The notes under the pieces are model-generated. The model had not been told where the DNA came from. It was given only the letters and a program-made list of their open reading frames with translations, and did no database searches. Source: a virus. Taken from it: a stretch of 64,000 nucleotides of DNA. Made by a program: the position numbers and the translations under genes. Of this stretch, positions 1-64,000 are shown one piece after another (position 1 is the stretch's first letter; each line of letters opens with the position of its first letter). Where the stretch lies: IMG/VR virus record IMGVR_UViG_3300045988_142996, positions 1 to 64,000 of that record; one strand, written 5' to 3'.

Positions 1-134
1 AGGCTCCAACCACAGCTTCTTTGTTGAAATGTTAATCAGTTAGATACCGCCAGACGGTTTATTTAGAACGAGGTTACAAGAGCAAAGAAGTCTGTGGTCC
101 TAAGCAGCATTGAATAATATAACGGAGGTATAAA

Positions 135-1310
135 ATGGTCTGTGTCGGAATTGATGTTGCCAAAGATAAGCATGACTGTTGCATTCTCGATTCGGAAGGA
201 ACGACCCTTGTCGATTGCTTTACCATTCCCAACAACATGGATGGTTTCAAAAGTCTGCTACAAACAATCCAAGACTGTTCTCAAAAATCAGACAAAATAA
301 AAGTAGGGCTTGAGGCTACCGGACATTATAGCTACAACATCCTTGGGTTTCTTCTTGACAATGATCTGCCCGTCTATGTCATGAATCCCTTGCATACCAA
401 CCTGTATCGAAAGAGCCTCAGTCTTCGCAAAACTAAAACCGATCGTGTGGATGCAAAAACGATTGCAACTATGCTGTTGTCCGATGTAGACCTCAAGTCC
501 TACACAGATACAGCATATCACAACGAAGAACTAAAGTCACTCACGAGATACCGATTTGATAAAGTTCAGGAACGCGCTAAACTAAAGCAGTCGGTGTCCA
601 GATTGGTTACAATCCTGTTTCCGGAATTGGAACAGCTTGTTTCGTCTATCCACGGCACTTCAATCTACGCACTTCTCAGTGAGTATCCCGGTGCAAAGCA
701 GATTTCAGAAGCTCATCTGACCAGATTAGCTAATATTCTCGTGAAAACATCCAGAGGCCATTACCGAAAAGATAAAGCTACTCATATCCGAGATGCAGCC
801 AGAATATCCATTGGTTCTGTTATGCCTGCTAAGTCTTTGGAATTAAAGCACACCATTAAGCTCATTCAAGAACTTACCTCCGAAATCAATGAAATTGAAG
901 ATGCCATTCGGAAAATCATGGATGAATTGAAACCGCCGATCCTTTCGATTCCCGGAATGGGATTTCATTCTGCTGCGATGATTCTTGCAGAGGTAGGGGA
1001 TTTTTCGAATTTTAACTCTCCTGACAAAGTTTTGGCTTATGCTGGATGTTCTCCCTCCACATACCAGTCAGGAAAACTCACAAACTGCTATGCACACATG
1101 GAAAAGCGTGGCTCTCGTTATCTTCGATACGCTCTTTACACTGCAACCAAATACGTCTGTTACTGGAATCCTGTTTTTACTGAATACCTTACCAAAAAGC
1201 AAGCTGAAGGCAAGCACTACAATGTTGCCCTATCTCATGCCACAAAGAAACTCGTACGACTGATTTACGCTTTGCAGAAGTCCGGTAAAGCATATCTTGC
1301 CGTCACTTGA
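135..1310 (+). CDS. IS110-family (DEDD) transposase/recombinase
   Basis: N-terminus VGIDVAKDKHD...GLEATGHY (DEDD RuvC-like). C-terminus IPGMGFHSAAMILAEVGDFSNF...LAYAGCSPSTYQSGK, typical of the IS110/IS116/IS902 C-terminal domain. RBS GGAGG lies 7 nt upstream. Confidence 0.95.
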   Translation: MVCVGIDVAKDKHDCCILDSEGTTLVDCFTIPNNMDGFKSLLQTIQDCSQKSDKIKVGLEATGHYSYNILGFLLDNDLPVYVMNPLHTNLYRKSLSLRKTKTDRVDAKTIATMLLSDVDLKSYTDTAYHNEELKSLTRYRFDKVQERAKLKQSVSRLVTILFPELEQLVSSIHGTSIYALLSEYPGAKQISEAHLTRLANILVKTSRGHYRKDKATHIRDAARISIGSVMPAKSLELKHTIKLIQELTSEINEIEDAIRKIMDELKPPILSIPGMGFHSAAMILAEVGDFSNFNSPDKVLAYAGCSPSTYQSGKLTNCYAHMEKRGSRYLRYALYTATKYVCYWNPVFTEYLTKKQAEGKHYNVALSHATKKLVRLIYALQKSGKAYLAVT

Positions 1311-1362
1311 TTTTCTCCAGAGCCTGAGTTAAACCTAAGAACAACTTAGCTGGCGCAGCGAA

Positions 1363-1487
1363 CCCTTGACAAACCGAAACATTCAAATGCTATTCTGTTT
1401 TTGCGAGGGTTGGCTGGGCTTGCTTTGCTGTTCTCTCCGTCACCCTCGCTACTCCAAGGCCAGCATTTGAATGATGTTTGTCAGGGG
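1363..1487 (+). ncRNA. Structured 3' non-coding arm of the IS110 element; candidate bridge/seek RNA
   Basis: Nested inverted repeats. The outer arm 1363-1391 (cccttgacaaaccgaaacattcaaatgct) pairs with 1462-1487 (agcatttgaatgatgtttgtcagggg). The inner perfect 8-bp stem is gcgagggt 1403-1410 with accctcgc 1442-1449. Confidence 0.35.
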
Positions 1488-1543
1488 CAGCGGATGGTTG
1501 GCGGATTTTTTCATTTTAGGGCTTGACTTTTAATAGTTAGTCT

Positions 1544-1572
1544 TCCATAATAGAGCAAGGTATTTTCGCGTC
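1544..1572 (-). promoter_or_regulatory. Class-1 promoter-like motif, copy A
   Basis: Minus strand reads GACGCGAAAATACCTTGCTCTATTATGGAAG. It is separated from its presumed gene by the IS110 insertion. Confidence 0.5.
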
Positions 1573-1934
1573 TACACCTCTTTCCGATCAAACACCGTCT
1601 CCCACCTCTCTTTCTTCATCGGTTTCATCCTGATGGCCCACATCAGCTGCCGGACAGTCACCGTCGGATAAAATCCATTTTGATTTTTCTTTTTGGCGTG
1701 TTCGATAAAATACTCCCGGAATCCTTCGTGCATATAGATTTTGTCCGTCAGCCATGGGTCGATGGGGCCCCAGAAAGTCGCTCGGCTCTTCTCATTGAAT
1801 CTTTGCTGGATGACACACAGGCCTTTCCCATGCTCTGCATACAGCGTACAAGTCTGGTACACCGGGTGATTGCATCGGTAGGTCACGCCGTAGTAATGCG
1901 TCCACTCTTCGGACGGCTCGGTATAATATCTCAT
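1572..1934 (-). CDS. Hypothetical phage protein (120 aa)
   Basis: ORF from the track, co-oriented with its neighbours. The start ATG directly follows a terminator T-run and has no obvious RBS. No family recognised. Confidence 0.55.
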   Translation of the reverse strand: MRYYTEPSEEWTHYYGVTYRCNHPVYQTCTLYAEHGKGLCVIQQRFNEKSRATFWGPIDPWLTDKIYMHEGFREYFIEHAKKKNQNGFYPTVTVRQLMWAIRMKPMKKERWETVFDRKEV

Positions 1935-1968
1935 AAAAAAAAGAGGCCGCAGCTTTCGCCACGACCTC
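1934..1968 (-). terminator. Rho-independent terminator (dispersed hairpin family)
   Basis: Minus strand reads GAGGTCGTGGCGAAAGCTGCGGCCTC followed by T8. Confidence 0.65.
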
Positions 1969-1980
1969 CACGGTTCCTCC

Positions 1981-2388
1981 TTACTTTGTCTTCGTCCAGG
2001 TTCCTCTCAGGATCTCACGGCCTTCTTTCCGTCTCTGACTCAGCGGCATAATACCACCAGCGTCATTCACGCCCTCGAACACATCGTTCCAGATATACAG
2101 CGCCATAGTTCCCACAACGCCTGCGATCGATGCGCCGACCTTCCACCATTCAATCTTGCGAGCCTTCTCCGCATTCTCCACGTCCAATTCCACCTGCCGC
2201 TTCTTCAGCTGCAGCTCGTCCTCTTTCGCTTCCTTTGCTTCCCGGCTCTCACGATCCTTCAGACTGGTCTCCTGCATCTTCGCAATGCTGTTCACCGTTG
2301 CCGTATACTCCTCTGTGCCCGGCTTCATCGTTTTCAACGCATCATATGCCATCTCCAGAGCTTCATTTGCCATTTTTTCATTGTCCAT
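1981..2388 (-). CDS. Hypothetical coiled-coil protein with a C-terminal TM helix (135 aa)
   Basis: RBS GGAG lies upstream of ATGGAC. The sequence is K/E-rich and helical, followed by the hydrophobic stretch WWKVGASIAGVVGTMALYIW. Confidence 0.6.
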   Translation of the reverse strand: MDNEKMANEALEMAYDALKTMKPGTEEYTATVNSIAKMQETSLKDRESREAKEAKEDELQLKKRQVELDVENAEKARKIEWWKVGASIAGVVGTMALYIWNDVFEGVNDAGGIMPLSQRRKEGREILRGTWTKTK

Positions 2389-2425
2389 TTTGATTTCTCC
2401 TTTGCAAAATAAATTCGGAGTTTCC

Positions 2426-2453
2426 TCCGTAAAGCAGCGAGTTATTTTCGCGA
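2426..2453 (-). promoter_or_regulatory. Class-1 promoter-like motif, copy B (variant)
   Basis: Minus strand reads TCGCGAAAATAACTCGCTGCTTTACGGAGG. It overlaps the stop of 2442..2690. Confidence 0.4.
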
Positions 2454-2690
2454 TTTGACCTTCTGGACGCGGAGGATCACATAATCGTTCGTTTCCAAAT
2501 TGTCCGGGGACTCGTCCAGATTCAGGAACAGGTGTGCACCATCGTCCTCTTCACCGGTATAGCCAACGATGATCGTCCCGACGGATTCTCGGCTCAGATC
2601 ACGTCGGATGCCCAGTACAACACCAAGGCAGAACCCCAGCACCACGGCAATTCCCGTAAGGATCCAGATCAGATAGCTCATAAGACACAA
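2442..2690 (-). CDS. Small membrane protein (82 aa, N-terminal TM)
   Basis: The N-terminus LIWILTGIAVVLGFCLGVVLGI is hydrophobic. RBS AAAGGAG lies upstream. Confidence 0.55.
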   Translation of the reverse strand: MCLMSYLIWILTGIAVVLGFCLGVVLGIRRDLSRESVGTIIVGYTGEEDDGAHLFLNLDESPDNLETNDYVILRVQKVKSRK

Positions 2691-2734
2691 CTCCTTTTAA
2701 AAATATAAGTGAATGAATGGCTGACTGCGTGATG

Positions 2735-2765
2735 AAAAAATAAGAGCCGATGTTTCCATCAGCTC
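2735..2765 (-). terminator. Rho-independent terminator
   Basis: Minus strand reads GAGCTGATG-GAAA-CATCGGCTC (9-bp stem, GAAA loop) followed by TTATTTTTT. Confidence 0.7.
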
Positions 2766-2777
2766 CATTTTGAAATG

Positions 2778-2885
2778 TTATTTCTTTTTGTTTCTTTTGT
2801 GTTCTCCTTTCCGTTTCTCGATCAGGAGCTTTAAAACCTCCCATAAAATCAATAATACAAAAAGCTGCACTACAAAATTGTACAT
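2778..2885 (-). CDS. Possible 35-aa TM peptide (below the ORF-track cutoff)
   Basis: AAAGGTGG-N8-ATG. Hand translation gives MYNFVVQLFVLLILWEVLKLLIEKRKGEHKRNKKK. It lies between motif C and terminator 2735-2765. Confidence 0.35.
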   Translation of the reverse strand: MYNFVVQLFVLLILWEVLKLLIEKRKGEHKRNKKK

Positions 2886-2900
2886 CAGTCATACCACCTT

Positions 2901-2929
2901 TCATAAAGGTAGCTGAATTTTTCGCGTCA
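2901..2929 (-). promoter_or_regulatory. Class-1 promoter-like motif, copy C
   Basis: Minus strand reads TGACGCGAAAAATTCAGCTACCTTTATGAAAGG, immediately after terminator 2931-2967. Confidence 0.55.
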
Positions 2930-2930
2930 G

Positions 2931-2967
2931 CGCAAAAAGAAAGAGCCGCAGATTTCTCCACGGCTCT
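2931..2967 (-). terminator. Rho-independent terminator (dispersed hairpin family, canonical copy)
   Basis: Minus strand reads AGAGCCGTGGAGAAATCTGCGGCTCT followed by TTCTTTTT. This is identical to 57602-57627. Confidence 0.75.
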
Positions 2968-2973
2968 TAGCCT

Positions 2974-3282
2974 TTAGTAAACGATATACTTCGTATACTG
3001 TTTCTTTTCCACTTGCTTGATTACACCTGCTTTCTTCAGCAGTTCAAAATCACGGATAATCCCGCCCATGTCAAACGCTTCAAATTCAACATTGAAGTCG
3101 CTGCGCTTCAGCTTTCCGTCCTCGTAGTCTCTGATTCGATAGATTCCCTGGCCAATCAGCCTCGGGTCCATCTTGCAGTTCCGACGAACGACTTCCATCA
3201 TCAGCTCGCGCCCTTCAATGCCGTCATCTCTGACGCCCTTGACGATAACGGTCATGTGATTCACTTTGTTGCTCTTAAACAT
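2974..3282 (-). CDS. Hypothetical protein (102 aa)
   Basis: ORF from the track. RBS AAAGGAGAAC lies upstream of the ATG. No family recognised. Confidence 0.6.
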   Translation of the reverse strand: MFKSNKVNHMTVIVKGVRDDGIEGRELMMEVVRRNCKMDPRLIGQGIYRIRDYEDGKLKRSDFNVEFEAFDMGGIIRDFELLKKAGVIKQVEKKQYTKYIVY

Positions 3283-3320
3283 ATTGTGTTCTCCTTTGCA
3301 TTAAAACAGTGAATATTCGT

Positions 3321-3350
3321 TCCATAAAGGTATCTGAATTTTTCGCGTCA
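3321..3350 (-). promoter_or_regulatory. Class-1 promoter-like motif, copy D
   Basis: Minus strand reads TGACGCGAAAAATTCAGATACCTTTATGGAA. The TGA is the stop codon of 3348..3761. Confidence 0.55.
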
Positions 3351-3761
3351 CTGTCGCTCTTTGCTCAGGAGCCAGAAGAAATATCGGTAGTGTTCGTAGT
3401 AAACTTCTCTGCAGCACGGGCAGCCTTTGTTCCTTAAAATATCATACCCGATTCCCTGTGTTACGCCTTCCAGTATGTAAGGAGCCAGCACGGTGTCCAG
3501 ATCGGCAATGCATTTGTCCACAATATCAATGTGGCTGGAGTAGTAAACTCGTGCCAACGCCTGCCGTTCCGTCGGGCTTTCGGGTGGTACGCCTTTGATG
3601 ACGCCCGAAATGTTATGCGGTGACGTCTGCCAACCGTCGATCAGGTTCAGAGCTTTATTCCACTCCGGGTACTGCATACAGAAGTGCTTCAGTTCATAGT
3701 AGCGTTGTTTCGGAATATGATAGGGGTTCTTTTTTGAAAGCTCAGGACGTTCTCTTTTCAT
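3348..3761 (-). CDS. Putative late-transcription regulator (RinA/ArpU/sigma-region-4-like), 137 aa
   Basis: YYELKHFCMQYPEWNKAL...SPTERQALARVYY...ILEGVTQGIGYDIL has the layout of RinA-type activators. The start was moved to MKRERPE (ATGA overlap with the stop of 3758..4006). Confidence 0.45.
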   Translation of the reverse strand: MKRERPELSKKNPYHIPKQRYYELKHFCMQYPEWNKALNLIDGWQTSPHNISGVIKGVPPESPTERQALARVYYSSHIDIVDKCIADLDTVLAPYILEGVTQGIGYDILRNKGCPCCREVYYEHYRYFFWLLSKERQ

Positions 3762-4006
3762 TCTTCGCCCCTCCATTCGTAGCCTGTCTGCTCGAAAAGA
3801 AGCTTCGGCGAAATATAATAATTGATTCTCCCGTATTTTGAGCTCATTTCCTTGAGATCGGTCACGCGCCTGCCGTTTCTCGTGGCCTCCCCAATCGGCA
3901 GCCATCCGGCAATGATACCAGCTCTCACCCATGCCGGATCACGTCCGTAGACCTTTGCTGCCACCCTCACTGGAACAGCACCCAATTTTAACCTAGCTTT
4001 GTCCAT
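3758..4006 (-). CDS. Small HTH DNA-binding protein, excisionase-like (82 aa)
   Basis: It is divergent from the integrase across a 236-bp gap. The sequence VRVAAKVYGRDPAWVRAGIIAGWLPIG...YYISPKLLFEQTGY is Xis/MerR-type HTH-like. Confidence 0.5.
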   Translation of the reverse strand: MDKARLKLGAVPVRVAAKVYGRDPAWVRAGIIAGWLPIGEATRNGRRVTDLKEMSSKYGRINYYISPKLLFEQTGYEWRGEE

Positions 4007-4242
4007 ACTATCGTACTCCTTTTATGTTACTCTAAGCATATCCAGATACGTCTTAGGCATGAAAAGATAATAATGGTAAAACCGGTCGACTGCGTGCTGT
4101 ATTTTATTTAGTTTGCGGCGCAGCATTGACAAGTCTGTGAGAATGGTTTAACCTAGAATAGCTTTTCAAACAGAAAAAGCCCGGGTTGACCGAGCTTTTG
4201 AGTGAAAATGGCAAATTTATACAATGATTGAAGGAGGTTTAC

Positions 4243-5472
4243 ATGCTAAAACTCTGTCCAGAGTGTTGTCTACAAGTGAGCGATAAGGCAGCAACTTGTC
4301 CTCATTGTGGTTACCCGCTCGACCAAACACCCGTTCCAGTCCTGCAGCGCCCCGTTCCACAAAAGCGGCGAATGCATCTTCCGAACGGTTTCGGCAGCAT
4401 CACTGAAGTCCGAACGAAAAATCTTCGTAACCCGTTTTATGTCACTGTTCCTGCCGGAAAAACTCCAGAAGGCCGTCCCATTCGTAAGCCGCTCAAGCCC
4501 AAATCATCTTTTAAGACATATAACGAGGCTTATCAAGCACTGGTGGAATATCACCGAAATCCTTATGACCCAGAAACGATCATCAGCTTTCAGGAGCTAT
4601 ATGATCTCTGGTATCAAGAGCGGGAAAAAGCTAATCCCGATAAGACAACGCTTTGCCGCTATCGGAGCCTTTGGCGGTATTCCGCGCCAATCAAAGATAT
4701 TCCAGTACGCAATCTTCGTGTCCACCATTTAAAAGAATGCGTACTTCATGGAACCGCGGTGAATAATGGAGCAACCGTCGAAATTTCGCCAATCACTGGT
4801 TCAAAGCTAAAATTCATGTACAACCAGCTGTTTGATTATGCTGTTGAAAATGAATACGTAGATAAGAACATCGCCCGCATGTTTAATGTCAACTGCGAAT
4901 TTGAAACGCAGCATGAGCACTTCCCTTATACTGATGAAGAGATCAATATTCTCTGGAAAAATGTAGGAATCTGCGACGTTGCTGACCTGATCCTCATTCA
5001 GTGCTATTCTGGCTGGCGGCCGCAGGAGTTAGTCAAGTTAAAAATAGCAGACGTTCATCTTGACAAGCGTTGGATTCAGGGTGGTATGAAAACAAAAAAT
5101 GGCAAAAATCGCCAGGTGCCTATTCATATGAAAATTATGCCGCTCATTCAGCATCGCTATAAGGAAGCGCAGAGTATCGGTAGCGAATATCTTTTTAATC
5201 ATCATTACAAGCGCTGGCCCGACAGGTGGACTAAATACTCCTATGATTACCTTTCCGATTCGTTTATCGAAACGCTCCCCTTGTTGGGCATCAGCCCAGA
5301 GCATCGTGGACATGATGGCCGCGTGCATTTTGTCACGTTGGCCAAGAAAGCGGAGATGGACGAATATGCTCTCAAGCGAATCGTTGGTCATAAAATCGAT
5401 GACCTTACCGAGCGTGTTTACACTAGGCGTACCGTTGAATGGCTCATCAGCGAGCTTGATAAGATTCCCTGA
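4243..5472 (+). CDS. Tyrosine recombinase / phage integrase with an N-terminal zinc ribbon
   Basis: CPECC...CPHCG zinc ribbon. SGWRPQEL (Arg I), RGHDGRVHF, RIVGH...ERVYTRR (catalytic Tyr region). RBS GAAGGAGG at 4230-4237 precedes the ATG at 4243. The track start at 4228 is a TTG inside the RBS. Confidence 0.9.
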   Translation: MLKLCPECCLQVSDKAATCPHCGYPLDQTPVPVLQRPVPQKRRMHLPNGFGSITEVRTKNLRNPFYVTVPAGKTPEGRPIRKPLKPKSSFKTYNEAYQALVEYHRNPYDPETIISFQELYDLWYQEREKANPDKTTLCRYRSLWRYSAPIKDIPVRNLRVHHLKECVLHGTAVNNGATVEISPITGSKLKFMYNQLFDYAVENEYVDKNIARMFNVNCEFETQHEHFPYTDEEINILWKNVGICDVADLILIQCYSGWRPQELVKLKIADVHLDKRWIQGGMKTKNGKNRQVPIHMKIMPLIQHRYKEAQSIGSEYLFNHHYKRWPDRWTKYSYDYLSDSFIETLPLLGISPEHRGHDGRVHFVTLAKKAEMDEYALKRIVGHKIDDLTERVYTRRTVEWLISELDKIP

Positions 5473-6132
5473 TGTTCTAGCACCAATCCAGCACCGGGTC
5501 AAAATATTACAATTCGAGCTACGTTTTCTTCCATATATTTCCATTTATAGTTATGCACTTTTCATTCACGATTTTTCTTTTTTAAAATGCAGAAAGTTCC
5601 AGTCGGTTCGTGCATTTTTGCGTCAAAACGTAAAAAAGAGCCGTCCTCCCGATTCCTCGAGAGAACAGCTCCATGGTATTGGCTTTATAAAAATCAGATA
5701 GAAATGGTGTTGCAGACGTCGATCAGGACGGGGTCGAGGGTCTTGGTCAAAAATCGCCTGTCGTAAAATATCGCAGCAGTTCGTCATATTTTGCACATCT
5801 ATCTATCACCACTCCATTTCCGTTCTATATTTTTATACGTCGATACGCGTTTGCCTGCTTTTCTGCAAAAAAGTTTCTTTTTAATCACCAATGGAGAAAT
5901 GCTGCGGCTCAAAAAATAAAAGTCCCTGCAACTTTCGCTCACAGCTCCCACTCAGAGCCATAAACGATCGCTGCAGGGGCTTTCTTCATATTACCGGTCA
6001 CTCCATTTTGAATTATATAGACAGTTCCTGCCTTCGGTGAGTGCCAGATGAAACTTTTTCAGGCGGCTTTGGAGAAACATTCAGGTTGGATTCGTATACG
6101 CATCCATTCTCCTTTCCCGCCCGGAATCTCAA

Positions 6133-6384
6133 TCAGTTCTTCTCCAGGGCCTTCAGGCGATCGTATTCCTTGTCCGCAGCGATGGCCGCCTTGCTGAAGG
6201 AGTTGTTCTTCCACCAGGCGATCAGCGCCGCAACAACGGTGATGCCGCTGGTCACGAGCTGATTGACCGTCTCGCTCTCGATGGGCAGCGGACTCTTGCC
6301 AAGGGCGCACAGCACCTGATTCAGCAGAGCCAGCAGCAGACAGAGGGTGCGGGCAATGGTTCCTGCAGAGATGTTAAAATTCAT
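6133..6384 (-). CDS. Holin (phi LC3-like)
   Basis: An 83-aa protein with two TM segments and the motif IAWWKNNSFSKAA. It is the last gene of the lysis cassette. Confidence 0.6.
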   Translation of the reverse strand: MNFNISAGTIARTLCLLLALLNQVLCALGKSPLPIESETVNQLVTSGITVVAALIAWWKNNSFSKAAIAADKEYDRLKALEKN

Positions 6385-6388
6385 AGTA

Positions 6389-6616
6389 TTAGCTCCTTTC
6401 GTGTTCGTATGTTTCGATATCTGACACCCGATGGTTCAGCACCTGAATGTCTCTCTGGATCACAGGGATTTTTTCGGCAAAGCCGTTGTGCTTGCGTACT
6501 TCGCGTGTCAGTTCTTCGATTTTGTATTCCATGACCGCATTCGATCTCGAATTTGCGATCAGGACGCCGATTAGGGTCACTACGCCGCTCAGGACTGCGG
6601 CGATAATCGTTTCCAT
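6389..6616 (-). CDS. Lysis-cassette membrane protein (75 aa; N-terminal TM plus coiled coil, XhlA-like?)
   Basis: TM segment IIAAVLSGVVTLIGVLIA followed by a helical region. It sits between the endolysin and the holin. Confidence 0.45.
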   Translation of the reverse strand: METIIAAVLSGVVTLIGVLIANSRSNAVMEYKIEELTREVRKHNGFAEKIPVIQRDIQVLNHRVSDIETYEHERS

Positions 6617-6622
6617 CGGCGC

Positions 6623-7051
6623 TCACCCCTTCCAACGGCTCTTGTCTTTGCGCACATCCACGTGCACCCAGCCGTTCGCACGGCCAAGACCAGCCGGATA
6701 GAGCCCGATGCCGCCACGGTTCACCAGCAGCGTCTCCGCATAGGCCGCCACGTTTTCCGGGCTGATGCCGGTCACGCGGATGTCCGCCGCTTTGCCGTAA
6801 CAGTGCTGGCTGTAGGTCGCACCGCCAACGGCCTTGTTGTGGTTTGCCGTACGGAAGCCGCTCGTAATGGTCAGCGGCTTGTCAAAATGGACCCGGATCT
6901 GCTCCAGAATATCCACCAGTTCCGTGTCGATGAACATAGGGTCGCTTCCATCCTGACACCGGAATTCCCGCACCTTAAAGTGTTCCGAGAGCTTCCGGTT
7001 TCCGTTCTTCAAAACGGAAAATGCTTCAATGCTCATTTTGATTCCTTTCAT
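6623..7051 (-). CDS. Endolysin, peptidase M15 (zinc D-Ala-D-Ala carboxypeptidase / L-Ala-D-Glu peptidase fold)
   Basis: SGFRTANHNKAVGGATYSQHCYGKAADI ... WVHVD match the M15A zinc ligands and motifs. Confidence 0.85.
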   Translation of the reverse strand: MKGIKMSIEAFSVLKNGNRKLSEHFKVREFRCQDGSDPMFIDTELVDILEQIRVHFDKPLTITSGFRTANHNKAVGGATYSQHCYGKAADIRVTGISPENVAAYAETLLVNRGGIGLYPAGLGRANGWVHVDVRKDKSRWKG

Positions 7052-8931
7052 ACGCCGAAACAGACTGCAAAGGCGAGGGTGTTCCGTCCGTTATAGTTTC
7101 CGCGTCCCGTATCTTCGTTGGTACGGCAGAAATATCCATCGTTGCTCGACGCTTTCGAGCGCATCCACTGCGTACAATTGTTGTCGGGGCTATTGGGGTT
7201 AGCGCAATACTTCGAGCCGCCGTTTGCAAAGTATGCGTACTGTCTCTGGTAGCTTGCCTCGTCCGAGTACGAATATCTGGTCGAGCCGTGCATCTCGTAC
7301 TCGCTCAACAGCCACAGATAGTCCGTCGTCTTGTCGATGCCGAAGGTGTTGCGGGTGTACTTCACACAGGGCTTCATCACAGCACGCAGGTCGGCCGGCA
7401 GCGTACCAAGCTGGCTTCTTGCCAGAGGCTCCAGTGGAGTTCCATTGTTGCCGAGGATGGTGCCGCGCATATAGCTCATGTCCCATCCGCCGTCCGTCGC
7501 GTTGTTCATCGGGCCGCCGCTCAGGGTCGCCAGCTTGCCGTTCGGACACTTCAGGATGAAGTGGATGCCTGCCCCGCTCTCGTACCTTGTGTTGTGCTCA
7601 ATGCCGAGGATCGTAGCATTCAGGTCCGTTGAATAATGCGCATCGTCGTAGCAATTCCCCTCCACATGGATCGTCTTGGAATCTCCTGCCTTGAACATCG
7701 ACGCCGCCAGCTTGTTCGAGCTGATGAAGTCAATGGCTTTCCAGCTGAAGTCATTCAGAGTTGGATCGACTTTGGCATCCATTTTGATGGAAATCGTCCC
7801 CTTCACGGTCACTTCTACCTTCACTTCCGAAAGGCTCGTGTATGACGTTCCGGCAGCCGAAACATCCTCCGTCCGGTTCGTTACGACCGCATTGTAGATG
7901 CTCATGCCACTCGTTGCCGTGCCGGTTATCGTCAGAATATCATTTGCCCTTGCACGCTTTGGTGCGCTGTCCAGTGTCACATTGCTAAGCGAATAGATCA
8001 CATCGTACCATTTGCCCTGCACTGCAGATGCCGTTATTTTGATTTTTCCGGTCACAGTCTCCACATGGATGGAAGCCGACAGCTTATCGTCTGCGATGGC
8101 CACGGCGCTTTTCGTAATGTCCACGCCGCCCATCATCACCGTCACGGTCGAAATATCATACTCGTTGTCGGGTATGATTTTCGCCGTATACGAGGACTCC
8201 TCCAGAACCGCTTCATCCAGATTCTCGTTCCGGCAGTTCGCCAGCTCATTCTCCACCTTGCACAAGCCATAATTCTGCACTCGCACAGCGCATTCTGCAA
8301 CCGTGCCGCCGAGTTCTGCCCGTATCGTACAGGCTCCATTTTTCAGCGCCGTGATCCGTCCGTCGTCGCCGATGCTCACAATGCCTCGCTGGGAAGTCGT
8401 CACCTGAAGCTTGCGGTAGAACGTATCGGCCGGCACAATGCCAACCAGCAGCGAGAAGCTCATGCCCTTCTCCAGTGTTACACTCGTCCGGTTCAGAACC
8501 AGCTGCTTCACGGGGCGGTCGATGCGATCCGGCTGCAGGTTGTACTCCAGCGTGATGGTGGAGTTGCCTTTCTGGCTCTTCCAGGTGTTCACCCAGAGCA
8601 GACCCTTGTAGCAGTGCGCAGGGTTGTCCTCCAGCGCCAGCTCTACACGTTTGCCCTGCAGAGCATCCAGAATCGTCGTATAGGCCGTTTCCCAGTTGTC
8701 CCACCAGTCGTTTTCAACGTAGAACTCAATCTTGCCGGTCCGGTTGTCAAAGATGGGCTTGTGGGTCAGGCTCTGGCTGTAGTCCAGACTGCCGCTCCGG
8801 CCGCCCACGGTCACGAACTTTGTGCGCTCGATCGGCGGCGCGATCACCGGACGGCTGGACGGGATCAGGTGCCAGTCGTCGTAGGTGTTGATAAACCGAT
8901 CATCCACGCGGATGACCACACTGTGATACAT
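7048..8931 (-). CDS. Distal-tail-protein (Dit)-like N-terminus, Big_2 Ig domain and a C-terminal DUF6273-like domain (627 aa)
   Basis: The N-terminus YDDWHLIPSSRPVIAPPIERTKFVTVGGRSGSLDYSQ...FDNRTGKIEFYV is Sipho_tail-like. The Big_2 region is LVLNRTSVTLEKGMSFSL...ITALKNGACTIRAELGG. The C-terminus reads CTQWMRSKASSNDGYF...LAFAVCFGV. Confidence 0.6.
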   Translation of the reverse strand: MYHSVVIRVDDRFINTYDDWHLIPSSRPVIAPPIERTKFVTVGGRSGSLDYSQSLTHKPIFDNRTGKIEFYVENDWWDNWETAYTTILDALQGKRVELALEDNPAHCYKGLLWVNTWKSQKGNSTITLEYNLQPDRIDRPVKQLVLNRTSVTLEKGMSFSLLVGIVPADTFYRKLQVTTSQRGIVSIGDDGRITALKNGACTIRAELGGTVAECAVRVQNYGLCKVENELANCRNENLDEAVLEESSYTAKIIPDNEYDISTVTVMMGGVDITKSAVAIADDKLSASIHVETVTGKIKITASAVQGKWYDVIYSLSNVTLDSAPKRARANDILTITGTATSGMSIYNAVVTNRTEDVSAAGTSYTSLSEVKVEVTVKGTISIKMDAKVDPTLNDFSWKAIDFISSNKLAASMFKAGDSKTIHVEGNCYDDAHYSTDLNATILGIEHNTRYESGAGIHFILKCPNGKLATLSGGPMNNATDGGWDMSYMRGTILGNNGTPLEPLARSQLGTLPADLRAVMKPCVKYTRNTFGIDKTTDYLWLLSEYEMHGSTRYSYSDEASYQRQYAYFANGGSKYCANPNSPDNNCTQWMRSKASSNDGYFCRTNEDTGRGNYNGRNTLAFAVCFGV

Positions 8932-8934
8932 GTC

Positions 8935-11058
8935 TCATCCTCCGTTCTTGATGTAACCGATGGCCGATTGGACCGCATTCCAGGCTTTTCCAGCCGTGGT
9001 AGCACCCGCAGCCAGACTGGCCGTGATGTTCTCTGCCGTGTCGCCGAAGGTGAACTTCTTCTGGTCCAGCGCATCCAGCGGGATCTCTTCCTTTGTGCAC
9101 AGCACCCAGTCGTCGATGCCGTGCGGCACACTCCGGATGCGGGTCTTGCGAAGGAATCCCAGCCGGTCCACGTCCACACCGGCGTCCACAAGGTCACCTG
9201 CGTTGATCTTGATGCCACCGGAAAGGCCGCTGTCCTGCTTGTTCAGCTCGGTCTGTGCCGCCTTTTTCAGTGAGTTCGTGTCCGACTTCTTGCCATCTAC
9301 AATGATGCAGCGCTGGCTCAGGCCATACAGCTCAATGGACTTTTCGTTGTTCACGGTCACTTCGATGGGCTTCGTTTTCTCAAATATCCACCAGCCGGTG
9401 GTCGTGTAGCCGTATGCCTTCACCGAATTCACGATGGAATACGCCTTCATGTAGTACGAAAGGTCCAGCAGGTTCGAGCCGAACTCGATGGTCTGCTCCG
9501 TAATATCCGGCACATCGCTCAGATAGTCCAGATAGCGGTAATATACCTTCAGGCCGTTTTCCATTTTGAAAATCTTGCGCAGACGTAAGATCCCGTTGAA
9601 CTTCTCGACCAGACAGGTATTCAGAGCATCCCAGCAGGTGGTATAGCTCGTCTCATCCTTGTCGTCCTTCTTGTCGTCCGGCTTCGTCACGGTCACATTT
9701 CCCTTCAGGAAAACACGTCCTTCCGTGCGGAAACGGCTGTCCGGACAGGTCGTGGCCAGCGTTACCAGCTCATCCACCGTGTACACCTTGTTTTCCACCT
9801 TGCACGGCATGTCTCCCAGGTACGAGAGTTCTCCGTCGCAGTAGATTTCAAGGTTCAGGTCGTAGTCCGGCGTCATCTCGGTCACATACCCGCACCAGAT
9901 CTCCTGTCCGTCCTCTTCCACAGACACGATCGCTTTCTTCAGCTGAAACAGCTTCCGTGCAGGGTTTGTGACGGGCACTTTGAATGAGAAGCTCCCAGGA
10001 TCGTTCTTTTCCAGAATCAGGTCGGGTTCCAGTACGAACCGGTCTTCCGTGTCGGCGGCATCGTGCAGCAGCTCACGCTTGCTCCAGTAATATCCGTTCC
10101 CTTTTCCGGTAATGGTACCAACGAATACACGGTAGCCGGAACTTACACTCTTATAAAAGGTATAAGTCCCAGTCACTTCCGAGCATCCGTCGGTCACTGT
10201 AACGGTCACGGTATGGTTTGCTTCGCCTTCCAGCTGGTCAAAGGCTTCCTTTGTCAGTTCAAAGGTGTACTTCTCGCCGGAATATCCTTCAAAGGTCCGC
10301 CATACGTTCCCATCCACACTCTCGGTCACGGTCATCACATCGCCGTACTTGTCTCGGATGCTGTATGGCAGCTTGAACGGACTCCGCTTTGCGATCACGC
10401 TCTTCATCTCGAAGTAGCTGCTGGTCAACTCAGGCACGCACTTGTCCCGCAGAATACCTTCCACGTCCAGTGTGCAGTCAGCTGAAATGCACAAACATGC
10501 CATGACGCCGCAGCTGTCGCGCATCGAACGGTTATCCAGACTGACATTTCCCTTGGTGTCGAGCGAAAAGTAATAGGCATAGCACTGGTGCGATTCACCA
10601 TCGCTGTCCTCGTACATTGCTTCGACACGTGTCCAGTAAGTGCTTCCCATCCAGTTTTTCCAGATGGCGTAGCGTACCGTCGGTTCAAGGAGCGGCCCGG
10701 AATAACTGCTGCTGTCAGTATTTAGTTTGAAACCAAATTCCCGATAATGCAGCGCAAACACTTTGTGTGCTCCTGCATCTCCGAGATCCGTCGATTCCAC
10801 AAGGTCACGCTGTTCAAGGCTTTGGAGATAGGTACCTTCCAGATAATCCGACAGAGCGCTGCCTGTGTATGTGTAGTCGCCATAGTAACCGGAATCATTT
10901 ATGAACTGTCTTGCAGGAAGTCCACTTTGACGGACCAGCAAGGTTTTTCCGGCACTGCGATAGTTGTGCATCGCCACGATGAAGTTCACTGCCACGCCGC
11001 TTTCCCGCAGCTGGATGATGCTCCCGGGCTCCATATCGCCCACACGTCTCAATGTCAT
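8935..11058 (-). CDS. Tail-associated lysin / baseplate hub (Tal, prophage-tail-type) with an N-terminal extension
   Basis: LILEKNDPGSFSFKVPVTNPARKLFQLKKAIVSVEEDGQEIWCGYV... is typical of siphophage Tal N-domains. The start was set at MTLRRVG, 5 nt after the TMP stop. The ORF stays open up to 11106. Confidence 0.6.
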   Translation of the reverse strand: MTLRRVGDMEPGSIIQLRESGVAVNFIVAMHNYRSAGKTLLVRQSGLPARQFINDSGYYGDYTYTGSALSDYLEGTYLQSLEQRDLVESTDLGDAGAHKVFALHYREFGFKLNTDSSSYSGPLLEPTVRYAIWKNWMGSTYWTRVEAMYEDSDGESHQCYAYYFSLDTKGNVSLDNRSMRDSCGVMACLCISADCTLDVEGILRDKCVPELTSSYFEMKSVIAKRSPFKLPYSIRDKYGDVMTVTESVDGNVWRTFEGYSGEKYTFELTKEAFDQLEGEANHTVTVTVTDGCSEVTGTYTFYKSVSSGYRVFVGTITGKGNGYYWSKRELLHDAADTEDRFVLEPDLILEKNDPGSFSFKVPVTNPARKLFQLKKAIVSVEEDGQEIWCGYVTEMTPDYDLNLEIYCDGELSYLGDMPCKVENKVYTVDELVTLATTCPDSRFRTEGRVFLKGNVTVTKPDDKKDDKDETSYTTCWDALNTCLVEKFNGILRLRKIFKMENGLKVYYRYLDYLSDVPDITEQTIEFGSNLLDLSYYMKAYSIVNSVKAYGYTTTGWWIFEKTKPIEVTVNNEKSIELYGLSQRCIIVDGKKSDTNSLKKAAQTELNKQDSGLSGGIKINAGDLVDAGVDVDRLGFLRKTRIRSVPHGIDDWVLCTKEEIPLDALDQKKFTFGDTAENITASLAAGATTAGKAWNAVQSAIGYIKNGG

Positions 11059-11062
11059 GGTA

Positions 11063-14000
11063 TCACCTTGCCCTTCTTGCGGCTCTTGCGCCGAGCCCTG
11101 CATCAATCCACCCGATGGTGGTTTTGCCGTCCACTACCACGCTCATGCCGTGGATACTGTCCGCCACGCCGTCCATCCGTCCGCCCAGTGCGTTCACCGC
11201 GTTCAACAGGTCGGCATTGGACTGGGCTTTCACTCCATTTTGAAGTTCTGCCGCAGCATCCACCTGAGCCGCCAGACGTTTCGTTGTGCCGCCGTCCAGA
11301 CTGACATTGTCAAAGGCCCGGTTGATGATATCGGTGCTCTCGTCCACGTCGGTCAGGTCCACTACCGGGCTGATGGTGGGCGTGTACTCGTATTCATCAT
11401 CTGTCACCCGCTTGATGGCACCAACCGCAGCGATCGCAATATTCGTAGCATCGTCGGTCATGTCCTTGATGGCGTCGTCCACGGTGTCCTTGCCGTCGGT
11501 AATGCCGTCCGCAAAGTCCTTGTCAAGGTCAGAACCGGCGTCCTTTGCCGCGTCGGACTGCTTTTTATCCTTTGCATGCTTGATGGCAATGGCCGCAATG
11601 CCGCCCAGCAGCGCCAAAATGATGCCTCCCGCCAGAATAAAGGGCCAGATTTCCGGCAGCAGCCCGATCAGACTGCTGAATGCCCCGCCAATGGTTCCAA
11701 CCACGCCGGTTGCCACTTCAGAGATTCCGCCTGCTCCAGCCAGTAATCCGGTGATCTCGCCGCCTGCGTTCTGCACGATGCCTACGATCTGCCCAAAGCC
11801 CTGTTCCAATGCAGGCAGTGCTTTGTCAAAGAGCTGCCCGACGCCTTCCAGCATCTTCTTGCCCTCGTTGGTGCCCATAAAGTCCAGCGCCGCCGTCACA
11901 GCGGACACTGCCGCACCGGCCCAGTCTCCCTGCAGGGCCGAGACGATAGCTGAGGTGAACTCAGTTCCGATCTCAATGCCCTCGTCGCTGAAGGCCGCGC
12001 CAAATGCATTGGACAGGCCGGTCTTCACGTTTTCCGGCAGGTTCTGCGATGCCTTGTTCCATGCCTTGGTCAGACCCTCGCTCAGGGGTTTCCAGTTCTT
12101 CTGCACGGCATAGGCAAGTTTCACCACCATGGATTTGCCTTCATCTTCCAGATTAAAGGCCTCGGCCAGGTTGGATGCAAAGCCCAGGAAGGCGCTCTGG
12201 GAGGAGAGCAGGTTGTCCTGTGCGGCTTCTTTCTCCTCCCGGGTTGCATTCTCTGAGTTGAGGATCTCCTGATACTTCGCCGTCTCCTTGAGCTGGAAGT
12301 TCATGTTCTTCAGGGCCGTCACCACGCCCAGAATGGACGTCGTCGTGCCCTGGAACTGCGCCTTCTTTGCCTGCTCGCTGTCTTTGCCGTATTCCTCCAC
12401 GGCAGACTTGTAGGCATCCTCCCGCTGAGAGAGGTCGCCGTCGCTGTACACCGTGTTCAGGATGTCCATGCGGCTCTGCATCCGGCTCTGGGCAGTCGAA
12501 ATGGCATCGATCTGTGCGTCGATCAGGTTCAGTTCCTGCTGTGCCAGATCATTTTGAAGTTCCTGTGCCTCGGTGCGGGCGTCCAGCAGATCGTTCCAGG
12601 CTTCCATGGTGCGCATGTCTTCTTCGCCATACTGAGCCTTCAGGGCGTCATACTGCTCCTGCGCTTTGGCCAGCTTTTTCTCCTTGATGGCCAGTTCCGC
12701 CGTCATGTACTCGGTTTCCCGGTTGATCTTGTCGGTTTGGGTGGCTGTTTTGTCGTTCTGTGCCGTCCACAGGCCATATTCCTTTTCCAGCGTGTCGAGG
12801 TCGGTGTCGTAGCGCTTCGTCACGTCGTCAAAGAGGCCCACATACTGCTCTGCCTTCAGGTCGGCCAGACTGGTCTTTTCCTCCAGCAGGTCGAGGTAGG
12901 CCTCTTTGGTCTCGGTCTTATCCTTGCCCCAGCGCTTGGCCAGCTCGTCGTACTTCGCCTGTGCAATGGCCACCCGGTCGGTCTGGTGCTGGATGTCCGC
13001 TGCGGCATTCTCGGTCTTCTTGGCCAGCAGCTCGTCCACCGAGGCACTGTACTGGTTTTCCTTCAGCCACAGGTCGTACTCTTCGTCTACCGTGTCCTTC
13101 AGGGTCTTGTTGGCCGCCAGCTGGGTCTTGTACTTTTCCGTGATCTGTTCGGCTACGGTCTTCTGCTTGGTGGAAGATTTGGTTTTCTTCTTGCCCGTAC
13201 CGGTTCCGCCGGAGCCATCAGTGTTTCCAGAATCCGCATCAGGATTTTCCCGGTTTCCGTACAGCGACGTCCAGTCGAAGCCATCTGCTTTCTTTTTTGC
13301 AGGAATTGCGTTCAAACCGGAATCGCGAAGGTCCATCTGTAACTGGCGTCGTTCCTGCGGAGTCAGAGACGGATCATTTAGTGCATTGCTTAGCTCCTCC
13401 TGGAGACCTTCTTTATAGGCAGCACCAGTTCTCCTGCCAACATCTCTTGCTTCATCCTCAACATCTGATGCCTTATTTTCAAGTCCTTCGATTACGCCAC
13501 CATCGTAATACTCACCATTTTCGATTCCGTCATCTGCATTAGAATGGATACCAACTTCATCTCGGAAAGCATTGTCCATACTCCGAGCGAGAATGGACAT
13601 CGCCGTTTCTGCGGCAGGGGTTCCATTTTGAATTCCCTCAACAAGACCGCTGACAATGTAACCTGCATTTTCGATGGCAAGTCTAGCGGGAGAAGCAATC
13701 CCCCAATAGTCATTGAATGCATCATTTTGGGAATCAGCCAGCTCCTCAACAGCATCGACTGCTTTATCTCCTTCTTTTTCGATGCCTTTGGCGTAGCCTT
13801 CAGCGACATACTCGCCACTGCTTTGAGGATCAACACCATGTTCACTCTTGAATGCACTCTGAATCTTTTCGCCAATCCACTTGCCAAGCGCTCCGAATTT
13901 CGACCCGATATAATTGAATATTGAGCCAATAACAGAATCAATTGTTTCCAAAATCTTAGGAGTACAATTGATTAGCACATCGCACAAAGCATAAATCAGC

Positions 14001-17000
14001 GTTTCCAATGTAGTCTCGATTTTGGGCAAGCATGCAATGAGAACATCGCAAAGAGCTGTAATAACGGCAATAAGGACATTTCCAATTGCAGGTATAGCTT
14101 TAACAATGGCATTGCATACTGCCACAATAATTTCTGCAATACCAGTTGCAATACCACCGATAGCACTGCCAAGACCAGCAATAACTCCCGCAATGAAAAC
14201 GCCAACAGCCGCACCAAGTGATGCAAGCGCGCCAATGAGTGCACTTATCTTTACCGGCATGAGACTTACAGCGGCCATCGTTCCAAGTAGCAATGCAAAA
14301 CTTCCAGCCAGCAGGCCAAGCGCAACAGATACTGCAACCACGATAGGACCCGCAAGTGAGAGCGCGCCAATTGCGATTGCAAAGGTTCCAAGTGCTCCAC
14401 CAAGCGCCAACAAGCCATGACCAATTTCAGTAAGCGACATCTCACCGAGTGCTTTTATCGGAGGAACCAAAGCGTTTAACACCACCGCCATAACCAGGAA
14501 GGATGCAGCGCTGCCCAACGAACCTTTTACGAAAGTCAAAGCGAGACCCATTTCAATCAGGCCGCCTGCCAATGCAGCTAATGCCAAACCGATTTGATCA
14601 ATCGTCATGCTGCCAAGATTAGTCATTGCATTAGACAGTATCAGAATTCCACCTGATAATATTGTCAGTGCGACTGCCGTTGAGAGCATGTGCTCGGCAA
14701 GAGACGATATCACACCAAACACAGCAATCTCTGCCAACAATCCCCCGATGGCGGCAAGGCCCTTTTTGAGATTATCGACTGGCATTTCGCTAAATTTGGA
14801 AACCGATTTTTCCAAGACTGCTAAAGCTGTGGCGAGAATCAGAATTCCAGCCGCCTTCCCAAGCGACAATCCGTTAAACTTGCTTAAAGCAGAAAATGTG
14901 ACAATTTCTGCAAGTAATCCACCAGCCGCAGTGAGTCCTTTCCCTATTTGATCCCACTTGAGATTGCCAAGTTGCTCAACCGCTCCTGCTAAAACACGTA
15001 CCGATGCGGCCATAATCAGCATACTGGTTGCGTGCTTGGTGCCATCTTTTGCCCACCTTGAAATTGCAATTTGAACTGTGACAAGTTCAGCCATCACAGC
15101 GCCAAGCACTATTACTGAACCGAGAAGTTTATCCGAATCAACAGCTGCAATCTTTTTCAACGCAACCGAAAGAATAAGAACCCCTGCGGCCATAGCGACC
15201 ATCGCTGTAGTTCCTTTTCCAACCTTCTTCGTTTTTTTCGTTATTTCATCAAATATCGCAAGCGAAGTCAGAAGTTCCGCAAAAAGTGCTGTCATCGCAG
15301 CCACAGATGCTGCCAATCGCTCCGGTTTCACCAGAGATAGTACAACAAGAGATCCTGCCAAAATGGCCACCGCGGTTGAGATGGTCTTCAGTGTCTCGGC
15401 ATTCTTATTATTTTTCCATGCAGATACAGCATCTCCGAGCTTGTTAAGAAGCTCTGCCACACTGCCAATGGTGTCCTTTATTGTTGAACCGATATCCTTA
15501 AATGCGTTGAAGAATCCCTTGATCCCCGCAATAAGACCAACAATCATCCCTGTATTTGCGAATCCCCAGATGGTATTTCCATCCAGATTTTTAAATGCAC
15601 CCGCCGCGCCACTTCCCAACTCTTTAAAAATTTCTCCGAGCTGGTCGGTCAGCCATTTTAACTTAGGTATCACGAAATCAATAAATCTTTTTATCCAGTC
15701 GCCCACAGTCTTAATCGGATCGAACACAATACTCGTCTTGGCGCCAAGCTCAGCAATCCATTCAATAACCGATTTAATAGCGCCAGATATTGTTTCAAGA
15801 ACCGGGGTGATAGCGCTTGCAATATTCCCAAATGTTTCCGTGATATGAGACGATTTTTCAAGTTCTACGAAATAGTCTCCGAGACCAGCAGCGACTTTCA
15901 TAACACTCTTGGCAACCGGTTCAAATGCTGACAGCACCGTCCAAAGGGTATTTCCTGCTCCTTTGATCACAGTCAGACCCATTTTCAGAACTGCAAATAC
16001 GCCGGAAAATGCACGTTGCAAATACTCCGAGGTACTTTTACTGATGCTCATTTTCTTCGTCAGCTGGTCAAACGATTTTAATGTATCGTAGATGCCACTG
16101 CCCGTCGGTGCCAAAATTCCATTAAAAGCCTCTTTTATTGGAGAAAGAACCGATCCGATTCCCTTTAAAATATTTAGAATTCCCCGAAAGAAATATTCGC
16201 GGCCAGAAGTCTGTGCCATCTGATTTGCAAATTCTTCGATTGAAGATTCACCGTCGTCAATTTTCTTCACATAATTGGCGAAGGCTTCATGGTTCTTTTC
16301 GACTTCGTCCCTGGTGTATCCGAGTTTTTTCAGTTCTGCATCACTTTTATCAAGAAGGATTTCATATCCATCAGCAGCACCTCGAATAGCCTGCTCCAAG
16401 TTATCCGCATCAATCTTTCCCGTCCGTAATGCGACACTAAGCGCTTCCTGAAAAGATCCAGCTTTTTCGATATCGTCATCCGTAATGATTCCAGCCTTAT
16501 TAAAGCCTTCCTGCAATCCTGATTCCAGAATATCTCCAACATCACCGAGGCCGCTTCTCAGCAGTTTCGTCCAGCCGCTATCAAATCCCTCATGGAGAAT
16601 GCTATTTCTAAGATCCTTACCTTCAGCAAACAAGTCATAGAGTTCGTCTGCAAGGTCGCTCCAAAAGCCTTTTGCCTCTTCATAGTCACCAAATATAATT
16701 TCAAAGGTCTGCAGCCAACCCGTGCTCACCGCATCTTTTGTTGCATCGATAGCCTCACCGAAGCTCTTTGCTTCCTGTGCGGCTTTAAACGCTTTTACGG
16801 TGACGTCATCGTACTTATCGGCTAATTCGTCGATAGCCTTCGATGCCGTAGTATACTTATCAGGCTCACGATCCATCAGATCTTTGACTGCCTGCGTGAA
16901 TTCAGCCATCTTGCCAAAGGCCTGCTCCATGACTTCCTTATCCGCCCACTTCTTTGCAAGAGTGGTCTGAAAGGTGCCGACCGTCACTTCGCCTTCTTTA

Positions 17001-17740
17001 ATTTTGCCTAGCTCCACACCAGTTGCAATGATCTGTCGCTTCAATTCTGCAGTAGCAACACCCGCCAGCTCAACCGATTTCCAGTCCATCAGGTTCAGAT
17101 ACCCCTGACTGTAGCTCTGGTTCAGATTGTAAATCACTCGGCTGAACTCACTGGCCCCTTTGCCGGCATAGGCTGTGGCATTGGCAATGCCCATGATCAT
17201 CGGAATCAGTTTGTCAACATCGCCGCCTGCTGCGGTAAGTTGTCCTAAAGATGCCGTCATGTCAGTGAAGCCATAGCTTGTCTCATCCGAGTACCACATC
17301 AGCTTATCGAGGTAAGAGTTCACTTTAGTAATCGACTTACCCGTTGCATTCATGATGGTCTGAACACTTGCTGTCTTTTGCGCGTATTTATCCCAACCTG
17401 CGGATACCTGGTCAATCGACAGGTTTTTTACCAGCCGTTCACCCGCATCTACCACTTGGTTTGTAATTTTGGTTAAGGCGGCTATTCCAGCAATTTCCAA
17501 AGCTGAGAATTTAGAATTTAGGGTCTCAAGTGCCGATGTCATCTGCCCAAAATCAACTTTTTCGGAGGCATTTTCAATCTTGTTGAAACCTTTTTCGGCT
17601 CCGTCGAAACGTAAGCTCTTATTCAGATTTGCCAAACTGGCAAGGGTTTTTTGCACGTTTTGCTCAAATCGCGCATTGTTGAATTGCATTTCCACAACGC
17701 GCTGGTCCACTTCCTGGCTCACTTCGTTACCTCCTTCCAC
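11063..17740 (-). CDS. Tail tape measure protein (2225 aa)
   Basis: TMP core YSDETSYGFTDMTASLGQLTAAGGDVDKLIPMIMGIANATAYAGKGASEF. It also has a long central hydrophobic repeat region and coiled coils. It is positioned upstream of Tal. Confidence 0.9.
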   Translation of the reverse strand: MEGGNEVSQEVDQRVVEMQFNNARFEQNVQKTLASLANLNKSLRFDGAEKGFNKIENASEKVDFGQMTSALETLNSKFSALEIAGIAALTKITNQVVDAGERLVKNLSIDQVSAGWDKYAQKTASVQTIMNATGKSITKVNSYLDKLMWYSDETSYGFTDMTASLGQLTAAGGDVDKLIPMIMGIANATAYAGKGASEFSRVIYNLNQSYSQGYLNLMDWKSVELAGVATAELKRQIIATGVELGKIKEGEVTVGTFQTTLAKKWADKEVMEQAFGKMAEFTQAVKDLMDREPDKYTTASKAIDELADKYDDVTVKAFKAAQEAKSFGEAIDATKDAVSTGWLQTFEIIFGDYEEAKGFWSDLADELYDLFAEGKDLRNSILHEGFDSGWTKLLRSGLGDVGDILESGLQEGFNKAGIITDDDIEKAGSFQEALSVALRTGKIDADNLEQAIRGAADGYEILLDKSDAELKKLGYTRDEVEKNHEAFANYVKKIDDGESSIEEFANQMAQTSGREYFFRGILNILKGIGSVLSPIKEAFNGILAPTGSGIYDTLKSFDQLTKKMSISKSTSEYLQRAFSGVFAVLKMGLTVIKGAGNTLWTVLSAFEPVAKSVMKVAAGLGDYFVELEKSSHITETFGNIASAITPVLETISGAIKSVIEWIAELGAKTSIVFDPIKTVGDWIKRFIDFVIPKLKWLTDQLGEIFKELGSGAAGAFKNLDGNTIWGFANTGMIVGLIAGIKGFFNAFKDIGSTIKDTIGSVAELLNKLGDAVSAWKNNKNAETLKTISTAVAILAGSLVVLSLVKPERLAASVAAMTALFAELLTSLAIFDEITKKTKKVGKGTTAMVAMAAGVLILSVALKKIAAVDSDKLLGSVIVLGAVMAELVTVQIAISRWAKDGTKHATSMLIMAASVRVLAGAVEQLGNLKWDQIGKGLTAAGGLLAEIVTFSALSKFNGLSLGKAAGILILATALAVLEKSVSKFSEMPVDNLKKGLAAIGGLLAEIAVFGVISSLAEHMLSTAVALTILSGGILILSNAMTNLGSMTIDQIGLALAALAGGLIEMGLALTFVKGSLGSAASFLVMAVVLNALVPPIKALGEMSLTEIGHGLLALGGALGTFAIAIGALSLAGPIVVAVSVALGLLAGSFALLLGTMAAVSLMPVKISALIGALASLGAAVGVFIAGVIAGLGSAIGGIATGIAEIIVAVCNAIVKAIPAIGNVLIAVITALCDVLIACLPKIETTLETLIYALCDVLINCTPKILETIDSVIGSIFNYIGSKFGALGKWIGEKIQSAFKSEHGVDPQSSGEYVAEGYAKGIEKEGDKAVDAVEELADSQNDAFNDYWGIASPARLAIENAGYIVSGLVEGIQNGTPAAETAMSILARSMDNAFRDEVGIHSNADDGIENGEYYDGGVIEGLENKASDVEDEARDVGRRTGAAYKEGLQEELSNALNDPSLTPQERRQLQMDLRDSGLNAIPAKKKADGFDWTSLYGNRENPDADSGNTDGSGGTGTGKKKTKSSTKQKTVAEQITEKYKTQLAANKTLKDTVDEEYDLWLKENQYSASVDELLAKKTENAAADIQHQTDRVAIAQAKYDELAKRWGKDKTETKEAYLDLLEEKTSLADLKAEQYVGLFDDVTKRYDTDLDTLEKEYGLWTAQNDKTATQTDKINRETEYMTAELAIKEKKLAKAQEQYDALKAQYGEEDMRTMEAWNDLLDARTEAQELQNDLAQQELNLIDAQIDAISTAQSRMQSRMDILNTVYSDGDLSQREDAYKSAVEEYGKDSEQAKKAQFQGTTTSILGVVTALKNMNFQLKETAKYQEILNSENATREEKEAAQDNLLSSQSAFLGFASNLAEAFNLEDEGKSMVVKLAYAVQKNWKPLSEGLTKAWNKASQNLPENVKTGLSNAFGAAFSDEGIEIGTEFTSAIVSALQGDWAGAAVSAVTAALDFMGTNEGKKMLEGVGQLFDKALPALEQGFGQIVGIVQNAGGEITGLLAGAGGISEVATGVVGTIGGAFSSLIGLLPEIWPFILAGGIILALLGGIAAIAIKHAKDKKQSDAAKDAGSDLDKDFADGITDGKDTVDDAIKDMTDDATNIAIAAVGAIKRVTDDEYEYTPTISPVVDLTDVDESTDIINRAFDNVSLDGGTTKRLAAQVDAAAELQNGVKAQSNADLLNAVNALGGRMDGVADSIHGMSVVVDGKTTIGWIDAGLGARAARRAR

Positions 17741-18102
17741 AGTTCATCCCGGATGGCATCAAACACCGGTTTCATCGCTGGGTTGATGTAATCCACGCCC
17801 TGCACATACCCGCCGTTTCGGGTGCCGTGTCCGTATTGCAAAATCACCGCAATGGGCACGCCGTCCACGATGTTTGCGTTTTTCCAGCAAAGGGTCGCCC
17901 CGGTTTTCTCCATTTTGATTTCGTAGCCCCAGCTGGCGGCGGTCTTTCCCGTTGCCTTCGGGGTGGCTTCTGCCAGCGCTTCCACGCCCTTTTGGCCGTA
18001 CTTTTCCAAGATGGGCCGGATGTTTCTCGTCCGCAGATGGGTCAGAAAGGTCAGGCTTTTCTTAAAGTCACCGCTCTGCCGCATTTCGATCACTCTGCTC
18101 AT
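17719..18102 (-). CDS. HK97 gp10-family-like protein (127 aa)
   Basis: ALAEATPKATGKTAASWGYE...VILQYGHG resembles the gp10 family pattern (AP..TG.L..SW). Its position between the chaperones and the TMP is atypical. Confidence 0.45.
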   Translation of the reverse strand: MSRVIEMRQSGDFKKSLTFLTHLRTRNIRPILEKYGQKGVEALAEATPKATGKTAASWGYEIKMEKTGATLCWKNANIVDGVPIAVILQYGHGTRNGGYVQGVDYINPAMKPVFDAIRDELWKEVTK

Positions 18103-18106
18103 TCCG

Positions 18107-18652
18107 TCACCCCTTCGTGTGGTACTTCGCTTTCCGCATGGCGTTCAGCTCCCGCTGCCGGGCCATCTGTTCCTGCCGTCCCATCTTTTCCCGGGGCATG
18201 TTCTCTTCGCTGCAGGCCCGGATCAGAGTCAAAAGCCGGTTCAAATGCCACTTTTCGCAGCTGAACGGGATGCCGTACTCGCACATCGAGGCGTAGATCG
18301 TCTCTGCGGTCTGGAATCGTGACCGCCGCTTTGCTCCTCTTCGTTCCTTGAAGGTGGTTGCGGTCATCGGGTCGTTCATATATGTCTGAATGGCTGCCAG
18401 GTTCTCCTTCGTCAGCCGCCGGTAAACGTTCGGGTCCACGCCCTGCGTCACGGTCATACACCGGATGTAGTCGTAGAGCTCCGCCTGTGTCTTCGGCTTC
18501 GACGGGTCGAGCCACGGCTTATGCCACTTGCATTCCCATTTGGACAGGGCAAGCAGGCTGTGCTCCAATCGCAGCACCGTAGGTTTTGTGTGCACGAACT
18601 CATTGGTTCGTTCATCCCAGTCTTCCAGGCCGGGTACTGTGATTTCCAGCAT
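18107..18652 (-). CDS. Phage Gp15-family protein (tail-assembly-chaperone-associated), 181 aa
   Basis: LEHSLLALSKWECKWHKPWL matches the remembered Phage_Gp15 signature (hSL.s.sKWE..w.KPF). Confidence 0.5.
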   Translation of the reverse strand: MLEITVPGLEDWDERTNEFVHTKPTVLRLEHSLLALSKWECKWHKPWLDPSKPKTQAELYDYIRCMTVTQGVDPNVYRRLTKENLAAIQTYMNDPMTATTFKERRGAKRRSRFQTAETIYASMCEYGIPFSCEKWHLNRLLTLIRACSEENMPREKMGRQEQMARQRELNAMRKAKYHTKG

Positions 18653-18707
18653 CGCGCTGCCTCCCTGTTTTGTTCAAATGTGGCCCGGTCACCCGGGCAA
18701 ATGATAG

Positions 18708-18743
18708 AAAAATAAAAAGATGCCCGTTTTTTACGCGGGCATC
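18708..18743 (-). terminator. Rho-independent terminator inside the tail operon
   Basis: Minus strand reads GATGCCCGCGTAAAAAACGGGCATC followed by TTTTTATTTTT. A second GC palindrome (GCCCGGtcacCCGGGC) lies at 18682-18697. Confidence 0.7.
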
Positions 18744-18775
18744 CTCGCCGCCAGAGCGGCAAAATCAAGTTTTTA

Positions 18776-19207
18776 TCAGCCCCGGGTCAGAGCAGGGGCT
18801 GCGCTGCCGGTTGCGGCCATCTCCAGAGCAGGGTTTGCGTTCTGGCGCAGGCTTGCAGGGATCACGCCGTTCATAAACTCGGCGCAATACTTCTCGTCGG
18901 TGAACATCTTCATGTAGATCTCGTCGTACACAGGGCTTGCCTCAAAGTCGGCGCGGATGGCATCGTTCTTGTAGAACTTGCGGCCGTCCGGGCTCTTCTC
19001 GCCATAGCTCTTCAGCAGGATCTCCTTGATGAGCTTCTCCAGCTCCTTCTGGCTCTTGGCCCTGATGATGCCGTTGATCTTGTCATCCATGCCGCCGTCG
19101 GTGGTCAGATGCATCTCCATCAGCTCGGCGCGGGTCAGGTTGAAGTAGAAATCCTCGGTACGCTCCACACCGTTGTAATCGGTGTAGGTAATGGTCTTCT
19201 TAAGCAT
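18776..19207 (-). CDS. Tail assembly chaperone (143 aa)
   Basis: ITYTDYNGVERTEDFYFNLTRAELMEM... is a typical siphophage TAC N-terminus. It lies directly downstream of the major tail protein. Confidence 0.6.
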   Translation of the reverse strand: MLKKTITYTDYNGVERTEDFYFNLTRAELMEMHLTTDGGMDDKINGIIRAKSQKELEKLIKEILLKSYGEKSPDGRKFYKNDAIRADFEASPVYDEIYMKMFTDEKYCAEFMNGVIPASLRQNANPALEMAATGSAAPALTRG

Positions 19208-19240
19208 AATGGGTTCTCCTTTGCTCCATTTTGATTTTCA

Positions 19241-19900
19241 TCAGGCGGCTTCCTTCGCCAAAGCGATCAGCTCGTCCGGGGTGGGCAGAGTGGCCTCTGC
19301 GCTTGCGGAGCCGTACAGCTTCTCTTCGATCTTGGCCATCTTCTTGGCATCCAGAACGGTGCTGTCAAAGCTCATGCAGGCCACGGGCTTGTAGCCGGTC
19401 ACAGTCACAGGCACAGTGCCGCACTCCCAGCTGAAGGTCTCAGCATCGGGGCTGTCATTCACGGTCTCGTGGGTGCGCTCGCTGGGCTGTGCAGTGGCGT
19501 TCCATACCACATGGATCACATAGCCGGCGTCGGGGTTCTGGTCGTTGCCCACCTTGGTCTGCCAGCTGAAGCCAAAGGCCTTGCGGGTCTGCTGACCCAG
19601 AGTCACGCCGGGCACCGGGCTGGCGGAGCCGTCGCAGGCTTCCCACTCATCGGGGTAGGTATAAGCCTCCACGGTAAAACCGTAGTCCTCGCCGGAGATC
19701 AGGCGGGCATACTTCTGGTTGTCGGCCCACAGGTCGGTGGGCTCTGCGCCGCTGGGGCTCTCGGTCACGCCAGTCAGGCCATTCCAGGCAACGCCGTTGT
19801 CATAGCCGGAGCCGCCGTCGGCCTTGGGGTACAGCACGCCCTTTTCCACGCCCATGGAGAACTTCCGCGCACCATCAGCATCCCAAATCAGTTTAGGCAT
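19241..19900 (-). CDS. Major tail (tube) protein
   Basis: GVEKGVLYP...YDNGVAWNGLTGVTESPSGAEPTDLWADNQKY...EAYTYPDEWEACDG. The start was set at MPKLIW behind AGGAGG-N8. The ORF stays open up to 19936. Confidence 0.65.
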   Translation of the reverse strand: MPKLIWDADGARKFSMGVEKGVLYPKADGGSGYDNGVAWNGLTGVTESPSGAEPTDLWADNQKYARLISGEDYGFTVEAYTYPDEWEACDGSASPVPGVTLGQQTRKAFGFSWQTKVGNDQNPDAGYVIHVVWNATAQPSERTHETVNDSPDAETFSWECGTVPVTVTGYKPVACMSFDSTVLDAKKMAKIEEKLYGSASAEATLPTPDELIALAKEAA

Positions 19901-19926
19901 AGTCATTTCCTCCTTTGAAAATGATG

Positions 19927-20259
19927 TCAGTACCACACGCTGAATACGTCGTGGTATAAGTTGTCCGAAACAAAATGGCGGTCGTGGGTGCTCTTCTCAA
20001 GCAAACTCACGGCCGCCGTCATTTCACTGTCCGGTTTCGGGTCGATCACGGTAATGGTGTAGTGGACTGTCTGCCGGTACACCTTGTCATTTGCATGCAG
20101 GTTGCGCAGCTTGTTCAGCTCGTACCGGATGCAGGGATACTTCATCTGCAGGTTTGCCGGGGGCTGGTAGTACACATTCTCGCTGCCGCACCGCTGTTTC
20201 ACGATGCTGCGCAGGTACTTGTCCAGCTCGGAGCGTCTCTCACTCAGCTTCACTGCCAT
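19927..20259 (-). CDS. Putative neck / tail-terminator protein (110 aa)
   Basis: Called on its position between the head-closure-like gene and the major tail protein. NVYYQPPANLQMKYPCIRYE resembles tail-completion families. Confidence 0.4.
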   Translation of the reverse strand: MAVKLSERRSELDKYLRSIVKQRCGSENVYYQPPANLQMKYPCIRYELNKLRNLHANDKVYRQTVHYTITVIDPKPDSEMTAAVSLLEKSTHDRHFVSDNLYHDVFSVWY

Positions 20260-20566
20260 GATAAAGCCCTCCCAGCGTCAGCACGACACGCGGGTATTCC
20301 ACCGCCGCATCGGTCACCTTCCACTTGCCGCCGTAAAGCGTCACATACCGGATATCGCAAAAGTGCTCGGTGATGTAAGGGTCTGCGATGACGCTCAGCG
20401 TGTTCGCAAGGCTGATATCATCGTTCACCTTGTCGCCGGACTGTAACCTGCGCGTGTTCCGTGTCAGGTCGCCGTAACAGTCACGCTCTGTTACGATCTC
20501 CGAGTAGACGCTCGGCTCTGTCTCCTGGGTCGTTACGAATCCCAGCTTCCCAAACCACTTGCTCAT
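20240..20566 (-). CDS. Putative head-closure / head-tail adaptor protein (108 aa)
   Basis: Called on position. The C-terminus IRYVTLYGGKWKVTD resembles the head-tail joining pattern. Confidence 0.4.
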   Translation of the reverse strand: MSKWFGKLGFVTTQETEPSVYSEIVTERDCYGDLTRNTRRLQSGDKVNDDISLANTLSVIADPYITEHFCDIRYVTLYGGKWKVTDAAVEYPRVVLTLGGLYHGSEAE

Positions 20567-20653
20567 CTTGCACTTTCACTCCATTTTGAATTTTCTGCGG
20601 CGCTTATGCCAGTTCATCCTTGTTCAGGATAAATTGGTCAAGCACAGCGCCGC

Positions 20654-20929
20654 TCAGGTAGGGTCGCTTGCGGTCCAGGTCACAGCCTTCAGGGTCGAAG
20701 CGGTGTCCATGGTCACCACACCGGCGGTGCCAAAGGCCACGGGCACCAGGTAGTTTGCACCCTCCACGATCACCAGACGGCCCTTCTTGAAGGCGTCCTC
20801 GATTTCAGCGGCAATCACGGTCTCCTTCAGAGCCTTGTCCGCGTACAGCTTGTGGTCAGCGGTCTTGCCGTAGACCATGTAAGTCGCAACGTGCAGATCC
20901 TTGCCATGCTCATAGAACTTCTTCAGCAT
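20654..20929 (-). CDS. Hypothetical head-associated protein (91 aa)
   Basis: ORF immediately downstream of the capsid gene. No family recognised. Confidence 0.5.
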   Translation of the reverse strand: MLKKFYEHGKDLHVATYMVYGKTADHKLYADKALKETVIAAEIEDAFKKGRLVIVEGANYLVPVAFGTAGVVTMDTASTLKAVTWTASDPT

Positions 20930-20946
20930 ATGGTTCTTCCTCCTTC

Positions 20947-22710
20947 TCAGGCAACCTTGTACTCGATGGCCATTGCGCTGAAGGGCACAGTCAGTGCGCC
21001 GGAGCAGCGGGTCTCGATCAGATACTTCTGCTGGTTGTAGTCGATGTCAAAGTCATCGAACATGTTCACGGCACCGCCCTTGTCAGCACCCACGGTGTAG
21101 TCGGTCAGGTTGACCACAATGCCAAACAGCTCGCCGCCCTTGGCACCCTTCAGGCCGGCCATCTGGGGCACGGTCACGATCTCCTTCACACGCATGGCCT
21201 GTGCAACCTCTGCCTCGTTCTTGTACAGGCGGTGGCCGATTTTGTCCTCCAGCAGGAGCATGTCGGTCAGGTTGTCCTCAGTGGTGAACAGGGTCGGGTT
21301 GCCGCTGCCCTTGTAGTCCTTGCGGGCCTTCAGGGAAGCATTCATGGCAGCCTTGATCTTGGTCTCGGTGTCTGCGCCGGAAGCGACCTGGGCCTCCACC
21401 TTGATGGTGTAGAAGTCGTCATCGCTCACAATGGGGCGGATGTTGCCCTCGTTGATCTTGTCATCGGAAGCAGCGTTGCGGCCATCGCCGATCAGGTAGG
21501 CACGAGCCAGCTCCTCGTTCAGCTTGGTGCGCATCTCCTGCTTCAGCCAGGCGATCACGTCAAAGCCGGTGATGTCTGCAATGTCATCGCGGTCCATCTT
21601 CTGCTTCTTGTAAACGGTGGTGGGGCTGGTGGAGCGCTTCAGCAGGCCGAACACCTGTTCCTTCTTGAAGTTGCCCTTGATGTAGCCCTTGGCGCGTGCG
21701 TCCTCCTCGGTCAGGTCAGCGGCCATGCTCTTGACGCGGCTGAAGGGAATATGGTGCACACCGCCCATGACCTTTGCGACCCAGCTCTGGTCGTTGTCAA
21801 TGATGCGGGGCGGGTTGTCCAGCAGGTGATCCTCCGGGAACAGCCATTCCACATCCTCGATGCCGTGGGCGATAAAGGCATCCTTCATACTGCCGCAGCG
21901 CTTGCCGTCTGCCATGGCAGCGTTGACCTCATCCATACTGTGCTTCAGCACGCCCTTCTCGTTGTCATTGTCGAAAACATTACGCTTCACGGTTTCTTCC
22001 TCCTTGTCTGTTTCTGCTGCATCGTCAGTGTCAGAGCCCTTGTTCTTCTTGGTTGCACCGATGATAGCGTAAACCACATTCTTCTGTTCATCAGTCATAC
22101 TGTCGAAGACTTCCTTAACGGTCTTCTCATTACCCTGATTTTCAGTAGCATCTGCCATTTTTTCTTCCTCCTTTTCGTCAGAATGAGTGATCTTTTCTCC
22201 CTCATCCAAAGGGTTGTCGTCCGGGTCCAGGCCATGGGTCAGGCTCAGACCACTGTCGGTATAGATCATGGCTTCGTAGCCATCATCTTCGTTGTAGTCG
22301 GCGCTGTGCTCCACGATCTCGTCGATCAGAGCACCCGGGTTGCATCCGGTCAGCACCAGACTCAGCTCCCGGATTACGCCATGCATCACCGTATTGCCGG
22401 CTTTCTTCAGGCCGTTTGCAAAGATGCTCATGGCATCAATGTCGCCGCAGCGCACCGCTTCCAGGGCCGTCTTGCCGCTTTTGGTGTCGTTCAGCTTCAC
22501 ATAGGCGTACACGCCATCCTTGCCGCGGTTCTGCAAAAGGGCATGGCCGAGTACATATTCCGGGCCGGAGTGATTGTGGTTCCACACCACGGGCACCTTC
22601 TTGCCGTTGTCGCCTGCAAAGGCGTTCGGCGCAATGGTCAGCCCGTCGTAGCACTTGGTGTTCGCCCTGGTCGCCCAGCCGGAAAAGTCATAGTCGAACG
22701 TCATATTCAT
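20947..22710 (-). CDS. Prohead protease (HK97/S78-type) fused to an acidic linker and an HK97-fold major capsid protein (587 aa)
   Basis: Protease N-domain: VPVVWNHNHSGPEYVLGHA...DAMSIFANG...IRELSLVLTGCNPGA. This is followed by an acidic, scaffold-like DE-rich linker. The capsid domain reads PFSRVKSMAADLTEEDARAKGY...FDVIAWLKQEMRTKLNEELARAYLIGDGR. Confidence 0.8.
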   Translation of the reverse strand: MNMTFDYDFSGWATRANTKCYDGLTIAPNAFAGDNGKKVPVVWNHNHSGPEYVLGHALLQNRGKDGVYAYVKLNDTKSGKTALEAVRCGDIDAMSIFANGLKKAGNTVMHGVIRELSLVLTGCNPGALIDEIVEHSADYNEDDGYEAMIYTDSGLSLTHGLDPDDNPLDEGEKITHSDEKEEEKMADATENQGNEKTVKEVFDSMTDEQKNVVYAIIGATKKNKGSDTDDAAETDKEEETVKRNVFDNDNEKGVLKHSMDEVNAAMADGKRCGSMKDAFIAHGIEDVEWLFPEDHLLDNPPRIIDNDQSWVAKVMGGVHHIPFSRVKSMAADLTEEDARAKGYIKGNFKKEQVFGLLKRSTSPTTVYKKQKMDRDDIADITGFDVIAWLKQEMRTKLNEELARAYLIGDGRNAASDDKINEGNIRPIVSDDDFYTIKVEAQVASGADTETKIKAAMNASLKARKDYKGSGNPTLFTTEDNLTDMLLLEDKIGHRLYKNEAEVAQAMRVKEIVTVPQMAGLKGAKGGELFGIVVNLTDYTVGADKGGAVNMFDDFDIDYNQQKYLIETRCSGALTVPFSAMAIEYKVA

Positions 22711-22761
22711 TCCTTTCTGTGGAGCACGGGTTGCGGCTCCCAGCGTCTATCTCGCTTCCGC

Positions 22762-24030
22762 TCATATCCTGCTGGCCGCGGCCCGAGCCAGAAGCCGGTC
22801 CACCGTTTCCTTGCCGCCTGCCATGGCGGTATTCTGCGCCTCTTCCGGGCTCTGGTTCAGGTTCTTGTTGCTCAACTCATCCGCACGCGGGTCTTTCGAG
22901 GGCTTCAGCCCGATCACCTGCCGGAACTCGTTGGAGCTCATGATCTCGTTGCGGGTAAACTTGTCCGCCATCTCGGCCACCGTACCAATGGGTGCCAGCT
23001 TGAACGGGTCACGGAAGAACAGGATGCTCTGGCCTTGACTTCTTGCGGTCTTGGTCAGGAACTTCCGCTTCATCTCGTCCACGATCGCGCTGATGATAGG
23101 CTCCACGATGCGGTTGTAGTAGTTGGTCATCGCCGCCTCGTCCGCTGTCCCGTTCATGATCTCGATGGTAATACCCAATTGACTGTAAAACATGTTCGTC
23201 AGGTATTCGATCTGCTTCAGAAGGTTGTTTTCGAGGCTGCGATTCAACTGCGTCACCCGCTCGGTGCCGTCCGTCCACGCAATGCCGTATTTCGAGTCCC
23301 GGAGCTGCTCTTCGATCTCCCGCCGGCGCTTGTTTGCCTGCTCTCTGCGGGCTTCACTCTTCACCACATAGGGCAGCTGAATGATCAGGTCCAGCTTTCC
23401 GGCACCGGCCTGCTCGTCTACCACGTCCAGAAGGCTCAGCTTCCGGATCAGGCGCTGCATCGTGCTGTTCGGCTCGTTCATAATGGCGTAGAACGGGTTC
23501 TCGATCAGCGCCACGGTCTTTTTCGGCAGAACCAGTTCTTCCTTCTGGCCGGTCCGGTCGTTGTAAAGCCGCACCCGTACGTGTTCGGGGTACCATTCCA
23601 GCACCTTACCCACCCGCATGGAGTAGATCTTGTAGCCACTGCTCTTGCTGGGGTCGTAGTCCGCTTCCACCGGCACCACGGCCACCACACCCTCGTCCAG
23701 CATGCTCATCACAATGTCCTGAATGAGCCCCCGCCCGGTCTGGTCGATGTTGGCTTCTAAATTCAGGCAAGAATTAAGGCCCGAATCGATGACCGAATCA
23801 AACCGGCCATTGTCATCGAGCCTTACATGCTGTATCGTGATGGCGCTGCAGTCCATCGAAATGCGGTTGTATACGCTGGTCACAAAAGTGCGTTCGTTGC
23901 CACGCGTCAGCCGCACCCGGTCAGGCCGGTAGCTGTACCCGCCTGCATATCCTCCAAAGTTCGGGGGAGGGTCCCGGTTCAGAAAAGCGTTCCAGGCGTG
24001 CTTCAGCCGGGAACCAAGATTCATTTCCAT
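22762..24030 (-). CDS. Portal protein
   Basis: About 420 aa, lying upstream of the protease-capsid gene, with a portal-like sequence (YSYRPDRVRL...SVYNRISMDCSAI...). The start was set at MEMNLGS behind GAGGAAGGG. The track start at 24051 is a TTG. Confidence 0.75.
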   Translation of the reverse strand: MEMNLGSRLKHAWNAFLNRDPPPNFGGYAGGYSYRPDRVRLTRGNERTFVTSVYNRISMDCSAITIQHVRLDDNGRFDSVIDSGLNSCLNLEANIDQTGRGLIQDIVMSMLDEGVVAVVPVEADYDPSKSSGYKIYSMRVGKVLEWYPEHVRVRLYNDRTGQKEELVLPKKTVALIENPFYAIMNEPNSTMQRLIRKLSLLDVVDEQAGAGKLDLIIQLPYVVKSEARREQANKRRREIEEQLRDSKYGIAWTDGTERVTQLNRSLENNLLKQIEYLTNMFYSQLGITIEIMNGTADEAAMTNYYNRIVEPIISAIVDEMKRKFLTKTARSQGQSILFFRDPFKLAPIGTVAEMADKFTRNEIMSSNEFRQVIGLKPSKDPRADELSNKNLNQSPEEAQNTAMAGGKETVDRLLARAAASRI

Positions 24031-24065
24031 TTTGAATTTTCCCTTCCTCAAAAGCGCAGGAGTGG

Positions 24066-24524
24066 TTAAACCAGCATGCTACGATCATAGCGTTCGCTGG
24101 TTACTTTCATAACTGCCGAGATTGCTGTAGCGGCCATTCCTTTTTGAATCACTTGAGAATCAACAATGTTTTTTCCAATTTTTGTCACGGCTCCATAGTT
24201 ATTGTAGAGCGTATTGATGGTTCCAAGTGCCGTTGCTGCTGTTCCTGCAATCCCGATTGCCTGCTTAATCCTATCTGGTTTTGCAATCAAGGATTCATAC
24301 TGTTTTTCTTTTTGCAAACGGTTGATTTTTGCATTAAGCTCCGAATCGCTCAATTCTCTGACGCTCTTTTTCTCGTGTGCGTGGGTATAGTCAGGGTGGT
24401 CATTCTGCTGATATCTCTTTTTGCCTTCTGCTGTTAAGCTGCCATCCTTATTCTGATAGCGTCGGGCACCCCACTTCTGACCTTTGATGCCCCAATGATA
24501 AAGTTCATCATTATATATGGTCAT
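24066..24524 (-). CDS. Hypothetical protein with an N-terminal ELYHWGIKGQKWGARRYQ motif (152 aa)
   Basis: RBS AAAGGAGGTGG lies upstream of MTIYNDELYHWGIKGQKWGARR. The C-terminal part is Gly/Ala/Thr-rich and hydrophobic. Confidence 0.65.
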   Translation of the reverse strand: MTIYNDELYHWGIKGQKWGARRYQNKDGSLTAEGKKRYQQNDHPDYTHAHEKKSVRELSDSELNAKINRLQKEKQYESLIAKPDRIKQAIGIAGTAATALGTINTLYNNYGAVTKIGKNIVDSQVIQKGMAATAISAVMKVTSERYDRSMLV

Positions 24525-24593
24525 ATTCCACCTCCTTTGCCGATAAACAAAAAGCGCACCAGCAATGAAGCTGATGCGCTCTGTCAAAAGTAT

Positions 24594-24800
24594 TTACGGG
24601 ATAATATCCAAAATGGACTCGCACATTTTTCCGATTTCGTTCGGGAAATAATTGTCATCCAGACCTCGGTATTCAAGTTCGTCGCCGACCCGCTCTTCGA
24701 TATCCGCCCATTCATCAGAAAAATCATTGATTTTAGTATAATCGTAGTTGAGCCCCAAACTTCTTAAAAACTCAATCTGTTTCTCGGTAAGCATACTCAA
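24594..24800 (-). CDS. Small acidic protein (68 aa); candidate immunity/antitoxin for 24801..25289
   Basis: Its start abuts the stop of the upstream toxin-like gene with no gap. It is D/E-rich (DFSDEWADIEERVGDELEYRGLDDNYF). Confidence 0.45.
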   Translation of the reverse strand: MSMLTEKQIEFLRSLGLNYDYTKINDFSDEWADIEERVGDELEYRGLDDNYFPNEIGKMCESILDIIP

Positions 24801-25289
24801 TCACCTTTTCGTGTATTTTCGGATTGCGTCATGCCCTGTTTTCCAAACAGTTGTGATGCACCCGTTCTCTGGATTTACATTTACCGTTGCGTACTGTCCA
24901 ATGAATCGCTGGCTTGGCTGGCCTTTTTCATTGTAGCGTACTTTTATTTTATCAGCATTTAATGGCTTTTGCAATGCATCCAGCATACCGTCAAGAGTAA
25001 CCTGTCGTGTTTTATCCTGTGTGCGAGCCAAGGCATGAATCGAGAGTCCTTTTACAAGTACACCATTTGATGTATAGAACGGTTTTCGGAATTTCCGTGC
25101 CGCTCGAGCCTCAATTGAATACCGATCATGCTCAAGCTGCTCTTTCGTTCTCCGCACACCCCACTTCATACCCTTAATGCCGTAGTGCCACAGCTCTTGA
25201 GTACCATCAGTCCATCTCCACATTTGGTGGCATCCTCTTTCTATCTGTTCTATTGCGTTTGTAACCATCCACGTGTTATACTTATTCAA
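24801..25289 (-). CDS. Protein with a WHYGIKGMKWGVRR motif and a C-terminal RelE/BrnT/DUF4258-like toxin-type domain (162 aa)
   Basis: The C-terminus SIHALARTQDKTRQVTLDGMLDAL...FIGQYATVNVNPENGCITTVWKT follows the H-A-x-x-R ... ITT(V/Y) pattern of small RNase toxins. Confidence 0.45.
   Translation of the reverse strand: MNKYNTWMVTNAIEQIERGCHQMWRWTDGTQELWHYGIKGMKWGVRRTKEQLEHDRYSIEARAARKFRKPFYTSNGVLVKGLSIHALARTQDKTRQVTLDGMLDALQKPLNADKIKVRYNEKGQPSQRFIGQYATVNVNPENGCITTVWKTGHDAIRKYTKR
25253..25282 (+). promoter_or_regulatory. Sigma-A-like promoter for the plus-strand cassette
   Basis: TTGCGT (25253-58), an 18-nt spacer ending in TGT, then TATACT (25277-82), about 48 nt upstream of the ATG at 25330. 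Confidence 0.4.
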
Positions 25290-25329
25290 ACCACTTTTTG
25301 CGATTATTTAACTCGAGGAGGTTCAGATC

Positions 25330-26385
25330 ATGTCCGATTCCGAAATGCTTTCCACTCAGTCTTCCAGCTGCGAGATCACATTATGTGATATTCCACTGGA
25401 CTTCGGCGATGCAATGCGATTCCATAAAATTGAATTTCCTGAGCAAGCCGGACTTGCGGCCAACTTGCTTCTTCGGCTTGTTCCTGCTGAACTCGCAGTG
25501 GGGGCAGCATCGAGCACCTATGTTCTTCGGTTTCCAAAAGGTATTCAGGGTTCTCTTATGAACTTGCATCAGGGTGGACAGTCTACCGTTATGAAGGATG
25601 CTACCGGACATTTTGTAGGAACTGCATCGTTATATCGCACTGATCCGGTATCACTGGCAACTTTCCAGGTGTTTAGCATTGCATCTTTTGCGACAGGACA
25701 GTATTTTCTTGCAGACATCAGCTCAAAACTCACCGAAGTCAATAAGAAGCTAGATGACCTTCTTGCATTTCTGCAGACCTCAAAGCGCACAGAACTTCTC
25801 TCCGAGCTGACGTTTGTGAAATATGCATTGGCAAATTATTCAACGATTATGCTTAATGATGCTCAGTGCATTGCAACGATTGGAAATCTTCAGCGTGCAA
25901 AAACCAAAGCGATTGCTGATATAGAGTTTTATACCGAGCAGCTCGAGAGTGCAGTCGCTGGCAAGTCGAATGAGAGCCAAGCTCAAATTGTTTTGCAGAA
26001 TAAGCAGGGGGTTGATCTCGCCTCTCAACTTTATGCTATCAGCGGAATTATGGAAACCTACTATTCACAAAATTGGAACGAGTCCTATCTTGCAAATATC
26101 AAAGCGGATGCCAAACCTCTTTTCGCTCTTACGCAAAACCGCATGATTGGTGCTTTGAGAACATTCTCTGATAAGGTGACCAAAGAGCTTGAGGCCCGGA
26201 AGAAAAATCCTCTTACTAAAAACGAGGTTTCCAAAAAAGAGTGCGAAGTTCTGCGAGTATGTGACGCTCTAAATTCTCAAGCTGAATCTCCGCTTCTTAT
26301 TTTGATGACGGATGCTCTGAATAAGCCTTCAAGGGAAACAGAGCTTTATCTTCGTCCAGACGGTAGTGTCTACCAAAAGATTTAA
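25330..26385 (+). CDS. Unknown 351-aa protein (first gene of the opposite-strand accessory cassette)
   Basis: A strong RBS GAGGAGG-N7-ATG. The N-terminal third looks beta-rich and the C-terminal two thirds are long helices. No family recognised by eye. Confidence 0.85.
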   Translation: MSDSEMLSTQSSSCEITLCDIPLDFGDAMRFHKIEFPEQAGLAANLLLRLVPAELAVGAASSTYVLRFPKGIQGSLMNLHQGGQSTVMKDATGHFVGTASLYRTDPVSLATFQVFSIASFATGQYFLADISSKLTEVNKKLDDLLAFLQTSKRTELLSELTFVKYALANYSTIMLNDAQCIATIGNLQRAKTKAIADIEFYTEQLESAVAGKSNESQAQIVLQNKQGVDLASQLYAISGIMETYYSQNWNESYLANIKADAKPLFALTQNRMIGALRTFSDKVTKELEARKKNPLTKNEVSKKECEVLRVCDALNSQAESPLLILMTDALNKPSRETELYLRPDGSVYQKI

Positions 26386-26417
26386 TCATCGTGAGGAAAA
26401 ATAGAAAGGAGCATTTC

Positions 26418-26951
26418 ATGACTGTCGTTTGTCCCAGCTGCGGAAAGAAACTTCAAGTTCTCGATGACAAACCAACGAATGGAAAATGCGGAAGTTGCGG
26501 TGTCTCTTTCACCGTTGAGTACACGGCTGACGAAACCGCCATTGTTTCAGTCAAGACAGAAAAGACATTTTGGGAAAAACATCCTAAAATAGCTAAGGGC
26601 TTCGCAGCTGTATTGGGAGTTGGCTTTTTAGCCGGTGTGACTTGGCTTGCCGTCAAACCTAAAATCGACGAGTTCGCCAATGATTCTCCCATAGTAGAAG
26701 ACAATCAGTCTGATACAGCCCCCACTGCCACTTGCGTTGAAGTTAATAATGACAAGGCGCAGGATGATGCCACTTATGAGCAAAAAGAAATTCCTGTAAG
26801 CGGTGGCAAAGTGAAACTATCCGGAAATCGTCATGCATCTCAAAAGAAACGTGAAACAGCTGCTGAAAATGGTTATGCAGATTTAGCACCCGATGAAACC
26901 TGGCGTGTTCCGTCAACGAGGGTTATTGAAACCCCAGTCAAAGAATCTTGA
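26418..26951 (+). CDS. Zinc-ribbon protein with one TM helix (177 aa)
   Basis: CPSCGKK...CGSCG ribbon, TM segment GFAAVLGVGFLAGVTWLAV, and an acidic/polar tail. RBS AAAGGAG lies before the ATG at 26418 (the track start at 26391 is a GTG). Its stop abuts the TerL stop. Confidence 0.75.
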   Translation: MTVVCPSCGKKLQVLDDKPTNGKCGSCGVSFTVEYTADETAIVSVKTEKTFWEKHPKIAKGFAAVLGVGFLAGVTWLAVKPKIDEFANDSPIVEDNQSDTAPTATCVEVNNDKAQDDATYEQKEIPVSGGKVKLSGNRHASQKKRETAAENGYADLAPDETWRVPSTRVIETPVKES

Positions 26952-28697
26952 TCACTCAAACGCATCCCGGTTATTCTTATAAGCTACATACGCATCCATC
27001 ATAGCGGCAACCGCATCGATCTTCTGATCATACCTCTGTTTCAGAAGCTTGCGGTTGCCGTTTGTGTCTTCCAGGGTAATGCAGTTGCCCATAGCAAATT
27101 GCATCAGTTGCTCGTCAAACAGCAGTTTTCGCTGTTCGCTCAGCTTCTTCAGCTCGCCCAGCGGCACGCTCTCTGTCTTTGCGCCCTGGATCACCTTCTC
27201 GATGGCATACTCGCCGTTCTCTCTGGCCCATCGTTCCACAAAGTCCTTTGCGTTATAGGGGTCGTAGCCGAAAGACCGTACGTCGTACCCGCTGTTCTCG
27301 ATAAAGTGGTCAAGGTCGTCGTACACTTCCATCATGTCCAGCACGGTGCCTTCCAGCACCACAAGTGTTCCCTCCCGCATGAACTCGTCATACTTCTGCC
27401 GCATTGCAATGGGCAGCTTCGAGAGGGTGTAGCTCGTAATGTAGTCCCTCGTCTTCACGCCGAAATATCCGTGCTCCATCGGGAACAGGAAGGTAAACGC
27501 GCAAAAGTCGTCGCCCTGGCTGAGGTCTGCGCCCATGCTGCACGCCATCTGCCAGAAGTCCCGGTGCCGGTGCGGCAGGGTCTCCTCGTAGGGGAAGAAG
27601 TAGGTGTAACCCTCCATCGGGATGCCGAAGCGCTTTGCCAGGATGTCATTCCGGCTGGCAGGAGCCTTCTCGGCGCGTTCAACGTCCAGCTGGTAGGCTT
27701 CGTAGCTCACTGTGGCTCCCAGGTTCGGGTTCGCCTTCACCCACATGCTGGGGTCATTTACCTCGTCGATGCTGTCCAGCTTGTAGTACCAGATGGACAC
27801 ATGCGGGTTCACATAGTCGCCCTTCAGGATGCTCATCAATTCCATTTTGATGTCGTCACCGCAGCCGTTGCGCACCGTGCCCTCGCTGCTGGTGGCTACG
27901 ATCAGGTAATCCTCCACCTTGCAGCTACCCTGCTCGATAGCGCCAATGGGGTCTTCCCGGATGGGGCACGAGAGCCATTCATCCACTGTGGCCACCTTGT
28001 CTCTCCGTCCCTGCAGCTTGTCGATGCTCATGGGGCGGATTTCCAAAAGGCTGTTGGTCAGGAAGTTCTCGATGCCCTTCTTCGTGCTGGCCAGCTTCAC
28101 CCGCGCCGACTGGGAGCCGGTAGTGTTCTGCATGCTGCCTTCGGTCATAAAACGGTACAGCGGACCGCGGCTCCGCGCCAGTGCCGTGCGGATGGGGCTC
28201 AGCACCTCTTCCGCCTGCTTCATGGTGGGAGCCGTCGTGATCTGTTGCGTCGTGTGTCCGTCCACTGCAAGGAAGTATTGCTGGATGCAGCTGTCGTAGA
28301 TGCTCTTTGCCGCGCCTCGTGCCACGATCAGATACTGCTTGCGGACAAGGCGGTGCTTGATGCGCTTCTGGATGTACCTGCCGCCATGGCCGTCGGGGTT
28401 GGGCTTGTAGATGGTGCGTTCTTCAAAGTAGTACCATCCGAAGATTTCCTCCGCCCATAGCTTGAAGGTGTCCAGCAACTTCATGTCACTGCCGTCGGTC
28501 AGGGTCAGTTCCCGTTCACAGAACTTCACAAAGCCATCCATGGCCTTGTCGTCGTAGTAGATACCCGGATTTGCGATAAGATCATCGATCCGGTTCATCT
28601 CCATGGAGATTTCCCTGCAGACAGGAATTTCGCCTCGCAGCACGGCCTCCCGGAAACGGCCGTAATATTTTGGCGTAGCCGTGTTCGAGAGTGCCAT
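26952..28697 (-). CDS. Terminase large subunit
   Basis: A 581-aa protein with the Terminase_1-like layout: an ATPase region (YLIVARGAAKSIYDS) and a C-terminal nuclease region. It is the only terminase-sized ATPase in the genome. Confidence 0.8.
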   Translation of the reverse strand: MALSNTATPKYYGRFREAVLRGEIPVCREISMEMNRIDDLIANPGIYYDDKAMDGFVKFCERELTLTDGSDMKLLDTFKLWAEEIFGWYYFEERTIYKPNPDGHGGRYIQKRIKHRLVRKQYLIVARGAAKSIYDSCIQQYFLAVDGHTTQQITTAPTMKQAEEVLSPIRTALARSRGPLYRFMTEGSMQNTTGSQSARVKLASTKKGIENFLTNSLLEIRPMSIDKLQGRRDKVATVDEWLSCPIREDPIGAIEQGSCKVEDYLIVATSSEGTVRNGCGDDIKMELMSILKGDYVNPHVSIWYYKLDSIDEVNDPSMWVKANPNLGATVSYEAYQLDVERAEKAPASRNDILAKRFGIPMEGYTYFFPYEETLPHRHRDFWQMACSMGADLSQGDDFCAFTFLFPMEHGYFGVKTRDYITSYTLSKLPIAMRQKYDEFMREGTLVVLEGTVLDMMEVYDDLDHFIENSGYDVRSFGYDPYNAKDFVERWARENGEYAIEKVIQGAKTESVPLGELKKLSEQRKLLFDEQLMQFAMGNCITLEDTNGNRKLLKQRYDQKIDAVAAMMDAYVAYKNNRDAFE

Positions 28698-28785
28698 GGT
28701 TTATGCTCCTATCAGATTTTCCCGATCATCCACCAATGCCGATTAAGATACACCGGCTTTAGTCCGTCATGCTTAGCCTCCTAGC

Positions 28786-29913
28786 TTACCGCTTGTCCTG
28801 CTGGGCCAGCAGCTGGGTCTCGGTCAGCAGTTCGGCAAGGGTGGGGTAGTGGTAGCCGGTGAGCCAGATCTCTACGGTGTAGCCGCCGGTCGACGTTTCT
28901 GTTGCAAAGTGCAGGGTCCCGTTTGTCTGGAAAGTCGTGTTGGATGCGAAAATTCCAGTGCCATTTCCGTAGTTATGATTGGCGGTGCAGCCTTTTGCAA
29001 TGTCTACTTCCTCGCCGTACCCGCCGGTACTGCTGTTATATTTCGTCTTGACGTGCACGTAGTCCAGGCCGTCTGGCATTTTGATATCGTAGGTCTTCCA
29101 CCTTTTTCCGGTTTCTTCGTAGTGGTTCCACACCAGCCGGGGCTCCGACTTTACCGCCACGGCGGCAGCGATCTTATCATTGAGGGTCTTGCCGCTGAGG
29201 GTGCCGTCCGGGGCAATGTCCAGATAGTCGCCCACCTTGACGCCGCCCAGCTGGGCCGCCGTGGCGGCAGGCAGGGCGCACTGCTCTGCTGCAGACAGCG
29301 TGCCGTCAGGGGCAATATTCAAGCCAGTTCCTACTTTAACGCCGCCCAGCGTGGTTGCCGTGGCGGCAGGCAGGGCGTACTGCTCTGCTGCAGACAGCGT
29401 GCCGTCAGGGGCAATATTCAAGCCAGTTCCTACTTTAACGCCGCCAAGCGTGGTTGCCGTGGCCGGCGGCAAGGTGTAGGGCGTAGTACCCACGGCCAAT
29501 GGTCCAAATGCCATTAAAAGGTCCTCCCTTATGATGTAATAGTATGCAGCCAACGCCGCCGTGGGGATATGCTTTGCTCGCAAACGGAGCACGCCGGGCA
29601 GACTTTCAGAGCTAGAGAGAAAACATGCTGTCTCTGCGACATTTTGACCTGCCGGAGTAATTTCGACTGCCACCACATCGTTCTCCGTCAGACCAGAGAC
29701 AGGGATGTCCACATAATATGGATAACCATAATCCCCGTCTTGCTGCCAGCCTGTGGTCGGGATGGTGAAAGCAGTAAGTGCAACCTTATCTGCCTTGGCC
29801 TTGTCCAATGCTGAAACTGCACCAGACACAGTGACCGTCAGCGTGCTCAACTCCTGCAGCACTCGCTCCGAAACATCTCGCAGGCCGGCCAGAATGGTCT
29901 GAAAGCTACTCAT
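28786..29913 (-). CDS. Tail fibre protein with 3 x 33-aa tandem repeats
   Basis: The unit TATTLGGVKVGTGLNIAPDGTLSAAEQYALPAA is repeated about three times. Confidence 0.65.
   Translation of the reverse strand: MSSFQTILAGLRDVSERVLQELSTLTVTVSGAVSALDKAKADKVALTAFTIPTTGWQQDGDYGYPYYVDIPVSGLTENDVVAVEITPAGQNVAETACFLSSSESLPGVLRLRAKHIPTAALAAYYYIIREDLLMAFGPLAVGTTPYTLPPATATTLGGVKVGTGLNIAPDGTLSAAEQYALPAATATTLGGVKVGTGLNIAPDGTLSAAEQCALPAATAAQLGGVKVGDYLDIAPDGTLSGKTLNDKIAAAVAVKSEPRLVWNHYEETGKRWKTYDIKMPDGLDYVHVKTKYNSSTGGYGEEVDIAKGCTANHNYGNGTGIFASNTTFQTNGTLHFATETSTGGYTVEIWLTGYHYPTLAELLTETQLLAQQDKR
29182..29478. repeat. 99-bp in-frame tandem repeat, 3 units
   Basis: ctgctctgctgcagacagcgtgccgtcaggggcaatattcaagccagttcctactttaacgccgcc starts at both 29281 and 29380. 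A diverged third unit lies at 29182-29280. Confidence 0.85.
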
Positions 29914-29916
29914 TGA

Positions 29917-30861
29917 TTATGCCTCCGCAAATACCTCGTCCAGCATGGCCTTCACCTCGGCGGAAGTTGCCAGGACCAGGCCATCGAGCTTGGTCTTATC
30001 GGCGGCAGACATCAGACCTGCATTGGTAGCAGTAGCCTCGCCATAGGAAACGAGAGGCTGCCAGGTGCCATCGCCACGCAGGAACTTACCCTGTGCCCCG
30101 GCAGGAGGTGCGGGTACCAGACCGTTTGTGCCAGCAGCAGAAGACGTTGCACCGCTCATGGGAGAATAGGTAGTATTGGTGCCAGGAATGCCCAGACCTG
30201 TAATATCCTCCTTCGTCACCGGCGCAACTTCGGTAACATGACCGTAGGCATCCACCGTCACCTTGTACAGGCCGCTGCTTCGTGCCGTATAAGTCGGATG
30301 GGTGTACTTGTTTGCACCCTCGGCAATCCCGGCCAGCTTGGCACTCTCAGCATCGGTCATCAGACGCTTGCCGTTTTCTTTCTGCACATAACCGCTCAGG
30401 TCAACGGTGGTGTCGTCCAGCTGCTCCATGGTGTAGCTACCGTTTGTGCCCTTGATCTTGGCGTAGATGTCGTAGTGCTTGGTCTTGGGGTTCAGCACCA
30501 GGTACATCACGTTTTCGGTGGCACTGTCCACACCGGGTACGGTATCAACCTTCTGGAAGCTGGCATGGCCAGTCTTGGCGATGGCCGTCTGAATAGCAGA
30601 TGCCACCTGTGCGCTGGTCTGCCAAGAGCTATCATTGGTCAGCTGACTGGTCTTGGTGGGCACGGTAATATCCACAGCCTTGGCGTTGACTGCCTGTGCC
30701 TGACCATTGACCTTGATGGTCTCGATGACGTTTGCCTGACCACCTTTGTTTTCCAGAGCCTTCACGCGTGCCTTCAGTGCTTCGTCTCTTGCTTTCTGGC
30801 GATTTGCCAGGTCCTGAAGGTCACGCAGTTCAGGAATATGCGATAAATCGTAAGTTGCCAT
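29917..30861 (-). CDS. Tail fibre protein (314 aa)
   Basis: GLVPAPPAGAQGKFLRGDGTWQP and AGLMSAADKTKLDG are motifs common in Firmicute phage fibre proteins. Confidence 0.65.
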   Translation of the reverse strand: MATYDLSHIPELRDLQDLANRQKARDEALKARVKALENKGGQANVIETIKVNGQAQAVNAKAVDITVPTKTSQLTNDSSWQTSAQVASAIQTAIAKTGHASFQKVDTVPGVDSATENVMYLVLNPKTKHYDIYAKIKGTNGSYTMEQLDDTTVDLSGYVQKENGKRLMTDAESAKLAGIAEGANKYTHPTYTARSSGLYKVTVDAYGHVTEVAPVTKEDITGLGIPGTNTTYSPMSGATSSAAGTNGLVPAPPAGAQGKFLRGDGTWQPLVSYGEATATNAGLMSAADKTKLDGLVLATSAEVKAMLDEVFAEA

Positions 30862-31337
30862 TAGTCTTCCTCCTTAAAAATCTCATCCAACATTTCTTTT
30901 ACTTCTTCGGCACTTGCAACCCGGATGTTGATTCCGGCCACTTCTCTCACAAATGCCTCCCACGCCGGTGTTCCGGGCCGAGGAAGCTGTCCATCTTCTG
31001 TTCCACTATTTGCAGCAACAATATACATGAGGTCCGCACTGGTGATCGTCACACCGTCACCATCGGTCCCCTCGAAAGTGCATACGCCCTTTCCTGCATT
31101 TTGTGTCACGATATCCGGAACGTCAACGAACCCATCCTTTACCAGGGATGTCCCCAGCGTTTTCCCACATGCAGTATGCCAACAGACCCGCACAGTAAGG
31201 TTCTCCCATTCACCACGAGGGTCTATGGCAAGACGGTAAACTCCACGATTTCCGGCGTATCCGAGTGCCAAAGCAATCGTATTGCCGGGCGGTTGGGCCG
31301 TCCCATTTGAGCGCAGCGTGACAGCAAGATCTATCAT
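30861..31337 (-). CDS. Fibre-associated protein (158 aa) sharing a C-terminal motif with 29917..30861
   Basis: The start was set at MIDLAVTL, 4 nt after the upstream stop. The C-terminus ASAEEVKEMLDEIFKEED compares with ATSAEVKAMLDEVFAEA. Confidence 0.5.
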   Translation of the reverse strand: MIDLAVTLRSNGTAQPPGNTIALALGYAGNRGVYRLAIDPRGEWENLTVRVCWHTACGKTLGTSLVKDGFVDVPDIVTQNAGKGVCTFEGTDGDGVTITSADLMYIVAANSGTEDGQLPRPGTPAWEAFVREVAGINIRVASAEEVKEMLDEIFKEED

Positions 31338-31341
31338 GTCG

Positions 31342-32658
31342 TCACCCCTTTTGCTTAATATCCGGTTCCAACAAGACAACGGCGATCGTAAGCTCCTTTG
31401 TCGGTTTTGTTTTCGACCAGAACTTAAGTGCGCCATCCAACGCCTGACAGGTCCCATATAGGCCTGCTGCGATCGCAGATGGGACATCGTCCGGCTCGAC
31501 AGTTGCGATCGGAACCAGAAACGCCGTGCATTCCGCTTTTTCGAGCGTACAGGAATATGCGGCATCCGAATCACTTTTGCTCCACCTCGTCACGGGGATC
31601 TTCACAAGTTGTGAACCGATAACCCCTCCGTTATAGGAGGTTGTGATGCTGTCCAGCAGTTTGACTACGTTCGTTTCGCTGGTCTTTGCAGCATTTGCGC
31701 TGGTGGCGGCTCCCGACTCACTCGCCTTTGCGGCGGTTGCGCTAGATGCAGCCTCGGCGGCACTGCTCTGAGATGCCGTGGCACTGGAATTTGCTTTTGT
31801 CGCACTGCCAGCGGCATTTGTCTCGCTGACTTTAGCCGCATCGGCACTGGTAGCCGACTCTGTTGCCGAGTTCTTTGCGTTCTTCTCTGACGACTCCGCA
31901 GCGGTTGCGGCTTCGGTAGCAGCATTGGCGCTGGTAGCAGCATTTGACTCGCTAACTTTAGCGGCTTGCTCACTACTCGAAGCGGCAGTTTGACTGACCT
32001 TTGCCGCACGGGCACTGGTTGCCGCTGCTTCTGCGCTTGTGCCGGACGAATCTGCGTAGGATTTTGCGTTCCGCTCGGCATTGGCGGCTTCGGCAGCACT
32101 TCGTGAAGCAGCCGCTGCTGCATCTTCTGCCCCGGTCACCAGCGTACCGGAATAGATCATCAGGTCGTTCTTCAGATGCGTCAGATAATCCACAATCTCC
32201 GGTATATCCCCACCTTCGTAGGGTTCCAAACCTTCAAGCACAGTTCCTGCGCCGAGGGTGGTGTGGTAAGCCTTCTGGACGACCCCGTCGACATCCGTCA
32301 TAAAGCAGTTCACCACGAACAGAACGGTTCCTTTAACCATCGTAGCATCTGCGGCCACGGTCCAGATAAAGCAGAAGCTGTCAGTCTCCACGGTCTTTTC
32401 CGTTACCGTAAAATAATTGATGTCGCCGTCCGCATTCTGGTAGTTGATCCTGATGCAAAATTCGGACAAGTCAGACCCATGATAAAAGCGATTCATCCGG
32501 AACCGCACGCGGTTCACATCCTTGTCTCCTTCTACGCCCAGAACAACGCCTCGTTCAGGAACGGTGATGATACGCAAATGCTCGTCAATGATGAACGAAA
32601 GCTCGTCATCGCATCCTGCCTGATTTGCTGATTCCAGCAGCTCGTCAATACTCGCCAT
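31342..32658 (-). CDS. Fibre / BppU-like protein with a long Ala/Ser/Thr-rich repeat stalk (438 aa)
   Basis: The N-terminal ~150 aa is paralogous to 32673..33128. This is followed by about 170 aa of ...SAEAAATSARAAKVSQTAASSSEQAAKVSESNAATSANAA... repeats. Confidence 0.6.
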   Translation of the reverse strand: MASIDELLESANQAGCDDELSFIIDEHLRIITVPERGVVLGVEGDKDVNRVRFRMNRFYHGSDLSEFCIRINYQNADGDINYFTVTEKTVETDSFCFIWTVAADATMVKGTVLFVVNCFMTDVDGVVQKAYHTTLGAGTVLEGLEPYEGGDIPEIVDYLTHLKNDLMIYSGTLVTGAEDAAAAASRSAAEAANAERNAKSYADSSGTSAEAAATSARAAKVSQTAASSSEQAAKVSESNAATSANAATEAATAAESSEKNAKNSATESATSADAAKVSETNAAGSATKANSSATASQSSAAEAASSATAAKASESGAATSANAAKTSETNVVKLLDSITTSYNGGVIGSQLVKIPVTRWSKSDSDAAYSCTLEKAECTAFLVPIATVEPDDVPSAIAAGLYGTCQALDGALKFWSKTKPTKELTIAVVLLEPDIKQKG

Positions 32659-32672
32659 TCGTTCACTTCCTT

Positions 32673-33128
32673 TCAAAGATTATCGTTTACAAGCCCTTCC
32701 AGACTCACACCATTTCCGATAGTGGTCCCAAATGCCTGTTCGATTTTTCCGTTTGCTCCTCTTTTCACGCAATAGACAGTGAATTGCACAGTGCCTTTGT
32801 AGGAGACCACGTCTTTCCCCACGATCCACGTGAAGCTGATTGCATCATCAGTGACCGTTTTGTCCACCGCATCAAAGCCGCCACGCTCATTCTCGGCATT
32901 ATCGTAAAGAACTTGGATCTCAAAGTCCGAAAGATCGGTTCCACGATAATACCGTGACATCCGGAACCGGACGAGATTCACGTCTTTGTCTCCCTCTACG
33001 CCCAGAACAACGCCTCGTTCGGGAACTGAGATCAGTCGAAGGTCTTTGTCGATCACAAAGCACAGTTCTTCTTCATCCCGATTCGGCTCGACCATGGCTG
33101 CCAGAACTTCTTCCACACTCGCCATCAC
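32673..33128 (-). CDS. BppU-N-like protein (151 aa), paralog of the N-terminus of 31342..32658
   Basis: ISVPERGVVLGVEGDKDVNLVRFRMSRYYRGTDLSDF compares with ITVPERGVVLGVEGDKDVNRVRFRMNRFYHGSDLSEF. Confidence 0.6.
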   Translation of the reverse strand: MMASVEEVLAAMVEPNRDEEELCFVIDKDLRLISVPERGVVLGVEGDKDVNLVRFRMSRYYRGTDLSDFEIQVLYDNAENERGGFDAVDKTVTDDAISFTWIVGKDVVSYKGTVQFTVYCVKRGANGKIEQAFGTTIGNGVSLEGLVNDNL

Positions 33129-33427
33129 GCCACCTGCTCAACCAACACCGGATTTGTCTTCATCCGGGTCTTGCCGGTCTGACCGATCAGTTGTACTTTA
33201 AAGCTTCTGCCGTCGGTCACATCATCGGGCACAGTGCACTCAAAGTCGGCATTCAGCGCAACAGCGTATTCGTCATTGAACACCATGACTTTCTTTGCAT
33301 AGAGCCAATCATTGTCTCTCAATTGCACATGGCAGCACAGATACCCTTTGCTTCCGGCCATGATGCCGGAAAAATCGCCCTGCTTGGAAAGTTTCTGTCC
33401 TTCCACTGCAAACATCAGTTTCCGCAT
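33125..33427 (-). CDS. Hypothetical structural-module protein (100 aa)
   Basis: ORF from the track. Its ends overlap both neighbours. No family recognised. Confidence 0.5.
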   Translation of the reverse strand: MRKLMFAVEGQKLSKQGDFSGIMAGSKGYLCCHVQLRDNDWLYAKKVMVFNDEYAVALNADFECTVPDDVTDGRSFKVQLIGQTGKTRMKTNPVLVEQVA

Positions 33428-33768
33428 CTAACTTCCTCCTTATCGCATTCGGTGTACAGCCGCCATTCCAGCTCGCTGATCATGCTCTTGGTCGCATCCA
33501 TCACGCTGCTGGACTGAGGAGGATCGAACAGCAGACGAACTTTCATTGCCACGTAGCTTTTCACAGCTTCGATGTCAGCTTTGTTCTTACAGAAATCACT
33601 CCAGGTCGCCGTGGCGTCAACGATACCAAAACCCTCCTGCGGTCCTACGCCCATTTGACGAAGGATCATCAGCACGCTGTTGATGTGCATGATAAGGTCG
33701 GTATCAAAGGCCGTGTACTCCTCGGTCAGCCCGAGCAGCTTCTTCACTGAGGTCAGGATACTGTCCAT
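33415..33768 (-). CDS. Head-tail connector-like protein (gp6 / Gp19-Gp15-Gp42 family-like), 117 aa
   Basis: SVKKLLGLTEEYTAFDTDLIMHINSVLMILRQMGV matches the vK..LGI....FD.dLi..In pattern. Confidence 0.5.
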   Translation of the reverse strand: MDSILTSVKKLLGLTEEYTAFDTDLIMHINSVLMILRQMGVGPQEGFGIVDATATWSDFCKNKADIEAVKSYVAMKVRLLFDPPQSSSVMDATKSMISELEWRLYTECDKEEVRCGN

Positions 33769-33783
33769 TTTGATTTATCTCCT

Positions 33784-34047
33784 TTAGTCTGCGATGCGCT
33801 GGTTGTCCCACTTCTTGTAGGCATCCAGATAGGTCTCACACTTGTCGCCGTTGTGCGTGACCTCGTAATACATCCCGTCGGATACAGTGGTGCTCACAAG
33901 CGCCTTCCAGTTCTGCAGGGTTTTGCTGAACCATACGATGAACACGTCCTCCATCGTCAGCTTCTTGCCGTCGGTCACGTCCACATGGGCGTTAAAGTAG
34001 TCCACCACCAGCTGCTTTGCGCGGTTCATCATAGCTTCGTTGTTCAT
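33784..34047 (-). CDS. Hypothetical protein (87 aa)
   Basis: ORF from the track with an RBS GGAGGAAAAC upstream. Confidence 0.5.
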   Translation of the reverse strand: MNNEAMMNRAKQLVVDYFNAHVDVTDGKKLTMEDVFIVWFSKTLQNWKALVSTTVSDGMYYEVTHNGDKCETYLDAYKKWDNQRIAD

Positions 34048-34065
34048 TTTGTTTTCCTCCTTTTA

Positions 34066-34266
34066 TCATTCCTCATGGTCCATTACACCTTCGGATGCAA
34101 TGGCTGCATTTGCCCAGAACAATGCCTCATCCAACTTCGTCAGCGCCAGACTGCGCTCACGGCTCGGTGCAATACACTGCACCATGTGTTCTGCCTCCTG
34201 CATCTTCAGCCGCAGGTTCGTGCTGTATGCTGCTTCCGCAACATTAAACTTTCGTACCGGATACAT
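34066..34266 (-). CDS. Hypothetical protein (66 aa)
   Basis: The start was set at MYPVRKF behind GGAGGAAATGAG. The sequence includes SLALTKLDEALFWANAAI. Confidence 0.45.
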   Translation of the reverse strand: MYPVRKFNVAEAAYSTNLRLKMQEAEHMVQCIAPSRERSLALTKLDEALFWANAAIASEGVMDHEE

Positions 34267-34267
34267 C

Positions 34268-34720
34268 TCATTTCCTCCAAGGACAGGTATCGCCCGGGCG
34301 TCTCTCTGCAAATGCAGGCTTTAAGATCGTGTCATCTCCGTAGTGGATGGCTTTGTGAGTGCGGTCGCTCACGCAGATCACATTCTCCGGATCGAGCAGC
34401 GCATCTGTATGACCAATCACGTCTTCTTTCGTCAGCGGGTTCAGATGGTGGATAATAATGCGCGGCCGGACGGGTTTGCCGTTTTGTATCACCCAATCTG
34501 TGATCTCGCGGTCAGGACAGCCAAGGTCACATCCCGCATCCCGTACAATGATCTTGTCCCGGAACTGCCGCCATTCTCTCGACTGGTAAAAGCTCTGGTT
34601 CAGATATCGGTCAAAGCCGAATGTGTCATAGCCCACCGTTCCATGCAACTGCAGGTAATGGAACCGATCATCAAATGTCTGTAAGCGGATGAGCTCTGAG
34701 TATCTTTTAAGTGTACTCAT
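34268..34720 (-). CDS. HNH endonuclease (packaging-associated type)
   Basis: IIIHHLNP...VICVSDRTHKAIHYG is an HNH core. The start was set at MSTLKRY. It overlaps the stop of 34707..35048. Confidence 0.75.
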   Translation of the reverse strand: MSTLKRYSELIRLQTFDDRFHYLQLHGTVGYDTFGFDRYLNQSFYQSREWRQFRDKIIVRDAGCDLGCPDREITDWVIQNGKPVRPRIIIHHLNPLTKEDVIGHTDALLDPENVICVSDRTHKAIHYGDDTILKPAFAERRPGDTCPWRK

Positions 34721-35048
34721 CGGGTTCTTCCTCATCCTGCCCGTTGTAGATACGCATTGCCCGGATGGCCTCTGCATACATTTCTTCGGTATTCTTGGCT
34801 GCCTGCAGCGCTTCGGTCTTTGCACGCAGGAGCTTGTTTTCTTCTTCCAGTTTTTCTTTTTCCAGCTCGGACTTGAACGTAGCCAGTTTCAGAAAATGTG
34901 TCGTCTCTGCTGAAGATGCAGTGCCTTCCCGCAGCCGCTTCTCCACCAGATCCATCGCCAGAGATATCATCTGGTTTTCTCGTGCTTCTGGAGACAACGC
35001 CGGCCGCATTCCGACATCCTCGCCAGATGAGACCTTTCTTGTCTTCAT
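34707..35048 (-). CDS. Possible small terminase / packaging-initiation protein (113 aa)
   Basis: This is the first late gene after the IR-rich non-coding region and lies directly upstream of the HNH gene. It contains EGTASSAETTHFLKLATFKSELEKEKLEEENKLLRAK (a helical, coiled-coil tail). The assignment rests on position only. Confidence 0.3.
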   Translation of the reverse strand: MKTRKVSSGEDVGMRPALSPEARENQMISLAMDLVEKRLREGTASSAETTHFLKLATFKSELEKEKLEEENKLLRAKTEALQAAKNTEEMYAEAIRAMRIYNGQDEEEPDEYT

Positions 35049-35133
35049 GGGTTTTCATTCCTTTCGCAAGGGTTTTGGGCCGAACTGCCCTTGATTCTGT
35101 TTTGTTATGGCGGCTTCTACAGCACTTATAGAG

Positions 35134-35288
35134 CTTTTGTAAGGGCTTATGAGAGCTGCTTGAGAAAATCTGTGAAAACGATGCCTGCAAAGCATTGAAA
35201 GGAGAAATTTTGTTAAGCAAAAGGAGGTTAAAGTCTGAGAACCCATCATAGGAGGTTGTGTCCACTATCTCATAAGCCCTTACAAAAG
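35134..35288. repeat. Perfect 20-bp inverted repeat separated by 115 bp
   Basis: cttttgtaagggcttatgag (35134-35153) is the exact reverse complement of ctcataagcccttacaaaag (35269-35288). The palindrome gattgctcagcaatc follows at about 35293. Confidence 0.85.
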
Positions 35289-35410
35289 CCCTGATTGCTC
35301 AGCAATCAAAGCCTTTTATCCCCGGAGATTGATGCTGAGCCTTGGTCTACACCCCAAAGCCCAAATATCAATTTTACCCCCGGGGAAATATTAAAGACCG
35401 GCGCGATTTA

Positions 35411-35442
35411 GGGAGGGGGTGTGTTTTTCGGGACCCCCTCCC
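35411..35442. other. GC-rich perfect 10-bp hairpin
   Basis: gggagggggt-N12-accccctccc. There is no T-run on either strand. It lies just downstream of the last early/middle gene. Confidence 0.8.
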
Positions 35443-35459
35443 CTGTCTAATGGATAGAT

Positions 35460-35729
35460 TTACGCCGCAGTCGTGTCATTTTCTGCATCGGGGAGGGTCT
35501 TTTTGACCTTCCGGTACAGGTTTAAAGGATCATCACGAATGATCTGATCGATTGTACGCTCAATTTCATAGGCGTTTTCGTTATCCGTGAGCTGATCCGA
35601 GGTATAAGAGAGCCGTGCGAGGAGTCCACAGGAGTTATAACCGTGGTCGCAGTCAAAACGATACCACTGATCGAACTGGTCGTGCGGATCGTAAGGATTA
35701 TCGACCGTGGTAATGAAACAACGAACCAT
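35460..35729 (-). CDS. Hypothetical protein (89 aa)
   Basis: ORF from the track, following the 920-aa gene. No family recognised. Confidence 0.55.
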   Translation of the reverse strand: MVRCFITTVDNPYDPHDQFDQWYRFDCDHGYNSCGLLARLSYTSDQLTDNENAYEIERTIDQIIRDDPLNLYRKVKKTLPDAENDTTAA

Positions 35730-35750
35730 AATTTTCGCTTCCTTTCGACC

Positions 35751-38513
35751 TTATTTCTTCAGTGCATCATAAATCGTGGATTTCGGAACATTACAGGCTT
35801 CAGCAACTTCGGCATAGCTGTAACCCATGTCAAGCATTGCTCGTGCTTTGCTCAATTTGGCATTAGAAAGCGTTGTCGATGCTTTCGGCATTGCGCGTTT
35901 GATGATTTCAGAAGAATCAGAACTGTTCAGAAACTTCGTCAACATCGAATCCGAAATTGCATGATTCTGAACAGCTTCCCATTCCTTGTCCGTAAAGACG
36001 ATCTTGGAGTTCCGACCGCTTGCACCAACAGAATCTCGTGCACGCTGCATCTCAACAGCAGAGATCTTCTTGATCTCTTTCTTGTCGGCTTTGCGATCAA
36101 GGCCTTGTGCTTCGATTTTTGCATTGATGTTGGCGTTTGCAATAATCATGGCACGCCGTTCTTTTGGCTTGTTGGTCAGAACTGCCTGATACTTTGCTTT
36201 CAAGGACTCAACCTCTGCCGCATACTTCTTGGCCGCTGCCGGATCACGCCGGATGCCCTTCATATTGACGGCTTCCTTGCGTGCCTGATTAGTCAGAGCC
36301 TTCAGGCCATTGGCAAAGTCTGCGTACAACTCCTCCTGCTTTGTGCCAGAGGACAAGGTATGGACATCTTTGATCATAGAGATGCGACTTACCTCATCTT
36401 CAGCCACATGCACATTACCCTTCTCGTCCTTGTAGGTACGGCCACTCTCCTTGTAGATGAGTTCGCCGGTCTCCTTGTCGATACGTGTGCTGCCACGACG
36501 CTCAGGAACACGGACGGTCTGCTTGCGACGGGACAGCAGCGTGGATGCACCACCGTACTTCGTATTGCCGTCTTCATCCACCCGGATCTGGTACTTCTGC
36601 TTCAGCTCCTGGATGCCGTTTTCACGCTCAGACCTCTTGTAGTCCAGGCCATGCTTCTCAGCATCAATGACAACCATAGAGTGGCGCACTGCTCGCTCCA
36701 GATCTTCTGGCGTTGCACCACGCAAGGTCATGTCCGTAATCAGGTTCGAGATAATTCCCATCTCTTTCTGCTTCTCATCCTTCTTCATGAGACGAACATT
36801 GTTGGGGTTGCCTTCCGGAACAGAGTAGGCAGTCTTGGGGTCGAAGTTCTTCAGACCAGGAAGCGGATTCGTTGAGTTGATACGAACCTTATCGCTCATC
36901 GGGATAGCCATAACGGTATCGCCATCAAAGTCTGCACCAGACAGCCGCTCTGCGACCTTCGCGTTGATGCCGATGGCGTCCTGAATCGCGCCCAAATTGC
37001 GCTTACCACTGAGGTTCTTGTTGTTGACAGTCACAACGGGAATCTCAAATGTGCCTGCATGCGGATAACGAATCAGTGCAAGCTGTGTTCCGTTCTCGTA
37101 TGTAGGGCAATAGGCTTCTTTCTCACTGATGTTATTCAGCGGAAGGATGACCTTCGTTGACTGACCGGGAAATGCAGACGCTTTCAGGGTCATGGACGTG
37201 CCTTCACACTGGTCAGCAAAGTCCATCAGCATTTTTTTCTTGACAGTCGGGTTCGTGTAATGCATGATCTCATCGTACTCGGCCTTATAGTCAGCCATAG
37301 TGAGGTCAAGCTGGCGTTTGATGAGCGGAACGGGCTGCTTGGACAGGAACTGCGAAGAAACATTCTTCGACATCGTGTCCCAGTCGCCTTCTTCTTTCAG
37401 CTTATTGATGGGAGAAAGATGCTCTTTGCCGTCGGCACCAATATAAGTGCTCTGGCCGTTCGCTTTGATGGCTGCACCGAACGGGTTATCCGGATCATCC
37501 TTGATGGGCTTGAAGACCTTCATCTTGGGTGTACCAGAAGGCTTATTGGTATTAAAGACAATATCAACACCCTTCGGCAGGTCATCAGAATATACGGCCA
37601 TGCCCTTCAGGTAGTGGCTGTCATCCACCATGATACGAACCTGCGCATAATGGGAATTGCCCAAATCCAAATCAGGAACGCCGCGGCGAATCTCCATAAC
37701 ACCGTCTTTTGCAAGGCCGCCTTCGTCGCCATAGCGCACCGCCACACGATCAGAGCTCATGCTCACAGGACGCTGTAGTTTTTTGAAGCTGTCTCCACCA
37801 TCGTCGGAATGATAGTCGCCAAGGGACTGAATCTCACTCTGATGCTTGTAGGCATAGCTCTGATCGAACTCAGGCTTGCCCAGAACGGTGATATTTGTCT
37901 GCTGACGAGGATTGGTCGGCTGCTTGATGCCGACACCATAGCGCTTATAGCCGTATTCCGCTTCCAGAATATAAACAGCCTCATCCAGCTTGCCTTCCGA
38001 GACGCCAAGCGTAAGGTTGGAACCTTCGGAAATATCAATCATGCCTTTCTTGTCAACTTCCTTCTTCAGGACGTCAGCAATCTTTTCAGCCTGATCTTTC
38101 TTGGTTCCAACGCCATTCTGGTACATGGAGCGGACCGTCGATTCGGACAGGTTCAACTTCTGGCCGATTTCAGTCCAGCCTTTGCCATCTTCTTTCAGTG
38201 CACGAATCTGATCCCACTGCAGCGCTTTACGGTCATGGCCGGCTTTGGCTCTTGCCACACGAAACTCGCTGGCACCCAGCTTGTACTCATCGGGCAGAGT
38301 CGCATTGATGGCCTCAAGGATCTCATTTTCACTCATGCCCTGAGTCTTCAGCTTATCGATTCGAGAAATAAAATCGCCCGAATGCTGGTAAGGCGTCTCG
38401 CCACTACCCCAGGGATAACGGCCAGAATGACGCTTGGTGCCGTAATGCTCCAGCGTATCGCCGCCGTATTCAATACCAAAATAGCTCGAAATATCTTTTT
38501 CAACTGGATTCAT
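35751..38513 (-). CDS. 920-aa protein with a two-barrel RNA-polymerase-type catalytic signature (YonO/RdRP-like?) and HTH domains
   Basis: LALIRYPHAGTFEIP...AERLSGADFDGDTVMAIPM. The DFDGD is at nt 36918-36932, verified by hand. There are two HTH-like segments and an N-terminal HYGTKRHSGRYPWGSG motif. Confidence 0.5.
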   Translation of the reverse strand: MNPVEKDISSYFGIEYGGDTLEHYGTKRHSGRYPWGSGETPYQHSGDFISRIDKLKTQGMSENEILEAINATLPDEYKLGASEFRVARAKAGHDRKALQWDQIRALKEDGKGWTEIGQKLNLSESTVRSMYQNGVGTKKDQAEKIADVLKKEVDKKGMIDISEGSNLTLGVSEGKLDEAVYILEAEYGYKRYGVGIKQPTNPRQQTNITVLGKPEFDQSYAYKHQSEIQSLGDYHSDDGGDSFKKLQRPVSMSSDRVAVRYGDEGGLAKDGVMEIRRGVPDLDLGNSHYAQVRIMVDDSHYLKGMAVYSDDLPKGVDIVFNTNKPSGTPKMKVFKPIKDDPDNPFGAAIKANGQSTYIGADGKEHLSPINKLKEEGDWDTMSKNVSSQFLSKQPVPLIKRQLDLTMADYKAEYDEIMHYTNPTVKKKMLMDFADQCEGTSMTLKASAFPGQSTKVILPLNNISEKEAYCPTYENGTQLALIRYPHAGTFEIPVVTVNNKNLSGKRNLGAIQDAIGINAKVAERLSGADFDGDTVMAIPMSDKVRINSTNPLPGLKNFDPKTAYSVPEGNPNNVRLMKKDEKQKEMGIISNLITDMTLRGATPEDLERAVRHSMVVIDAEKHGLDYKRSERENGIQELKQKYQIRVDEDGNTKYGGASTLLSRRKQTVRVPERRGSTRIDKETGELIYKESGRTYKDEKGNVHVAEDEVSRISMIKDVHTLSSGTKQEELYADFANGLKALTNQARKEAVNMKGIRRDPAAAKKYAAEVESLKAKYQAVLTNKPKERRAMIIANANINAKIEAQGLDRKADKKEIKKISAVEMQRARDSVGASGRNSKIVFTDKEWEAVQNHAISDSMLTKFLNSSDSSEIIKRAMPKASTTLSNAKLSKARAMLDMGYSYAEVAEACNVPKSTIYDALKK

Positions 38514-38514
38514 G

Positions 38515-39069
38515 TCAGCACCCCATCTTCAGCTTTGCAATAATCGGATCAAACTCACGGATCTTCTCCATCACAACGTTGACATCATCCGCCTCAGGTG
38601 TGGCGATAATAATATCATCAGACTGATAGATGCGATTCTCGATCTGAATTTTCTCCGGCTTCACACGATATTCCAGACAGAACAGAGCATCGTAAATCAG
38701 CAGCTGTTCCATATGCGCCGGAATCACCCCCGTTTTAAGGTCGTGGATCCGAAGAATATCATCGCGGAAACAAATCGAGTCTGCTGTCCCAAAGCAATTC
38801 TCAGAATAATAGAGCACCTGCTCAGGGGTCATGCGGAATCCAATGGCGTCGTTGACATAACTGTTCAACGTCTTCTTCGAGCGCGGCAGCTTCTGGCCAA
38901 GAGAAATGCACTTTGCTGCAAACTCGTGCAGTTCGGTGCCTTTCTGCGCAGCCATGAAGCTGGTATAGGCCGCTGCAATTTTCTCGGGATCGTAATTGAT
39001 CCAATGATACTTACTAGCGCCGAGAAATGCGTGTTGGCCTGTCAGACGCGAATGATCGTTGAAGGTCAT
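38515..39069 (-). CDS. PD-(D/E)XK nuclease (DUF2800/Cas4-like, without a Cys cluster)
   Basis: GASKYH..., GTELHEF, GTADSICF...LRIHDLKTGVIPAHMEQLLIYDAL matches D...(D/E)xK plus the QxxxY pattern. Confidence 0.6.
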   Translation of the reverse strand: MTFNDHSRLTGQHAFLGASKYHWINYDPEKIAAAYTSFMAAQKGTELHEFAAKCISLGQKLPRSKKTLNSYVNDAIGFRMTPEQVLYYSENCFGTADSICFRDDILRIHDLKTGVIPAHMEQLLIYDALFCLEYRVKPEKIQIENRIYQSDDIIIATPEADDVNVVMEKIREFDPIIAKLKMGC

Positions 39070-39331
39070 CCAAAATCTCCTCCTTATTTTCCGGGTAAAT
39101 GAACGCAGCGTAGCTCATCCGGTTCATGAGATCAACGTAGTAATCTTGATTCGGACGATGCGGTGCATTTGCAGAGCGTTTGCCTTCAAGCGCTGCCCAC
39201 TTGTCTCCGCACAAAACCAAGAGATCAGGCATTCCCTGAATCTCGTTTGGATCAATGTGCAGAACAATGCAGCCCGGAAAGCGCTCTTTGAGTTCTCTTA
39301 CCAGGTTTGTTTTGAATCGGTTCTCCAGCAT
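39014..39331 (-). CDS. VRR-NUC-type nuclease
   Basis: GMPDLLVLCGDKWAALEGKR (PD...ExK). The start was set at MLENRF behind GGAGGAG. Confidence 0.65.
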   Translation of the reverse strand: MLENRFKTNLVRELKERFPGCIVLHIDPNEIQGMPDLLVLCGDKWAALEGKRSANAPHRPNQDYYVDLMNRMSYAAFIYPENKEEILDDLQRSFASDRPTRISRR

Positions 39332-39384
39332 AAAATCTCCTCCAAAAAGAAAAAGAGCAGCGTGCAAAGACACACTCTCTCCTC

Positions 39385-39413
39385 TTCATAAAAGAGCATG
39401 TATTTTACGCGTT
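39385..39413 (-). promoter_or_regulatory. Class-1 promoter-like motif, copy L (variant CGCGTAAAAT)
   Basis: Minus strand reads AACGCGTAAAATACATGCTCTTTTATGAAGAGG. Confidence 0.4.
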
Positions 39414-39419
39414 TGTTTT

Positions 39420-39445
39420 TGTCGGTAGATGTCGGTTTTTGTCGG
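39420..39445. repeat. Three TGTCGG direct repeats at an exact 10-bp period (0A-box-like)
   Basis: tgtcgg occurs at 39420, 39430 and 39440. The third reads TTTGTCGGAA, one mismatch from the extended Spo0A box TTTGTCGAAA. Confidence 0.6.
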
Positions 39446-39454
39446 AAAACTTGC

Positions 39455-39484
39455 AAAAGAAAAAGACGCAGATTGCTCTGCGTC
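39455..39484 (-). terminator. Rho-independent terminator
   Basis: Minus strand reads GACGCAG-AGCAAT-CTGCGTC followed by TTTTTCTTTT. Confidence 0.7.
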
Positions 39485-39507
39485 TTCGTCGTGTTTATTT
39501 GAGAATA

Positions 39508-39870
39508 TCAATCCTCATGGGTATGTTCTGCATAGAAATAGTACCAATCCGGAACACCAGCCAGAAGCCGTCTTCCATCATCGTACTCAAACTTACCGTA
39601 GTCTTCGTTCAGTTCAAGGTTAGCGGACTCGTATTCATCAAGCTCGATGACCTGATCGATTTCGTCCTCCGTTTTCGTGATGTTGCAGGGCGGACAAGCC
39701 CAATATCCGGGAACTTCTTCTATCATGTTTCGTCCGCAGGTGCACACCGGAACCTTTGTGTGAATCTCGCGGTACCGGTTCGCATAACAGTGGACAACAT
39801 TCCCTGCTGCATCAGTGGTGGTCCATTCTTCAAAGCCATTGTCATTGATAAAGCGGTCCATGTAAGCCAT
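39508..39870 (-). CDS. Hypothetical Cys-rich protein (120 aa)
   Basis: It contains VPVCTCGRNMIEEVPGYWACPPCN and an acidic C-terminus. Confidence 0.55.
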   Translation of the reverse strand: MAYMDRFINDNGFEEWTTTDAAGNVVHCYANRYREIHTKVPVCTCGRNMIEEVPGYWACPPCNITKTEDEIDQVIELDEYESANLELNEDYGKFEYDDGRRLLAGVPDWYYFYAEHTHED

Positions 39871-39918
39871 CTTTACTACCTCATAAGCATCTAATCGGTG
39901 TGTGCATCATTTAAATCA

Positions 39919-39947
39919 AGTATACAACGCTGGTTGGGTTCTTACAA
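39919..39947 (-). promoter_or_regulatory. Sigma-A-like promoter for the 39870-to-35460 operon
   Basis: Minus strand reads TTGTAA (39947-39942), a 17-nt spacer, then TATACT (39924-39919), about 48 nt upstream of the ATG at 39870. Confidence 0.5.
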
Positions 39948-40002
39948 GATTTTCGCCTTGAACTTTTCGTTAATTTGGGTCGTTTTTCGTCTCTGCCCAA
40001 AA

Positions 40003-40301
40003 GCCCACTTTTATTTTCTACTTATATATATTTTTTTCATTTTTAATAAATAAATAAGAAAAAAAGTGGGCAAGTGGGCAAAATGGCTTTTTCTTCCAAA
40101 AATATAACGTATTTACGCAATATTTTATCCAAAATTCGTGCCCACTTTTGGTTTTAAAAGTGGGCAGAAAGTGGGCTTTTGGCCAGAAATTGTGAATATT
40201 TTGTGAACAAACGGTCATTTTCGTCTATTCTAGAATAGAATTTCACGTCTCTGACACACAAAACCCAAAACAAAAGTGGGCACGAATTTCAAAAGTGGGC
40301 A
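40003..40301. repeat. Iteron array: at least 8 copies of (A)AGTGGGC(A) in both orientations in an AT-rich, non-coding 440 bp
   Basis: Copies lie at 40003-10 (reverse), 40065-72, 40073-80, 40139-48 (reverse), 40157-66, 40168-77, 40272-82 and 40291-301. Confidence 0.85.
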
Positions 40302-40336
40302 AAAGAAAAAGGCCCTGAATTTTACTCCAGAGCCTT
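40301..40336 (-). terminator. Rho-independent terminator
   Basis: Minus strand reads AAGGCTCTG-N10-CAGGGCCTT followed by TTTCTTTT, directly after the stop of 40343..40690. Confidence 0.65.
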
Positions 40337-40342
40337 TATTAT

Positions 40343-40690
40343 TTATTCGCCGCGCCATTCCATGATGATATTGGATGGGTGACTATAATAGCCTTTATTT
40401 TTCCCTTCCGTTTGAAAGGTAATACTAGCATATCCCTTTGCTGGATAGTAGCGGTAGGAGTCGACATAGCCCTCCATGATAAGGTTTCCCCCGGGAGTAT
40501 AAAGCCAGGCATAATATGGAGATTGTTTTCCAGAATCGCAGAAGAACCCATTGTCCTCCAGCATTCCCCAGGATGTTATTGTTCCGTTTGTCGCTTCATC
40601 CAAAACGTCCACGGTTTCCGCATAACAAGGAACTGTCACGGAAAACATTAGGAGCGCTGCGATTACGGCCACCATAATATTCTTTTTCAT
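40343..40690 (-). CDS. Secreted protein with a signal peptide (115 aa)
   Basis: MKKNIMVAVIAALLMFSVTVPCYA-ETVD is signal-peptide-like. RBS AAAAAGGAGGG. Confidence 0.6.
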   Translation of the reverse strand: MKKNIMVAVIAALLMFSVTVPCYAETVDVLDEATNGTITSWGMLEDNGFFCDSGKQSPYYAWLYTPGGNLIMEGYVDSYRYYPAKGYASITFQTEGKNKGYYSHPSNIIMEWRGE

Positions 40691-40758
40691 TAAACGTCCC
40701 TCCTTTTTGTCTAAAAATAACATAAATTCTAACTGCTGTCAATGCCAATTTTCATCAG

Positions 40759-41097
40759 TTATTTCTCCAAACCCATCAAATATTCCGCACTCCGATAGAC
40801 AAAATATCGCGGTGCAGGCGGTCGAACAAGTGCTTTTCTCGTGACATCTTCCATGCCAGATTGCTTTGTCCGCCACCCAATCGAGATGCAATGCCGGATA
40901 TTCCGCTCCATTCTTTCCGGATTTGCCGCGTATTTTTGCCCGAGTTGTTCGTAATAAATGTACATGTGCGCCGGCTGTTCATCCTCCAGCAAAGCATCCG
41001 TGACCATGTCGATCAGCTCACCAAGCGGATTAAATCCCATCAACCATGGTTCAATGCCGACGCTTTTCAGATAATCATAGGTTCGAGGTCGCATCAA
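40759..41097 (-). CDS. Spo0A C-terminal (DNA-binding) domain-like protein (112 aa)
   Basis: LGQKYAANPERMERNIRHCISIGW compares with the Spo0A sequence [24 protein letters not shown]. Confidence 0.55.
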   Translation of the reverse strand: MMRPRTYDYLKSVGIEPWLMGFNPLGELIDMVTDALLEDEQPAHMYIYYEQLGQKYAANPERMERNIRHCISIGWRTKQSGMEDVTRKALVRPPAPRYFVYRSAEYLMGLEK

Positions 41098-41106
41098 ATC
41101 ACCACC

Positions 41107-41298
41107 TCACAGATGAATCACACAGGCCGTCAGAGCCGAGCAGCCAAGCATGACAATGATCCAGAAAATATCTTTCGGATGCACAATGATATGTACTTCT
41201 CCATCGATTTTCCTGAGATGAGTGCCGATTTTAAATCCCATACTGAGTCCATGCCAGTAGAGACAGCACATCAAAGCAAAGAGTAGAAATCTCATCAT
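41107..41298 (-). CDS. Small membrane protein (63 aa)
   Basis: Two hydrophobic segments. It is translationally coupled to its neighbours. Confidence 0.5.
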   Translation of the reverse strand: MMRFLLFALMCCLYWHGLSMGFKIGTHLRKIDGEVHIIVHPKDIFWIIVMLGCSALTACVIHL

Positions 41299-41504
41299 GT
41301 GGGCATCTCCAATCCTTCTCGGATGTCGTTTTTGATATACTCAGTCTCGCCAAGGGTCTTACGCCACTGAATAATTGCCCTATCCAAAGCAGCTTTTGAT
41401 ACACCGTCATTCCTTGCAAAGATTAGTGACTGAGAATATGACCAACTCCCATCGACATAACGTCCTGCCAAAATATTAGCAGCATCGGCCTCGTCAATCT
41501 TCAT
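41295..41504 (-). CDS. Hypothetical protein (69 aa)
   Basis: ORF from the track, with 4-nt overlaps on both sides. Confidence 0.5.
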   Translation of the reverse strand: MKIDEADAANILAGRYVDGSWSYSQSLIFARNDGVSKAALDRAIIQWRKTLGETEYIKNDIREGLEMPT

Positions 41505-41887
41505 GAACGAACCTCCACGTCCGGCAGAATATCCGTATGGAAATAGAGCTTGTAGTGGTACGGATCAGTATGGGTGCCGGTAATATCCTCAACAACATAC
41601 ATCGTGTATTCATTCAAATACACATAGTTCTTCTTGTATTCGTTCGGGCCGGTCTTCACGGTGCAAACCAATTCGCTGTGGCCGTTGTTTGAGATGGACA
41701 TAGCACCTTCCATCTCAAGAACAACTTTGTCCGTACGCGCGTTATAGACCGTGATTCGGCGCTCCGCTTCAAAGTAGTCAGCCTGTTTCGAGAGGTTCTG
41801 GTTCACCTTGTCGGCTTCAGAGCACCCGCACAGGCACCCCACCAGCATCATCAGACATACAAAGACACAAATAATACGGTTTTTCAT
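41501..41887 (-). CDS. Lipoprotein (128 aa)
   Basis: MKNRIICVFVCLMMLVGCLCGC-SEADK (lipobox-like). Confidence 0.6.
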   Translation of the reverse strand: MKNRIICVFVCLMMLVGCLCGCSEADKVNQNLSKQADYFEAERRITVYNARTDKVVLEMEGAMSISNNGHSELVCTVKTGPNEYKKNYVYLNEYTMYVVEDITGTHTDPYHYKLYFHTDILPDVEVRS

Positions 41888-41894
41888 TGTTACT

Positions 41895-42038
41895 TCACCT
41901 CAATATCAAATAAACCAGAAGCAAGAGCCATCCGATATATATGATGGTTCTCTGCTTTTCTTCGCTAATGTTCTCAGCGAAAGACATTCCAATGGCAATG
42001 GCCTGCCAAATAATGCTTATAAGCAGCACAGTTCGCAT
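41895..42038 (-). CDS. Possible 47-aa membrane peptide (below the ORF-track cutoff)
   Basis: The ATG overlaps the thyX stop (ATGA). Hand translation gives MRTVLLISIIWQAIAIGMSFAENISEEKQRTIIYIGWLLLLVYLILR. Confidence 0.4.
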   Translation of the reverse strand: MRTVLLISIIWQAIAIGMSFAENISEEKQRTIIYIGWLLLLVYLILR

Positions 42039-42754
42039 CACTTCACTGCACTGCCTTTCCGTGTCTGTTCATCCTCGGGCCAGTACGTGTAAATATCATC
42101 GAAGACCACCGGGATCTTCTTCTGTACCTCTTTCAGCAGCGGGCACATAAGCTCCCGCATCTGAGGATGGGCCGCCACAAGAGTACGCAGTTTGAAGATG
42201 TTGCGCCACTCACGGTAGTTGGCAGTCACCACAATCTCAGTTTTCAGGCACAGCGGCAGCACGCAGCGGGCCTGTTCGGGACGCATACCGAGTGCAATCA
42301 TATCCTTATAAAGGATTTCCGCAGATTCGCAGGAATCAAGCCAAGTGCTGCCAGGCGTATATTCTGCGCTTTCACAGTTCTTGTCAGTGTCGGTCACATC
42401 AATATAAAACGGCCGAATAAAGCTCAGCTCCCCGCCAAACTTTTCCTTCGAGTAGTTGCAGTACCGGGTGCTCTCCTGTGCAAAGCTCGCAATGCGATGC
42501 CGCACCAGCTCATTCGCCACACCACGGTCGCACGTAAACAGCACGCTCAGCTGAGAATGCTCCAGCATAGCCTCATGCCCCTGCTTCACCAGAAAGCCCA
42601 CCAGCTTCTTTGCCGACTCACCGTCCGGCGTGATCTTGTCCTCGCTCTTGTAGCAGACCCGCGCCACTCGCTCGATCTGCTGCAGCTCCTTGATGCCGCC
42701 CTCAGAAATATCAGTGAGGATTTCGTACTTAGGTTCAACGATTTTCATAATCAA
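42038..42754 (-). CDS. thyX: FAD-dependent thymidylate synthase ThyX
   Basis: ThyX motif RHRIASFAQESTRY, with HEAMLEH upstream. Confidence 0.9.
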   Translation of the reverse strand: MIMKIVEPKYEILTDISEGGIKELQQIERVARVCYKSEDKITPDGESAKKLVGFLVKQGHEAMLEHSQLSVLFTCDRGVANELVRHRIASFAQESTRYCNYSKEKFGGELSFIRPFYIDVTDTDKNCESAEYTPGSTWLDSCESAEILYKDMIALGMRPEQARCVLPLCLKTEIVVTANYREWRNIFKLRTLVAAHPQMRELMCPLLKEVQKKIPVVFDDIYTYWPEDEQTRKGSAVK

Positions 42755-43110
42755 TTCTTCTCCTTTTTTGTCAAATAATCAAATGCTTCAGCCTCAAGGC
42801 CGTGCAACCAGCTTTTTTCCTCTGTAAGCCAGCCCAGTACGCCTTTTGCGAGAACCTCAGGCTTCCGTTCGCACAAGCGGCAGGGCCCCATGCACCAGGG
42901 TTCCCCGCAACCGCTTTTCTTGTGCTTTCGGTCAGGCGAAATCGCCCAAGTTTCGCCGTTCCAATAATTTATGATGCCCCCGTAAAATACGGGATCGTTG
43001 ACGGTTGGGTCTGCAGGCACAAAAGCCGACGTGAACCCAGGGATCTTATCAGCCTTGTCAAGACCGAGCAATTCGATTCGCCGAAGGTATTCTTCCTTAG
43101 AAATTCTCAC
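42751..43110 (-). CDS. Hypothetical Cys-rich protein (119 aa)
   Basis: ORF from the track. It contains SGCGEPWCMGPCRLCE. Confidence 0.55.
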   Translation of the reverse strand: MRISKEEYLRRIELLGLDKADKIPGFTSAFVPADPTVNDPVFYGGIINYWNGETWAISPDRKHKKSGCGEPWCMGPCRLCERKPEVLAKGVLGWLTEEKSWLHGLEAEAFDYLTKKEKN

Positions 43111-43161
43111 AGTAAATTTTCCTTTCTTACGTCCAAACTTCTTCTGTAGGATTCCAGCACT

Positions 43162-43305
43162 TCACACCAAAATCCTGAACATCGTAAACCAAATCACCTT
43201 CAGCGTAACCGTAACGATGATCAGCCACGCGCAGATAACTATGGTCATAGCCAGCATATGGCCGAGGAACACTCCGAGCTTCGTCCAAATATCATTCATT
43301 TCCAT
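43162..43305 (-). CDS. Possible small membrane peptide (47 aa)
   Basis: The hydrophobic core is LGVFLGHMLAMTIVICAWLIIVTVTL. The start choice (43305 or 43299) is uncertain. The track ORF extends to 43395. Confidence 0.3.
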   Translation of the reverse strand: MEMNDIWTKLGVFLGHMLAMTIVICAWLIIVTVTLKVIWFTMFRILV

Positions 43306-43492
43306 CAACCCTTTCAAAGCCCGCAAAGTCTCCAAAGCCGATATTCCCATGTTCGCAGTGATGAACCGGTTTATATTTTTCCAATTCAGGTACATGATTT
43401 AGGGCATCTCCTAACCCCACATAGCATAAACCATCATTGAATTTTTCCCCACACAAACTGCATTTGTAGGCTGAAAAATAGAATGTTGTCAC
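43292..43492 (-). CDS. Small Cys/His-rich protein (66 aa)
   Basis: The GTG start lies behind GAGGAGG-N8. It contains CSLCGEKF...HHCEHG. Confidence 0.4.
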   Translation of the reverse strand: MTTFYFSAYKCSLCGEKFNDGLCYVGLGDALNHVPELEKYKPVHHCEHGNIGFGDFAGFERVDGNE

Positions 43493-43698
43493 CCAACACG
43501 CCTCCTCACAGCATCCACCCGGCACTCCGCCGCGTTCAGCTCAAAGATGGCTGCCGTGACGAATTCCGGGTCGCAGTTTTCAAAGTGATTCCGCGCCACC
43601 TCCAGGTCACGCAAAGCCTCTCGCAGCGTGTTAACCGTTGCCGGAATCGGCTCCATGCGGAATATCTTTTTGACATACTCAGCGATTTTTCGCAGCAT
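43489..43698 (-). CDS. Hypothetical protein (69 aa)
   Basis: The start was set at MLRKIAEY behind GGAGGTG. Confidence 0.45.
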   Translation of the reverse strand: MLRKIAEYVKKIFRMEPIPATVNTLREALRDLEVARNHFENCDPEFVTAAIFELNAAECRVDAVRRRVG

Positions 43699-44056
43699 TT
43701 CTACACCTCCACATCTTTGTGACTTGACGAGCCGTGAGCCAGCCCTCAACATCATCATGACCAAGCAGCTGCGCACCCATCACCTCGATAAGCCCCTGCT
43801 CAAAGCCATAGGAACCCCAACCCCAAACACCATCCCAGATACGATTTCCCGAAGCATCATATGCAACAATTTGCTCACCACCATCGTGCCGTCCGCCCGG
43901 AAGAAACTCCTGATTGTCCGGTCTATCCATCTCAGGCCAACGACGTCCATAAGTATGCAGAACCTTAGCGTGCTTCAGCAGAATATCCAGTTTCTGCATC
44001 TCGGTCATGTGGTTCCAAACCCGGAGTTTCCAGGTTTTCTTAGACATGTTTCTCAT
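43679..44056 (-). CDS. Hypothetical protein (125 aa)
   Basis: The start was set at MRNMSKKTWKL behind GAAAGGAAA. The 163-aa track ORF probably over-extends. Confidence 0.45.
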   Translation of the reverse strand: MRNMSKKTWKLRVWNHMTEMQKLDILLKHAKVLHTYGRRWPEMDRPDNQEFLPGGRHDGGEQIVAYDASGNRIWDGVWGWGSYGFEQGLIEVMGAQLLGHDDVEGWLTARQVTKMWRCRNAAKNR

Positions 44057-44204
44057 TTCTGCATTTCCTTTCGTCAGCCTCCATGGTCTTTGCGATTTTA
44101 TGCTGAATATAAAGCACGCAGCCAGCCTGGCTATCACACCCGAATGAAGCCAACAGTCCAGCAATAGCATTCAGAGAGTTCAAATCCTCTTCAGTAAATA
44201 TCAT
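44040..44204 (-). CDS. Possible 54-aa protein (below the ORF-track cutoff)
   Basis: Hand translation gives MIFTEEDLNSLNAIAGLLASFGCDSQAGCVLYIQHKIAKTMEADERKCRNEKHV. It fills the gap after 44212..44439. Confidence 0.35.
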   Translation of the reverse strand: MIFTEEDLNSLNAIAGLLASFGCDSQAGCVLYIQHKIAKTMEADERKCRNEKHV

Positions 44205-44211
44205 TTAGCGT

Positions 44212-44439
44212 TCACTGTTCCTCCTGATACTCTATGATTTTGGTCACTTCACTCTGAACCTGGCGTAAGAAATCACACGCAACCGAACAACCACATTCCC
44301 CCAATGCCTCAGCGATATTGCCCAAACTATCCATATCGGTTCTTGTGAGATTAACTTTAGGAATAACTTCGATGTTCTCTTCTGTGATGAACGGTGTATA
44401 GTCTCCACAATGGCAACATTTAATGTTCATGCGTTGCAT
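44212..44439 (-). CDS. Small Cys-rich protein (75 aa)
   Basis: The start was set at MQRMNIKCCHCG behind GAAGGGAG. Confidence 0.45.
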   Translation of the reverse strand: MQRMNIKCCHCGDYTPFITEENIEVIPKVNLTRTDMDSLGNIAEALGECGCSVACDFLRQVQSEVTKIIEYQEEQ

Positions 44440-44746
44440 ACAAACATCTCCCTTCAATGGTAAAAACAAAGAGCCGCATATTTCTCCACGGCTCGATACC
44501 TTTAGATTTTTTCACCAACTCATCATGTTCCTTTCTTGTGATATACCCATTAAAATAAGCTGAGGTCAGTCCATCCCAACGGCCCTGACGGTGTCCGCTT
44601 TTGTATCCGGCATCCCAAGTGGCCTTCCATTTCTTGTATCCCATCGTGTTAATCTTCAACTTGATGTAATCCACTTCAGCCAGCACCAAGCCAATAGCGG
44701 CACACATACCGACCATTTTGACAACAACTTTAAATGCTTTTTTCAT
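44420..44746 (-). CDS. Membrane-anchored protein (108 aa)
   Basis: N-terminal TM segment MVGMCAAIGLVLAEV. Its 3' end runs through hairpin 44471-44494. Confidence 0.5.
   Translation of the reverse strand: MKKAFKVVVKMVGMCAAIGLVLAEVDYIKLKINTMGYKKWKATWDAGYKSGHRQGRWDGLTSAYFNGYITRKEHDELVKKSKGIEPWRNMRLFVFTIEGRCLYATHEH
44462..44494 (-). terminator. Terminator-like hairpin (dispersed family, variant)
   Basis: Minus strand reads GAGCCGTGGAGAAATATGCGGCTC followed by TTTGTTTTT. Confidence 0.55.
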
Positions 44747-44777
44747 AGTAAATATCTCCTTTCAAATATGAGTTCAC

Positions 44778-44806
44778 CTCATAAAGGAGACTGTTATTTT
44801 CGCGTT
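44778..44806 (-). promoter_or_regulatory. Class-1 promoter-like motif, copy E
   Basis: Minus strand reads AACGCGAAAATAACAGTCTCCTTTATGAGG. It overlaps the stop of 44794..44955. Confidence 0.45.
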
Positions 44807-44955
44807 TTCTCCTCAAACTTCACGGGCTTTACCGTACCCTCCCGTGCATACTCCGTCAGGCACTCGTTGCAAGGCTCGTCCGTCTCCAGCACCTTGAAGT
44901 TCTTGCACTTCGGGCAGTAGGACGCATAATTTACTTCGCGCATCCAGTCATTCAT
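44794..44955 (-). CDS. Possible 53-aa zinc-ribbon protein (below the ORF-track cutoff)
   Basis: ATGA overlap with the stop of 44952..45665. Hand translation gives MNDWMREVNYASYCPKCKNFKVLETDEPCNECLTEYAREGTVKPVKFEEKTRK. Confidence 0.45.
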   Translation of the reverse strand: MNDWMREVNYASYCPKCKNFKVLETDEPCNECLTEYAREGTVKPVKFEEKTRK

Positions 44956-45665
44956 TTTTTCGCCTCCTCAATCGCAAAATGTGCAGTCTTTTCACGGCAG
45001 CAAGGGCACATCGCGATTTTAACGTCGCTTTCATAAAGGTACGGTATATCATCCCATGCCTGCTTGTAAAACTTATGTACGTCGCCGCACTTCAGGCATC
45101 TGGTGCGTACAGCGAGCTTGTCCAACGACTCTTGCTTAACTTCTGTCGAAAACCTATAATCCTCCTCCGGTACCATAGAATATTCACGGCAGTTTGGACA
45201 TTGAATTAAGGCTGTCGGGCATTCGCGCATCAGGTCGTCATATGCACGCTTAGGGTGTGTCTCCCGTGCGCCACAAATTTTGCAAATAAGCGTAACTTTA
45301 GGCTTCACATTTTTATCTTTCCGGGCCTCTTCCACCTTCACCGCAAACCTATCATCCAACTCCGGGTGAGTCTCCCGCTGGTTCAATGCCCAGAGCAGGT
45401 TCCAGCAGGCAGCGCGCAGGTGGTCCTCATCGTTCATACCGACCATGTACTTTGCCAGATGCCGAGAAGCACTGTCCAGAAGCGAATGCAGCGGGATACC
45501 CTTATCCACGTTGTGCTCGCCGTACTTCAGCGCACCTTCCTCGCAGTGCTTGCTGACCTCCATGATGCCATACCAAGGTAAGAGATCCATTCTGCCCTTC
45601 CCTGCATGCATATCACGCTTGGCACCGGTTTCAAATTCGGTGCGGTCTCCAGAATCCTTAATCAT
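44952..45665 (-). CDS. dATP/dGTP pyrophosphohydrolase-like domain (DUF5664 / MazG-like) fused to zinc ribbons
   Basis: DSGDRTEFETGAKRDMHAGKGRMDLLPW...EEGALKYGEHNVDKGIP...SASRHLAKYMVGMNDEDHLRAACWNLLWAL. The C-terminus has CKICG...CPNC...CLKCG...CPCC. Confidence 0.65.
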   Translation of the reverse strand: MIKDSGDRTEFETGAKRDMHAGKGRMDLLPWYGIMEVSKHCEEGALKYGEHNVDKGIPLHSLLDSASRHLAKYMVGMNDEDHLRAACWNLLWALNQRETHPELDDRFAVKVEEARKDKNVKPKVTLICKICGARETHPKRAYDDLMRECPTALIQCPNCREYSMVPEEDYRFSTEVKQESLDKLAVRTRCLKCGDVHKFYKQAWDDIPYLYESDVKIAMCPCCREKTAHFAIEEAKK

Positions 45666-46005
45666 TTTTTAACCCTCCAAAGTTTTTCACAAATTCGTCG
45701 ATGCTTGACGTGGCATCCAAAAGCGCAGCTCCTAAATCTGCGAGTCCTGCGTTTAGGAAATAACCGCTCTTAACAAGGCCTTCGTATCTCAGAGCTACTT
45801 TTTTACCCCGTTTAATTTTTTCTCCCGGAATCATGTAGCGAACATTTGTGCACATGCTCCAGCGCCAGTCCATCATTTTATTGTAATCTGCCCGGTTGTT
45901 CGGAGCGGCACGAAAGAACTTGCTTAACATAACGGTAGTTCCGCCAAAGCCGTTCCTGCGCCTGTAAATCTGCTTCAGATGCTTCTTAGACAGGTTTTTC
46001 ATCAA
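45658..46005 (-). CDS. Hypothetical basic protein (115 aa)
   Basis: ORF from the track, overlapping its neighbours. Confidence 0.5.
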   Translation of the reverse strand: MMKNLSKKHLKQIYRRRNGFGGTTVMLSKFFRAAPNNRADYNKMMDWRWSMCTNVRYMIPGEKIKRGKKVALRYEGLVKSGYFLNAGLADLGAALLDATSSIDEFVKNFGGLKND

Positions 46006-46247
46006 GTAACCTCCAATACCTGCTCCGGCGAATAAATGCCGAAGAAATTATACGCACCAAGCTCCTCCAGTGAGACTCCGATAAAATATCCATCCTTACC
46101 GCAGAATGTCACATAGTCTAAGCCAATTTCCGTTGGATTGCGAAAAATGTACATTTTTAGTGCATTTCCAAATGTTCTATATTCCTTGCACCTGCTTTTC
46201 AGCATCCGGTCGATTCGCTTGATTGTTTTCTTCGATGGGTTGCACAT
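46002..46247 (-). CDS. Hypothetical protein (81 aa)
   Basis: ORF from the track, translationally coupled. Confidence 0.5.
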   Translation of the reverse strand: MCNPSKKTIKRIDRMLKSRCKEYRTFGNALKMYIFRNPTEIGLDYVTFCGKDGYFIGVSLEELGAYNFFGIYSPEQVLEVT

Positions 46248-46462
46248 TACTTGACACGCCCCTTCAAAATATCCATCACCTTCATAATCAGATCGCAGTA
46301 TTCGGTGCCATAGATCTTTGCGTCATTTCCTTCATGATGGCGCTCTTCTTCCTCGAAGTGATCCGCGCAAGGGATTTCGATGTTCTTTTCATCAAGCAAA
46401 TCCTCGAAAGCGTCCACAACTGCATAGGCGAGTTCTCTTTCGATGTCCATTTTAAATTCCAT
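46247..46462 (-). CDS. Hypothetical acidic protein (71 aa)
   Basis: ORF from the track, translationally coupled. Confidence 0.5.
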   Translation of the reverse strand: MEFKMDIERELAYAVVDAFEDLLDEKNIEIPCADHFEEEERHHEGNDAKIYGTEYCDLIMKVMDILKGRVK

Positions 46463-47669
46463 AAAATTTCCTTTCGTTGAACTTTTTCTTTTCCATCAGG
46501 GCTCTGCCGATTGCAAGATCAATACCAGCCCTGCTCTTCAAGTGATAGAAATACAAATCGGTATACGGCGTGTTCAGCCTGTCAATACGCCCAGATGCTT
46601 GCTCCATCACCTTGTAGGAGTAATTTTGGCTGTAAAATATAATGGTGTCCGTCTTGATGCAGTTCCAGCCTTCTGCCCCGGCATTATACTGCACAAGATA
46701 GACCCACTTCTTACCATCCGGTATCGGCTGATGCTTGTGTCCATTCCACTGCGCCACCTCAACATCTTTGTCATATGCCAGATTCAGCAGAATATCCAGC
46801 TCATAGTCAAAGTTGTAGAAGACGATAGCTCGCGGATGTGTCTTGCAAATATCCAGCATTGCATCTGCCCTGCTCGGATCGGTGTTCACAAGTTTGCGCA
46901 GCAGATAACAGAACTCGCTGGCAGTTTCGATTGGCCGGTTCTCATACGGGTTCCAGCGGGATTTGTGAATCTCCTTGTACTTCAGCCGGTCAAAGCCCAC
47001 ATACACTGTCTCATGGTGCTGCACGGTATGCCGCTTGAAGTCCATATCCACCAGAATTCGATCACGCAGCCTGACAAGCCGGGTTGTGTTGATGTATCGA
47101 TCAATTTTCGGGAACTTCGAGAACCGCGAGTAGACGATATGCTCGTTTTTGAACTGTGTCCTATTCTTGTAGAATCCGTTTGCAACGAATACCGGAATAT
47201 AATCTGTCCAGCAATCGCCTGGCGTAGCACTCAGAAGGATCCAGTCATTCTCTTTTGTGATCTTCAAGAATGACTTGACCCACTGTCCATCGCCAACCAC
47301 ACGCTGTTCATCAAATATAAAGAAGGCATCTTTTGCTCCGACATACTTATGAACATTGTTCCAGGAATCGACTACAACTTTGTGCTTATACATCCGCGCG
47401 CTCTCGTCCGTAGTCATCATGAAAGGGATCATCTCTTCTTCCCATTCCAAGGTATCTCGCTTGCGGGCAGTCGTGATGATATACAAATCTTGCGGAGGAT
47501 CATGCATTTTTACATACCGCTTGGTATTCACCCGACCGCCGTTCTTGATATAGTAGTAAGCCAGTCCAGTCCGGCTCTTTCCGCTGCCGACACCACCGCA
47601 CAGAATGCAGCCATTTTTCATTCGGTTGACTGCATCCAGCTGGTAGTCGTAGAGATTTACTCCAGACAA
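46452..47669 (-). CDS. SF2 (SNF2/DEAD-like) helicase
   Basis: Motif I CGGVGSGKS, motif II FIFDEQR, motif III LLSATPG and motif VI QASGRIDR. Confidence 0.75.
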   Translation of the reverse strand: MSGVNLYDYQLDAVNRMKNGCILCGGVGSGKSRTGLAYYYIKNGGRVNTKRYVKMHDPPQDLYIITTARKRDTLEWEEEMIPFMMTTDESARMYKHKVVVDSWNNVHKYVGAKDAFFIFDEQRVVGDGQWVKSFLKITKENDWILLSATPGDCWTDYIPVFVANGFYKNRTQFKNEHIVYSRFSKFPKIDRYINTTRLVRLRDRILVDMDFKRHTVQHHETVYVGFDRLKYKEIHKSRWNPYENRPIETASEFCYLLRKLVNTDPSRADAMLDICKTHPRAIVFYNFDYELDILLNLAYDKDVEVAQWNGHKHQPIPDGKKWVYLVQYNAGAEGWNCIKTDTIIFYSQNYSYKVMEQASGRIDRLNTPYTDLYFYHLKSRAGIDLAIGRALMEKKKFNERKFYGI

Positions 47670-47676
47670 ATATCTT

Positions 47677-47847
47677 TCACCTCAGTTCCATATGCACATG
47701 AATGGAAGCCGGACTACAGCGATTCTCGTATGCCAGCAACGCAATTGTGGCTTCCTCTTCTTCCTCGCCCTCACCGAACAACGTATAGGCAAATAGTTCT
47801 TTTCCGTTATACTCAAAGACCTTCCAAGTGCACCATTTTTCTTTCAT
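47677..47847 (-). CDS. Hypothetical protein (56 aa)
   Basis: The start was set at MKEKWCTW, after terminator 47862-47894 and GGAGG. Confidence 0.4.
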   Translation of the reverse strand: MKEKWCTWKVFEYNGKELFAYTLFGEGEEEEEATIALLAYENRCSPASIHVHMELR

Positions 47848-47861
47848 TTCTGCGCCTCCAT

Positions 47862-47894
47862 AAAAAGAAAGAGCCGCAGATTTCTCCACAGCTC
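47862..47894 (-). terminator. Terminator hairpin (dispersed family, one stem mismatch)
   Basis: Minus strand reads GAGCTGTGGAGAAATCTGCGGCTC followed by TTTCTTTTT. Confidence 0.55.
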
Positions 47895-47903
47895 AATGCC
47901 TTG

Positions 47904-48182
47904 TCAGTAAAGTTGAATGCCTTGTGTTTCCAGTATGTTCTTGAAAATAGCGCAGTTTTCGATTGTGCTCCGATACATACTCGCCTTAAAGTCATTACGC
48001 AGTCCGTGATAATTATCAATCGCGTACACCGTTTCCACGCTGGGATTTCTCATCTTCAGCATGGAAGCCTGATATACGATATTGGTAATCGTAATCTCTT
48101 CCTCAGTAATGAAATGGTAGGCAAGCACCTTGTACATCTTGTCTGCTCCACCAAGTCCATAAATATAAACCTGTCTGGTCAT
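47904..48182 (-). CDS. Hypothetical protein (92 aa)
   Basis: ORF from the track with an RBS AAAGGAGATGG upstream. Confidence 0.55.
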   Translation of the reverse strand: MTRQVYIYGLGGADKMYKVLAYHFITEEEITITNIVYQASMLKMRNPSVETVYAIDNYHGLRNDFKASMYRSTIENCAIFKNILETQGIQLY

Positions 48183-48196
48183 TCAAACCATCTCCT

Positions 48197-48226
48197 TTCA
48201 TAAAAGACTATGATTTTTTCGCGTCA
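48197..48226 (-). promoter_or_regulatory. Class-1 promoter-like motif, copy F
   Basis: Minus strand reads TGACGCGAAAAAATCATAGTCTTTTATGAAAGG. It overlaps the last codons of 48208..48372. Confidence 0.5.
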
Positions 48227-48372
48227 GTAGGGCAATATTTCATCTTGAGCATTGACAGTTCAATGATAGTGTCGATATCTTCCAGCTCGTCTTTCATTGA
48301 AAAAGACTTTCTCAACTTGCCGTTTTCGATCACAATGTTCTGCGCTGCAGTGAGCGCTTCGTAGATAGTCAT
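48208..48372 (-). CDS. Hypothetical protein (54 aa)
   Basis: The start was set at MTIYEALTAAQ, 4 nt after the stop of 48377..48658. The track ORF over-extends to 48510. Confidence 0.4.
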   Translation of the reverse strand: MTIYEALTAAQNIVIENGKLRKSFSMKDELEDIDTIIELSMLKMKYCPTDAKKS

Positions 48373-48376
48373 GTTT

Positions 48377-48658
48377 TCACCCCTCTTCATCATAGAGATT
48401 CGGGCAGAAGCTGGTGTAGAAGTAGATGCTGAAGAGATGCACGCCCTTCTCCATATCCTCATCCACAGCTGCAACCTCTTCGCGGCCAATGAGCTCGTCA
48501 TAGATATCATTGTAGTGCTCCATCAGCCACTCATTGGGCATCTCCGAGAACGCGGCAAGATCATCCTCCACACCGAAAATCCAGTTGCCATAGTTGGTGC
48601 TCTCAGTGCCATGCTCAACCATATAATCCACGATTTCTTTCACTTTCAGTTCGTCCAT
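48377..48658 (-). CDS. Hypothetical acidic protein (93 aa)
   Basis: ORF from the track with an RBS AAGGAGAAAAC upstream. Confidence 0.55.
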   Translation of the reverse strand: MDELKVKEIVDYMVEHGTESTNYGNWIFGVEDDLAAFSEMPNEWLMEHYNDIYDELIGREEVAAVDEDMEKGVHLFSIYFYTSFCPNLYDEEG

Positions 48659-48699
48659 AATGTTTTCTCCTTACATTATTATAATAGGGCTCTCGCCCA

Positions 48700-48778
48700 T
48701 GGTGGGTCAGGCAGGATTTGAACCCGCGATCAAGCAGTTATGAGCTGCCAGCTTTTAACCCGGCTAAGCTACTGACCC
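48700..48778 (-). tRNA. tRNA with anticodon CAT (Met, or Ile2 if lysidine-modified), with an encoded CCA
   Basis: Folded by hand: GGGTCAG-TA-GCTT-AGCCGGGTTAA-AAGC-T-GGCAG-CTCATAA-CTGCT-TGATC-GCGGG-TTCAAAT-CCTGC-CTGACCC-A-CCA. The acceptor stem is a perfect 7 bp and the T-loop is GGTTCAAATCC. The anticodon stem lacks the three G:C pairs of initiator tRNAs. Confidence 0.85.
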
Positions 48779-48816
48779 AAATAAAAAGAGAGCCTGCGCT
48801 ACACCGCAAGCTCTCT
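48779..48816 (-). terminator. Terminator hairpin abutting the tRNA 5' end
   Basis: Minus strand reads AGAGAGC-N16-GCTCTCT followed by TTTTTATTT, then the tRNA begins. Confidence 0.55.
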
Positions 48817-48924
48817 CGAAAATATAAAACCGAGCCGTCACCTCAGAGAACGCCATTTGCGACGTGGGCACTCACCGTCTGGAGCATTCAACCGAGGACC
48901 GACCCCGGCACTCGGAAATATCAA

Positions 48925-49287
48925 TTAGACAAAGCGCTTCATACGCTTCTTAACAACATCAGGCGCGACATAGGCAATGTCAACCAGATACTGCGGAATG
49001 TTATAGGTCTTTGCCGTGTAGTTCTCGACGATGCAGCCATCGAACTCCTTGTCCTTATCATAGATACCGATAAATGCATCCGCATCGGCCATCTTCTTGA
49101 CGGACTCTCCCAGATACCACAGGCGCTGGCTTGCACATTCGGGAGCATCCTCTTCGATAAAAGTCGGGATAACCTCGAACTCCGTATCGAAAACAGCTTC
49201 CGCGATTCTGTGCATCTGCTCCATCGTTGCTTTGATTTCTGCATCCGAGCGACCGCGCATCGGGCAGCTGATAAACAGTTTTTCCAT
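48925..49287 (-). CDS. DUF4406 / nucleoside 2-deoxyribosyltransferase-like protein
   Basis: KLFISCPMRGRSDAEI...WYLGESVKKMADADAFIG resembles the DUF4406 pattern (ISGPM.G ... AD). Confidence 0.4.
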   Translation of the reverse strand: MEKLFISCPMRGRSDAEIKATMEQMHRIAEAVFDTEFEVIPTFIEEDAPECASQRLWYLGESVKKMADADAFIGIYDKDKEFDGCIVENYTAKTYNIPQYLVDIAYVAPDVVKKRMKRFV

Positions 49288-49296
49288 GTATCCTCC

Positions 49297-49830
49297 TTAG
49301 AACGGCATATCGTTCGGGTCGTTGGGCTCGGCCATATCTGCGTCTGGTGCTGCATTCACATGTGCATAACGCTCTGCGTAAGGATCCGGGTCGGCATCCT
49401 GCTCAACGTACATCACATCGGCGTACAGGGTGAACTCGCCAGGAGCGTTGCGTTTCTCAACAAGGTTTGCCTGACAGCAGACATTTTTGACACGAATGAA
49501 GTCCAGCTGACCGATAGTTTCAGGTGTGCACAGCAGACGCTTACCCTGCAGAGTGATCCAGTAGACGTGCGGCGGCCACTTGGAGTCCATGTTGACCGTG
49601 ACGGGAACATAGTAGGTAGGCGTAAAGCCGTCGTCATAGGTACGTTCCGGATTCGGATGGGTCTCCTTGACGTTGATGCCCATCGCCCGCATATCCATGG
49701 CCTGCTCGACCGTGGGAATCACGATATTGACCCGGCGCTTGTCCGAGCCAAAGCGGTCCCGGGTGGGGTCACCGGAGAAGTTGGTATCGAAAATGAAACG
49801 GGTATCGTCAATGTTAACCTTCTGACGCAT
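49297..49830 (-). CDS. Single-stranded DNA-binding protein (gp2.5/DUF2815-like) with an acidic C-terminal tail
   Basis: The C-terminus ...DADMAEPNDPNDMPF is the hallmark acidic D-x-P-F SSB tail. It lies in the replication module. Confidence 0.55.
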   Translation of the reverse strand: MRQKVNIDDTRFIFDTNFSGDPTRDRFGSDKRRVNIVIPTVEQAMDMRAMGINVKETHPNPERTYDDGFTPTYYVPVTVNMDSKWPPHVYWITLQGKRLLCTPETIGQLDFIRVKNVCCQANLVEKRNAPGEFTLYADVMYVEQDADPDPYAERYAHVNAAPDADMAEPNDPNDMPF

Positions 49831-49873
49831 AAATATAAGTCTCCTTACTTATTTATAATGTGTGTTTTGCCTT

Positions 49874-50302
49874 TTACTCTCCGCGCTCAGCTTTGCTGGC
49901 GACAATATGGGCAAGCTCATGCACGGTCTTGGTCGCGATTGCTGCCTCCTTCTTTTTCTTCTTGGGGTACTGCTTGAAAACCTTATGGAAGTGGTTGTCA
50001 TTGCCCGCCATCTTCTTCACGATGGCCATGGCGAGACCTTTCTCCATATCGTAGCTGTCTTCCGGGCCGCACTTCACAACGGTCTTGGTGCCATCTGACC
50101 ACAGAACAATGGTTGCTGGGTCATTGAAGATGACCTTGCGGATGCTGACACGGCACATGCCGAACAGCACGATATCATTCTTCTTGGCCAGTTCCGTGGA
50201 CTGGCGGCCATAGTCAACCGCCATTGCGATTGTTCTGTCATTTACAAACATCGCCGTGGACAGATCATTGCACATATTCCAATTCCAGTAATTCTTTCTC
50301 AT
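49874..50302 (-). CDS. Hypothetical protein (142 aa)
   Basis: ORF from the track. It contains VIFNDPATIVLWSDGTKTVVKC...EKGLAMAIVKK, a motif remembered from Firmicute phages but not named here. Confidence 0.55.
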   Translation of the reverse strand: MRKNYWNWNMCNDLSTAMFVNDRTIAMAVDYGRQSTELAKKNDIVLFGMCRVSIRKVIFNDPATIVLWSDGTKTVVKCGPEDSYDMEKGLAMAIVKKMAGNDNHFHKVFKQYPKKKKKEAAIATKTVHELAHIVASKAERGE

Positions 50303-53300
50303 TTATCTCACCTCGAAATTTCTTGCTGCTTCGTCCTGAATATCAGTCCAGGGCATATCGGGTTTCTGCCAAGGCGGCTCACCAGCGTCATCTGCTACGA
50401 ACCACTCGAAGTTCCCATGTTTAGCGATGGCATCCGCAGCATCATCCGCCATCTTGTCAAAGTAGGAACGATCCACCATGTCCTCCATCTGGAGTTCATG
50501 AACCATCTCACTTTCCAGCCAGCGATAGCCTTTCGTCCCCGTCACCGCTGCATATGTCTTCTCTCCAGCATCATTGACACCAGATTCCCGGACAAGTAAA
50601 GCGCCACCAGAGCCAGGCTTTACAGGGCAGAACGAGCCAACACGGCCAACGAAAATATAATTGTGCTCGCCTTCCGGGAGGTCTTCGTTTTTGTCCAGAT
50701 AGATTGCGCCTTTGGAAACAGTTTTCGTCTGGCACAAATCTGCAAACACAATCGGCTCATGCGAGAAGAGCGTCTTGAACACATACGGAATCTGGAACTG
50801 CGTGCCGGTCGCCGTCCATTCCTTGCTGTGCTCTCCGTTCTTCTCGGGAGTATAGCCATACTGACTCTGACACTGATCCGCATCCAGATACCGGGCAATG
50901 TACACTGCGTCGTTCACCAGGCACATCTTTTCGTAGGTGGCCTCATGCTCGAAGGTGTAGCCGTATTTCTCGGCAAACTTCGTGCAGAAATCAATGATTT
51001 CCGGTGTTGCATCAGGGATCTTGATAGAATCCGTCTTGATGTGCGCCACCGTGAAGCCACGCTGCTGGACCTCATCCTGCAAAGTGCGCATGAACAAAGC
51101 ACCGCGCAGCGCAACGATGTTGTTGGCGTTCTTGCGATTCCGGAACGGATTCTCAAAGGTTGCCGACGTTAAGCCGTACACCGAGTTGATGGCGATTTTC
51201 AGCGCCTGCGACAATGCTTTTGCCTGCTTCGGGTCGTCCAGATACTTTGCCAGCTTTCCATTGAAGAGCTTCTTTGCCTTGTCGTACTCCTTGTGCTTAA
51301 CGTAGATACGAACATCCATCAGGTCGTTGAAGTTTTTGGTGTACTCACCGAAGTAATTCAGAGCGACAGCAGAATGCGGGTGCAGGGACGCAACATCCAG
51401 CAGCGCAACATTCCAGTACATACCGGGTTCAGCATAGACATAGCCACCCAAACCCAAGTCCGTACCACGGAACATGTTGTGCATCCGACCATCCTCACCG
51501 CGCACCCACTCATAGCCCGGAAAGGCATTGAGATAGGGATTCTTGGTGAGAATATCAGGTTCCACTTCGACCAGGTCATCCGATTCGCCAGTGGCCAGAT
51601 CCGTATACACCAGCCGAGGATTCTTCTCCTTTCCAAAGATGATACGGGTGGTCAGACTGTTGGTGGTGTCATTGACCGTCATACCAGCCACGTCTGCCAG
51701 AATCTCACGAGCGATGAAATCTGCATGGCGCGCATTGAAGACAGCTTCCGTCGCCAGAACGTCATTGTCGCAATACCGTGCAACCTCTTCCCATTTTTCT
51801 TCCGGCACAGGCTGATCCCAAGGAAGTCCAAGTTCCTGATGGTGAATGCCAAGCTCGATCTCGAACTTCTTCAGGCTCTGCTTCTTGGCACTGAAATCAT
51901 AAATATCAGTGTAGGAGAAGTTATACGCCTCGCCAAAGAAGCCCGTATGCTGGTTGATGATCTGCTGAGACAAGTCATAAATTGCCTCGACGGACCACCC
52001 AATCATACGGGCATAGAGAATATGGTTGTCGTACTTGCGGTTGTTGAAGCCAATCAGACGATACTGCGAGAGTTTTGCAATATCATCCGCACTGGGATTG
52101 ATCATGCGATAGACCGTAGTGTTTTCTTTTTCCGGTGTACTCTGGAACTTCCAGTTGACCAGAAGCAGGTTTGGGAACACTTCACAGTCAAAGAAGACGA
52201 TCGGTGCTTCGCATGTAACAGTTTCTGTCGGCTCCTTGGATTTGAAATGCATCTTAGACACGATTTTCAGGCACGCATCCGCCTGATTCGAGCTGGATGC
52301 CGCAAAGCCCAGGATCGCATTGCGCATATCGTCCACATCATAGGTAAGGTCGCTGTTATAAGCATCCTCCAGAATTTTGTAGATGAAGTCGATGGACGGC
52401 TTGGTATAGGGATGAATTTCTTTGTTGAGATTGCGCATGATGAGGATTCGCAGCGCTTTCTCACTCTGGACACGATCGGTGCTAACCATTTTTTCTCCCT
52501 TCACTGGTAATCCGGAGCTGATGGGTGCTACCGGAATATCATTGCATTTTGAGAGCTTTCTCCGCAGTGAGCTCTTGCCCGTGAACACTTTGACCTCGAT
52601 GTGCTCGTCGTAGATCCGGCTGAGTTTGGATGCGTCACCGGAGTAAATATAATGCAGGTGAATGCCCGCACCCGATTTGCTCAGCTCAGCATAGGTTCTC
52701 GGCCATTTGCTGGCGGCTTCGAGATTCCGCTCAAAGGACTTCTTGCCATCCTCTCCCGGAATATCAAAGTCAATGACGATGTGGTTCTCTGGTACTTTCA
52801 CATAGTGCAGTCGGCTGGTGTCTAAATCCGACAGCTTTGTACGAACCTTCTCCCAGTAGTCCGTCGGAGTGCCGTTTTCCTTGGCATACTGAGCCGGGCA
52901 GTCCTTGCAAATATCATCCAAAACTGAATGCTGTATCTTGAAATTGATCCAAGATGCCTGCTTCTCGGGCTCGACCGTTCCAAAAGCAGACTTCTTCTCG
53001 AACTTTTCCGTCTTGAATCCGCTGTAGTAGCTTCGGATGCGCTCGCCACTGTCAGTATTGACACGCTCCTTATACTCACGGAAGTAGTTCATAAGTTCTT
53101 CCTTGAACACCCGCCGAGAGCTCATATACGGAACGTTCGTGCTGGTACAGAAGTTCTTGTACATCTCCCATGCCACCTGCAGGGATACGCCATCTTCCTT
53201 TTTGAAGACGTAGTAGCTGTCCTCCACAAAGTTGTACATGTCGTTGGAAGCACTCAGCATGCGAATTGGAATATAATCGTCATAGGCATGCTTATTGTTC

Positions 53301-54298
53301 TCGTAGACATTCCGACAGTACCAAGCGATGGCACCCAGTTCAAAGTCGATTTGAGAGACCAGTTCCTCATACTTTTTGGCAGGCACTTTATTGCCGGTAG
53401 GCTCTACGTCGATCAGGCGTCGAACAATACCCGACTTCGCATTGGTGATTTTCACAGGACTGTTCGTACCAAGAATCAGGAAGCATTTGAATCGGTTCTC
53501 ATAGGCGGACTTGAACTTCTCGTTGACCGTCATAGATTCGTGAGAAACCAACGAGTTGATGCGGGTGTTGTCTTCAATGCGGCTCAGATCACCATCGTGC
53601 TGGATTGCAATCAGCGGGTTCGAGCGAAAGGCTTCCAGCGCAAATGCGTTTGAGGATGAACCCAGGACTTTCGCATCGAAGGGCGCAAAATATCCAGCGA
53701 ACAGCTTCTGAATGACATTGATGACGGTAGATTTACCTGTACCCGGAGCACCATACATGACAAGGAACTTCTGAATCTTCTTAGAGTCACCATTTACGAT
53801 TGCTCCGATGGCCCATTCGATCTTCATCCGCTCCGTCGGTGCATACAGTACGCTCAACAGCTCGTCCCAGGCTTTGATACTCCCCTGCTCCAGTGGATAA
53901 GGAAGCCGCTTGGATGCGTAATCTTCCTTTCGCACTTCAGTGTTGGAGAATATCAATTTCTCGTCGAGCATGGTAAAAGAGTCCCGCATCTGACGCTGAC
54001 AGTATTTGTGCCAGAGATCGATCATTCCGGACTCTGCATCCCACATGTGAAGCACCCGGTAATTATCAAAGTCACACTTGTGCTCTTCCGCATAGTTGTC
54101 CAGCTCCCGGTCAATCAGCTGGAGCGCGTCCTGCTCATCCGTAGACCACAAGCCACGCTCCTCCAGCCAAATCGCATAGAAGTCCCCGCCTCGAATCATC
54201 AAGTCCTTAGAATGCTTGATGATCAGTTTGGGATAGATTTCAATCACCCCGTGTTTGCCCGTTCTGCGAGCAATGAAAAGGAAATCAATCATTGGCAA
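50303..54298 (-). CDS. Replicase fusion of SF3 (D5/P4-type) helicase, AEP primase-polymerase and family-B DNA polymerase (1331 aa)
   Basis: Walker A GAPGTGKS (aa 183-190). AEP motifs VIDFD (508-512) and SGAGIHLHY (542-550). Exo I FDCEV (703), Exo II NNRKYD (752), Exo III YCDND (842). PolB motif A DVASLHPHS (968), motif B KIAINSVYG (1034), motif C KTDS (1088). Confidence 0.85.
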   Translation of the reverse strand: MPMIDFLFIARRTGKHGVIEIYPKLIIKHSKDLMIRGGDFYAIWLEERGLWSTDEQDALQLIDRELDNYAEEHKCDFDNYRVLHMWDAESGMIDLWHKYCQRQMRDSFTMLDEKLIFSNTEVRKEDYASKRLPYPLEQGSIKAWDELLSVLYAPTERMKIEWAIGAIVNGDSKKIQKFLVMYGAPGTGKSTVINVIQKLFAGYFAPFDAKVLGSSSNAFALEAFRSNPLIAIQHDGDLSRIEDNTRINSLVSHESMTVNEKFKSAYENRFKCFLILGTNSPVKITNAKSGIVRRLIDVEPTGNKVPAKKYEELVSQIDFELGAIAWYCRNVYENNKHAYDDYIPIRMLSASNDMYNFVEDSYYVFKKEDGVSLQVAWEMYKNFCTSTNVPYMSSRRVFKEELMNYFREYKERVNTDSGERIRSYYSGFKTEKFEKKSAFGTVEPEKQASWINFKIQHSVLDDICKDCPAQYAKENGTPTDYWEKVRTKLSDLDTSRLHYVKVPENHIVIDFDIPGEDGKKSFERNLEAASKWPRTYAELSKSGAGIHLHYIYSGDASKLSRIYDEHIEVKVFTGKSSLRRKLSKCNDIPVAPISSGLPVKGEKMVSTDRVQSEKALRILIMRNLNKEIHPYTKPSIDFIYKILEDAYNSDLTYDVDDMRNAILGFAASSSNQADACLKIVSKMHFKSKEPTETVTCEAPIVFFDCEVFPNLLLVNWKFQSTPEKENTTVYRMINPSADDIAKLSQYRLIGFNNRKYDNHILYARMIGWSVEAIYDLSQQIINQHTGFFGEAYNFSYTDIYDFSAKKQSLKKFEIELGIHHQELGLPWDQPVPEEKWEEVARYCDNDVLATEAVFNARHADFIAREILADVAGMTVNDTTNSLTTRIIFGKEKNPRLVYTDLATGESDDLVEVEPDILTKNPYLNAFPGYEWVRGEDGRMHNMFRGTDLGLGGYVYAEPGMYWNVALLDVASLHPHSAVALNYFGEYTKNFNDLMDVRIYVKHKEYDKAKKLFNGKLAKYLDDPKQAKALSQALKIAINSVYGLTSATFENPFRNRKNANNIVALRGALFMRTLQDEVQQRGFTVAHIKTDSIKIPDATPEIIDFCTKFAEKYGYTFEHEATYEKMCLVNDAVYIARYLDADQCQSQYGYTPEKNGEHSKEWTATGTQFQIPYVFKTLFSHEPIVFADLCQTKTVSKGAIYLDKNEDLPEGEHNYIFVGRVGSFCPVKPGSGGALLVRESGVNDAGEKTYAAVTGTKGYRWLESEMVHELQMEDMVDRSYFDKMADDAADAIAKHGNFEWFVADDAGEPPWQKPDMPWTDIQDEAARNFEVR

Positions 54299-54327
54299 TC
54301 AATTTCCTCCTTTCTTCGAGGCAAATA

Positions 54328-54627
54328 TCAATCGTTGGGCTTCTCGTTGGACAGCTTCGCATGGCCATCGCAATGGACGGTCTTCTCAGCCTCCGCCTGC
54401 TTCATCTTGTTTAGTTCGGCAAGCGTGGCGTCATGTTTCTCAGCCAGGTCATCACGATCCTTCTTTGCTTCAACGCACTTCTTGCACTCCATGCCCAGTG
54501 TCTTCACCAGCAGGTAGACAATGCCTGCCATACCGAGGAGAGCCAGGTTCTTCTTGAAGAGCTTAGCCTTGTAACGGTCGAGTGCGCATTCGGTCTGAGC
54601 CAGCTGATAGTAGATGTTGCTTTCCAT
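54328..54627 (-). CDS. Membrane/coiled-coil protein (99 aa)
   Basis: The start was set at MESNIYYQ behind GAGGAGG. TM segment LALLGMAGIVYLLV. Confidence 0.5.
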   Translation of the reverse strand: MESNIYYQLAQTECALDRYKAKLFKKNLALLGMAGIVYLLVKTLGMECKKCVEAKKDRDDLAEKHDATLAELNKMKQAEAEKTVHCDGHAKLSNEKPND

Positions 54628-54640
54628 AATAAAGTCCTCC

Positions 54641-55207
54641 TCAAATATCATTTTCATTGATGTACGCCATCATCTGATACCAGATGTCCAGCGTACGCAT
54701 ATCTTCTTTCGGGTTTTGCAGGGTGAACAGACCGCCTGCACCGTTGGGCTGGTAGTCTCTGCGACGGAAACGTTCCATCACAAACTCTGCACGGCTGCGA
54801 TGAAAACGGTTATCATCCATAGCGGCAAGACCAAGGCTCACCACCATATTCCAGAACCACTGCCCAGCACGATAGCCGGCGTTCGGGTCTTCCATGATCT
54901 GCTCCTCGCAACGAAGTGCCAGAGCAACCATCATTTCGAGCATACTGCACTCTTTACCCCGAAGTGCAATATTGACGTTGTTACCCGGAATATCAGGGTG
55001 CTCGTCCATAAAGCGACCACGCAGGTTTGTTCCGTCTACTGCACGGTTTTCGTCCATCTCGTTGTCCGGGAGGAAGTCCGTGTCGTAGAGAAATTGGAGC
55101 AAATATCGAAACGAAAGGTTGCGGGGCTCCCATTTCCCGCAAACCAGTTCATAGAGCCAGTCGAAATATCTCTTTTCGACGTCGGCTCGCAGTTCATCAA
55201 TCGTCAT
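54641..55207 (-). CDS. Conserved-looking hypothetical protein (188 aa)
   Basis: ORF from the track. No family named. Confidence 0.6.
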   Translation of the reverse strand: MTIDELRADVEKRYFDWLYELVCGKWEPRNLSFRYLLQFLYDTDFLPDNEMDENRAVDGTNLRGRFMDEHPDIPGNNVNIALRGKECSMLEMMVALALRCEEQIMEDPNAGYRAGQWFWNMVVSLGLAAMDDNRFHRSRAEFVMERFRRRDYQPNGAGGLFTLQNPKEDMRTLDIWYQMMAYINENDI

Positions 55208-55745
55208 AGTCCTCCTCTTCCCGCTCCGGATATACGTCTGCGTAATTCTGGAGCGCCTTCACTACTTCAAAGTCCTTGTGATAGGTGTGGTTGCGCACAT
55301 GAATCCCGTCCGGCATGAACTTACCCATAGAATCCAGCGCCTTCTGACCGACAACAGCTTCGATATTGTCCACCTTGGTGCCGTCACTGTCGTAAGCCAG
55401 CACCCCATCTGCAAAAAGGGTCAGGAAGCTGCTTTCGTAGTCGTCATCCGCACCGAACTCATCCGGCTCGATAATCTCGATTGGCTCCAGCGGCGGCTTA
55501 TCTGGCTTTTCCGGGTCATCCACCTGGCGATACGGCCCGGAAATCAGCTCAACAGCCTTTTTCTGAGCCTCCTCCTTCACACGCTCGTCCATGGTCTGCT
55601 CCCTCTTTTTGTAGTGCTCGCGAACATCGGCGATCTGCTCATCTGCAAACGCCTGATACTTCTTGCGCATCGCACAATGCATGAAAAAAGCACCAGCCGC
55701 AAAGCCAGTGCTAACCAGAAAAATATCACGAATCCAGCTTTTCAT
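55197..55745 (-). CDS. Membrane-anchored acidic protein (182 aa)
   Basis: N-terminal TM segment IFLVSTGFAAGAFFMHCA. The remainder is acidic. Confidence 0.55.
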   Translation of the reverse strand: MKSWIRDIFLVSTGFAAGAFFMHCAMRKKYQAFADEQIADVREHYKKREQTMDERVKEEAQKKAVELISGPYRQVDDPEKPDKPPLEPIEIIEPDEFGADDDYESSFLTLFADGVLAYDSDGTKVDNIEAVVGQKALDSMGKFMPDGIHVRNHTYHKDFEVVKALQNYADVYPEREEEDYDD

Positions 55746-55896
55746 TGGAATCTCCTTCTTTGACGGTCATCATAGTGAACGCAAGTCCTCCGAAAAAGAG
55801 AGACACGCTCATCAGAACGCCGCCAATAATGTGTCTTTTGCGTTGGGTATCGGTCAGGTAGTCCAGAAACAGGAACATGTTTTCCAAACTGCTCAT
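55726..55896 (-). CDS. Small membrane protein (56 aa)
   Basis: The start was set at MSSLENMF. TM segment IIGGVLMSVSLFFGGLAFTMM. Confidence 0.4.
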   Translation of the reverse strand: MSSLENMFLFLDYLTDTQRKRHIIGGVLMSVSLFFGGLAFTMMTVKEGDSNEKLDS

Positions 55897-55906
55897 ACAA
55901 ATATCC

Positions 55907-55996
55907 TCAATTAGAAAGGACGGCCAGACCAGATAAGAAGCATACTCCGGCCATGGCTGCGAACACATAAGACAAAGTCCTTACAACTCTGGTCAT
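55907..55996 (-). CDS. Possible 29-aa TM peptide (below the ORF-track cutoff)
   Basis: AAAGGAGGATTCGCT-ATG. Hand translation gives MTRVVRTLSYVFAAMAGVCFLSGLAVLSN. Confidence 0.35.
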   Translation of the reverse strand: MTRVVRTLSYVFAAMAGVCFLSGLAVLSN

Positions 55997-56020
55997 AGCG
56001 AATCCTCCTTTAAATATCCA

Positions 56021-56944
56021 TCAGATCTTATTGACAATTGGGCCATCAACATTGAAATGCAGCACGACCGAGCGGTCACCCTGCATCTTGTCCAGACCGA
56101 ACTTCACACAGTTGGACAGTTCTTCATTGTTGGGATCATAGACCCAGCCAACGAGCTGACCGTTGGGCTTATAGATCTGCTGGCCATTGTTGTAGCGACC
56201 GATCATGCGGTAAACTTCGTTCAGGAAAAGATAACCGCGCATCCGAAGCTGGTTGTTTGCATGCGTCTCCACCATGCTCAGAAATGCTTTGTTCAGCTGC
56301 GCGTCCGGTTCCCAGGTATCGACCATCTCATCAAAAATCAGGTCGTACGGCGAGTGTTCGCCATCGGTTTCATCAATGTAGGACTTGACAACCTCCTCGG
56401 TGCCATCTTCGTTGATGACCTTAGACTCAACTTCAACTGCCTTAACGCCATGCTCGATCTCGTGCTGGACACGCTCACCAAAGCGCTCCGACACACGACC
56501 CTTGTACTCGTTGAATGCCTTGTCCAGCGTAACATAAGCTGCGGTCAGAGCAGCATTGCGCTTCTGCAGGATATGATTCGAGCCAACCATGCAGCCGAGA
56601 GACAGAGTACCCAGGATGACTGCCGGCGCATAGAGCTTTACCAGCTTCACGCCGGTCTGCACATAAACCGTGGTCAGATCCTTCTTGGCGTCCTCTTCAG
56701 TGTACTCGGCACCTTCCTTGACCTCAACCTTGCCATCCTTCACATCGTGGATGGTTGCAACGCTGGACTGGTGCGCAGACATAATATCATTGACCTTCAG
56801 AGTTGCCTTGCAGGCCATGACAGCGCTGGTCACAGCACCAACGGCACCGCAGACCATCAGAATCTCAGGGCTATGCTTGCCCAGCTTGAACTTTGCTTTT
56901 GCTGCAAAACGGCTTGCTTTGACCATAATATCGTTCATTTTCAT
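56021..56944 (-). CDS. Membrane-anchored protein, paralog 1 of 3 (307 aa)
   Basis: HSPEILMVCGAVGAVTSAVMACKATLK ... KRNAALTAAYVTLDKAFNEYKGRVSERFGE. It is homologous to 58053..58808 and 59407..60156. Confidence 0.7.
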   Translation of the reverse strand: MKMNDIMVKASRFAAKAKFKLGKHSPEILMVCGAVGAVTSAVMACKATLKVNDIMSAHQSSVATIHDVKDGKVEVKEGAEYTEEDAKKDLTTVYVQTGVKLVKLYAPAVILGTLSLGCMVGSNHILQKRNAALTAAYVTLDKAFNEYKGRVSERFGERVQHEIEHGVKAVEVESKVINEDGTEEVVKSYIDETDGEHSPYDLIFDEMVDTWEPDAQLNKAFLSMVETHANNQLRMRGYLFLNEVYRMIGRYNNGQQIYKPNGQLVGWVYDPNNEELSNCVKFGLDKMQGDRSVVLHFNVDGPIVNKI

Positions 56945-56960
56945 AAATATCTTTCCTTTC

Positions 56961-57581
56961 TCAGTTGTTAAAAGCGACGGGCTTCGGCAGCCGGATAATA
57001 TAACCGCCGCTCACGGGCTGCACATAGGCACGGCCCTGAATCTCGTACCAGCCGTACTTATTATCCGTATAGTTCGAGGTCATGCCGACCAGATCATAGA
57101 AGTCAGCGACCGACACGCTTCCGTACGTAGCGACCGCATCGGCCATCTGACTCAGGACTTCCTCCGCATCGCCCCGTGAGGAGAAAATCACATCCTGATA
57201 GTTGATGGGCGTGGCAACAGCCGGCCGTGCAGTGTTGTTCCGGTTGGAATACTGGTTATAAGAAACCCGGCTGGGGGTTGCATAGCTCGTGCCAGAAGGT
57301 GCTCTGGGATGGTCATCACCGAACATCACCATATTGATCGTCTTCCAGACCAGATCTACAATGACATTTTTCAGCGAAGGAATCGCAACATCTTTGACGA
57401 TATGATCCCGAACGGTCTTCAGGTCCTCCGCGATGAACATACCTGCGACCTTCTGAATATCATTTTTCTCCTTGGTCACAACTTTGCCAGTGGTTACCTT
57501 CTCGAACTTTTTCTCATGCTTTTCGGCATTTCCGGTCGTAATGGAGTTCTTCGGCAATTCAATATTTGCCATTGGATTCAC
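56961..57581 (-). CDS. Hypothetical protein (206 aa)
   Basis: ORF from the track with an RBS GAGAGGTGA upstream. Confidence 0.6.
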   Translation of the reverse strand: MNPMANIELPKNSITTGNAEKHEKKFEKVTTGKVVTKEKNDIQKVAGMFIAEDLKTVRDHIVKDVAIPSLKNVIVDLVWKTINMVMFGDDHPRAPSGTSYATPSRVSYNQYSNRNNTARPAVATPINYQDVIFSSRGDAEEVLSQMADAVATYGSVSVADFYDLVGMTSNYTDNKYGWYEIQGRAYVQPVSGGYIIRLPKPVAFNN

Positions 57582-57589
57582 CTCTCAAA

Positions 57590-57627
57590 AATAAAAAGGT
57601 AAGAGCCGCAGATTTCTCCACGGCTCT
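57590..57627 (-). terminator. Rho-independent terminator (dispersed hairpin family, canonical copy)
   Basis: Minus strand reads AGAGCCGTGGAGAAATCTGCGGCTCT followed by TACCTTTTTATTTTT. Confidence 0.75.
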
Positions 57628-57644
57628 CGCCCGAACCATTCACA

Positions 57645-57977
57645 TTAGTTTTCTTCTTCAGTCTCTTCGACCTCGTTGAAGTCAGCATCCTCGATCTCTT
57701 CCGGTTCGTCCTTCACGATCTTCACCGGGCACTGGAACTTGATGTGCTTCTTCGGCTTCTTCTCCTTCTCAACCTTCTTCTCGCCCTTGCGATTCTTCAG
57801 TTTGTTTGCAGCCCATACAACGCCGCCAACAACTGCCGCACCGCCAAGAACGAACAAGGGGTTGATGCCAGAGTTCTCAACCTCTGCCTGCACCTCATTG
57901 TTCTCTGTAACCACGGGAGTCACTTCGTTAGAAGTTTCCTCGGTAGTAACCTCGTTCATGTTGTTCATTTCGTCCAT
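57645..57977 (-). CDS. Acidic protein with a central TM helix (110 aa)
   Basis: TM segment LFVLGGAAVVGGVVWA flanked by E-rich termini. Confidence 0.55.
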   Translation of the reverse strand: MDEMNNMNEVTTEETSNEVTPVVTENNEVQAEVENSGINPLFVLGGAAVVGGVVWAANKLKNRKGEKKVEKEKKPKKHIKFQCPVKIVKDEPEEIEDADFNEVEETEEEN

Positions 57978-58023
57978 AGTAATAATCTCCTTTCAAGATT
58001 TGTCCAATGTAAACCTTATTGGT

Positions 58024-58052
58024 TCCATAAAGCAGGGTGAATTTTTCGCGTC
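58024..58052 (-). promoter_or_regulatory. Class-1 promoter-like motif, copy G
   Basis: Minus strand reads GACGCGAAAAATTCACCCTGCTTTATGGAAC. Confidence 0.55.
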
Positions 58053-58808
58053 TCACACGCCAAAATAGTGCGGCATTTCAACGTAATTGACAACCAGGCA
58101 GGGCTGCCCTTCTTCGTCCAGGCGAGAAGCATAGCAGGTTTCGATGTAACCGCGATCAATGTCCCAGCCCATCGTATCGCCGAGCTTCATCTCATCGAGG
58201 CCGATCAGGTCATACCACTCATTCAGACTCATACGCATATCATCCCGCAGTTGACGGTTGAAGTCATTGACCGCCTTGTCGATCTGGTTCTTCGTGGCAA
58301 CAAAATATCTGCTGCTCAGCGAGTCAAAGCACTTGATCTGACCGGCAGCATTGTTCACAACCAGTGACTTCGGCTCCGGCACCTTCTGCTGCTGTTCGAT
58401 GGCCACCGACTGTCGAATCTCGCGCTCCTTATCCTCGCCAATGGTCTCCAGAACTTTATCGCGGTAGGAACGCATCGTGCTCTCGCTCAGAGTATAAGCT
58501 GCAGTCAAAGCAGCATTGCGACGTGCATTCACACCGCTGGCACCGATGATGCAGGCAGTCGATACGGCGAAGCTGACCACCGTCGGAATATAAACCGGCG
58601 CTGCCGTCTTGATGATCTCCTTTGCTTCCAGCTTTTCAACACCCAGTTCCTGCTTCTTATCCTCCAGCAGGATTATGGCTTTCGGCGTCGCCTTGATGGC
58701 AAAAATCACGGAGGATGCTGCCCCCGCGATGCCTAGGCCCACAAGAATCTCCGGGCTGTGCTGTTTTGCGCCCTTCCAGAGTGCGTTTGCAAATGCTTTG
58801 AGTTTCAT
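58053..58808 (-). CDS. Membrane-anchored protein, paralog 2 of 3 (251 aa)
   Basis: The start was set at MKLKAFANAL, after terminator 58833-58867 and AGGAGG. It contains HSPEILVGLGIAGAASSVIFAIKATPK ... RRNAALTAAYTLSESTMRSYRDKVLETIGE. Confidence 0.7.
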   Translation of the reverse strand: MKLKAFANALWKGAKQHSPEILVGLGIAGAASSVIFAIKATPKAIILLEDKKQELGVEKLEAKEIIKTAAPVYIPTVVSFAVSTACIIGASGVNARRNAALTAAYTLSESTMRSYRDKVLETIGEDKEREIRQSVAIEQQQKVPEPKSLVVNNAAGQIKCFDSLSSRYFVATKNQIDKAVNDFNRQLRDDMRMSLNEWYDLIGLDEMKLGDTMGWDIDRGYIETCYASRLDEEGQPCLVVNYVEMPHYFGV

Positions 58809-58832
58809 TGTTGTTCTTACCTCCTGAAAATA

Positions 58833-58867
58833 TAAAAGAAAAGAGCCGCAGCTTTCGCCACGACTCT
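58833..58867 (-). terminator. Rho-independent terminator (dispersed hairpin family, variant)
   Basis: Minus strand reads AGAGTCGTGGCGAAAGCTGCGGCTCT followed by TTTCTTTTAT. Confidence 0.65.
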
Positions 58868-58877
58868 CGTCTTGCAC

Positions 58878-59120
58878 TTAAATGTGCCCGGTCTCCACCA
58901 TATTCTTGAACCGGATCTCGCTTTCCTGTTCGATCATGATTTCATCCTTGTGAAGGATGTCCCAACGATACCGAACATACTCATACAGTCGAACCGGCTG
59001 TAAAGCAATCGTAATCGCCAACCCCATCAGGGTATAGATCACCTGCTTTGCACACCGCTTCAACTGATTCCATGTCAGTTTGTCGATTTCCTTCCAGAAC
59101 TCGTAATCATAATTGTGCAT
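58878..59120 (-). CDS. Hypothetical protein (80 aa)
   Basis: The start was set at MHNYDYEFW behind AAAGGAG. Confidence 0.5.
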   Translation of the reverse strand: MHNYDYEFWKEIDKLTWNQLKRCAKQVIYTLMGLAITIALQPVRLYEYVRYRWDILHKDEIMIEQESEIRFKNMVETGHI

Positions 59121-59150
59121 AATAAAATCTCCTTTCAATTTGTGGATTCT

Positions 59151-59179
59151 TCCATAATGCAGAGAGATTTTTTCGCGTC
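59151..59179 (-). promoter_or_regulatory. Class-1 promoter-like motif, copy H
   Basis: Minus strand reads GACGCGAAAAAATCTCTCTGCATTATGGAAG. Confidence 0.55.
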
Positions 59180-59184
59180 TTGAC

Positions 59185-59213
59185 GAAAAGAAAGAGAGGC
59201 ATCACTGCCCCTC
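59185..59213 (-). terminator. Rho-independent terminator
   Basis: Minus strand reads GAGGGGCA-GTGA-TGCCTCTC (one mismatch) followed by TTTCTTTTC. It includes the stop codon of 59202..59366. Confidence 0.55.
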
Positions 59214-59366
59214 AGACTTTTTGCTCTCGGCGAGCTTCTTATCGACTGCTTCGTCGATTCGTGCATCCAGGTCTTTGTCCTCGGCATAATCCTGCAGTAT
59301 CGTGCCGATAAAGCCTACGACCATGCCTGCCATGCCCAGAATTCTCCAAATGTTCGTCTTATTCAC
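59202..59366 (-). CDS. Small membrane protein (54 aa)
   Basis: The GTG start lies behind AAGGAGGTG-N6. TM segment ILGMAGMVVGFIGTIL. The track ORF over-extends across motif I. Confidence 0.45.
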   Translation of the reverse strand: MNKTNIWRILGMAGMVVGFIGTILQDYAEDKDLDARIDEAVDKKLAESKKSEGQ

Positions 59367-59380
59367 AAGTCTCACCTCCT

Positions 59381-59409
59381 TCATAATGGCCCTGGTATTT
59401 TTCGCGTCA
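59381..59409 (-). promoter_or_regulatory. Class-1 promoter-like motif, copy I
   Basis: Minus strand reads TGACGCGAAAAATACCAGGGCCATTATGAAGG. The TGA is the stop of 59407..60156. Confidence 0.5.
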
Positions 59410-60156
59410 GAACGGCTGTCCCGGCTCATAATTTTCCCAATCCTTCACAGGATCGGCCCAAGGGCTGAAGTAATATACTGTCAGGCCATCGTCTGTTTTC
59501 TGTTCATCGCATTCCACATCCAGCCAGAAGTATTCCCATTCATCCACCATCTGGTCGATGCACCAGCCACGCGATTCCGGATCTGGCTGATAATCAAGAC
59601 CCAGCAATTCGCACCATGCTTCAAGCGAAACACCACCGTCCAGAGCCAACTTCTTGTTCAACATATAGGCAGCTTCATAAACTTGAGCCATCGTTGCATT
59701 GAAATATCTTTTCGTGTACGGCTCGTAAAAGAGCTTTATCGCATCGCCATTTTTGTCAAGAGGCATTTCTTCGACTTTTCGATGAATATCATGCTCCATC
59801 TCTTCGCCGACCTGCTCTGCTACCTTTTTGCGATAGGCACTGTAGGTCTGCTGAACCGCAATGTATGCCGCCATGAGCTCTTTCTGGGTCTTTTTGTTCA
59901 GGCAGTTCGAGCCCATAATGCAGGCAATCGTGCCAACGCCCACGACAGCGGCCAGAATATAATAACGCCAGCATGTCTCGACCGTTTCCTTCCTGGTCAT
60001 GGGTTCATTTTGGTTCAGGTCGATCAGGCTTTGTGCCTTCGTAGTAGCTTTTGCCGTCTCAACAGCCGTCACCACCACGCCTGCAGCAGCGACCACAGAC
60101 AGGATCGTTGCGCCGTGCTTGCTGATGTACGAGACAATCTTTTTGCTCAGTTTCAT
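59407..60156 (-). CDS. Membrane-anchored protein, paralog 3 of 3 (249 aa)
   Basis: The start was set at MKLSKKIVSY behind AAAGGAG. It contains HGATILSVVAAAGVVVTAVETAKATTK ... KKTQKELMAAYIAVQQTYSAYRKKVAEQVGE. Confidence 0.7.
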   Translation of the reverse strand: MKLSKKIVSYISKHGATILSVVAAAGVVVTAVETAKATTKAQSLIDLNQNEPMTRKETVETCWRYYILAAVVGVGTIACIMGSNCLNKKTQKELMAAYIAVQQTYSAYRKKVAEQVGEEMEHDIHRKVEEMPLDKNGDAIKLFYEPYTKRYFNATMAQVYEAAYMLNKKLALDGGVSLEAWCELLGLDYQPDPESRGWCIDQMVDEWEYFWLDVECDEQKTDDGLTVYYFSPWADPVKDWENYEPGQPF

Positions 60157-60172
60157 TGTTGTTCTCCTTTTA

Positions 60173-60523
60173 TCAATGATGGGTTCTCCAACGGTTTCGG
60201 TTTGATGCATTCACAATGCCTCTCGGATATCCAACCATAAGACAGGCCGGCACAGCGTCATTGCGCAGAAATATCCGTCCCGCCCTCTCATGAACTCCGA
60301 GGGCGAGCTTGTTGGCATCAATAAAATCCCGGATGCCTGCAACGATCGCGCGGCTGTTGGGCCGATCCTGTTCATTCAGTACAACTTCCATAATGAACGC
60401 TCCACTGTAAACAAATTCGCTGACAATGCTGCGAACATCCACCTTGTCAACTTTTTGCTTTGGCTCATAGGAAGCATTGTACATTGCCGTGAATTCTTCC
60501 GAGCTGATGCTTTTCAGTTCCAT
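60173..60523 (-). CDS. Hypothetical protein (116 aa)
   Basis: The start was set at MELKSISSEEF behind AAAGGAG. Confidence 0.55.
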   Translation of the reverse strand: MELKSISSEEFTAMYNASYEPKQKVDKVDVRSIVSEFVYSGAFIMEVVLNEQDRPNSRAIVAGIRDFIDANKLALGVHERAGRIFLRNDAVPACLMVGYPRGIVNASNRNRWRTHH

Positions 60524-60534
60524 GATTGCTCCTT

Positions 60535-60759
60535 TCACAGCACACCGGCCTTCGACAAAATATCAATCAGGGCTTCCTGGGTCATTTCGGCGTCGATATC
60601 CAAGTGTACTCTGACCATTTTAGTTTTGTCTGTGTAGTTTACCCGAAGGTCGTTCAGCTGAACGAGGGCGTCGATTCCCTGCTTTTTGATTGCTTTGCCT
60701 ACTGCTGCCGAAACCAGCCGGCGCAAAAATCCAGATTGAATGTGCATAATGTCCTCCAT
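60535..60759 (-). CDS. Hypothetical protein (74 aa)
   Basis: RBS AAAGGAGAACC upstream of the ATG. Confidence 0.55.
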   Translation of the reverse strand: MEDIMHIQSGFLRRLVSAAVGKAIKKQGIDALVQLNDLRVNYTDKTKMVRVHLDIDAEMTQEALIDILSKAGVL

Positions 60760-60810
60760 GATGGTTCTCCTTTCAAAGTTAAAAATAAAAAAGGCAGAGG
60801 GCGAATCTTT

Positions 60811-60996
60811 TTAGAATTCGTACTCTTCCTGATTTGCTTTCTGAATTTTCTTCAGTTCCTTGCGCTCCTTCCACTTCTCCCATGCCACAATGCCGCCGAT
60901 GAGTGCGCAATACACTCCGGCGACAACGCCACACAGTTTGAAGTAAGTACCCCAAGTCCACTGCTTGTTCATAAAGTTCTTAATTGCTTTCATCAT
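60811..60996 (-). CDS. Small membrane protein (61 aa)
   Basis: The start was set at MMKAIKNF behind AAAGGAG, downstream of motif J. TM segment CGVVAGVYCALIGGIVAW. Confidence 0.5.
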   Translation of the reverse strand: MMKAIKNFMNKQWTWGTYFKLCGVVAGVYCALIGGIVAWEKWKERKELKKIQKANQEEYEF

Positions 60997-61030
60997 AGTA
61001 ATTTCTCCTTTCAATGTAAGCCCTCTTACC

Positions 61031-61059
61031 TTCATAAAGCATCGTGATTTTTTCGCGTT
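61031..61059 (-). promoter_or_regulatory. Class-1 promoter-like motif, copy J
   Basis: Minus strand reads AACGCGAAAAAATCACGATGCTTTATGAAGG. Confidence 0.55.
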
Positions 61060-61063
61060 TGGT

Positions 61064-61098
61064 AAAAAGAAAAGAGCCTACGATTTCTCGTAAGCTCT
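61064..61098 (-). terminator. Rho-independent terminator
   Basis: Minus strand reads AGAGCTTACGAGAAATCGTAGGCTCT followed by TTTCTTTTT. Confidence 0.7.
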
Positions 61099-61146
61099 TT
61101 GAGATAAGGCTAAATATCAATTCGTGTACCGGTTTCCGTTAAATCC

Positions 61147-61278
61147 TTAGTTCTTCGACGGCCGGAACAGTCCCACCAGAACCCAGATGACCAGACCAAT
61201 TGTCAGTCCGATCACTGCGGTCACAATGACCTGCCCAACCGTTACGCTCGTATTCCAGATTTTCTTCAAAATATCCAT
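61147..61278 (-). CDS. Possible 43-aa TM peptide (below the ORF-track cutoff)
   Basis: AAGGAGAAGTACG-ATG. Hand translation gives MDILKKIWNTSVTVGQVIVTAVIGLTIGLVIWVLVGLFRPSKN. It replaces track ORF 61139..61375, which runs through motif K and a terminator. Confidence 0.45.
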   Translation of the reverse strand: MDILKKIWNTSVTVGQVIVTAVIGLTIGLVIWVLVGLFRPSKN

Positions 61279-61306
61279 CGTACTTCTCCTTTTGCTTGGG
61301 CCTTAT

Positions 61307-61335
61307 CCCATAAGACGAGGAGAATTTTTCGCGTA
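61307..61335 (-). promoter_or_regulatory. Class-1 promoter-like motif, copy K
   Basis: Minus strand reads TACGCGAAAAATTCTCCTCGTCTTATGGGAT. Confidence 0.5.
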
Positions 61336-61344
61336 AAAGAAAAA

Positions 61345-61370
61345 AGAGCCTGTGATTCCTCACAAGCTCT
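61345..61370 (-). terminator. Rho-independent terminator
   Basis: Minus strand reads AGAGCTTGTGAGGAATCACAGGCTCT followed by TTTTTTCTTTT. Confidence 0.7.
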
Positions 61371-61378
61371 CTCAAATA

Positions 61379-61717
61379 TCAATTGTCCATTGCTGCTTTA
61401 AATTCCTCCACGGTCATTTCCACACGCGGTGCAGCATCTTCTGCTTTCAGGAGGCCATCCCGCACAAGACCAGTCAAAATATCAATCTCAACCTTGTGCT
61501 TGGCGATTTTCTCCTGCGCTTTCTTTTGCTCACGCTCAATCCAGTCTTTATCAACAGGGCACCATGAGCGACAATCGGGATATCTTTCGTTTCCACACTT
61601 GTTGCACATCATACGATGACGCCCCAAATCCGGGATCTCTTCCTGATATTCTTTAATATAAGTTGTCCACTTTCCGTTTTTCTTCACAGGAACGATCATG
61701 TGAGATGTCACTTGCAT
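61379..61717 (-). CDS. Hypothetical Cys-containing protein (112 aa)
   Basis: The start was set at MQVTSHMIV behind GGGAGG. It contains CNKCGNERYPDCRSWC. Confidence 0.55.
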   Translation of the reverse strand: MQVTSHMIVPVKKNGKWTTYIKEYQEEIPDLGRHRMMCNKCGNERYPDCRSWCPVDKDWIEREQKKAQEKIAKHKVEIDILTGLVRDGLLKAEDAAPRVEMTVEEFKAAMDN

Positions 61718-61806
61718 GTATTTCGCCTCCCTTTGTTTCATTATAGCATGACCGAAACAAAAGCAAAAGACCATGTTTCAGATCTTTTGCTCTTCCAGAG
61801 TTGAAA

Positions 61807-62001
61807 TTAGGAAATCAACGTCTGGTAACGTGCGTTCAGACGCTCCATGGTATCTGCATCAGTGTCAACATAGATGTGGAACTCCATTCGGTTCTTGGCG
61901 TTTATCACGCTTTCAATAACCAACTTGTTGTATCCTTCATCATGCAACATTCTCATGCCAATGCCGAGTTGTCTGTCGCTCTTTGCCAGAAGGCATTCCA
62001 T
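61807..62001 (-). CDS. Hypothetical protein (64 aa); first gene downstream of the IS110 insertion
   Basis: GAGGAGGTGAGAGTT-ATG. On the minus strand its upstream region is interrupted by the IS element. Confidence 0.5.
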   Translation of the reverse strand: MECLLAKSDRQLGIGMRMLHDEGYNKLVIESVINAKNRMEFHIYVDTDADTMERLNARYQTLIS

Positions 62002-62256
62002 AACTCTCACCTCCTCGTATTATAAAAGAGTAGTATTTATAGACCGCTCTCCAGCGGTATGCTACACTGTATGGGATGCTGTGGATTGGTGAACACCTCC
62101 TACCGCAAAGACGGTTTGACGAAGGCTCCAACCACAGCTTCTTTGTTGAAATGTTAATCAGTTAGATACCGCCAGACGGTTTATTTAGAACGAGGTTACA
62201 AGAGCAAAGAAGTCTGTGGTCCTAAGCAGCATTGAATAATATAACGGAGGTATAAA

Positions 62257-63432
62257 ATGGTCTGTGTCGGAATTGATGTTGCCAAAGATAAGCATGACTG
62301 TTGCATTCTCGATTCGGAAGGAACGACCCTTGTCGATTGCTTTACCATTCCCAACAACATGGATGGTTTCAAAAGTCTGCTACAAACAATCCAAGACTGT
62401 TCTCAAAAATCAGACAAAATAAAAGTAGGGCTTGAGGCTACCGGACATTATAGCTACAACATCCTTGGGTTTCTTCTTGACAATGATCTGCCCGTCTATG
62501 TCATGAATCCCTTGCATACCAACCTGTATCGAAAGAGCCTCAGTCTTCGCAAAACTAAAACCGATCGTGTGGATGCAAAAACGATTGCAACTATGCTGTT
62601 GTCCGATGTAGACCTCAAGTCCTACACAGATACAGCATATCACAACGAAGAACTAAAGTCACTCACGAGATACCGATTTGATAAAGTTCAGGAACGCGCT
62701 AAACTAAAGCAGTCGGTGTCCAGATTGGTTACAATCCTGTTTCCGGAATTGGAACAGCTTGTTTCGTCTATCCACGGCACTTCAATCTACGCACTTCTCA
62801 GTGAGTATCCCGGTGCAAAGCAGATTTCAGAAGCTCATCTGACCAGATTAGCTAATATTCTCGTGAAAACATCCAGAGGCCATTACCGAAAAGATAAAGC
62901 TACTCATATCCGAGATGCAGCCAGAATATCCATTGGTTCTGTTATGCCTGCTAAGTCTTTGGAATTAAAGCACACCATTAAGCTCATTCAAGAACTTACC
63001 TCCGAAATCAATGAAATTGAAGATGCCATTCGGAAAATCATGGATGAATTGAAACCGCCGATCCTTTCGATTCCCGGAATGGGATTTCATTCTGCTGCGA
63101 TGATTCTTGCAGAGGTAGGGGATTTTTCGAATTTTAACTCTCCTGACAAAGTTTTGGCTTATGCTGGATGTTCTCCCTCCACATACCAGTCAGGAAAACT
63201 CACAAACTGCTATGCACACATGGAAAAGCGTGGCTCTCGTTATCTTCGATACGCTCTTTACACTGCAACCAAATACGTCTGTTACTGGAATCCTGTTTTT
63301 ACTGAATACCTTACCAAAAAGCAAGCTGAAGGCAAGCACTACAATGTTGCCCTATCTCATGCCACAAAGAAACTCGTACGACTGATTTACGCTTTGCAGA
63401 AGTCCGGTAAAGCATATCTTGCCGTCACTTGA
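62257..63432 (+). CDS. IS110-family transposase (same gene as 135..1310)
   Basis: The 391-aa translation is identical. Confidence 0.95.
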   Translation: MVCVGIDVAKDKHDCCILDSEGTTLVDCFTIPNNMDGFKSLLQTIQDCSQKSDKIKVGLEATGHYSYNILGFLLDNDLPVYVMNPLHTNLYRKSLSLRKTKTDRVDAKTIATMLLSDVDLKSYTDTAYHNEELKSLTRYRFDKVQERAKLKQSVSRLVTILFPELEQLVSSIHGTSIYALLSEYPGAKQISEAHLTRLANILVKTSRGHYRKDKATHIRDAARISIGSVMPAKSLELKHTIKLIQELTSEINEIEDAIRKIMDELKPPILSIPGMGFHSAAMILAEVGDFSNFNSPDKVLAYAGCSPSTYQSGKLTNCYAHMEKRGSRYLRYALYTATKYVCYWNPVFTEYLTKKQAEGKHYNVALSHATKKLVRLIYALQKSGKAYLAVT

Positions 63433-63484
63433 TTTTCTCCAGAGCCTGAGTTAAACCTAAGAACAACTTAGCTGGCGCAGCGAA

Positions 63485-63609
63485 CCCTTGACAAACCGAA
63501 ACATTCAAATGCTATTCTGTTTTTGCGAGGGTTGGCTGGGCTTGCTTTGCTGTTCTCTCCGTCACCCTCGCTACTCCAAGGCCAGCATTTGAATGATGTT
63601 TGTCAGGGG
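63485..63609 (+). ncRNA. Structured 3' arm of IS110 (equals 1363-1487); candidate bridge/seek RNA
   Basis: The same nested inverted repeats as 1363-1487. Confidence 0.35.
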
Positions 63610-63693
63610 CAGCGGATGGTTGGCGGATTTTTTCATTTTAGGGCTTGACTTTTAATAGTTAGTCTTCCATAATAGAGCAAGGTATTTTCGCGT

Positions 63694-64000
63694 CTACACC
63701 TCTTTCCGATCAAACACCGTCTCCCACCTCTCTTTCTTCATCGGTTTCATCCTGATGGCCCACATCAGCTGCCGGACAGTCACCGTCGGATAAAATCCAT
63801 TTTGATTTTTCTTTTTGGCGTGTTCGATAAAATACTCCCGGAATCCTTCGTGCATATAGATTTTGTCCGTCAGCCATGGGTCGATGGGGCCCCAGAAAGT
63901 CGCTCGGCTCTTCTCATTGAATCTTTGCTGGATGACACACAGGCCTTTCCCATGCTCTGCATACAGCGTACAAGTCTGGTACACCGGGTGATTGCATCGG
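63694..64000 (-). CDS. Hypothetical phage protein, truncated by the window end (equals 1572..1878)
   Basis: Identical to the C-terminal part of 1572..1934. Confidence 0.55.
   Translation of the reverse strand, partial: RCNHPVYQTCTLYAEHGKGLCVIQQRFNEKSRATFWGPIDPWLTDKIYMHEGFREYFIEHAKKKNQNGFYPTVTVRQLMWAIRMKPMKKERWETVFDRKEV

What the first reader, a model, noticed from the sequence alone, without database searches (positions are those of the whole stretch)
35751..38513. 920-aa protein with an RNAP beta-prime / RdRP-type RxPHxG...ADFDGD barrel signature: candidate YonO-like single-subunit RNA polymerase fused to HTH domains
Residues 480-540 read LALIRYPHAGTFEIPVVTVNN...AIGINAKVAERLSGADFDGDTVMAIPM. 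The DFDGD is at nt 36918-36932 and RYPHAG at nt 37053-37070, both checked codon by codon. The order and spacing match the Mg-binding double-psi beta-barrel of multisubunit RNAP beta-prime (NRAPTLHRLGIQAFEP...NADFDGDQMAVHVP). They also match the YonO / eukaryotic-RdRP clade (SGGDxDGD). The protein carries two HTH-like segments: aa ~108-132 GKGWTEIGQKLNLSESTVRSMYQ, and the C-terminal MGYSYAEVAEACNVPKSTIYDALKK. It has an N-terminal HYGTKRHSGRYPWGSG motif related to motifs in two proteins beside the portal gene. It is the second-to-last gene of the operon that ends just upstream of the packaging/late region. The genome also carries two repeated motif families that do not look like sigma-A promoters and could be its promoters. 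This domain combination is not one I recognise as described.
Basis: partly seen in the sequence, partly recalled or inferred. Interest (0 to 1): 0.85.

Follow-up and report, generated by a model that had tools for sequence, protein, structure and literature searches.

The report
Phage RNA polymerase with built-in HTHs
The 920-aa gene really does encode a single-chain "two-barrel" RNA polymerase fused to DNA-binding helix-turn-helix domains, but it belongs to a large phage family already catalogued (never tested biochemically), and here it comes with a conserved, non-bacterial-looking promoter motif that is probably its target.

Summary
Observation confirmed. ORF 35751-38513(-) encodes 920 aa, with RYPHAG and DFDGD at exactly the stated nucleotides and HTH domains at both ends.

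Interpretation supported. AlphaFold models hit only two-barrel RNA polymerases (QDE-1, RDR2, Thermus phage gp62/gp64, AR9 beta'). R482, P484 and D528/D530/D532 are invariant in 98 diverse homologues.

The domain combination is not new.
- The protein matches phrog_4291 end to end.
- It is 77% identical to the FP_oengus "putative RNA polymerase".
- Its N- and C-terminal HTHs, DxDGD motif and RdRP-like core were described by Koert et al. 2021.
- The phage 1706 homologue was listed among YonO-like proteins in 2010.
- No experimental study of the family was found.

It is not a YonO family member by sequence.

New here:
- A strand-specific 28-nt motif (ACGCGAAAAA-N12-TATGRA) occurs 11 times. It lies before early genes and the polymerase operon itself and is absent from the late region.
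- It sits about 900 nt upstream of the polymerase in most of 80 related viral contigs, and related motifs occur in Arthrobacter, Lactococcus and Streptomyces relatives.
- Ribosome-binding sites abut the box, which argues against a sigma-70 -10 element.

Best model: a phage DNA-dependent transcriptase that reads these promoters through its HTH modules, possibly delivered in the virion.

The parts
35751..38513 (-). Gene for the 920-aa HTH-fused single-subunit two-barrel RNA polymerase (phrog_4291 family)
   Evidence: ORF. phrog_4291 matches at E=0, 1180 bits, aa 19-919. 77% identical to FP_oengus AUV56548.1 'putative RNA polymerase'. AF2 models with Foldseek hits to QDE-1, RDR2 and gp62/gp64.
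38400..38459 (-). Conserved N-terminal short linear motif (aa 19-38, DTLEHYGTKRHSGRYPWGSG) inside a predicted disordered segment (aa 1-45)
   Evidence: Near-invariant L21, H23, Y24, G25, R28, S30, G31, R32, Y33, P34, W35, G36, S37, G38 in 98 homologues. pLDDT <50 for aa 1-45. The [DE]xLxHYG[VIT] skeleton is shared only with DUF7211 proteins near terminase and portal genes in four genomes.
38115..38372 (-). N-terminal helical DNA-binding region (aa 48-133), including the sigma-70 region-4-like HTH at aa 109-133
   Evidence: Pfam Sigma70_r4_2 E 1.1e-6 above cut-off, Sigma70_r4 E 4.5e-4. Helices 48-57, 62-71, 81-108, 113-120 and 124-132 in the model.
37389..37745 (-). First beta-barrel module (aa 257-375), the beta/Rpb2-like DPBB-B
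   Evidence: Strands 257-260, 272-276, 289-296, 300-309, 318-321, 354-358 and 364-374. Invariant D270, G271, R276, R293, K303, G304, N321, N323, K324, K335. Covered by the ~510-column Foldseek alignments to QDE-1. Residue-by-residue equivalence to Rpb2 D837/K979/K987 was not verified.
37188..37331 (-). Helical hairpin connector between the barrels (aa 395-442), the clamp-connector equivalent
   Evidence: Helices 395-417 and 422-442. [quoted passage not shown]
36900..37160 (-). Second beta-barrel module (aa 452-538), the beta'/Rpb1-like catalytic DPBB-A. It holds RYPHAG (37053-37070) and the Mg-binding DFDGD (36918-36932).
   Evidence: Sequence. R482, P484, H485, G487 and S525-D532 invariant. 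BLASTP aligns these with YonO RSPH...DNDGD. A weak profile hit to AR9 beta' falls at this segment.
36651..36782 (-). Long conserved helical hairpin after the catalytic barrel (aa 578-621), a candidate bridge-helix / trigger-loop region
   Evidence: Helices 578-597 and 602-621. Invariant M585, G586, S589, N590, L591, D594, M595, A608, H611, S612, M613, V615, I616, D617, K620, H621. The assignment is by position relative to QDE-1 and gp64 and is an inference.
35757..35864 (-). C-terminal HTH (aa 884-919)
   Evidence: Pfam HTH_23 E 1.3e-8, HTH_38, HTH_28 and HTH_7, all above cut-off. Helices 884-895, 900-907 and 911-919.
35460..35729 (-). 89-aa conserved partner ORF immediately downstream (phrog_4303, function unknown)
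   Evidence: phrog_4303 E 1.3e-31. The same small ORF follows the polymerase in FP_oengus, 1706, Dynamite and HotFries. It is the 'conserved hypothetical protein' of Koert et al..
35411..35443 (-). GC-rich hairpin ending the polymerase operon
   Evidence: -23.9 kcal/mol, z -3.35. No U-tract follows, so terminator function is inferred only.
38515..39069 (-). Cas4/RecB-like exonuclease, the conserved upstream operon partner
   Evidence: phrog_3953 E 5.7e-79. The same neighbour is present in FP_oengus (cas4 family nuclease), Dynamite, HotFries and Gordonia phages.
39014..39373 (-). 119-aa endonuclease (VRR-Nuc-like), first gene of the operon
   Evidence: phrog_93 E 4.2e-14. The syntenic gene in HotFries is annotated as a VRR-Nuc domain protein.
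39385..39412 (-). Class-1 promoter-like motif directly upstream of the polymerase operon (ACGCGTAAAATACATGCTCTTTTATGAA, then GAGGAG and a GTG start)
   Evidence: The same motif lies at about -900 to -1000 nt from the polymerase start in most of 80 related viral contigs (77 of 95 matches between -750 and -1500; 95 matches on the coding strand against 2 on the other). It is the top hit of the Dynamite promoter profile in the window.
61307..61334 (-). Class-1 motif copy (early region)
61031..61058 (-). Class-1 motif copy (early region)
59380..59407 (-). Class-1 motif copy (early region); the Shine-Dalgarno sequence overlaps the box
59151..59178 (-). Class-1 motif copy (early region)
58024..58051 (-). 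Class-1 motif copy (early region)
48197..48224 (-). Class-1 motif copy (replication module); the Shine-Dalgarno sequence abuts the box
44778..44805 (-). Class-1 motif copy (replication / nucleotide-metabolism module)
   Evidence: conserved in FP_oengus at 22539
3321..3348 (-). Class-1 motif copy (downstream of the tail genes)
2900..2927 (-). Class-1 motif copy; the Shine-Dalgarno sequence abuts the box
1544..1571 (-). Class-1 motif copy (repeated at 63666-63693 because the window wraps around)
40003..40300 (.). Array of GCCCACTT(TT) repeats in the AT-rich gap upstream of the polymerase operon (8 of the window's 10 copies). Candidate operator or origin; its link to the polymerase is unproven.
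   Evidence: A related GCCCACTTTT / GTGGCCAAAA array sits at the same place in Arthrobacter phage Dynamite, and GGCCAAAAACCCACTT in FP_oengus. Absent in HotFries.

Best explanation
The gene encodes the phage's own DNA-templated RNA polymerase. It is a single chain whose catalytic core is two double-psi beta-barrels. The beta-like barrel is aa 257-375. The beta'-like barrel is aa 452-538, with RxPH and the Mg-binding DFDGD loop. A bridge-helix-like hairpin follows.

On both ends the core carries helix-turn-helix modules. One is sigma-70 region-4-like (aa 109-133) and one is a resolvase/homeodomain-like HTH (aa 884-919). I infer that these HTHs replace a sigma factor. They would dock the enzyme on the upstream half (ACGCGAAAAA) of a 28-nt bipartite 'class-1' promoter, while the core opens and starts at or just before the downstream TTTATGRA box.

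That promoter precedes the early and middle genes and the operon of endonuclease, Cas4-like exonuclease, polymerase and 89-aa ORF. The enzyme would therefore drive the non-structural half of the genome and reinforce its own synthesis.

Because its own operon carries the same promoter, the first molecules most likely arrive inside the virion. The conserved disordered N-terminal peptide would then be the packaging or ejection signal. In a prophage, the first molecules would instead come from a weak host-RNAP promoter upstream.

Shown: the fold, the invariant catalytic residues, the HTH domains, the synteny, and the existence, strand bias, placement and conservation of the motif.

Inferred: polymerase activity, DNA template, HTH-promoter contact and virion delivery.

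My sub-probabilities:
- Active template-dependent RNA polymerase: about 0.85.
- Class-1 motif is its promoter: about 0.55-0.6.
- Virion-delivered: about 0.4.

The overall confidence given (0.55) is for the statement up to and including 'transcribes the class-1 promoters'.
For: Fold.
- Foldseek hits at E <= 1e-3 are exclusively two-barrel RNAPs.
- The models are confident (pLDDT 80.8 and 88.4).

Catalytic residues.
- R482, P484, D528, D530 and D532 are invariant, as are several Lys, Asp and Arg residues in the first barrel.
- This holds across 98 homologues down to 36% identity.
- The family spans 2301 clusters at 50% identity.

HTH domains. They score above Pfam cut-offs and are retained in essentially all homologues.

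Precedent. Related single-chain two-barrel enzymes are proven DNA-dependent phage transcriptases: YonO (PMC5467207) and P23-45 gp64/gp96 (PMC10770324).

Class-1 motif in the window.
- 11 copies against 0.8 expected, all on the coding strand.
- All lie between genes and often just after terminator hairpins.
- None lies in the roughly 32-kb late region.

Class-1 motif in relatives.
- It is conserved in FP_oengus.
- In 80 viral contigs with 47-83% identical polymerases there are 95 coding-strand matches against 2 on the other strand. 77 of them lie 750-1500 nt upstream of the polymerase start.
- Each relative examined has its own long motif of the same build in the same genome region (Dynamite, 1706, HotFries).
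- Profiles cross-detect one another by rank. Window to Dynamite: the top 7 hits are all Dynamite sites. 1706 to Dynamite: the top 5. 1706 to HotFries: the top 2, at 11.2 bits against a shuffle maximum of 7.1.

Not sigma-70-like.
- There is no conserved -35 element.
- The box lacks the -7 T.
- In most unique instances a GGAG-type ribosome-binding site starts within -3 to +6 nt of the box end, with a start codon 5-12 nt further on. A start site 7 nt past the box would remove the ribosome-binding site.

Virion delivery.
- The phage 1706 homologue ORF75 is annotated 'structural protein' although it lies in the replication module.
- 1706 ORF7, also 'structural', carries the related DUF7211 motif twice.
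- A PHROG sharing that motif is labelled virion structural protein.
Against: - No biochemical or transcript data exist for any member of this family.
- Sequence methods alone do not place the core. Pfam gives no RdRP or RNAP hit, and PDB sequence and profile searches find nothing significant.
- The motif is linked to the polymerase only by co-occurrence.
- A pooled promoter profile from three other phages does not find the window's sites above shuffles. Window/FP_oengus profiles do not cross-detect 1706 or HotFries sites.
- In Dynamite, 1706 and HotFries the downstream box is a good sigma-A -10 (TATAAT or TATAGT), so host RNAP plus a conserved phage factor remains possible.
- The closest relative, FP_oengus, encodes an integrase, and the family occurs on Faecalibacterium chromosomes, so these phages are temperate. 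A prophage cannot rely on virion-borne enzyme, which requires an extra host-dependent entry point. The TTGTAA-17-TATACT match at 39947-39919 is only a 9/12 consensus match.
- The 'structural protein' label for 1706 ORF75 is read from the GenBank record. The paper (Garneau 2008) was not available.
- The gene sits in the replication module, not among the structural genes.
Confidence: 0.55

Rival explanations
1. YonO-style late-gene polymerase. Host RNAP, alone or with a phage factor, reads the class-1 promoters and so makes the early and middle genes, including this polymerase. The polymerase then transcribes only the roughly 32-kb structural and lysis block, starting in the 35049-35459 gap or by reading through it.
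For: - The gene is the penultimate gene before the late block, just as yonO lies immediately upstream of the SPbeta late operon it transcribes.
- The late region has no class-1 motif, so some other promoter type must serve it.
- The downstream box is a canonical -10 in three relatives.
- A temperate lifestyle fits a host-driven early programme.
Against: - The window and FP_oengus box (TATGRA) lacks the -7 T, and there is no -35 element.
- Ribosome-binding sites abut the box, which is incompatible with a sigma-70 start site.
- No conserved candidate late promoter was found. TCAAAATGGA has no extended context and often overlaps start codons or lies inside ORFs.
- A 25-28-nt invariant motif per genome is unusual for host promoters.
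Confidence: 0.25
2. Replication-linked RNA synthesis. The enzyme makes primer or origin-activating transcripts at the GCCCACTT repeat array just upstream of its operon, working with the neighbouring nucleases. General transcription would not be its role.
For: - The gene closes the replication module, next to VRR-Nuc and Cas4/RecB nucleases and a helicase, in all relatives.
- An iteron-like array at 40003-40300 is shared with an Arthrobacter phage.
- QDE-1 makes RNA on single-stranded DNA (PMC9508822 abstract).
Against: - The phage already encodes a 1331-aa primase-polymerase.
- The array is missing in HotFries, which keeps the polymerase.
- This model does not explain the dispersed class-1 motif.
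Confidence: 0.08
3. A true RNA-dependent RNA polymerase, as the PHROG and RefSeq name says. It would, for example, make double-stranded RNA or copy a phage transcript.
For: - The nearest solved structures are the eukaryotic RdRPs QDE-1 and RDR2.
- phrog_4291 and RefSeq records use this name.
- Published HHpred hit to PF05183.
Against: - The name is transferred from the Pfam family, not tested.
- The phage has a double-stranded DNA genome and no known RNA stage.
- The characterised phage members of the clade (YonO, gp64, gp96) are DNA-dependent, and QDE-1 itself also uses DNA templates.
- Multiple DNA-binding HTH domains point to double-stranded DNA targets.
Confidence: 0.05
4. An HTH DNA-binding regulator with an inactive, relic polymerase core. 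This is how most actinobacteriophage records annotate it ('helix-turn-helix DNA-binding domain protein').
For: - Pfam sees only HTH domains.
- Most of the 251 phage records use this label.
Against: - The metal-binding triad, the RxPH motif and dozens of core residues are invariant across hosts from two phyla and 2301 clusters at 50% identity. That is not expected for a dead enzyme.
- The core is the best-predicted and most conserved part of the protein.
Confidence: 0.03

Closest known systems
Faecalibacterium phage FP_oengus AUV56548.1 'putative RNA polymerase' / phrog_4291 ('RNA-dependent RNA polymerase'). This is the signature protein of the Actinobacteria-Firmicutes phage supercluster (Koert et al., bioRxiv 10.1101/842583). 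The family also includes Lactococcus phage 1706 ORF75.
   Same: - 77% identity over the full length, and an end-to-end HMM match.
- Same architecture: N-terminal peptide, N-terminal HTHs, two-barrel core, C-terminal HTH.
[quoted passage not shown]
- The window protein is a member of this family.
   Different: Nothing essential. The window phage is a different species (77% at protein level). It carries an IS110-type transposase where FP_oengus has an integrase.
YonO of Bacillus prophage SPbeta (single-peptide DNA-dependent RNAP; Forrest et al. 2017)
   Same: - A single chain of about 100 kDa.
- RxPH...DxDGD motifs with the same spacing.
- Encoded by a temperate siphophage just upstream of the late genes.
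- Proven DNA-dependent and processive.
   Different: - No significant sequence similarity (BLASTP E 0.15; hhalign probability 1%).
- No comparison of the HTH ends with YonO was made here, beyond the absence of any significant alignment outside the catalytic motifs.
- The YonO promoter is a single site and remains undefined.
QDE-1 (Neurospora) and plant RDR2, the eukaryotic cell-encoded RdRPs (Pfam PF05183)
   Same: - Best structural matches: E 2e-10, TM 0.47-0.49 over about 510 columns covering both barrels, the connector and the bridge region.
- Same barrel order, beta-like then beta'-like.
   Different: - 11-14% identity.
- The Pfam model does not hit at E <= 1.
- They are eukaryotic silencing enzymes without HTH ends and have different N-terminal domains.
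Thermus phage P23-45 gp64 / P74-26 gp62 non-virion RNAP, and the tape-measure-fused virion RNAP gp96 (Chaban et al. 2024, PMC10770324)
   Same: - Minimal single-subunit two-barrel phage transcriptases.
- Structural hits 8f5m and 8f72 at E 6e-7 and 8h2m at E 4e-5.
- Each recognises its own conserved promoter motif found upstream of early genes.
   Different: - About 12% identity.
- About 600 aa; that paper's text does not mention helix-turn-helix domains.
- The virion enzyme there is fused to the tape measure, not free-standing.
crAss-like phage phi14:2 gp66 virion RNAP
   Same: - Two-barrel, QDE-1-like, packaged in the virion and injected to transcribe early genes (as cited). This is the functional model for the virion-delivery sub-hypothesis.
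- crAss-like proteins appear among the BFVD hits.
   Different: - It did not appear among the top 50 listed PDB matches for either model.
- It lies in the structural block, according to the literature.
- Packaging of the present protein is only hinted at by the 1706 annotation.
T7-type single-subunit RNAP promoters (functional analogy only)
   Same: A long, nearly invariant, strand-specific motif per genome that runs up to the start site and drifts together with the polymerase among relatives.
   Different: An unrelated right-hand polymerase fold, with no HTH modules.

Membership tests
Two-barrel (double-psi beta-barrel) RNA polymerase superfamily | Catalytic barrel with the invariant Asp triad DxDGD (Rpb1 D481/483/485 equivalents) | tested here: met
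   D528, F529, D530, G531, D532 are invariant in 98 homologues. The segment aligns to YonO DNDGD and weakly to AR9 beta'.
Two-barrel (double-psi beta-barrel) RNA polymerase superfamily | Invariant Arg and Pro upstream in the same barrel (Rpb1 R446, P448; listed in PMC2919709) | tested here: met
   R482 and P484 are invariant, 46 residues before D528. They align to YonO RSP.
Two-barrel (double-psi beta-barrel) RNA polymerase superfamily | Second (beta/Rpb2-like) barrel carrying one invariant Asp and two invariant Lys | tested here: inconclusive
   A second beta-rich module (aa 257-375) is predicted with high confidence and is covered by the Foldseek alignments. D270, D317, K303, K324 and K335 are invariant.
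Two-barrel (double-psi beta-barrel) RNA polymerase superfamily | Overall fold similarity to solved members | tested here: met
   All 24 PDB hits at E <= 1e-3 are two-barrel RNAPs. QDE-1 gives E 2e-10, probability 1.00 and TM 0.47-0.49.
Two-barrel (double-psi beta-barrel) RNA polymerase superfamily | Template-dependent RNA synthesis | not testable with these tools
   Needs purified protein.
phrog_4291 / FP_oengus-1706-actinophage 'HTH + RdRP-like' family | Full-length profile match including both HTH ends | tested here: met
   E=0, 1180 bits, aa 19-919 against profile positions 10-906 of 909. 249 of 251 phage records cover >=80% of the query.
phrog_4291 / FP_oengus-1706-actinophage 'HTH + RdRP-like' family | Conserved gene neighbourhood: RecB/Cas4 exonuclease upstream, small conserved ORF downstream, end of the replication module next to the genome end or late genes | tested here: met
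   26 of 80 viral contigs end <600 nt after the gene.
YonO family (SPbeta-like) | Detectable sequence homology to YonO | tested here: not met
   BLASTP E 0.15. hhalign of the 98-sequence profile against YonO gives probability 1%. Only the two catalytic motifs align.
YonO family (SPbeta-like) | Transcribes the phage late operon | not testable with these tools
   Needs a mutant plus RNA-seq.
Pfam RdRP (PF05183; QDE-1/RDR) | Match to the Pfam model above its gathering score | tested here: not met
   No PF05183 hit at E <= 1. A published HHpred probability of 95.7% exists for the family alignment.
Pfam RdRP (PF05183; QDE-1/RDR) | RNA-templated RNA synthesis | not testable with these tools
   Needs an enzyme assay.
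Virion-packaged phage RNA polymerases (N4 vRNAP, crAss gp66, P23-45 gp96) | Protein present in purified virions | not testable with these tools
   Only indirect support. The 1706 ORF75 homologue is labelled 'structural protein' in GenBank, and the source paper is not held.
Virion-packaged phage RNA polymerases (N4 vRNAP, crAss gp66, P23-45 gp96) | Gene located in, or fused to, the structural module | tested here: not met
   The gene closes the replication module. In the circular or concatemeric form it does directly precede the late genes.
Pfam DUF7211 (N-terminal HYGxKGMKWG peptide) | Match to the DUF7211 model | tested here: not met
   No hit at E <= 1 for the polymerase. The two portal-side ORFs do match (E 1.9e-10 and 2.4e-6). 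Only the [DE]xLxHYG[VIT]...WG skeleton is shared.

The most novel reading that the evidence does not exclude
The supercluster of siphophages infecting Actinobacteria and Firmicutes runs a self-contained transcription system. A two-barrel RNA polymerase has sigma-like HTH modules fused to it. It reads a conserved bipartite promoter (CGCR, A/T tract, CA, then TATRRW at the start site) without any sigma factor. It drives its own operon in a positive-feedback loop and is carried into the cell inside the capsid by a short N-terminal HYG...WG peptide, which it shares with other internal head proteins. In the temperate Faecalibacterium members, lysogeny would then be maintained largely by the absence of polymerase rather than by repressing each promoter.
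Probability: 0.3. Interest if true: 0.75.

Novelty: new member of a known kind. Interest (0 to 1): 0.5.

Why it matters
Single-chain two-barrel RNA polymerases are thought to resemble the ancestor of all cellular RNA polymerases. Only a handful have been studied: YonO, crAss gp66, and P23-45 gp64 and gp96. How they find promoters is largely unknown.

This family is very large. It has 2301 clusters at 50% identity, is common in human-gut Faecalibacterium prophages, and occurs in hundreds of isolated, culturable actinobacteriophages and lactococcal phages.

It is the only family considered here in which the catalytic core is fused to recognisable DNA-binding domains. It now also has a clear candidate promoter. 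That makes 'how does a minimal two-barrel polymerase recognise a promoter without sigma?' directly testable in easy hosts such as Arthrobacter, Gordonia, Streptomyces and Lactococcus.

On the practical side, most database records label the protein as an 'HTH DNA-binding protein' or an 'RNA-dependent RNA polymerase'. Both labels are probably misleading.

Tried and rejected
1. Sequence-only placement of the core failed.
   - Pfam shows only HTHs.
   - phmmer and profile searches of the PDB found nothing significant. The best was AR9 beta' at E about 2.
   - hhalign against YonO failed.

2. The DUF7211 model does not hit the polymerase. An HMM of the polymerase N-terminus hits the terminase- and portal-side proteins only weakly (E 0.001-8). 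I therefore keep the relationship at pattern level.

3. I tested whether the HYG peptide is the prohead-protease cleavage site, by looking for it at the protease/capsid junction. The protease-capsid fusion proteins of all four phages lack it, so I dropped the idea.

4. TCAAAATGGA as a polymerase promoter.
   - It is enriched and strand-specific: 14 exact copies, mostly in the late region, and 7 in FP_oengus.
   - It has no extended conserved context, often contains the start codon, and lies inside ORFs such as the terminase and tape-measure genes.
   - The Dynamite counterpart TCAAAATAGGAGT sits 6-8 nt before start codons. It looks like a start-associated or translation-related element.
   - Left unexplained.

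5. A pooled promoter profile from Dynamite, 1706 and HotFries did not recover the window's class-1 sites above shuffles. Only pairwise, rank-based cross-detection works, and not for window/FP_oengus against 1706 or HotFries.

6. The sigma-70 consensus scan around the gene gave 11 hits against 7.4 expected, which is not informative.

7. Garneau et al. 2008 (phage 1706 proteomics) and Summer et al. 2011 (ReqiPoco6) could not be read.

8. The TGATATTT-type 9-mers are enriched on the coding strand in the window and in FP_oengus. I did not pursue them.

Full report
**The observation**

The ORF listing gives one ORF at 35751..38513 on the minus strand, ATG to stop, encoding 920 aa. It contains LALIRYPHAGTFEIPVVTVNN...AERLSGADFDGDTVMAIPM.
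- Pfam confirms both HTH segments above the curated cut-offs: Sigma70_r4_2 at aa 109-133 and HTH_23, HTH_38, HTH_28 and HTH_7 at aa 885-920. Pfam reports nothing for the central 700 residues.
- The window itself wraps around: bases 1-1878 equal 62123-64000. It therefore holds one complete 62,122-bp phage genome.

**What the protein is**

- PHROGs places the whole protein (aa 19-919) in phrog_4291, 'RNA-dependent RNA polymerase', with E=0 and 1180 bits.
- tblastn against isolated phages finds 251 records, 249 of them full-length. The best is Faecalibacterium phage FP_oengus at 77%, annotated 'putative RNA polymerase'. About 44% identical homologues follow in Arthrobacter, Gordonia, Streptomyces, Microbacterium, Curtobacterium and Rhodococcus phages, and 36-38% identical ones in Lactococcus phages 1706 and P078.
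- The protein databases hold more than 8000 clusters at 90% identity, many on Faecalibacterium chromosomes and therefore prophages. An exhaustive HMMER scan finds 2301 clusters at 50% identity, 825 of them below 1e-30, and nearly all full-length.

I aligned 98 non-redundant homologues drawn from three searches.
- R482, P484, H485, G487 and S525-G-A-D-F-D-G-D532 are invariant.
- So are a block in the upstream beta-rich region (D270, G271, R276, R293, K303, G304, N321, N323, K324, K335) and a block after the catalytic loop (M585...H621).

AlphaFold2 on this alignment gives pLDDT 80.8 and pTM 0.70. The model contains, in order:
- a disordered N-terminus (aa 1-45);
- a helical N-terminal region;
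- two beta modules (aa 257-375 and 452-538) joined by a helical hairpin;
- a long helical hairpin (aa 578-621);
- a small beta domain;
- a helical C-terminus ending in the HTH.

Foldseek against the PDB returns QDE-1 (E 6e-8), RDR2 and Thermus phage P74-26 gp62 as the only hits at E <= 1e-3. RNA polymerase II Rpb1, bacterial beta' and AR9 beta' trail behind. BFVD returns a podovirus 'RdRP', a P23-45 protein and crAss-like proteins.

A second model of the core alone (aa 247-725) reaches pLDDT 88.4 and pTM 0.79. Its 24 PDB hits at E <= 1e-3 are all two-barrel RNA polymerases:
- QDE-1: E 2e-10, TM 0.47-0.49 over about 510 columns.
- RDR2.
- gp62 and gp64: E 6e-7.
- gp96.
- AR9 beta'.

It is not met.

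**Relation to YonO**

I fetched yonO from SPbeta. BLASTP is not significant (E 0.15). Its best local alignment nevertheless pairs LIRYPH with ILRSPH and ADFDGD with FDNDGD at the same spacing. hhalign of the family profile against YonO fails. The protein therefore works like YonO but is not a YonO-family member by sequence. Structurally it is nearer to QDE-1 and RDR2 and to the Thermus phage non-virion enzyme.

**Is it already described?**

Yes.
- Ruprich-Robert & Thuriaux (NAR 2010, PMC2919709) listed the phage 1706 protein as one of five YonO-like families sharing the eight invariant residues of two-barrel polymerases.
- Koert et al. (bioRxiv 10.1101/842583) singled out exactly this 'HTH domain-containing protein' as the signature of a supercluster. 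The supercluster joins actinobacteriophages with the Lactococcus and Faecalibacterium phages. They reported an HHpred hit to PF05183 (95.7%), HTHs at both ends and the DxDGD loop.
- RefSeq and PHROGs call it an RNA-dependent RNA polymerase. Most SEA-PHAGES records call it an HTH DNA-binding protein.
- I found no experimental work on any member. Koert et al. do not mention promoters.

**Genomic setting**

All genes but a few run on the minus strand. Reading in the direction of transcription, the order is:
- small early genes (about 62-55 kb);
- a 1331-aa primase-polymerase (50303-54298), a helicase and ThyX;
- a Spo0A_C-like DNA-binding protein (40759-41097);
- an AT-rich gap;
- a 120-aa ORF, a 119-aa endonuclease and a Cas4-like exonuclease (38515-39069);
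- the polymerase;
- the 89-aa phrog_4303 ORF;
- a GC hairpin and about 410 nt of non-coding DNA;
- HNH, connector, tail-fibre-like genes and TerL (26952-28697);
- two DUF7211 ORFs, the portal, a protease-capsid fusion, and the tail genes.

The same order holds in FP_oengus, 1706, Arthrobacter phage Dynamite and Streptomyces phage HotFries. In the linear actinophage genomes the polymerase is the penultimate gene before the right end. 26 of 80 metagenomic viral contigs end within 600 nt of it.

**The promoter-like motif**

Counting k-mers on the coding strand brings out ACGCGAAAA: 11 matches in the window against 0.8 expected (one of them a wrap-around duplicate), none on the other strand. With one variant at 39412 there are 11 sites of the form ACGCG(A/T)AAAA-N12-TATGRA at a fixed spacing.
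- All sites lie between genes, often just after a terminator hairpin.
- They lie in the early region, the replication region and the 1.5-3.4 kb region.
- One lies immediately before the endonuclease-exonuclease-polymerase operon.
- None lies in the roughly 32 kb of late genes.

FP_oengus has 12 copies, one of them before its polymerase operon. I also fetched 80 viral contigs whose polymerases are 47-83% identical. A relaxed pattern matches 95 times on the coding strand and twice on the other. 77 of the matches sit 750-1500 nt upstream of the polymerase start.

More distant relatives each have a long motif of the same build in the same genome region:
- Dynamite: tCGCGTAAAtTACAaGGGcTATAAT.
- 1706: caCAtgTTTTACAta..CTATAGTAGAAAG.
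- HotFries: TCGCA.GtTTT.C.tGc.tTATAaTGAGACCCCTAC.

Cross-searching with profile HMMs gave a mixed result.
- The window profile's top 7 hits in Dynamite are all Dynamite sites.
- The 1706 profile's top 5 hits in Dynamite and top 2 in HotFries are real sites (11.2 bits against a shuffle maximum of 7.1).
- The Dynamite profile's best hit in the window is a class-1 site.
- Window/FP_oengus against 1706 or HotFries fails. A pooled three-phage profile does not beat shuffles in the window.

The homology is therefore a chain, not a uniform family.

**Why this is probably not a sigma-A promoter in the window's branch**

- There is no conserved -35 hexamer upstream.
- The box TATGRA lacks the -7 T.
- A GGAG-type ribosome-binding site starts within -3 to +6 nt of the end of the box in 51 of 79 unique instances. 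A start codon follows 5-12 nt later.
- A sigma-70-type start about 7 nt past the box would cut off the ribosome-binding site. The start site must therefore lie at or before the box, as in promoters of single-subunit phage polymerases.

This last step is an inference from sequence, not a mapped 5' end. In the three more distant phages the box is a good -10 element, which keeps the host-polymerase alternative alive.

**The N-terminal peptide**

Residues 19-38 are almost invariant in the family and lie in a predicted disordered stretch. I searched with the pattern [DEQN]x[LIVM]xH[YWKRF]G[VIT]. On the coding strands of the window, FP_oengus, 1706 and Dynamite it hits only the polymerases and the DUF7211 proteins next to the terminase and portal genes. 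The DUF7211 proteins hit are:
- window ORFs 24801-25289 and 24066-24587;
- the FP_oengus ORF at 40135;
- Dynamite gp7 (twice) and gp9;
- 1706 ORF7 (twice).

1706 ORF7 and ORF75, the polymerase homologue, are both labelled 'structural protein' in GenBank. ORF75 lies far from the structural module, so I take the label to reflect virion proteomics. I could not read the paper. This is the basis for the virion-delivery sub-hypothesis. It is suggestive only.

**Mechanism proposed, and rivals**

Best-supported model:
- The protein is an active DNA-templated two-barrel transcriptase.
- Its fused HTH modules, one of them sigma region-4-like, bind the upstream half of the class-1 promoter.
- It transcribes the early and middle genes and its own operon.
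- The first molecules either arrive in the capsid or, in prophage induction, come from a weak host promoter in the gap at 39.9-40.3 kb.

Rivals:
- A YonO-style late-gene polymerase made from host-read class-1 promoters (0.25).
- A replication-linked RNA synthase acting at the GCCCACTT array (0.08).
- A true RdRP (0.05).
- An inactive HTH regulator (0.03).

**Verdict**

- The thing itself is a new member (77% identity) of a catalogued but biochemically untouched family.
- The added value of this second look is the fold evidence, the correction that it is not YonO-family and not undescribed, and a concrete candidate promoter that makes the system testable.

Noticed in passing
window 1-1878 = 62123-64000: The window wraps around a 62,122-bp genome (100% identity over 1878 nt). 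It therefore contains one complete, circularly represented phage or prophage genome related to Faecalibacterium phage FP_oengus.
   Followed up: yes
window 40003-40300 (both strands); L003 ~2700-3000; L005 ~26890-27100: An array of GCCCACTT(TT) repeats (8 of the window's 10 copies) lies in the AT-rich gap upstream of the polymerase operon. Arthrobacter phage Dynamite has GCCCACTTTT / AAAAGTGGGC / GTGGCCAAAA repeats at the syntenic spot, and FP_oengus has GGCCAAAAACCCACTT. HotFries lacks it. A non-coding motif shared across host phyla suggests a conserved phage DNA-binding protein, so it may be an origin or an operator.
   Followed up: partly
window, 14 exact copies on the minus strand between 1683 and 33773 (e.g. 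33764-33773, 24026-24035, 20580-20589, 19225-19234): TCAAAATGGA is strongly enriched and strand-specific, mostly in the late region, with 7 copies in FP_oengus. It has no extended context, often contains the start ATG, and sometimes lies inside ORFs. Dynamite has TCAAAATAGGAGT five times, each 6-8 nt before a start codon. It looks like a start-associated or translation-linked element rather than a promoter. It remains unexplained.
   Followed up: partly
window 24801-25289(-) and 24066-24587(-): Two small ORFs between the terminase and portal genes carry the Pfam DUF7211 peptide (WHYGIKGMKWGVRR and YHWGIKGQKWGARR). The same peptide occurs once or twice in Dynamite gp7 and gp9 and in 1706 ORF7, a 'structural protein'. 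It may be a head-internal or portal-binding signal.
   Followed up: partly
window 135-1310(+) (= 62257-63432): This ORF is an IS110-family DEDD transposase (DEDD_Tnp_IS110 E 1e-46 plus Transposase_20). It lies on the opposite strand, where FP_oengus carries its integrase. It is either an insertion sequence in the phage or a transposase used for integration.
   Followed up: no
window 40759-41097(-): A 112-aa protein matches the Spo0A C-terminal DNA-binding domain (E 1e-9). It is encoded just upstream of the repeat array and the polymerase operon and could be a phage regulator acting there.
   Followed up: no
window 20947-22710(-): The capsid maturation protease and the major capsid protein are fused in one 587-aa ORF (phrog_3270). 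The same fusion was noted for Arthrobacter cluster AM/AU phages and is present in 1706 ORF10.
   Followed up: no
window 35460-35729(-): The 89-aa ORF after the polymerase (phrog_4303, no Pfam hit) is kept next to it in every relative examined. It is a candidate accessory factor of the polymerase.
   Followed up: no
window coding strand, e.g. 61382, 61120, 54331, 48924, 35371; FP_oengus: (A/T)TGATATTT-type 9-10-mers are over-represented on the coding strand only: 8-11 copies in the window and 10-12 in FP_oengus. They often lie between the class-1 box and the ribosome-binding site, or at ORF ends. Their function is unknown.
   Followed up: no
window 25330-26385(+): A 351-aa ORF lies on the opposite strand between TerL and the portal-side genes. 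It has no PHROG hit and only a sub-threshold Pfam match. FP_oengus has a reverse-strand ORF of similar size at the same position, 38952-40004.
   Followed up: no
L008 (Streptomyces phage HotFries) 18860-19000: In place of the GCCCACTT array, HotFries has an AT-rich stretch with near-palindromic AAAACTTTTTAAAAAAATTTTTTGG and AAACGTTTTTAAAAAAGTTTTTGC repeats, upstream of its nuclease-polymerase genes.
   Followed up: no

Follow-up and report, generated by a model that had tools for sequence, protein, structure and literature searches.

The 62,122 bp genome of an Oengus-like phage of the gut bacterium Faecalibacterium contains exactly 12 copies of a bipartite motif of about 30 bases, gaCGCGAAAA-N13-TATGRRR, which, judging from the comparison with related phages, is probably the promoter of the phage's own 920-aa single-chain two-barrel RNA polymerase (35751-38513). 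The genome is circular or terminally redundant and was analyzed in a window of 64,000 nt, in which positions 1-1878 repeat positions 62123-64000. Because of this copy A, which recurs at 63666-63694, counts as a single site.

A bipartite motif with fixed spacing

We scored the motif with a 33-nt weight matrix in which C1 is the first C of the core and G25 the G of TATG, the predicted start. The matrix returned exactly 12 sites in the window with 27-42 bits, all of them on the minus strand, which is the gene (coding) strand, and at the coordinates of the original prediction. The next-best match in the window on either strand reached 11 bits and the best of 50 shuffles 19.9 bits. The putative promoter copies are as follows:

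61303-61335, minus strand: copy K, 27.1 bits, C1 = 61333, predicted start G25 = 61309; terminator 61373-61342 upstream, small membrane-protein gene downstream
61027-61059, minus strand: copy J, 37.9 bits, G25 = 61033; terminator 61100-61071 upstream
59376-59408, minus strand: copy I, 31.2 bits, G25 = 59382; core abutted by the TGA stop of the upstream gene, SD AAGGAGGTG from 1 nt past G25
59147-59179, minus strand: copy H, 36.4 bits, G25 = 59153; terminator 59213-59194 upstream
58020-58052, minus strand: copy G, 36.1 bits, G25 = 58026
48193-48225, minus strand: copy F, 41.2 bits, G25 = 48199; upstream CDS terminates within the motif, SD AAGGAGA from 2 nt past G25
44774-44806, minus strand: copy E, 42.1 bits, G25 = 44780; positional orthologue FP_oengus 22540
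39381-39413, minus strand: copy L, CGCGTAAA variant, 35.8 bits, G25 = 39387; head of the endonuclease-exonuclease-polymerase operon, kept in 214/217 related loci
3317-3349, minus strand: copy D, 36.5 bits, G25 = 3323; begins where the RinA-like gene has its stop codon, first site of the array, same layout in 21 related contigs
2896-2928, minus strand: copy C, 36.0 bits, G25 = 2902; terminator 2968-2941 upstream, SD AAAGGTGG from 1 nt past G25, then the gene of a 35-aa hydrophobic peptide
2422-2454, minus strand: copy B, TACG variant, 31.8 bits, G25 = 2428
1540-1572 (same site as 63662-63694), minus strand: copy A, 34.0 bits, G25 = 1546; IS110-family element downstream (transposase 135-1310)

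The spacer of 7-9 nt that had been proposed did not hold, as the spacing of CGCGAAAA-N13-TATG is fixed in 12/12 copies. Nine of the 12 lie, as had been noticed, in the block 58.0-62.1 kb plus 1.5-3.4 kb, and none of them falls among the structural genes, a block of 30 kb (5.6-35.7 kb). With less than 8 bits, the decayed relic suggested at 5597-5625 is unsupported as a site. The region around it does come after a strong terminator (5672-5637).

The hairpin plus T-run described just before C, H, J and K was confirmed, and a further terminator of this kind was found some 50 nt 5' of copy L, which is also followed by a hairpin:

39462-39487, minus strand: terminator (strong hairpin plus T-run) upstream of copy L
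39345-39387 (approximate), minus strand: hairpin plus T-run of the leader, immediately past copy L, GAAGAGGAGAGAGTGTGTCTTTGCACGCTGCTCTTTTTCTTTTT

In 125 unique leaders the structure of the latter is kept (median -16.8 kcal/mol) but not its sequence. Frequent terminator-promoter cassettes are supported by these data, and the overlap of the motif with upstream coding sequence is confirmed by the ORF table: in D and I the upstream gene ends with a TGA that abuts the 5' side of the core, and in B and F its stop codon lies within the motif. For copy E the stop within the motif follows from comparison with FP_oengus gp40. The motif also precedes tRNA genes. It is thus an element which acts where new transcription is needed, that is right after terminators (C, H, J, K and L) and before tRNA genes.

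Gene boundaries and the predicted transcription start

In at least 25 unrelated genes the SD (typically GGAGGTGA) begins at G25 or at most 4 nt from it, and the start codon follows 9-20 nt past G25. Three tRNA genes start 2-5 nt after the G of TATG, namely an Rfam-supported tRNA of FP_oengus (47.9 bits, 2 nt past G25) and tRNA-Val and tRNA-Ile in L116 and L117 (5 nt past G25). As both the SDs and the tRNA 5' boundaries are at or just past G25, transcription must, judged by gene boundaries only, start at or before the G of TATG. A -10 element of the sigma-70 family is excluded because a start 6-9 nt past the hexamer would cut off the SDs and the tRNA 5' ends. For the same reason the earlier reading of TATGRA as a -10-like hexamer is not supported: these boundaries put the start within the motif and not 6-8 nt beyond it.

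The sites are also coherent in their orientation. In 258 related sequences 664 sites were found on the coding strand and none on the opposite strand, and none of 118 IMG/VR loci chosen by the DNA pattern alone had sites on both strands. These results support the original view of a DNA-level, strand-specific, promoter-like element distinct from a sigma-A promoter.

The polymerase and the distribution of the motif

The proposed reader and the genes of its operon are:

35751-38513, minus strand: two-barrel RNA polymerase of 920 aa in a single polypeptide, proposed to read the motif
38515-39373, minus strand: endonuclease (39014-39373) and Cas4/RecB-like exonuclease (38515-39069), sharing the operon with the polymerase in all lineages

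The 920-aa protein has HTH modules at aa ~48-135 and 884-919 and the sequence SGADFDGD at aa 525-532, which is invariant in 61 diverse homologues. Its domain matches are Sigma70_r4_2 (28.6 bits), HTH_23 (34.9 bits) and, weakly, ECF-sigma region 4. A Foldseek search with an alignment-based AlphaFold model (pLDDT 84) gave QDE-1 and RDR2 as top matches (E 6e-9, probability 1.0), then Pol II Rpb1 and the ASFV polymerase. In BFVD the model matched A7XX94, an uncharacterised 616-aa protein of Thermus phage P23-45 (E 6.5e-6) which we presume to be the gp64 polymerase. The protein therefore models as a two-barrel RNA polymerase with a QDE-1-like fold and sigma-region-4-like HTH modules. A preprint (10.1101/842583) had already recognised the protein of FP_oengus as a putative polymerase, with an HHpred match to RdRP (95.7%), DxDGD and an HTH at either end, and as a signature gene of this supercluster, in a study of the shared ancestry of Actinobacteria and Firmicutes phages; in contrast to the present analysis it contains no promoter, structure model or regulatory architecture.

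The motif was found 586-1440 nt (median 900) upstream of the polymerase gene in 214 of the 217 loci with a homologous gene (46-99% identity; Oscillospiraceae, Lachnospiraceae and others), a co-occurrence that is partly built in, as most of these loci were gathered via the polymerase gene. In the reverse direction the polymerase gene was present in 46 of the 118 pattern-selected loci, for each of which only a few kb were fetched. A matrix scan of three polymerase-free Faecalibacterium phages gave no site (maximum 8.8 bits). Polymerase-bearing phages of Lactococcus, Arthrobacter, Gordonia and Streptomyces share with the window a common 25-nt frame with CGC at 1-3, C12-A13 and ATG or GTG at 23-25. 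This frame reads TTTAAGTTTTACATACCCTATAATG in Lactococcus phage P092, CGCGTAAATTACACGGGCTATAATG in Arthrobacter phage Circum, CGCAnnAwTTACACGyCCTATAATGAGACCCC in the eight sites of Gordonia phage Kenosha and CGCAAGTTTTACAnnCnTTATAGTGAGACCCC in Streptomyces phage Scap1. In Circum, Kenosha and P092 the sites have a perfect TATAAT at positions 19-24. Because the motif travels with the polymerase gene across bacterial phyla, the 920-aa protein is the most likely of the three readers originally considered.

Alternative readers

The two other candidates are DNA-binding proteins of the phage, both disfavoured by our analysis:

3348-3761, minus strand: RinA-like 137-aa protein (phrog_11237), rival reader
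40759-41097, minus strand: Spo0A_C-domain protein, 112 aa (Pfam 38.8 bits), rival reader

One of them could guide the host RNA polymerase from CGCGAAAA, and the 920-aa polymerase would then be the product of a middle gene and transcribe the late block from another, unrecognised promoter, as YonO does in SPbeta. The first site begins exactly at the end of the RinA-like gene and the array follows in 21/21 close relatives; the Spo0A_C domain is genuine, and the activator Spo0A binds near -35, at a box with CGAA at its end. Such a scheme also agrees with the plan of SPbeta, where the polymerase gene is just 5' of a single-start late operon (PMC5467207), and it removes the paradox of a self-promoter. 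An own-operon promoter between two terminators needs another source for the first molecules of the phage enzyme, perhaps leaky read-through by the host polymerase or delivery with the infecting virion, and single-gene terminator-promoter cassettes are hard to explain if this enzyme ignores terminators. We nevertheless regard activated host polymerase as unlikely. A sigma-70-family start 6-9 nt past the -10 would leave 25 or more genes without their SD and the three tRNAs without their 5' ends, the Clostridial version lacks A-11 or T-7 in each possible register, and transcripts from copy L would immediately meet a hairpin plus T-run. No RinA-like homologue was found in the motif-bearing phages P092 and Scap1, and a 35%-identical homologue (L178) lies in a contig stretch without a nearby motif. 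The Spo0A_C-like protein occurs in 9/28 and 7/50 distant polymerase loci (16/78) and in 0/4 phages of other host genera (P092, Scap1, Circum and Kenosha). As it rarely accompanies the polymerase loci, the resemblance of the core to the 0A box explains nothing family-wide.

That the sites are ordinary host sigma-A promoters, with positions 19-24 (TATAAT in the actinophages and P092, YTTTAT here) as -10 and the upstream 8-mer as an UP-like or extended element, appears quite improbable. Many actinobacterial promoters function with a -10 alone. The perfect TATAAT of the actinobacterial and lactococcal versions counts against the phage polymerase as reader and was published as a sigma-70 -10 for cluster DJ (PMC9671010). 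However, the A found almost universally at -11 is missing from the hexamer of the window, a -35 spaced by 16-18 nt is absent, and the conserved TTACAC is only 4 nt from TATAAT. The predicted start window (30-33) is an invariant CCCT in Kenosha and Scap1 and falls in or past the SD in the Clostridial phages. Moreover, a single 25-nt frame is common to phages of hosts as distant as Streptomyces, Lactococcus and Faecalibacterium and is missing from three other Faecalibacterium phages. A small specificity factor that has diverged beyond detection may also act at the sites, which weakens the case for the phage polymerase. We give hardly any weight to a function in the RNA, be it for processing, stability or translation, instead of transcription initiation. 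It is true that segment 17-31 is a quasi-palindrome (TCCTTTATGRAGGA), that small hairpins frequently start at positions 24-26 and that the purine run after TATG resembles an SD, but the pairing of 16-21 with 26-31 is no better than that of recombined halves of different sites (4.42 vs 4.32 +/- 0.10). The best-conserved part, CGCGAAAA, is kept at a fixed distance from TATG with weak sequence preferences in between, and a spacer of fixed length and weak conservation is typical of protein-DNA recognition. Furthermore, sites are found right after terminators, where no upstream RNA is expected to arrive, and before both tRNAs and mRNAs.

Relation to known phage promoters

The non-virion RNA polymerase of the jumbo phage phiKZ requires T(-3)ATG(+1) at its late promoters (PMC7598289). 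There, as proposed here, TATG overlaps the start, and its reader is a polymerase of the two-barrel (cellular-type) lineage made by the phage and not a sigma factor. The phiKZ promoter, however, has no conserved upstream element, whereas our motif has a strong 8-mer at a fixed distance of 13 nt; the phiKZ enzyme is a five-subunit complex and not one 920-aa chain to which HTH modules are fused, and its start at G was measured, ours being predicted. The monomeric two-barrel polymerases gp64 and gp96 of P23-45 have their own promoter motifs before early or pre-early genes (PMC10770324), and A7XX94 is the fold match of our model. These GC-rich and AT-rich promoters have no sequence in common with the present motif, sigma-4-like HTH modules are not reported for the enzymes (PMC10770324), one of which is packaged as a fusion with the tape measure, and both host phylum and phage lineage are different.

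Promoters of the T7 type share with the motif the order of an upstream specificity element, an A/T-rich stretch and a purine start, the start region of SP6 being TATA|GAAG. They likewise occur in many near-identical copies on one strand and overlap the ends of upstream genes. In contrast, they are continuous over 23 bp and not bipartite over about 30 bp, and the fold of their polymerases is unrelated (Pol I-like vs two-barrel). YonO of SPbeta (PMC5467207) is similarly a single-chain, distant relative of the cellular enzymes, encoded just 5' of the late operon of a temperate Firmicute siphophage. Between our family profile and the YonO sequence hhalign detected no similarity (probability 0.2), YonO is not described as having HTH modules, and SPbeta has one mapped start as opposed to a multi-copy promoter; a matrix scan of positions 1-72,000 of the SPbeta record gave no site in the regions examined. 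Finally, a 50-bp motif was noticed in the cluster DJ Gordonia phage Vardy and interpreted as a host sigma-70 -10 (PMC9671010). The eight Kenosha sites are almost certainly copies of this element, which is intergenic, lies in a block of small genes beside predicted terminators and precedes small membrane-protein genes. The Vardy motif was described in a single cluster and linked neither to a phage polymerase nor to Firmicute phages (PMC9671010).

A model for transcription of the phage

With the 920-aa polymerase as reader, the sigma-region-4-like HTH modules of the enzyme would dock on duplex CGCGAAAA and on the CA at 12-13, which with G25 as +1 correspond to -24 to -17 and -13/-12. The TTTAT segment, rich in T and A, would melt, and RNA synthesis would start at or beside the invariant G of TATG and yield a purine-rich initial transcribed region. 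The targets would be small, mostly membrane-protein genes near the integrase end, some replication-region genes and, via copy L, the endonuclease-exonuclease-polymerase operon. The motif does not recur from this operon through the whole 30-kb block of structural and lysis genes, and a single strong internal hairpin is predicted there (24582-24551). The host-type terminators flanking copy L would keep the host polymerase out, and the phage enzyme, once present, would feed forward on its own operon and then read through into the late genes.

The motif and its surroundings

All twelve copies of the motif (A to L) that the original prediction had placed on the minus strand were confirmed in position. 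The spacing, which had been described as variable, turned out to be fixed, every copy reading CGCGAAAA-N13-TATG; with the C of CGCG counted as position 1, TATG occupies positions 22–25. When both strands of the window were scanned with a 33-nt weight matrix, these twelve sites, without exception on the minus strand, scored 27–42 bits; the next match on either strand reached 11 and the best of 50 shuffles 19.9. The motif occurs in the window far beyond chance. A presumed relic at 5597–5625 did not score in the matrix scan. Among 107 unique sites of this phage group the consensus extends beyond the core and includes G-1, A0, C12, T17, pyrimidines at 18–21 and purines at 26–28.

As had been predicted, a terminator-like hairpin with a T-run lies directly upstream of copies C, H, J and K, and according to the ORF table upstream genes end overlapping the motif in the way described. 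Copy L, which heads the endonuclease–exonuclease–polymerase operon, also has such a hairpin and T-run about 50 nt upstream. The terminator hairpins themselves belong to one family of repeats (GAGAGCCGTGGAGAAATCTGCGGCTCTT and similar sequences, the loops being of the GAAA type), so that promoter and terminator may spread as modules. Members of the repeat are:

2968–2941 (−), hairpin repeat
1969–1942 (−), hairpin repeat
58868–58841 (−), hairpin repeat
57628–57601 (−), hairpin repeat
44494–44471 (−), hairpin repeat

A hairpin within the motif, between positions 16–21 and 26–31, was considered and rejected, since base composition alone explains the pairing.

Bases 1–1878 recur at 62123–64000, and the window therefore represents one genome of 62,122 bp which is circular or terminally redundant. 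The closest named relative is the Faecalibacterium phage FP_oengus (30% of a 24-kb query aligned at about 80% nucleotide identity), and the gene order of both is identical. Nearly all genes of the window are on the minus strand. In gene order the layout is:

3758–4006 and 3348–3761 (−), small gene pair adjoining the integrase
Small-gene block, wrapping round the window end and interrupted at 135–1310 by an IS110-family element
135–1310 (+), repeated at 62257–63432, IS110-family transposase (DEDD_Tnp_IS110, 159 bits; Transposase_20)
Replication genes including a 1331-aa primase/polymerase, after the small-gene block
Thymidylate synthase (Thy1/ThyX family) and Spo0A_C-domain protein, after the replication genes
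40759–41097 (−), the stand-alone Spo0A C-terminal domain protein (Pfam PF08769, 38.8 bits)
Endonuclease, exonuclease and the 920-aa protein (35751–38513, −), then about 30 kb of structural and lysis genes
5672–5637, strong terminator at the end of the structural/lysis block

The transposase is inserted in the small-gene block directly downstream of copy A, which according to the original prediction may have lost contact with its gene by this insertion; no orthologue of copy A within 4 mismatches was found in the relatives. Three minus-strand ORFs (58053–58877, 59407–60210 and 56021–56944) occupy the positions of three FP_oengus genes annotated as DUF6353 in RefSeq; these ORFs, assigned by position only, lie inside the promoter-rich block, and a promoter copy directly follows two of the three. 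In the middle of the late operon a 351-aa gene without family match is located on the opposite strand (25330–26385, +) close to a strong minus-strand hairpin (24582–24551), and FP_oengus gp68 is arranged alike. The replication region contains a tRNA-Met gene (48700–48778, −) conserved in FP_oengus, and the structural block a 153-nt direct repeat (32458–32610 and 32922–33074, 73% identity).

The motif as a probable promoter and its predicted start site

In 258 related sequences 664 sites are on the transcribed strand and none on the other, the window shows the same bias (12 versus 0), and not one of the 118 loci that were picked solely by DNA pattern combines sites on both strands. The copies are multiple, near-identical and confined to the transcribed strand, upstream of genes. 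They come after terminators and ahead of protein genes as well as tRNA genes. A ribosome-binding sequence, mostly GGAGGTGA with a full anti-16S match, starts at the G of TATG (G25) or at most 4 nt away in front of at least 25 unrelated genes, whose start codons lie 9–20 nt downstream of G25; in the window this applies to copies C, F and I. A tRNA gene of FP_oengus (L001 2936–3005; 47.9 bits, above the Rfam threshold) starts 2 nt past G25, and in two other relatives tRNA-Val and tRNA-Ile start 5 nt past it. Since ribosome-binding sites and tRNA ends lie at or just past G25, transcription must start at or before this base, and we infer from these gene boundaries a start at G25 itself. The invariant TATG with the following purines is best read as an initiator. 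A role of the element at the RNA level appears extremely unlikely, and the element is very probably a promoter.

The tRNA-like gene of FP_oengus has a short anticodon loop, and ARAGORN did not name its anticodon. It is also found downstream of a site in a second locus (L068). A start at G25 would give it a 5′ leader of 2 nt.

Sigma-70-family holoenzymes start 6–9 nt past the −10 hexamer. If TATGRA or an overlapping hexamer were the −10 element, transcription would start at positions 31–35, thereby removing the ribosome-binding sites and truncating the tRNAs. The proposal that TATGRA is a −10-like hexamer was thus not borne out, as the Shine–Dalgarno sequences and tRNA ends place the start inside the motif. 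The more general claim of a DNA-level element distinct from sigma-A promoters held, the motif failing in hexamer register, spacing and start position. The same layout is known from the late promoters of the non-virion polymerase of phiKZ, where all four bases of T(−3)ATG(+1) are required (PMC7598289); there the start was measured, whereas here it is read from gene boundaries.

Distribution of the motif and the polymerase

Loci around homologues of the polymerase were fetched from IMG/VR and from GTDB genomes, among them Faecalibacterium, other Oscillospiraceae, Lachnospiraceae (e.g. Blautia, Hungatella, Enterocloster) and Ruminococcus. Counted were the 217 loci in which 1.5 kb or more of sequence precedes the polymerase gene; the loci were gathered mostly via this gene. 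In 214 of them a site precedes the endonuclease–exonuclease–polymerase operon, 586–1440 nt (median 900) upstream of the polymerase gene, which bears out the positional conservation that the original prediction had proposed to check in related genomes. All 102 close relatives have the site, as do 112 of the 115 relatives with less than 70% identity. The DNA motif is conserved better than the protein, with CGCGAAAAAAACATnCCCTTTTATGAAGAGAG being found at 47–56% protein identity.

For other hosts, complete polymerase-encoding phages were analyzed by de novo k-mer counting.

Repeated motifs in polymerase-encoding phages of other hosts
Lactococcus phage P092: nine copies matching CCCTATAATG plus a variant ending in ATA: TTTAAGTTTTACATACCCTATAATG
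Streptomyces phage Scap1: six to seven copies, CGCAAGtTTTACAnnCnTTATAGTG then AGACCCCTAC
Arthrobacter phage Circum: five copies, CGCGTAAATTACACGGGCTATAATG
Gordonia phage Kenosha: eight copies, CGCAnnAwTTACACGyCCTATAATG then AGACCCCTAyGAAAGGA

Common to all lineages are C12-A13 and (A/G)TG at 23–25, and to all except P092 also CGC at 1–3, so that a frame of 25 nt is found in five host genera and two phyla. In every one of these genomes the small-gene block after the lysis genes has the copies at its head, on the coding strand, as in the window, and in Circum one copy lies about 100 nt upstream of the nuclease–exonuclease–polymerase genes.

No site (maximum 8.8 bits) was found in Roos, Mushu and Lagaffe, three Faecalibacterium phages without the polymerase. 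In this comparison, then, the motif goes along with the polymerase and is missing where a phage of the same host does not encode it. In the reverse direction the agreement is partial: after a search of 2.9 million viral contigs the polymerase gene was present in 46 of the 118 pattern-picked loci, from each of which a few kb were fetched, and the others are small-gene arrays in which the polymerase, if present, lies outside the fetched stretch.

The 920-aa protein

PHROG 4291 ("RNA-dependent RNA polymerase") matches the 920-aa protein over its full length. Pfam matches are Sigma70_r4_2 near residues 110–133 and HTH_23 at 891–919, and the C-terminus has a weak NCBIfam match to ECF-sigma region 4. 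The sequence SGADFDGD, with ADFDGD at residues 527–532, is invariant in 61 homologues of 42–58% identity. A single-sequence AlphaFold model was unusable (pLDDT 40) and an alignment-based model reached a pLDDT of 84. In a Foldseek comparison QDE-1 and plant RDR2 ranked highest (probability 1.0, E as low as 6e-9), and Pol II Rpb1 and the ASFV polymerase came next. Among viral models it matched A7XX94, an uncharacterised 616-aa protein of Thermus phage P23-45, which we take to be the gp64 polymerase; phmmer against the PDB sequences gave no match. By its modelled QDE-1/RDR2-like fold and its DxDGD metal-binding loop the protein is assigned to the two-barrel (double-psi beta-barrel) superfamily, and the genome in the window accordingly encodes a predicted polymerase of its own.

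Like this predicted enzyme YonO is a single-chain polymerase, but the two have no detectable sequence relatedness: hhalign of the 61-sequence profile against YonO gave a probability of 0.2, with sensitivity limited by the single-sequence template. In view of this lack of profile similarity we place the 920-aa protein outside the YonO family. To our knowledge the YonO promoter is still undefined. The matrix scan of SPbeta (record positions 1–72,000) revealed no site. The yonN–yonK spacer of SPbeta contains two minus-strand copies of TCATTTATGA(A/G)GG (about 10447–10434 and about 10600 of L084, i.e. SPBc2 50001–72000), which resemble the TTTATG-purine initiator. One of them lies inside the amplicon of the published P_YonO primer-extension primers (supplement, PMC5467207), and TCATTTATG|AGGG was considered for the YonO start, which has been mapped to position 2225998 of B. 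subtilis 168 (PMC5467207).

The family comprises 2,301 clusters at 50% identity and is found in 251 GenBank phage records. A 2021 preprint described the FP_oengus orthologue as a putative polymerase that carries an HTH domain at either end, and as a signature gene of a supercluster of Actinobacteria and Firmicutes phages; no promoter is described there (10.1101/842583). In the second N-terminal HTH (alignment columns ~125–150) eight of nine polymerases carry an E-S-x-[VI]-R helix (ESTVR, ESSIR, ESSVR etc.), whereas P092 has GSVTN. P092 alone also reads TTT instead of CGC at positions 1–3, its upstream element being TTTAAG versus CGC(A/G)nn. This paired change in a single lineage may assign the module to these bases, which we take only as a hint.

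Candidate readers of the promoter

The original prediction had named three candidate readers, namely the 920-aa protein, a RinA-like protein (3348–3761) and the Spo0A_C-like protein. Only the first is conserved together with the motif. The RinA-like protein matches no model in Pfam or NCBIfam, those for RinA and ArpU included. A row of 5–14 sites begins no more than 4 nt past its stop codon in 21 close relatives. No member of its family was detected by profile in P092 or Scap1, and a 35%-identical homologue lies in a 13-kb stretch without a site. A late activator of the RinA/ArpU type would be expected to have a single site upstream of the terminase/late operon, and to be encoded wherever the site occurs; here there are twelve sites, none of them in the structural block. 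The gene for the Spo0A_C-like protein occurs in nearly all close loci (36 of 38), but among distant ones only in 9 of 28 and 7 of 50, and the four genomes of other host genera (P092, Scap1, Circum, Kenosha) lack it. The motif has only CGAA in common with the 0A box TGNCGAA. Since the promoter is kept wherever the polymerase occurs, both proteins are ruled out as its general reader. Each could modulate the promoter in the Oengus group, to which the stand-alone Spo0A_C protein is mainly restricted.

In a further contig (L177) a 43%-identical RinA-like gene occurs together with diverged versions of the promoter that keep the frame (CGCGAAATTTGCAAnnGGTATTATGCAT); one copy lies upstream of this gene:

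5608–5641, diverged promoter
7133–7166, diverged promoter
7390–7417, diverged promoter
10102–10136, diverged promoter

That the host enzyme reads the motif with the help of a phage activator is unlikely, as the RinA-like and Spo0A_C-like proteins are not present wherever the promoter is. Plain host sigma-A promoters we regard as less likely still. The motif was previously noticed in passing in one actinophage cluster and attributed to the host enzyme: the announcement of phage Vardy (cluster DJ) read the TATAAT of a "50-bp motif" as a −10 element (PMC9671010). However, there is no −35 element, since TTACAC is only 4 nt away from TATAAT and the actinophage versions have no conserved hexamer 16–18 nt upstream, and the start expected for such a promoter would fall on the invariant CCCT of AGACCCCTAC. 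In the Clostridial versions positions 19–24 read YTTTAT, without A-11, and no register offers both A-11 and T-7. A sigma-70 promoter is thus not recognizable in hexamer spacing (16–18 nt), in A-11 and T-7 or, judged from the Shine–Dalgarno and tRNA positions, in a start 6–9 nt downstream. The best-supported reader is the phage's own HTH-fused two-barrel polymerase, which probably recognizes the motif; what is left goes to an unseen specificity factor or to something that we have not considered.

A model for the polymerase operon

A strong terminator (39487–39462) precedes copy L, and directly after copy L there is a hairpin with a T-run whose 5′ arm is the purine-rich stretch past TATG. The leader keeps this structure while its sequence changes: 125 unique leaders have a median of −16.8 kcal/mol, and 85 of them include a T-run. 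When folded from G25, the leader helix starts at G25 in 88 of the 125, and with 30 nt of upstream sequence added an A-tract pairs with the T-run and the helix boundary shifts. P092 has the same leader arrangement, which is looser in Circum, Kenosha and Scap1. The matrix scan found no further site in the 30 kb of late genes, for which one strong internal hairpin (24582–24551) is predicted.

It is quite possible, though we propose it tentatively, that the enzyme acts as a holoenzyme in one chain. In this proposal a minimal two-barrel polymerase with fused sigma-4-like HTH modules would find a bipartite promoter of about 30 bp unaided and start at TATG(+1), the pair of polymerase and promoter would have stayed nearly the same, including the 25-nt frame, in siphophages of Actinobacteria, Bacilli and Clostridia, and terminators of the host type would shield both the polymerase operon and the late operon against the host polymerase. 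Around copy L the terminators would keep the host enzyme out, and copy L would allow the phage enzyme to feed forward on its own operon and to read on into the late genes. For this the phage enzyme would have to pass the hairpins, and the late genes would depend on read-through from copy L. SPbeta, with one late operon that depends on YonO, would offer a parallel (PMC5467207). The first enzyme molecules might come from leaky read-through upon induction or be packaged and enter with infection. The terminators within the small-gene array are not explained by this model.

Significance

Promoters specific for phage polymerases are known for T7, N4, phiKZ/AR9 and P23-45. The kind of element is therefore not new; the present one is bipartite, crosses phyla and belongs to a family for which we found no described promoter in the searchable literature, where only the Vardy announcement and the 2021 preprint were relevant. 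Human gut viromes contain Oengus-like phages in up to 40% of samples, which places this group among the most prevalent phages there (PMC5883640). The Lactococcus, Gordonia and Arthrobacter phages with the same promoter offer alternative test hosts. With a defined consensus and a predicted start, the timing of phage gene expression, the recognition of promoters by a minimal cellular-type polymerase without sigma factor and the use of the pair as an orthogonal tool in Gram-positive bacteria become testable. If the reading as a holoenzyme in one chain is true, Gram-positive bacteria and gut anaerobes would have in this pair an orthogonal expression system ready for use, and the motif would be the first promoter defined for the family of HTH-fused two-barrel polymerases.
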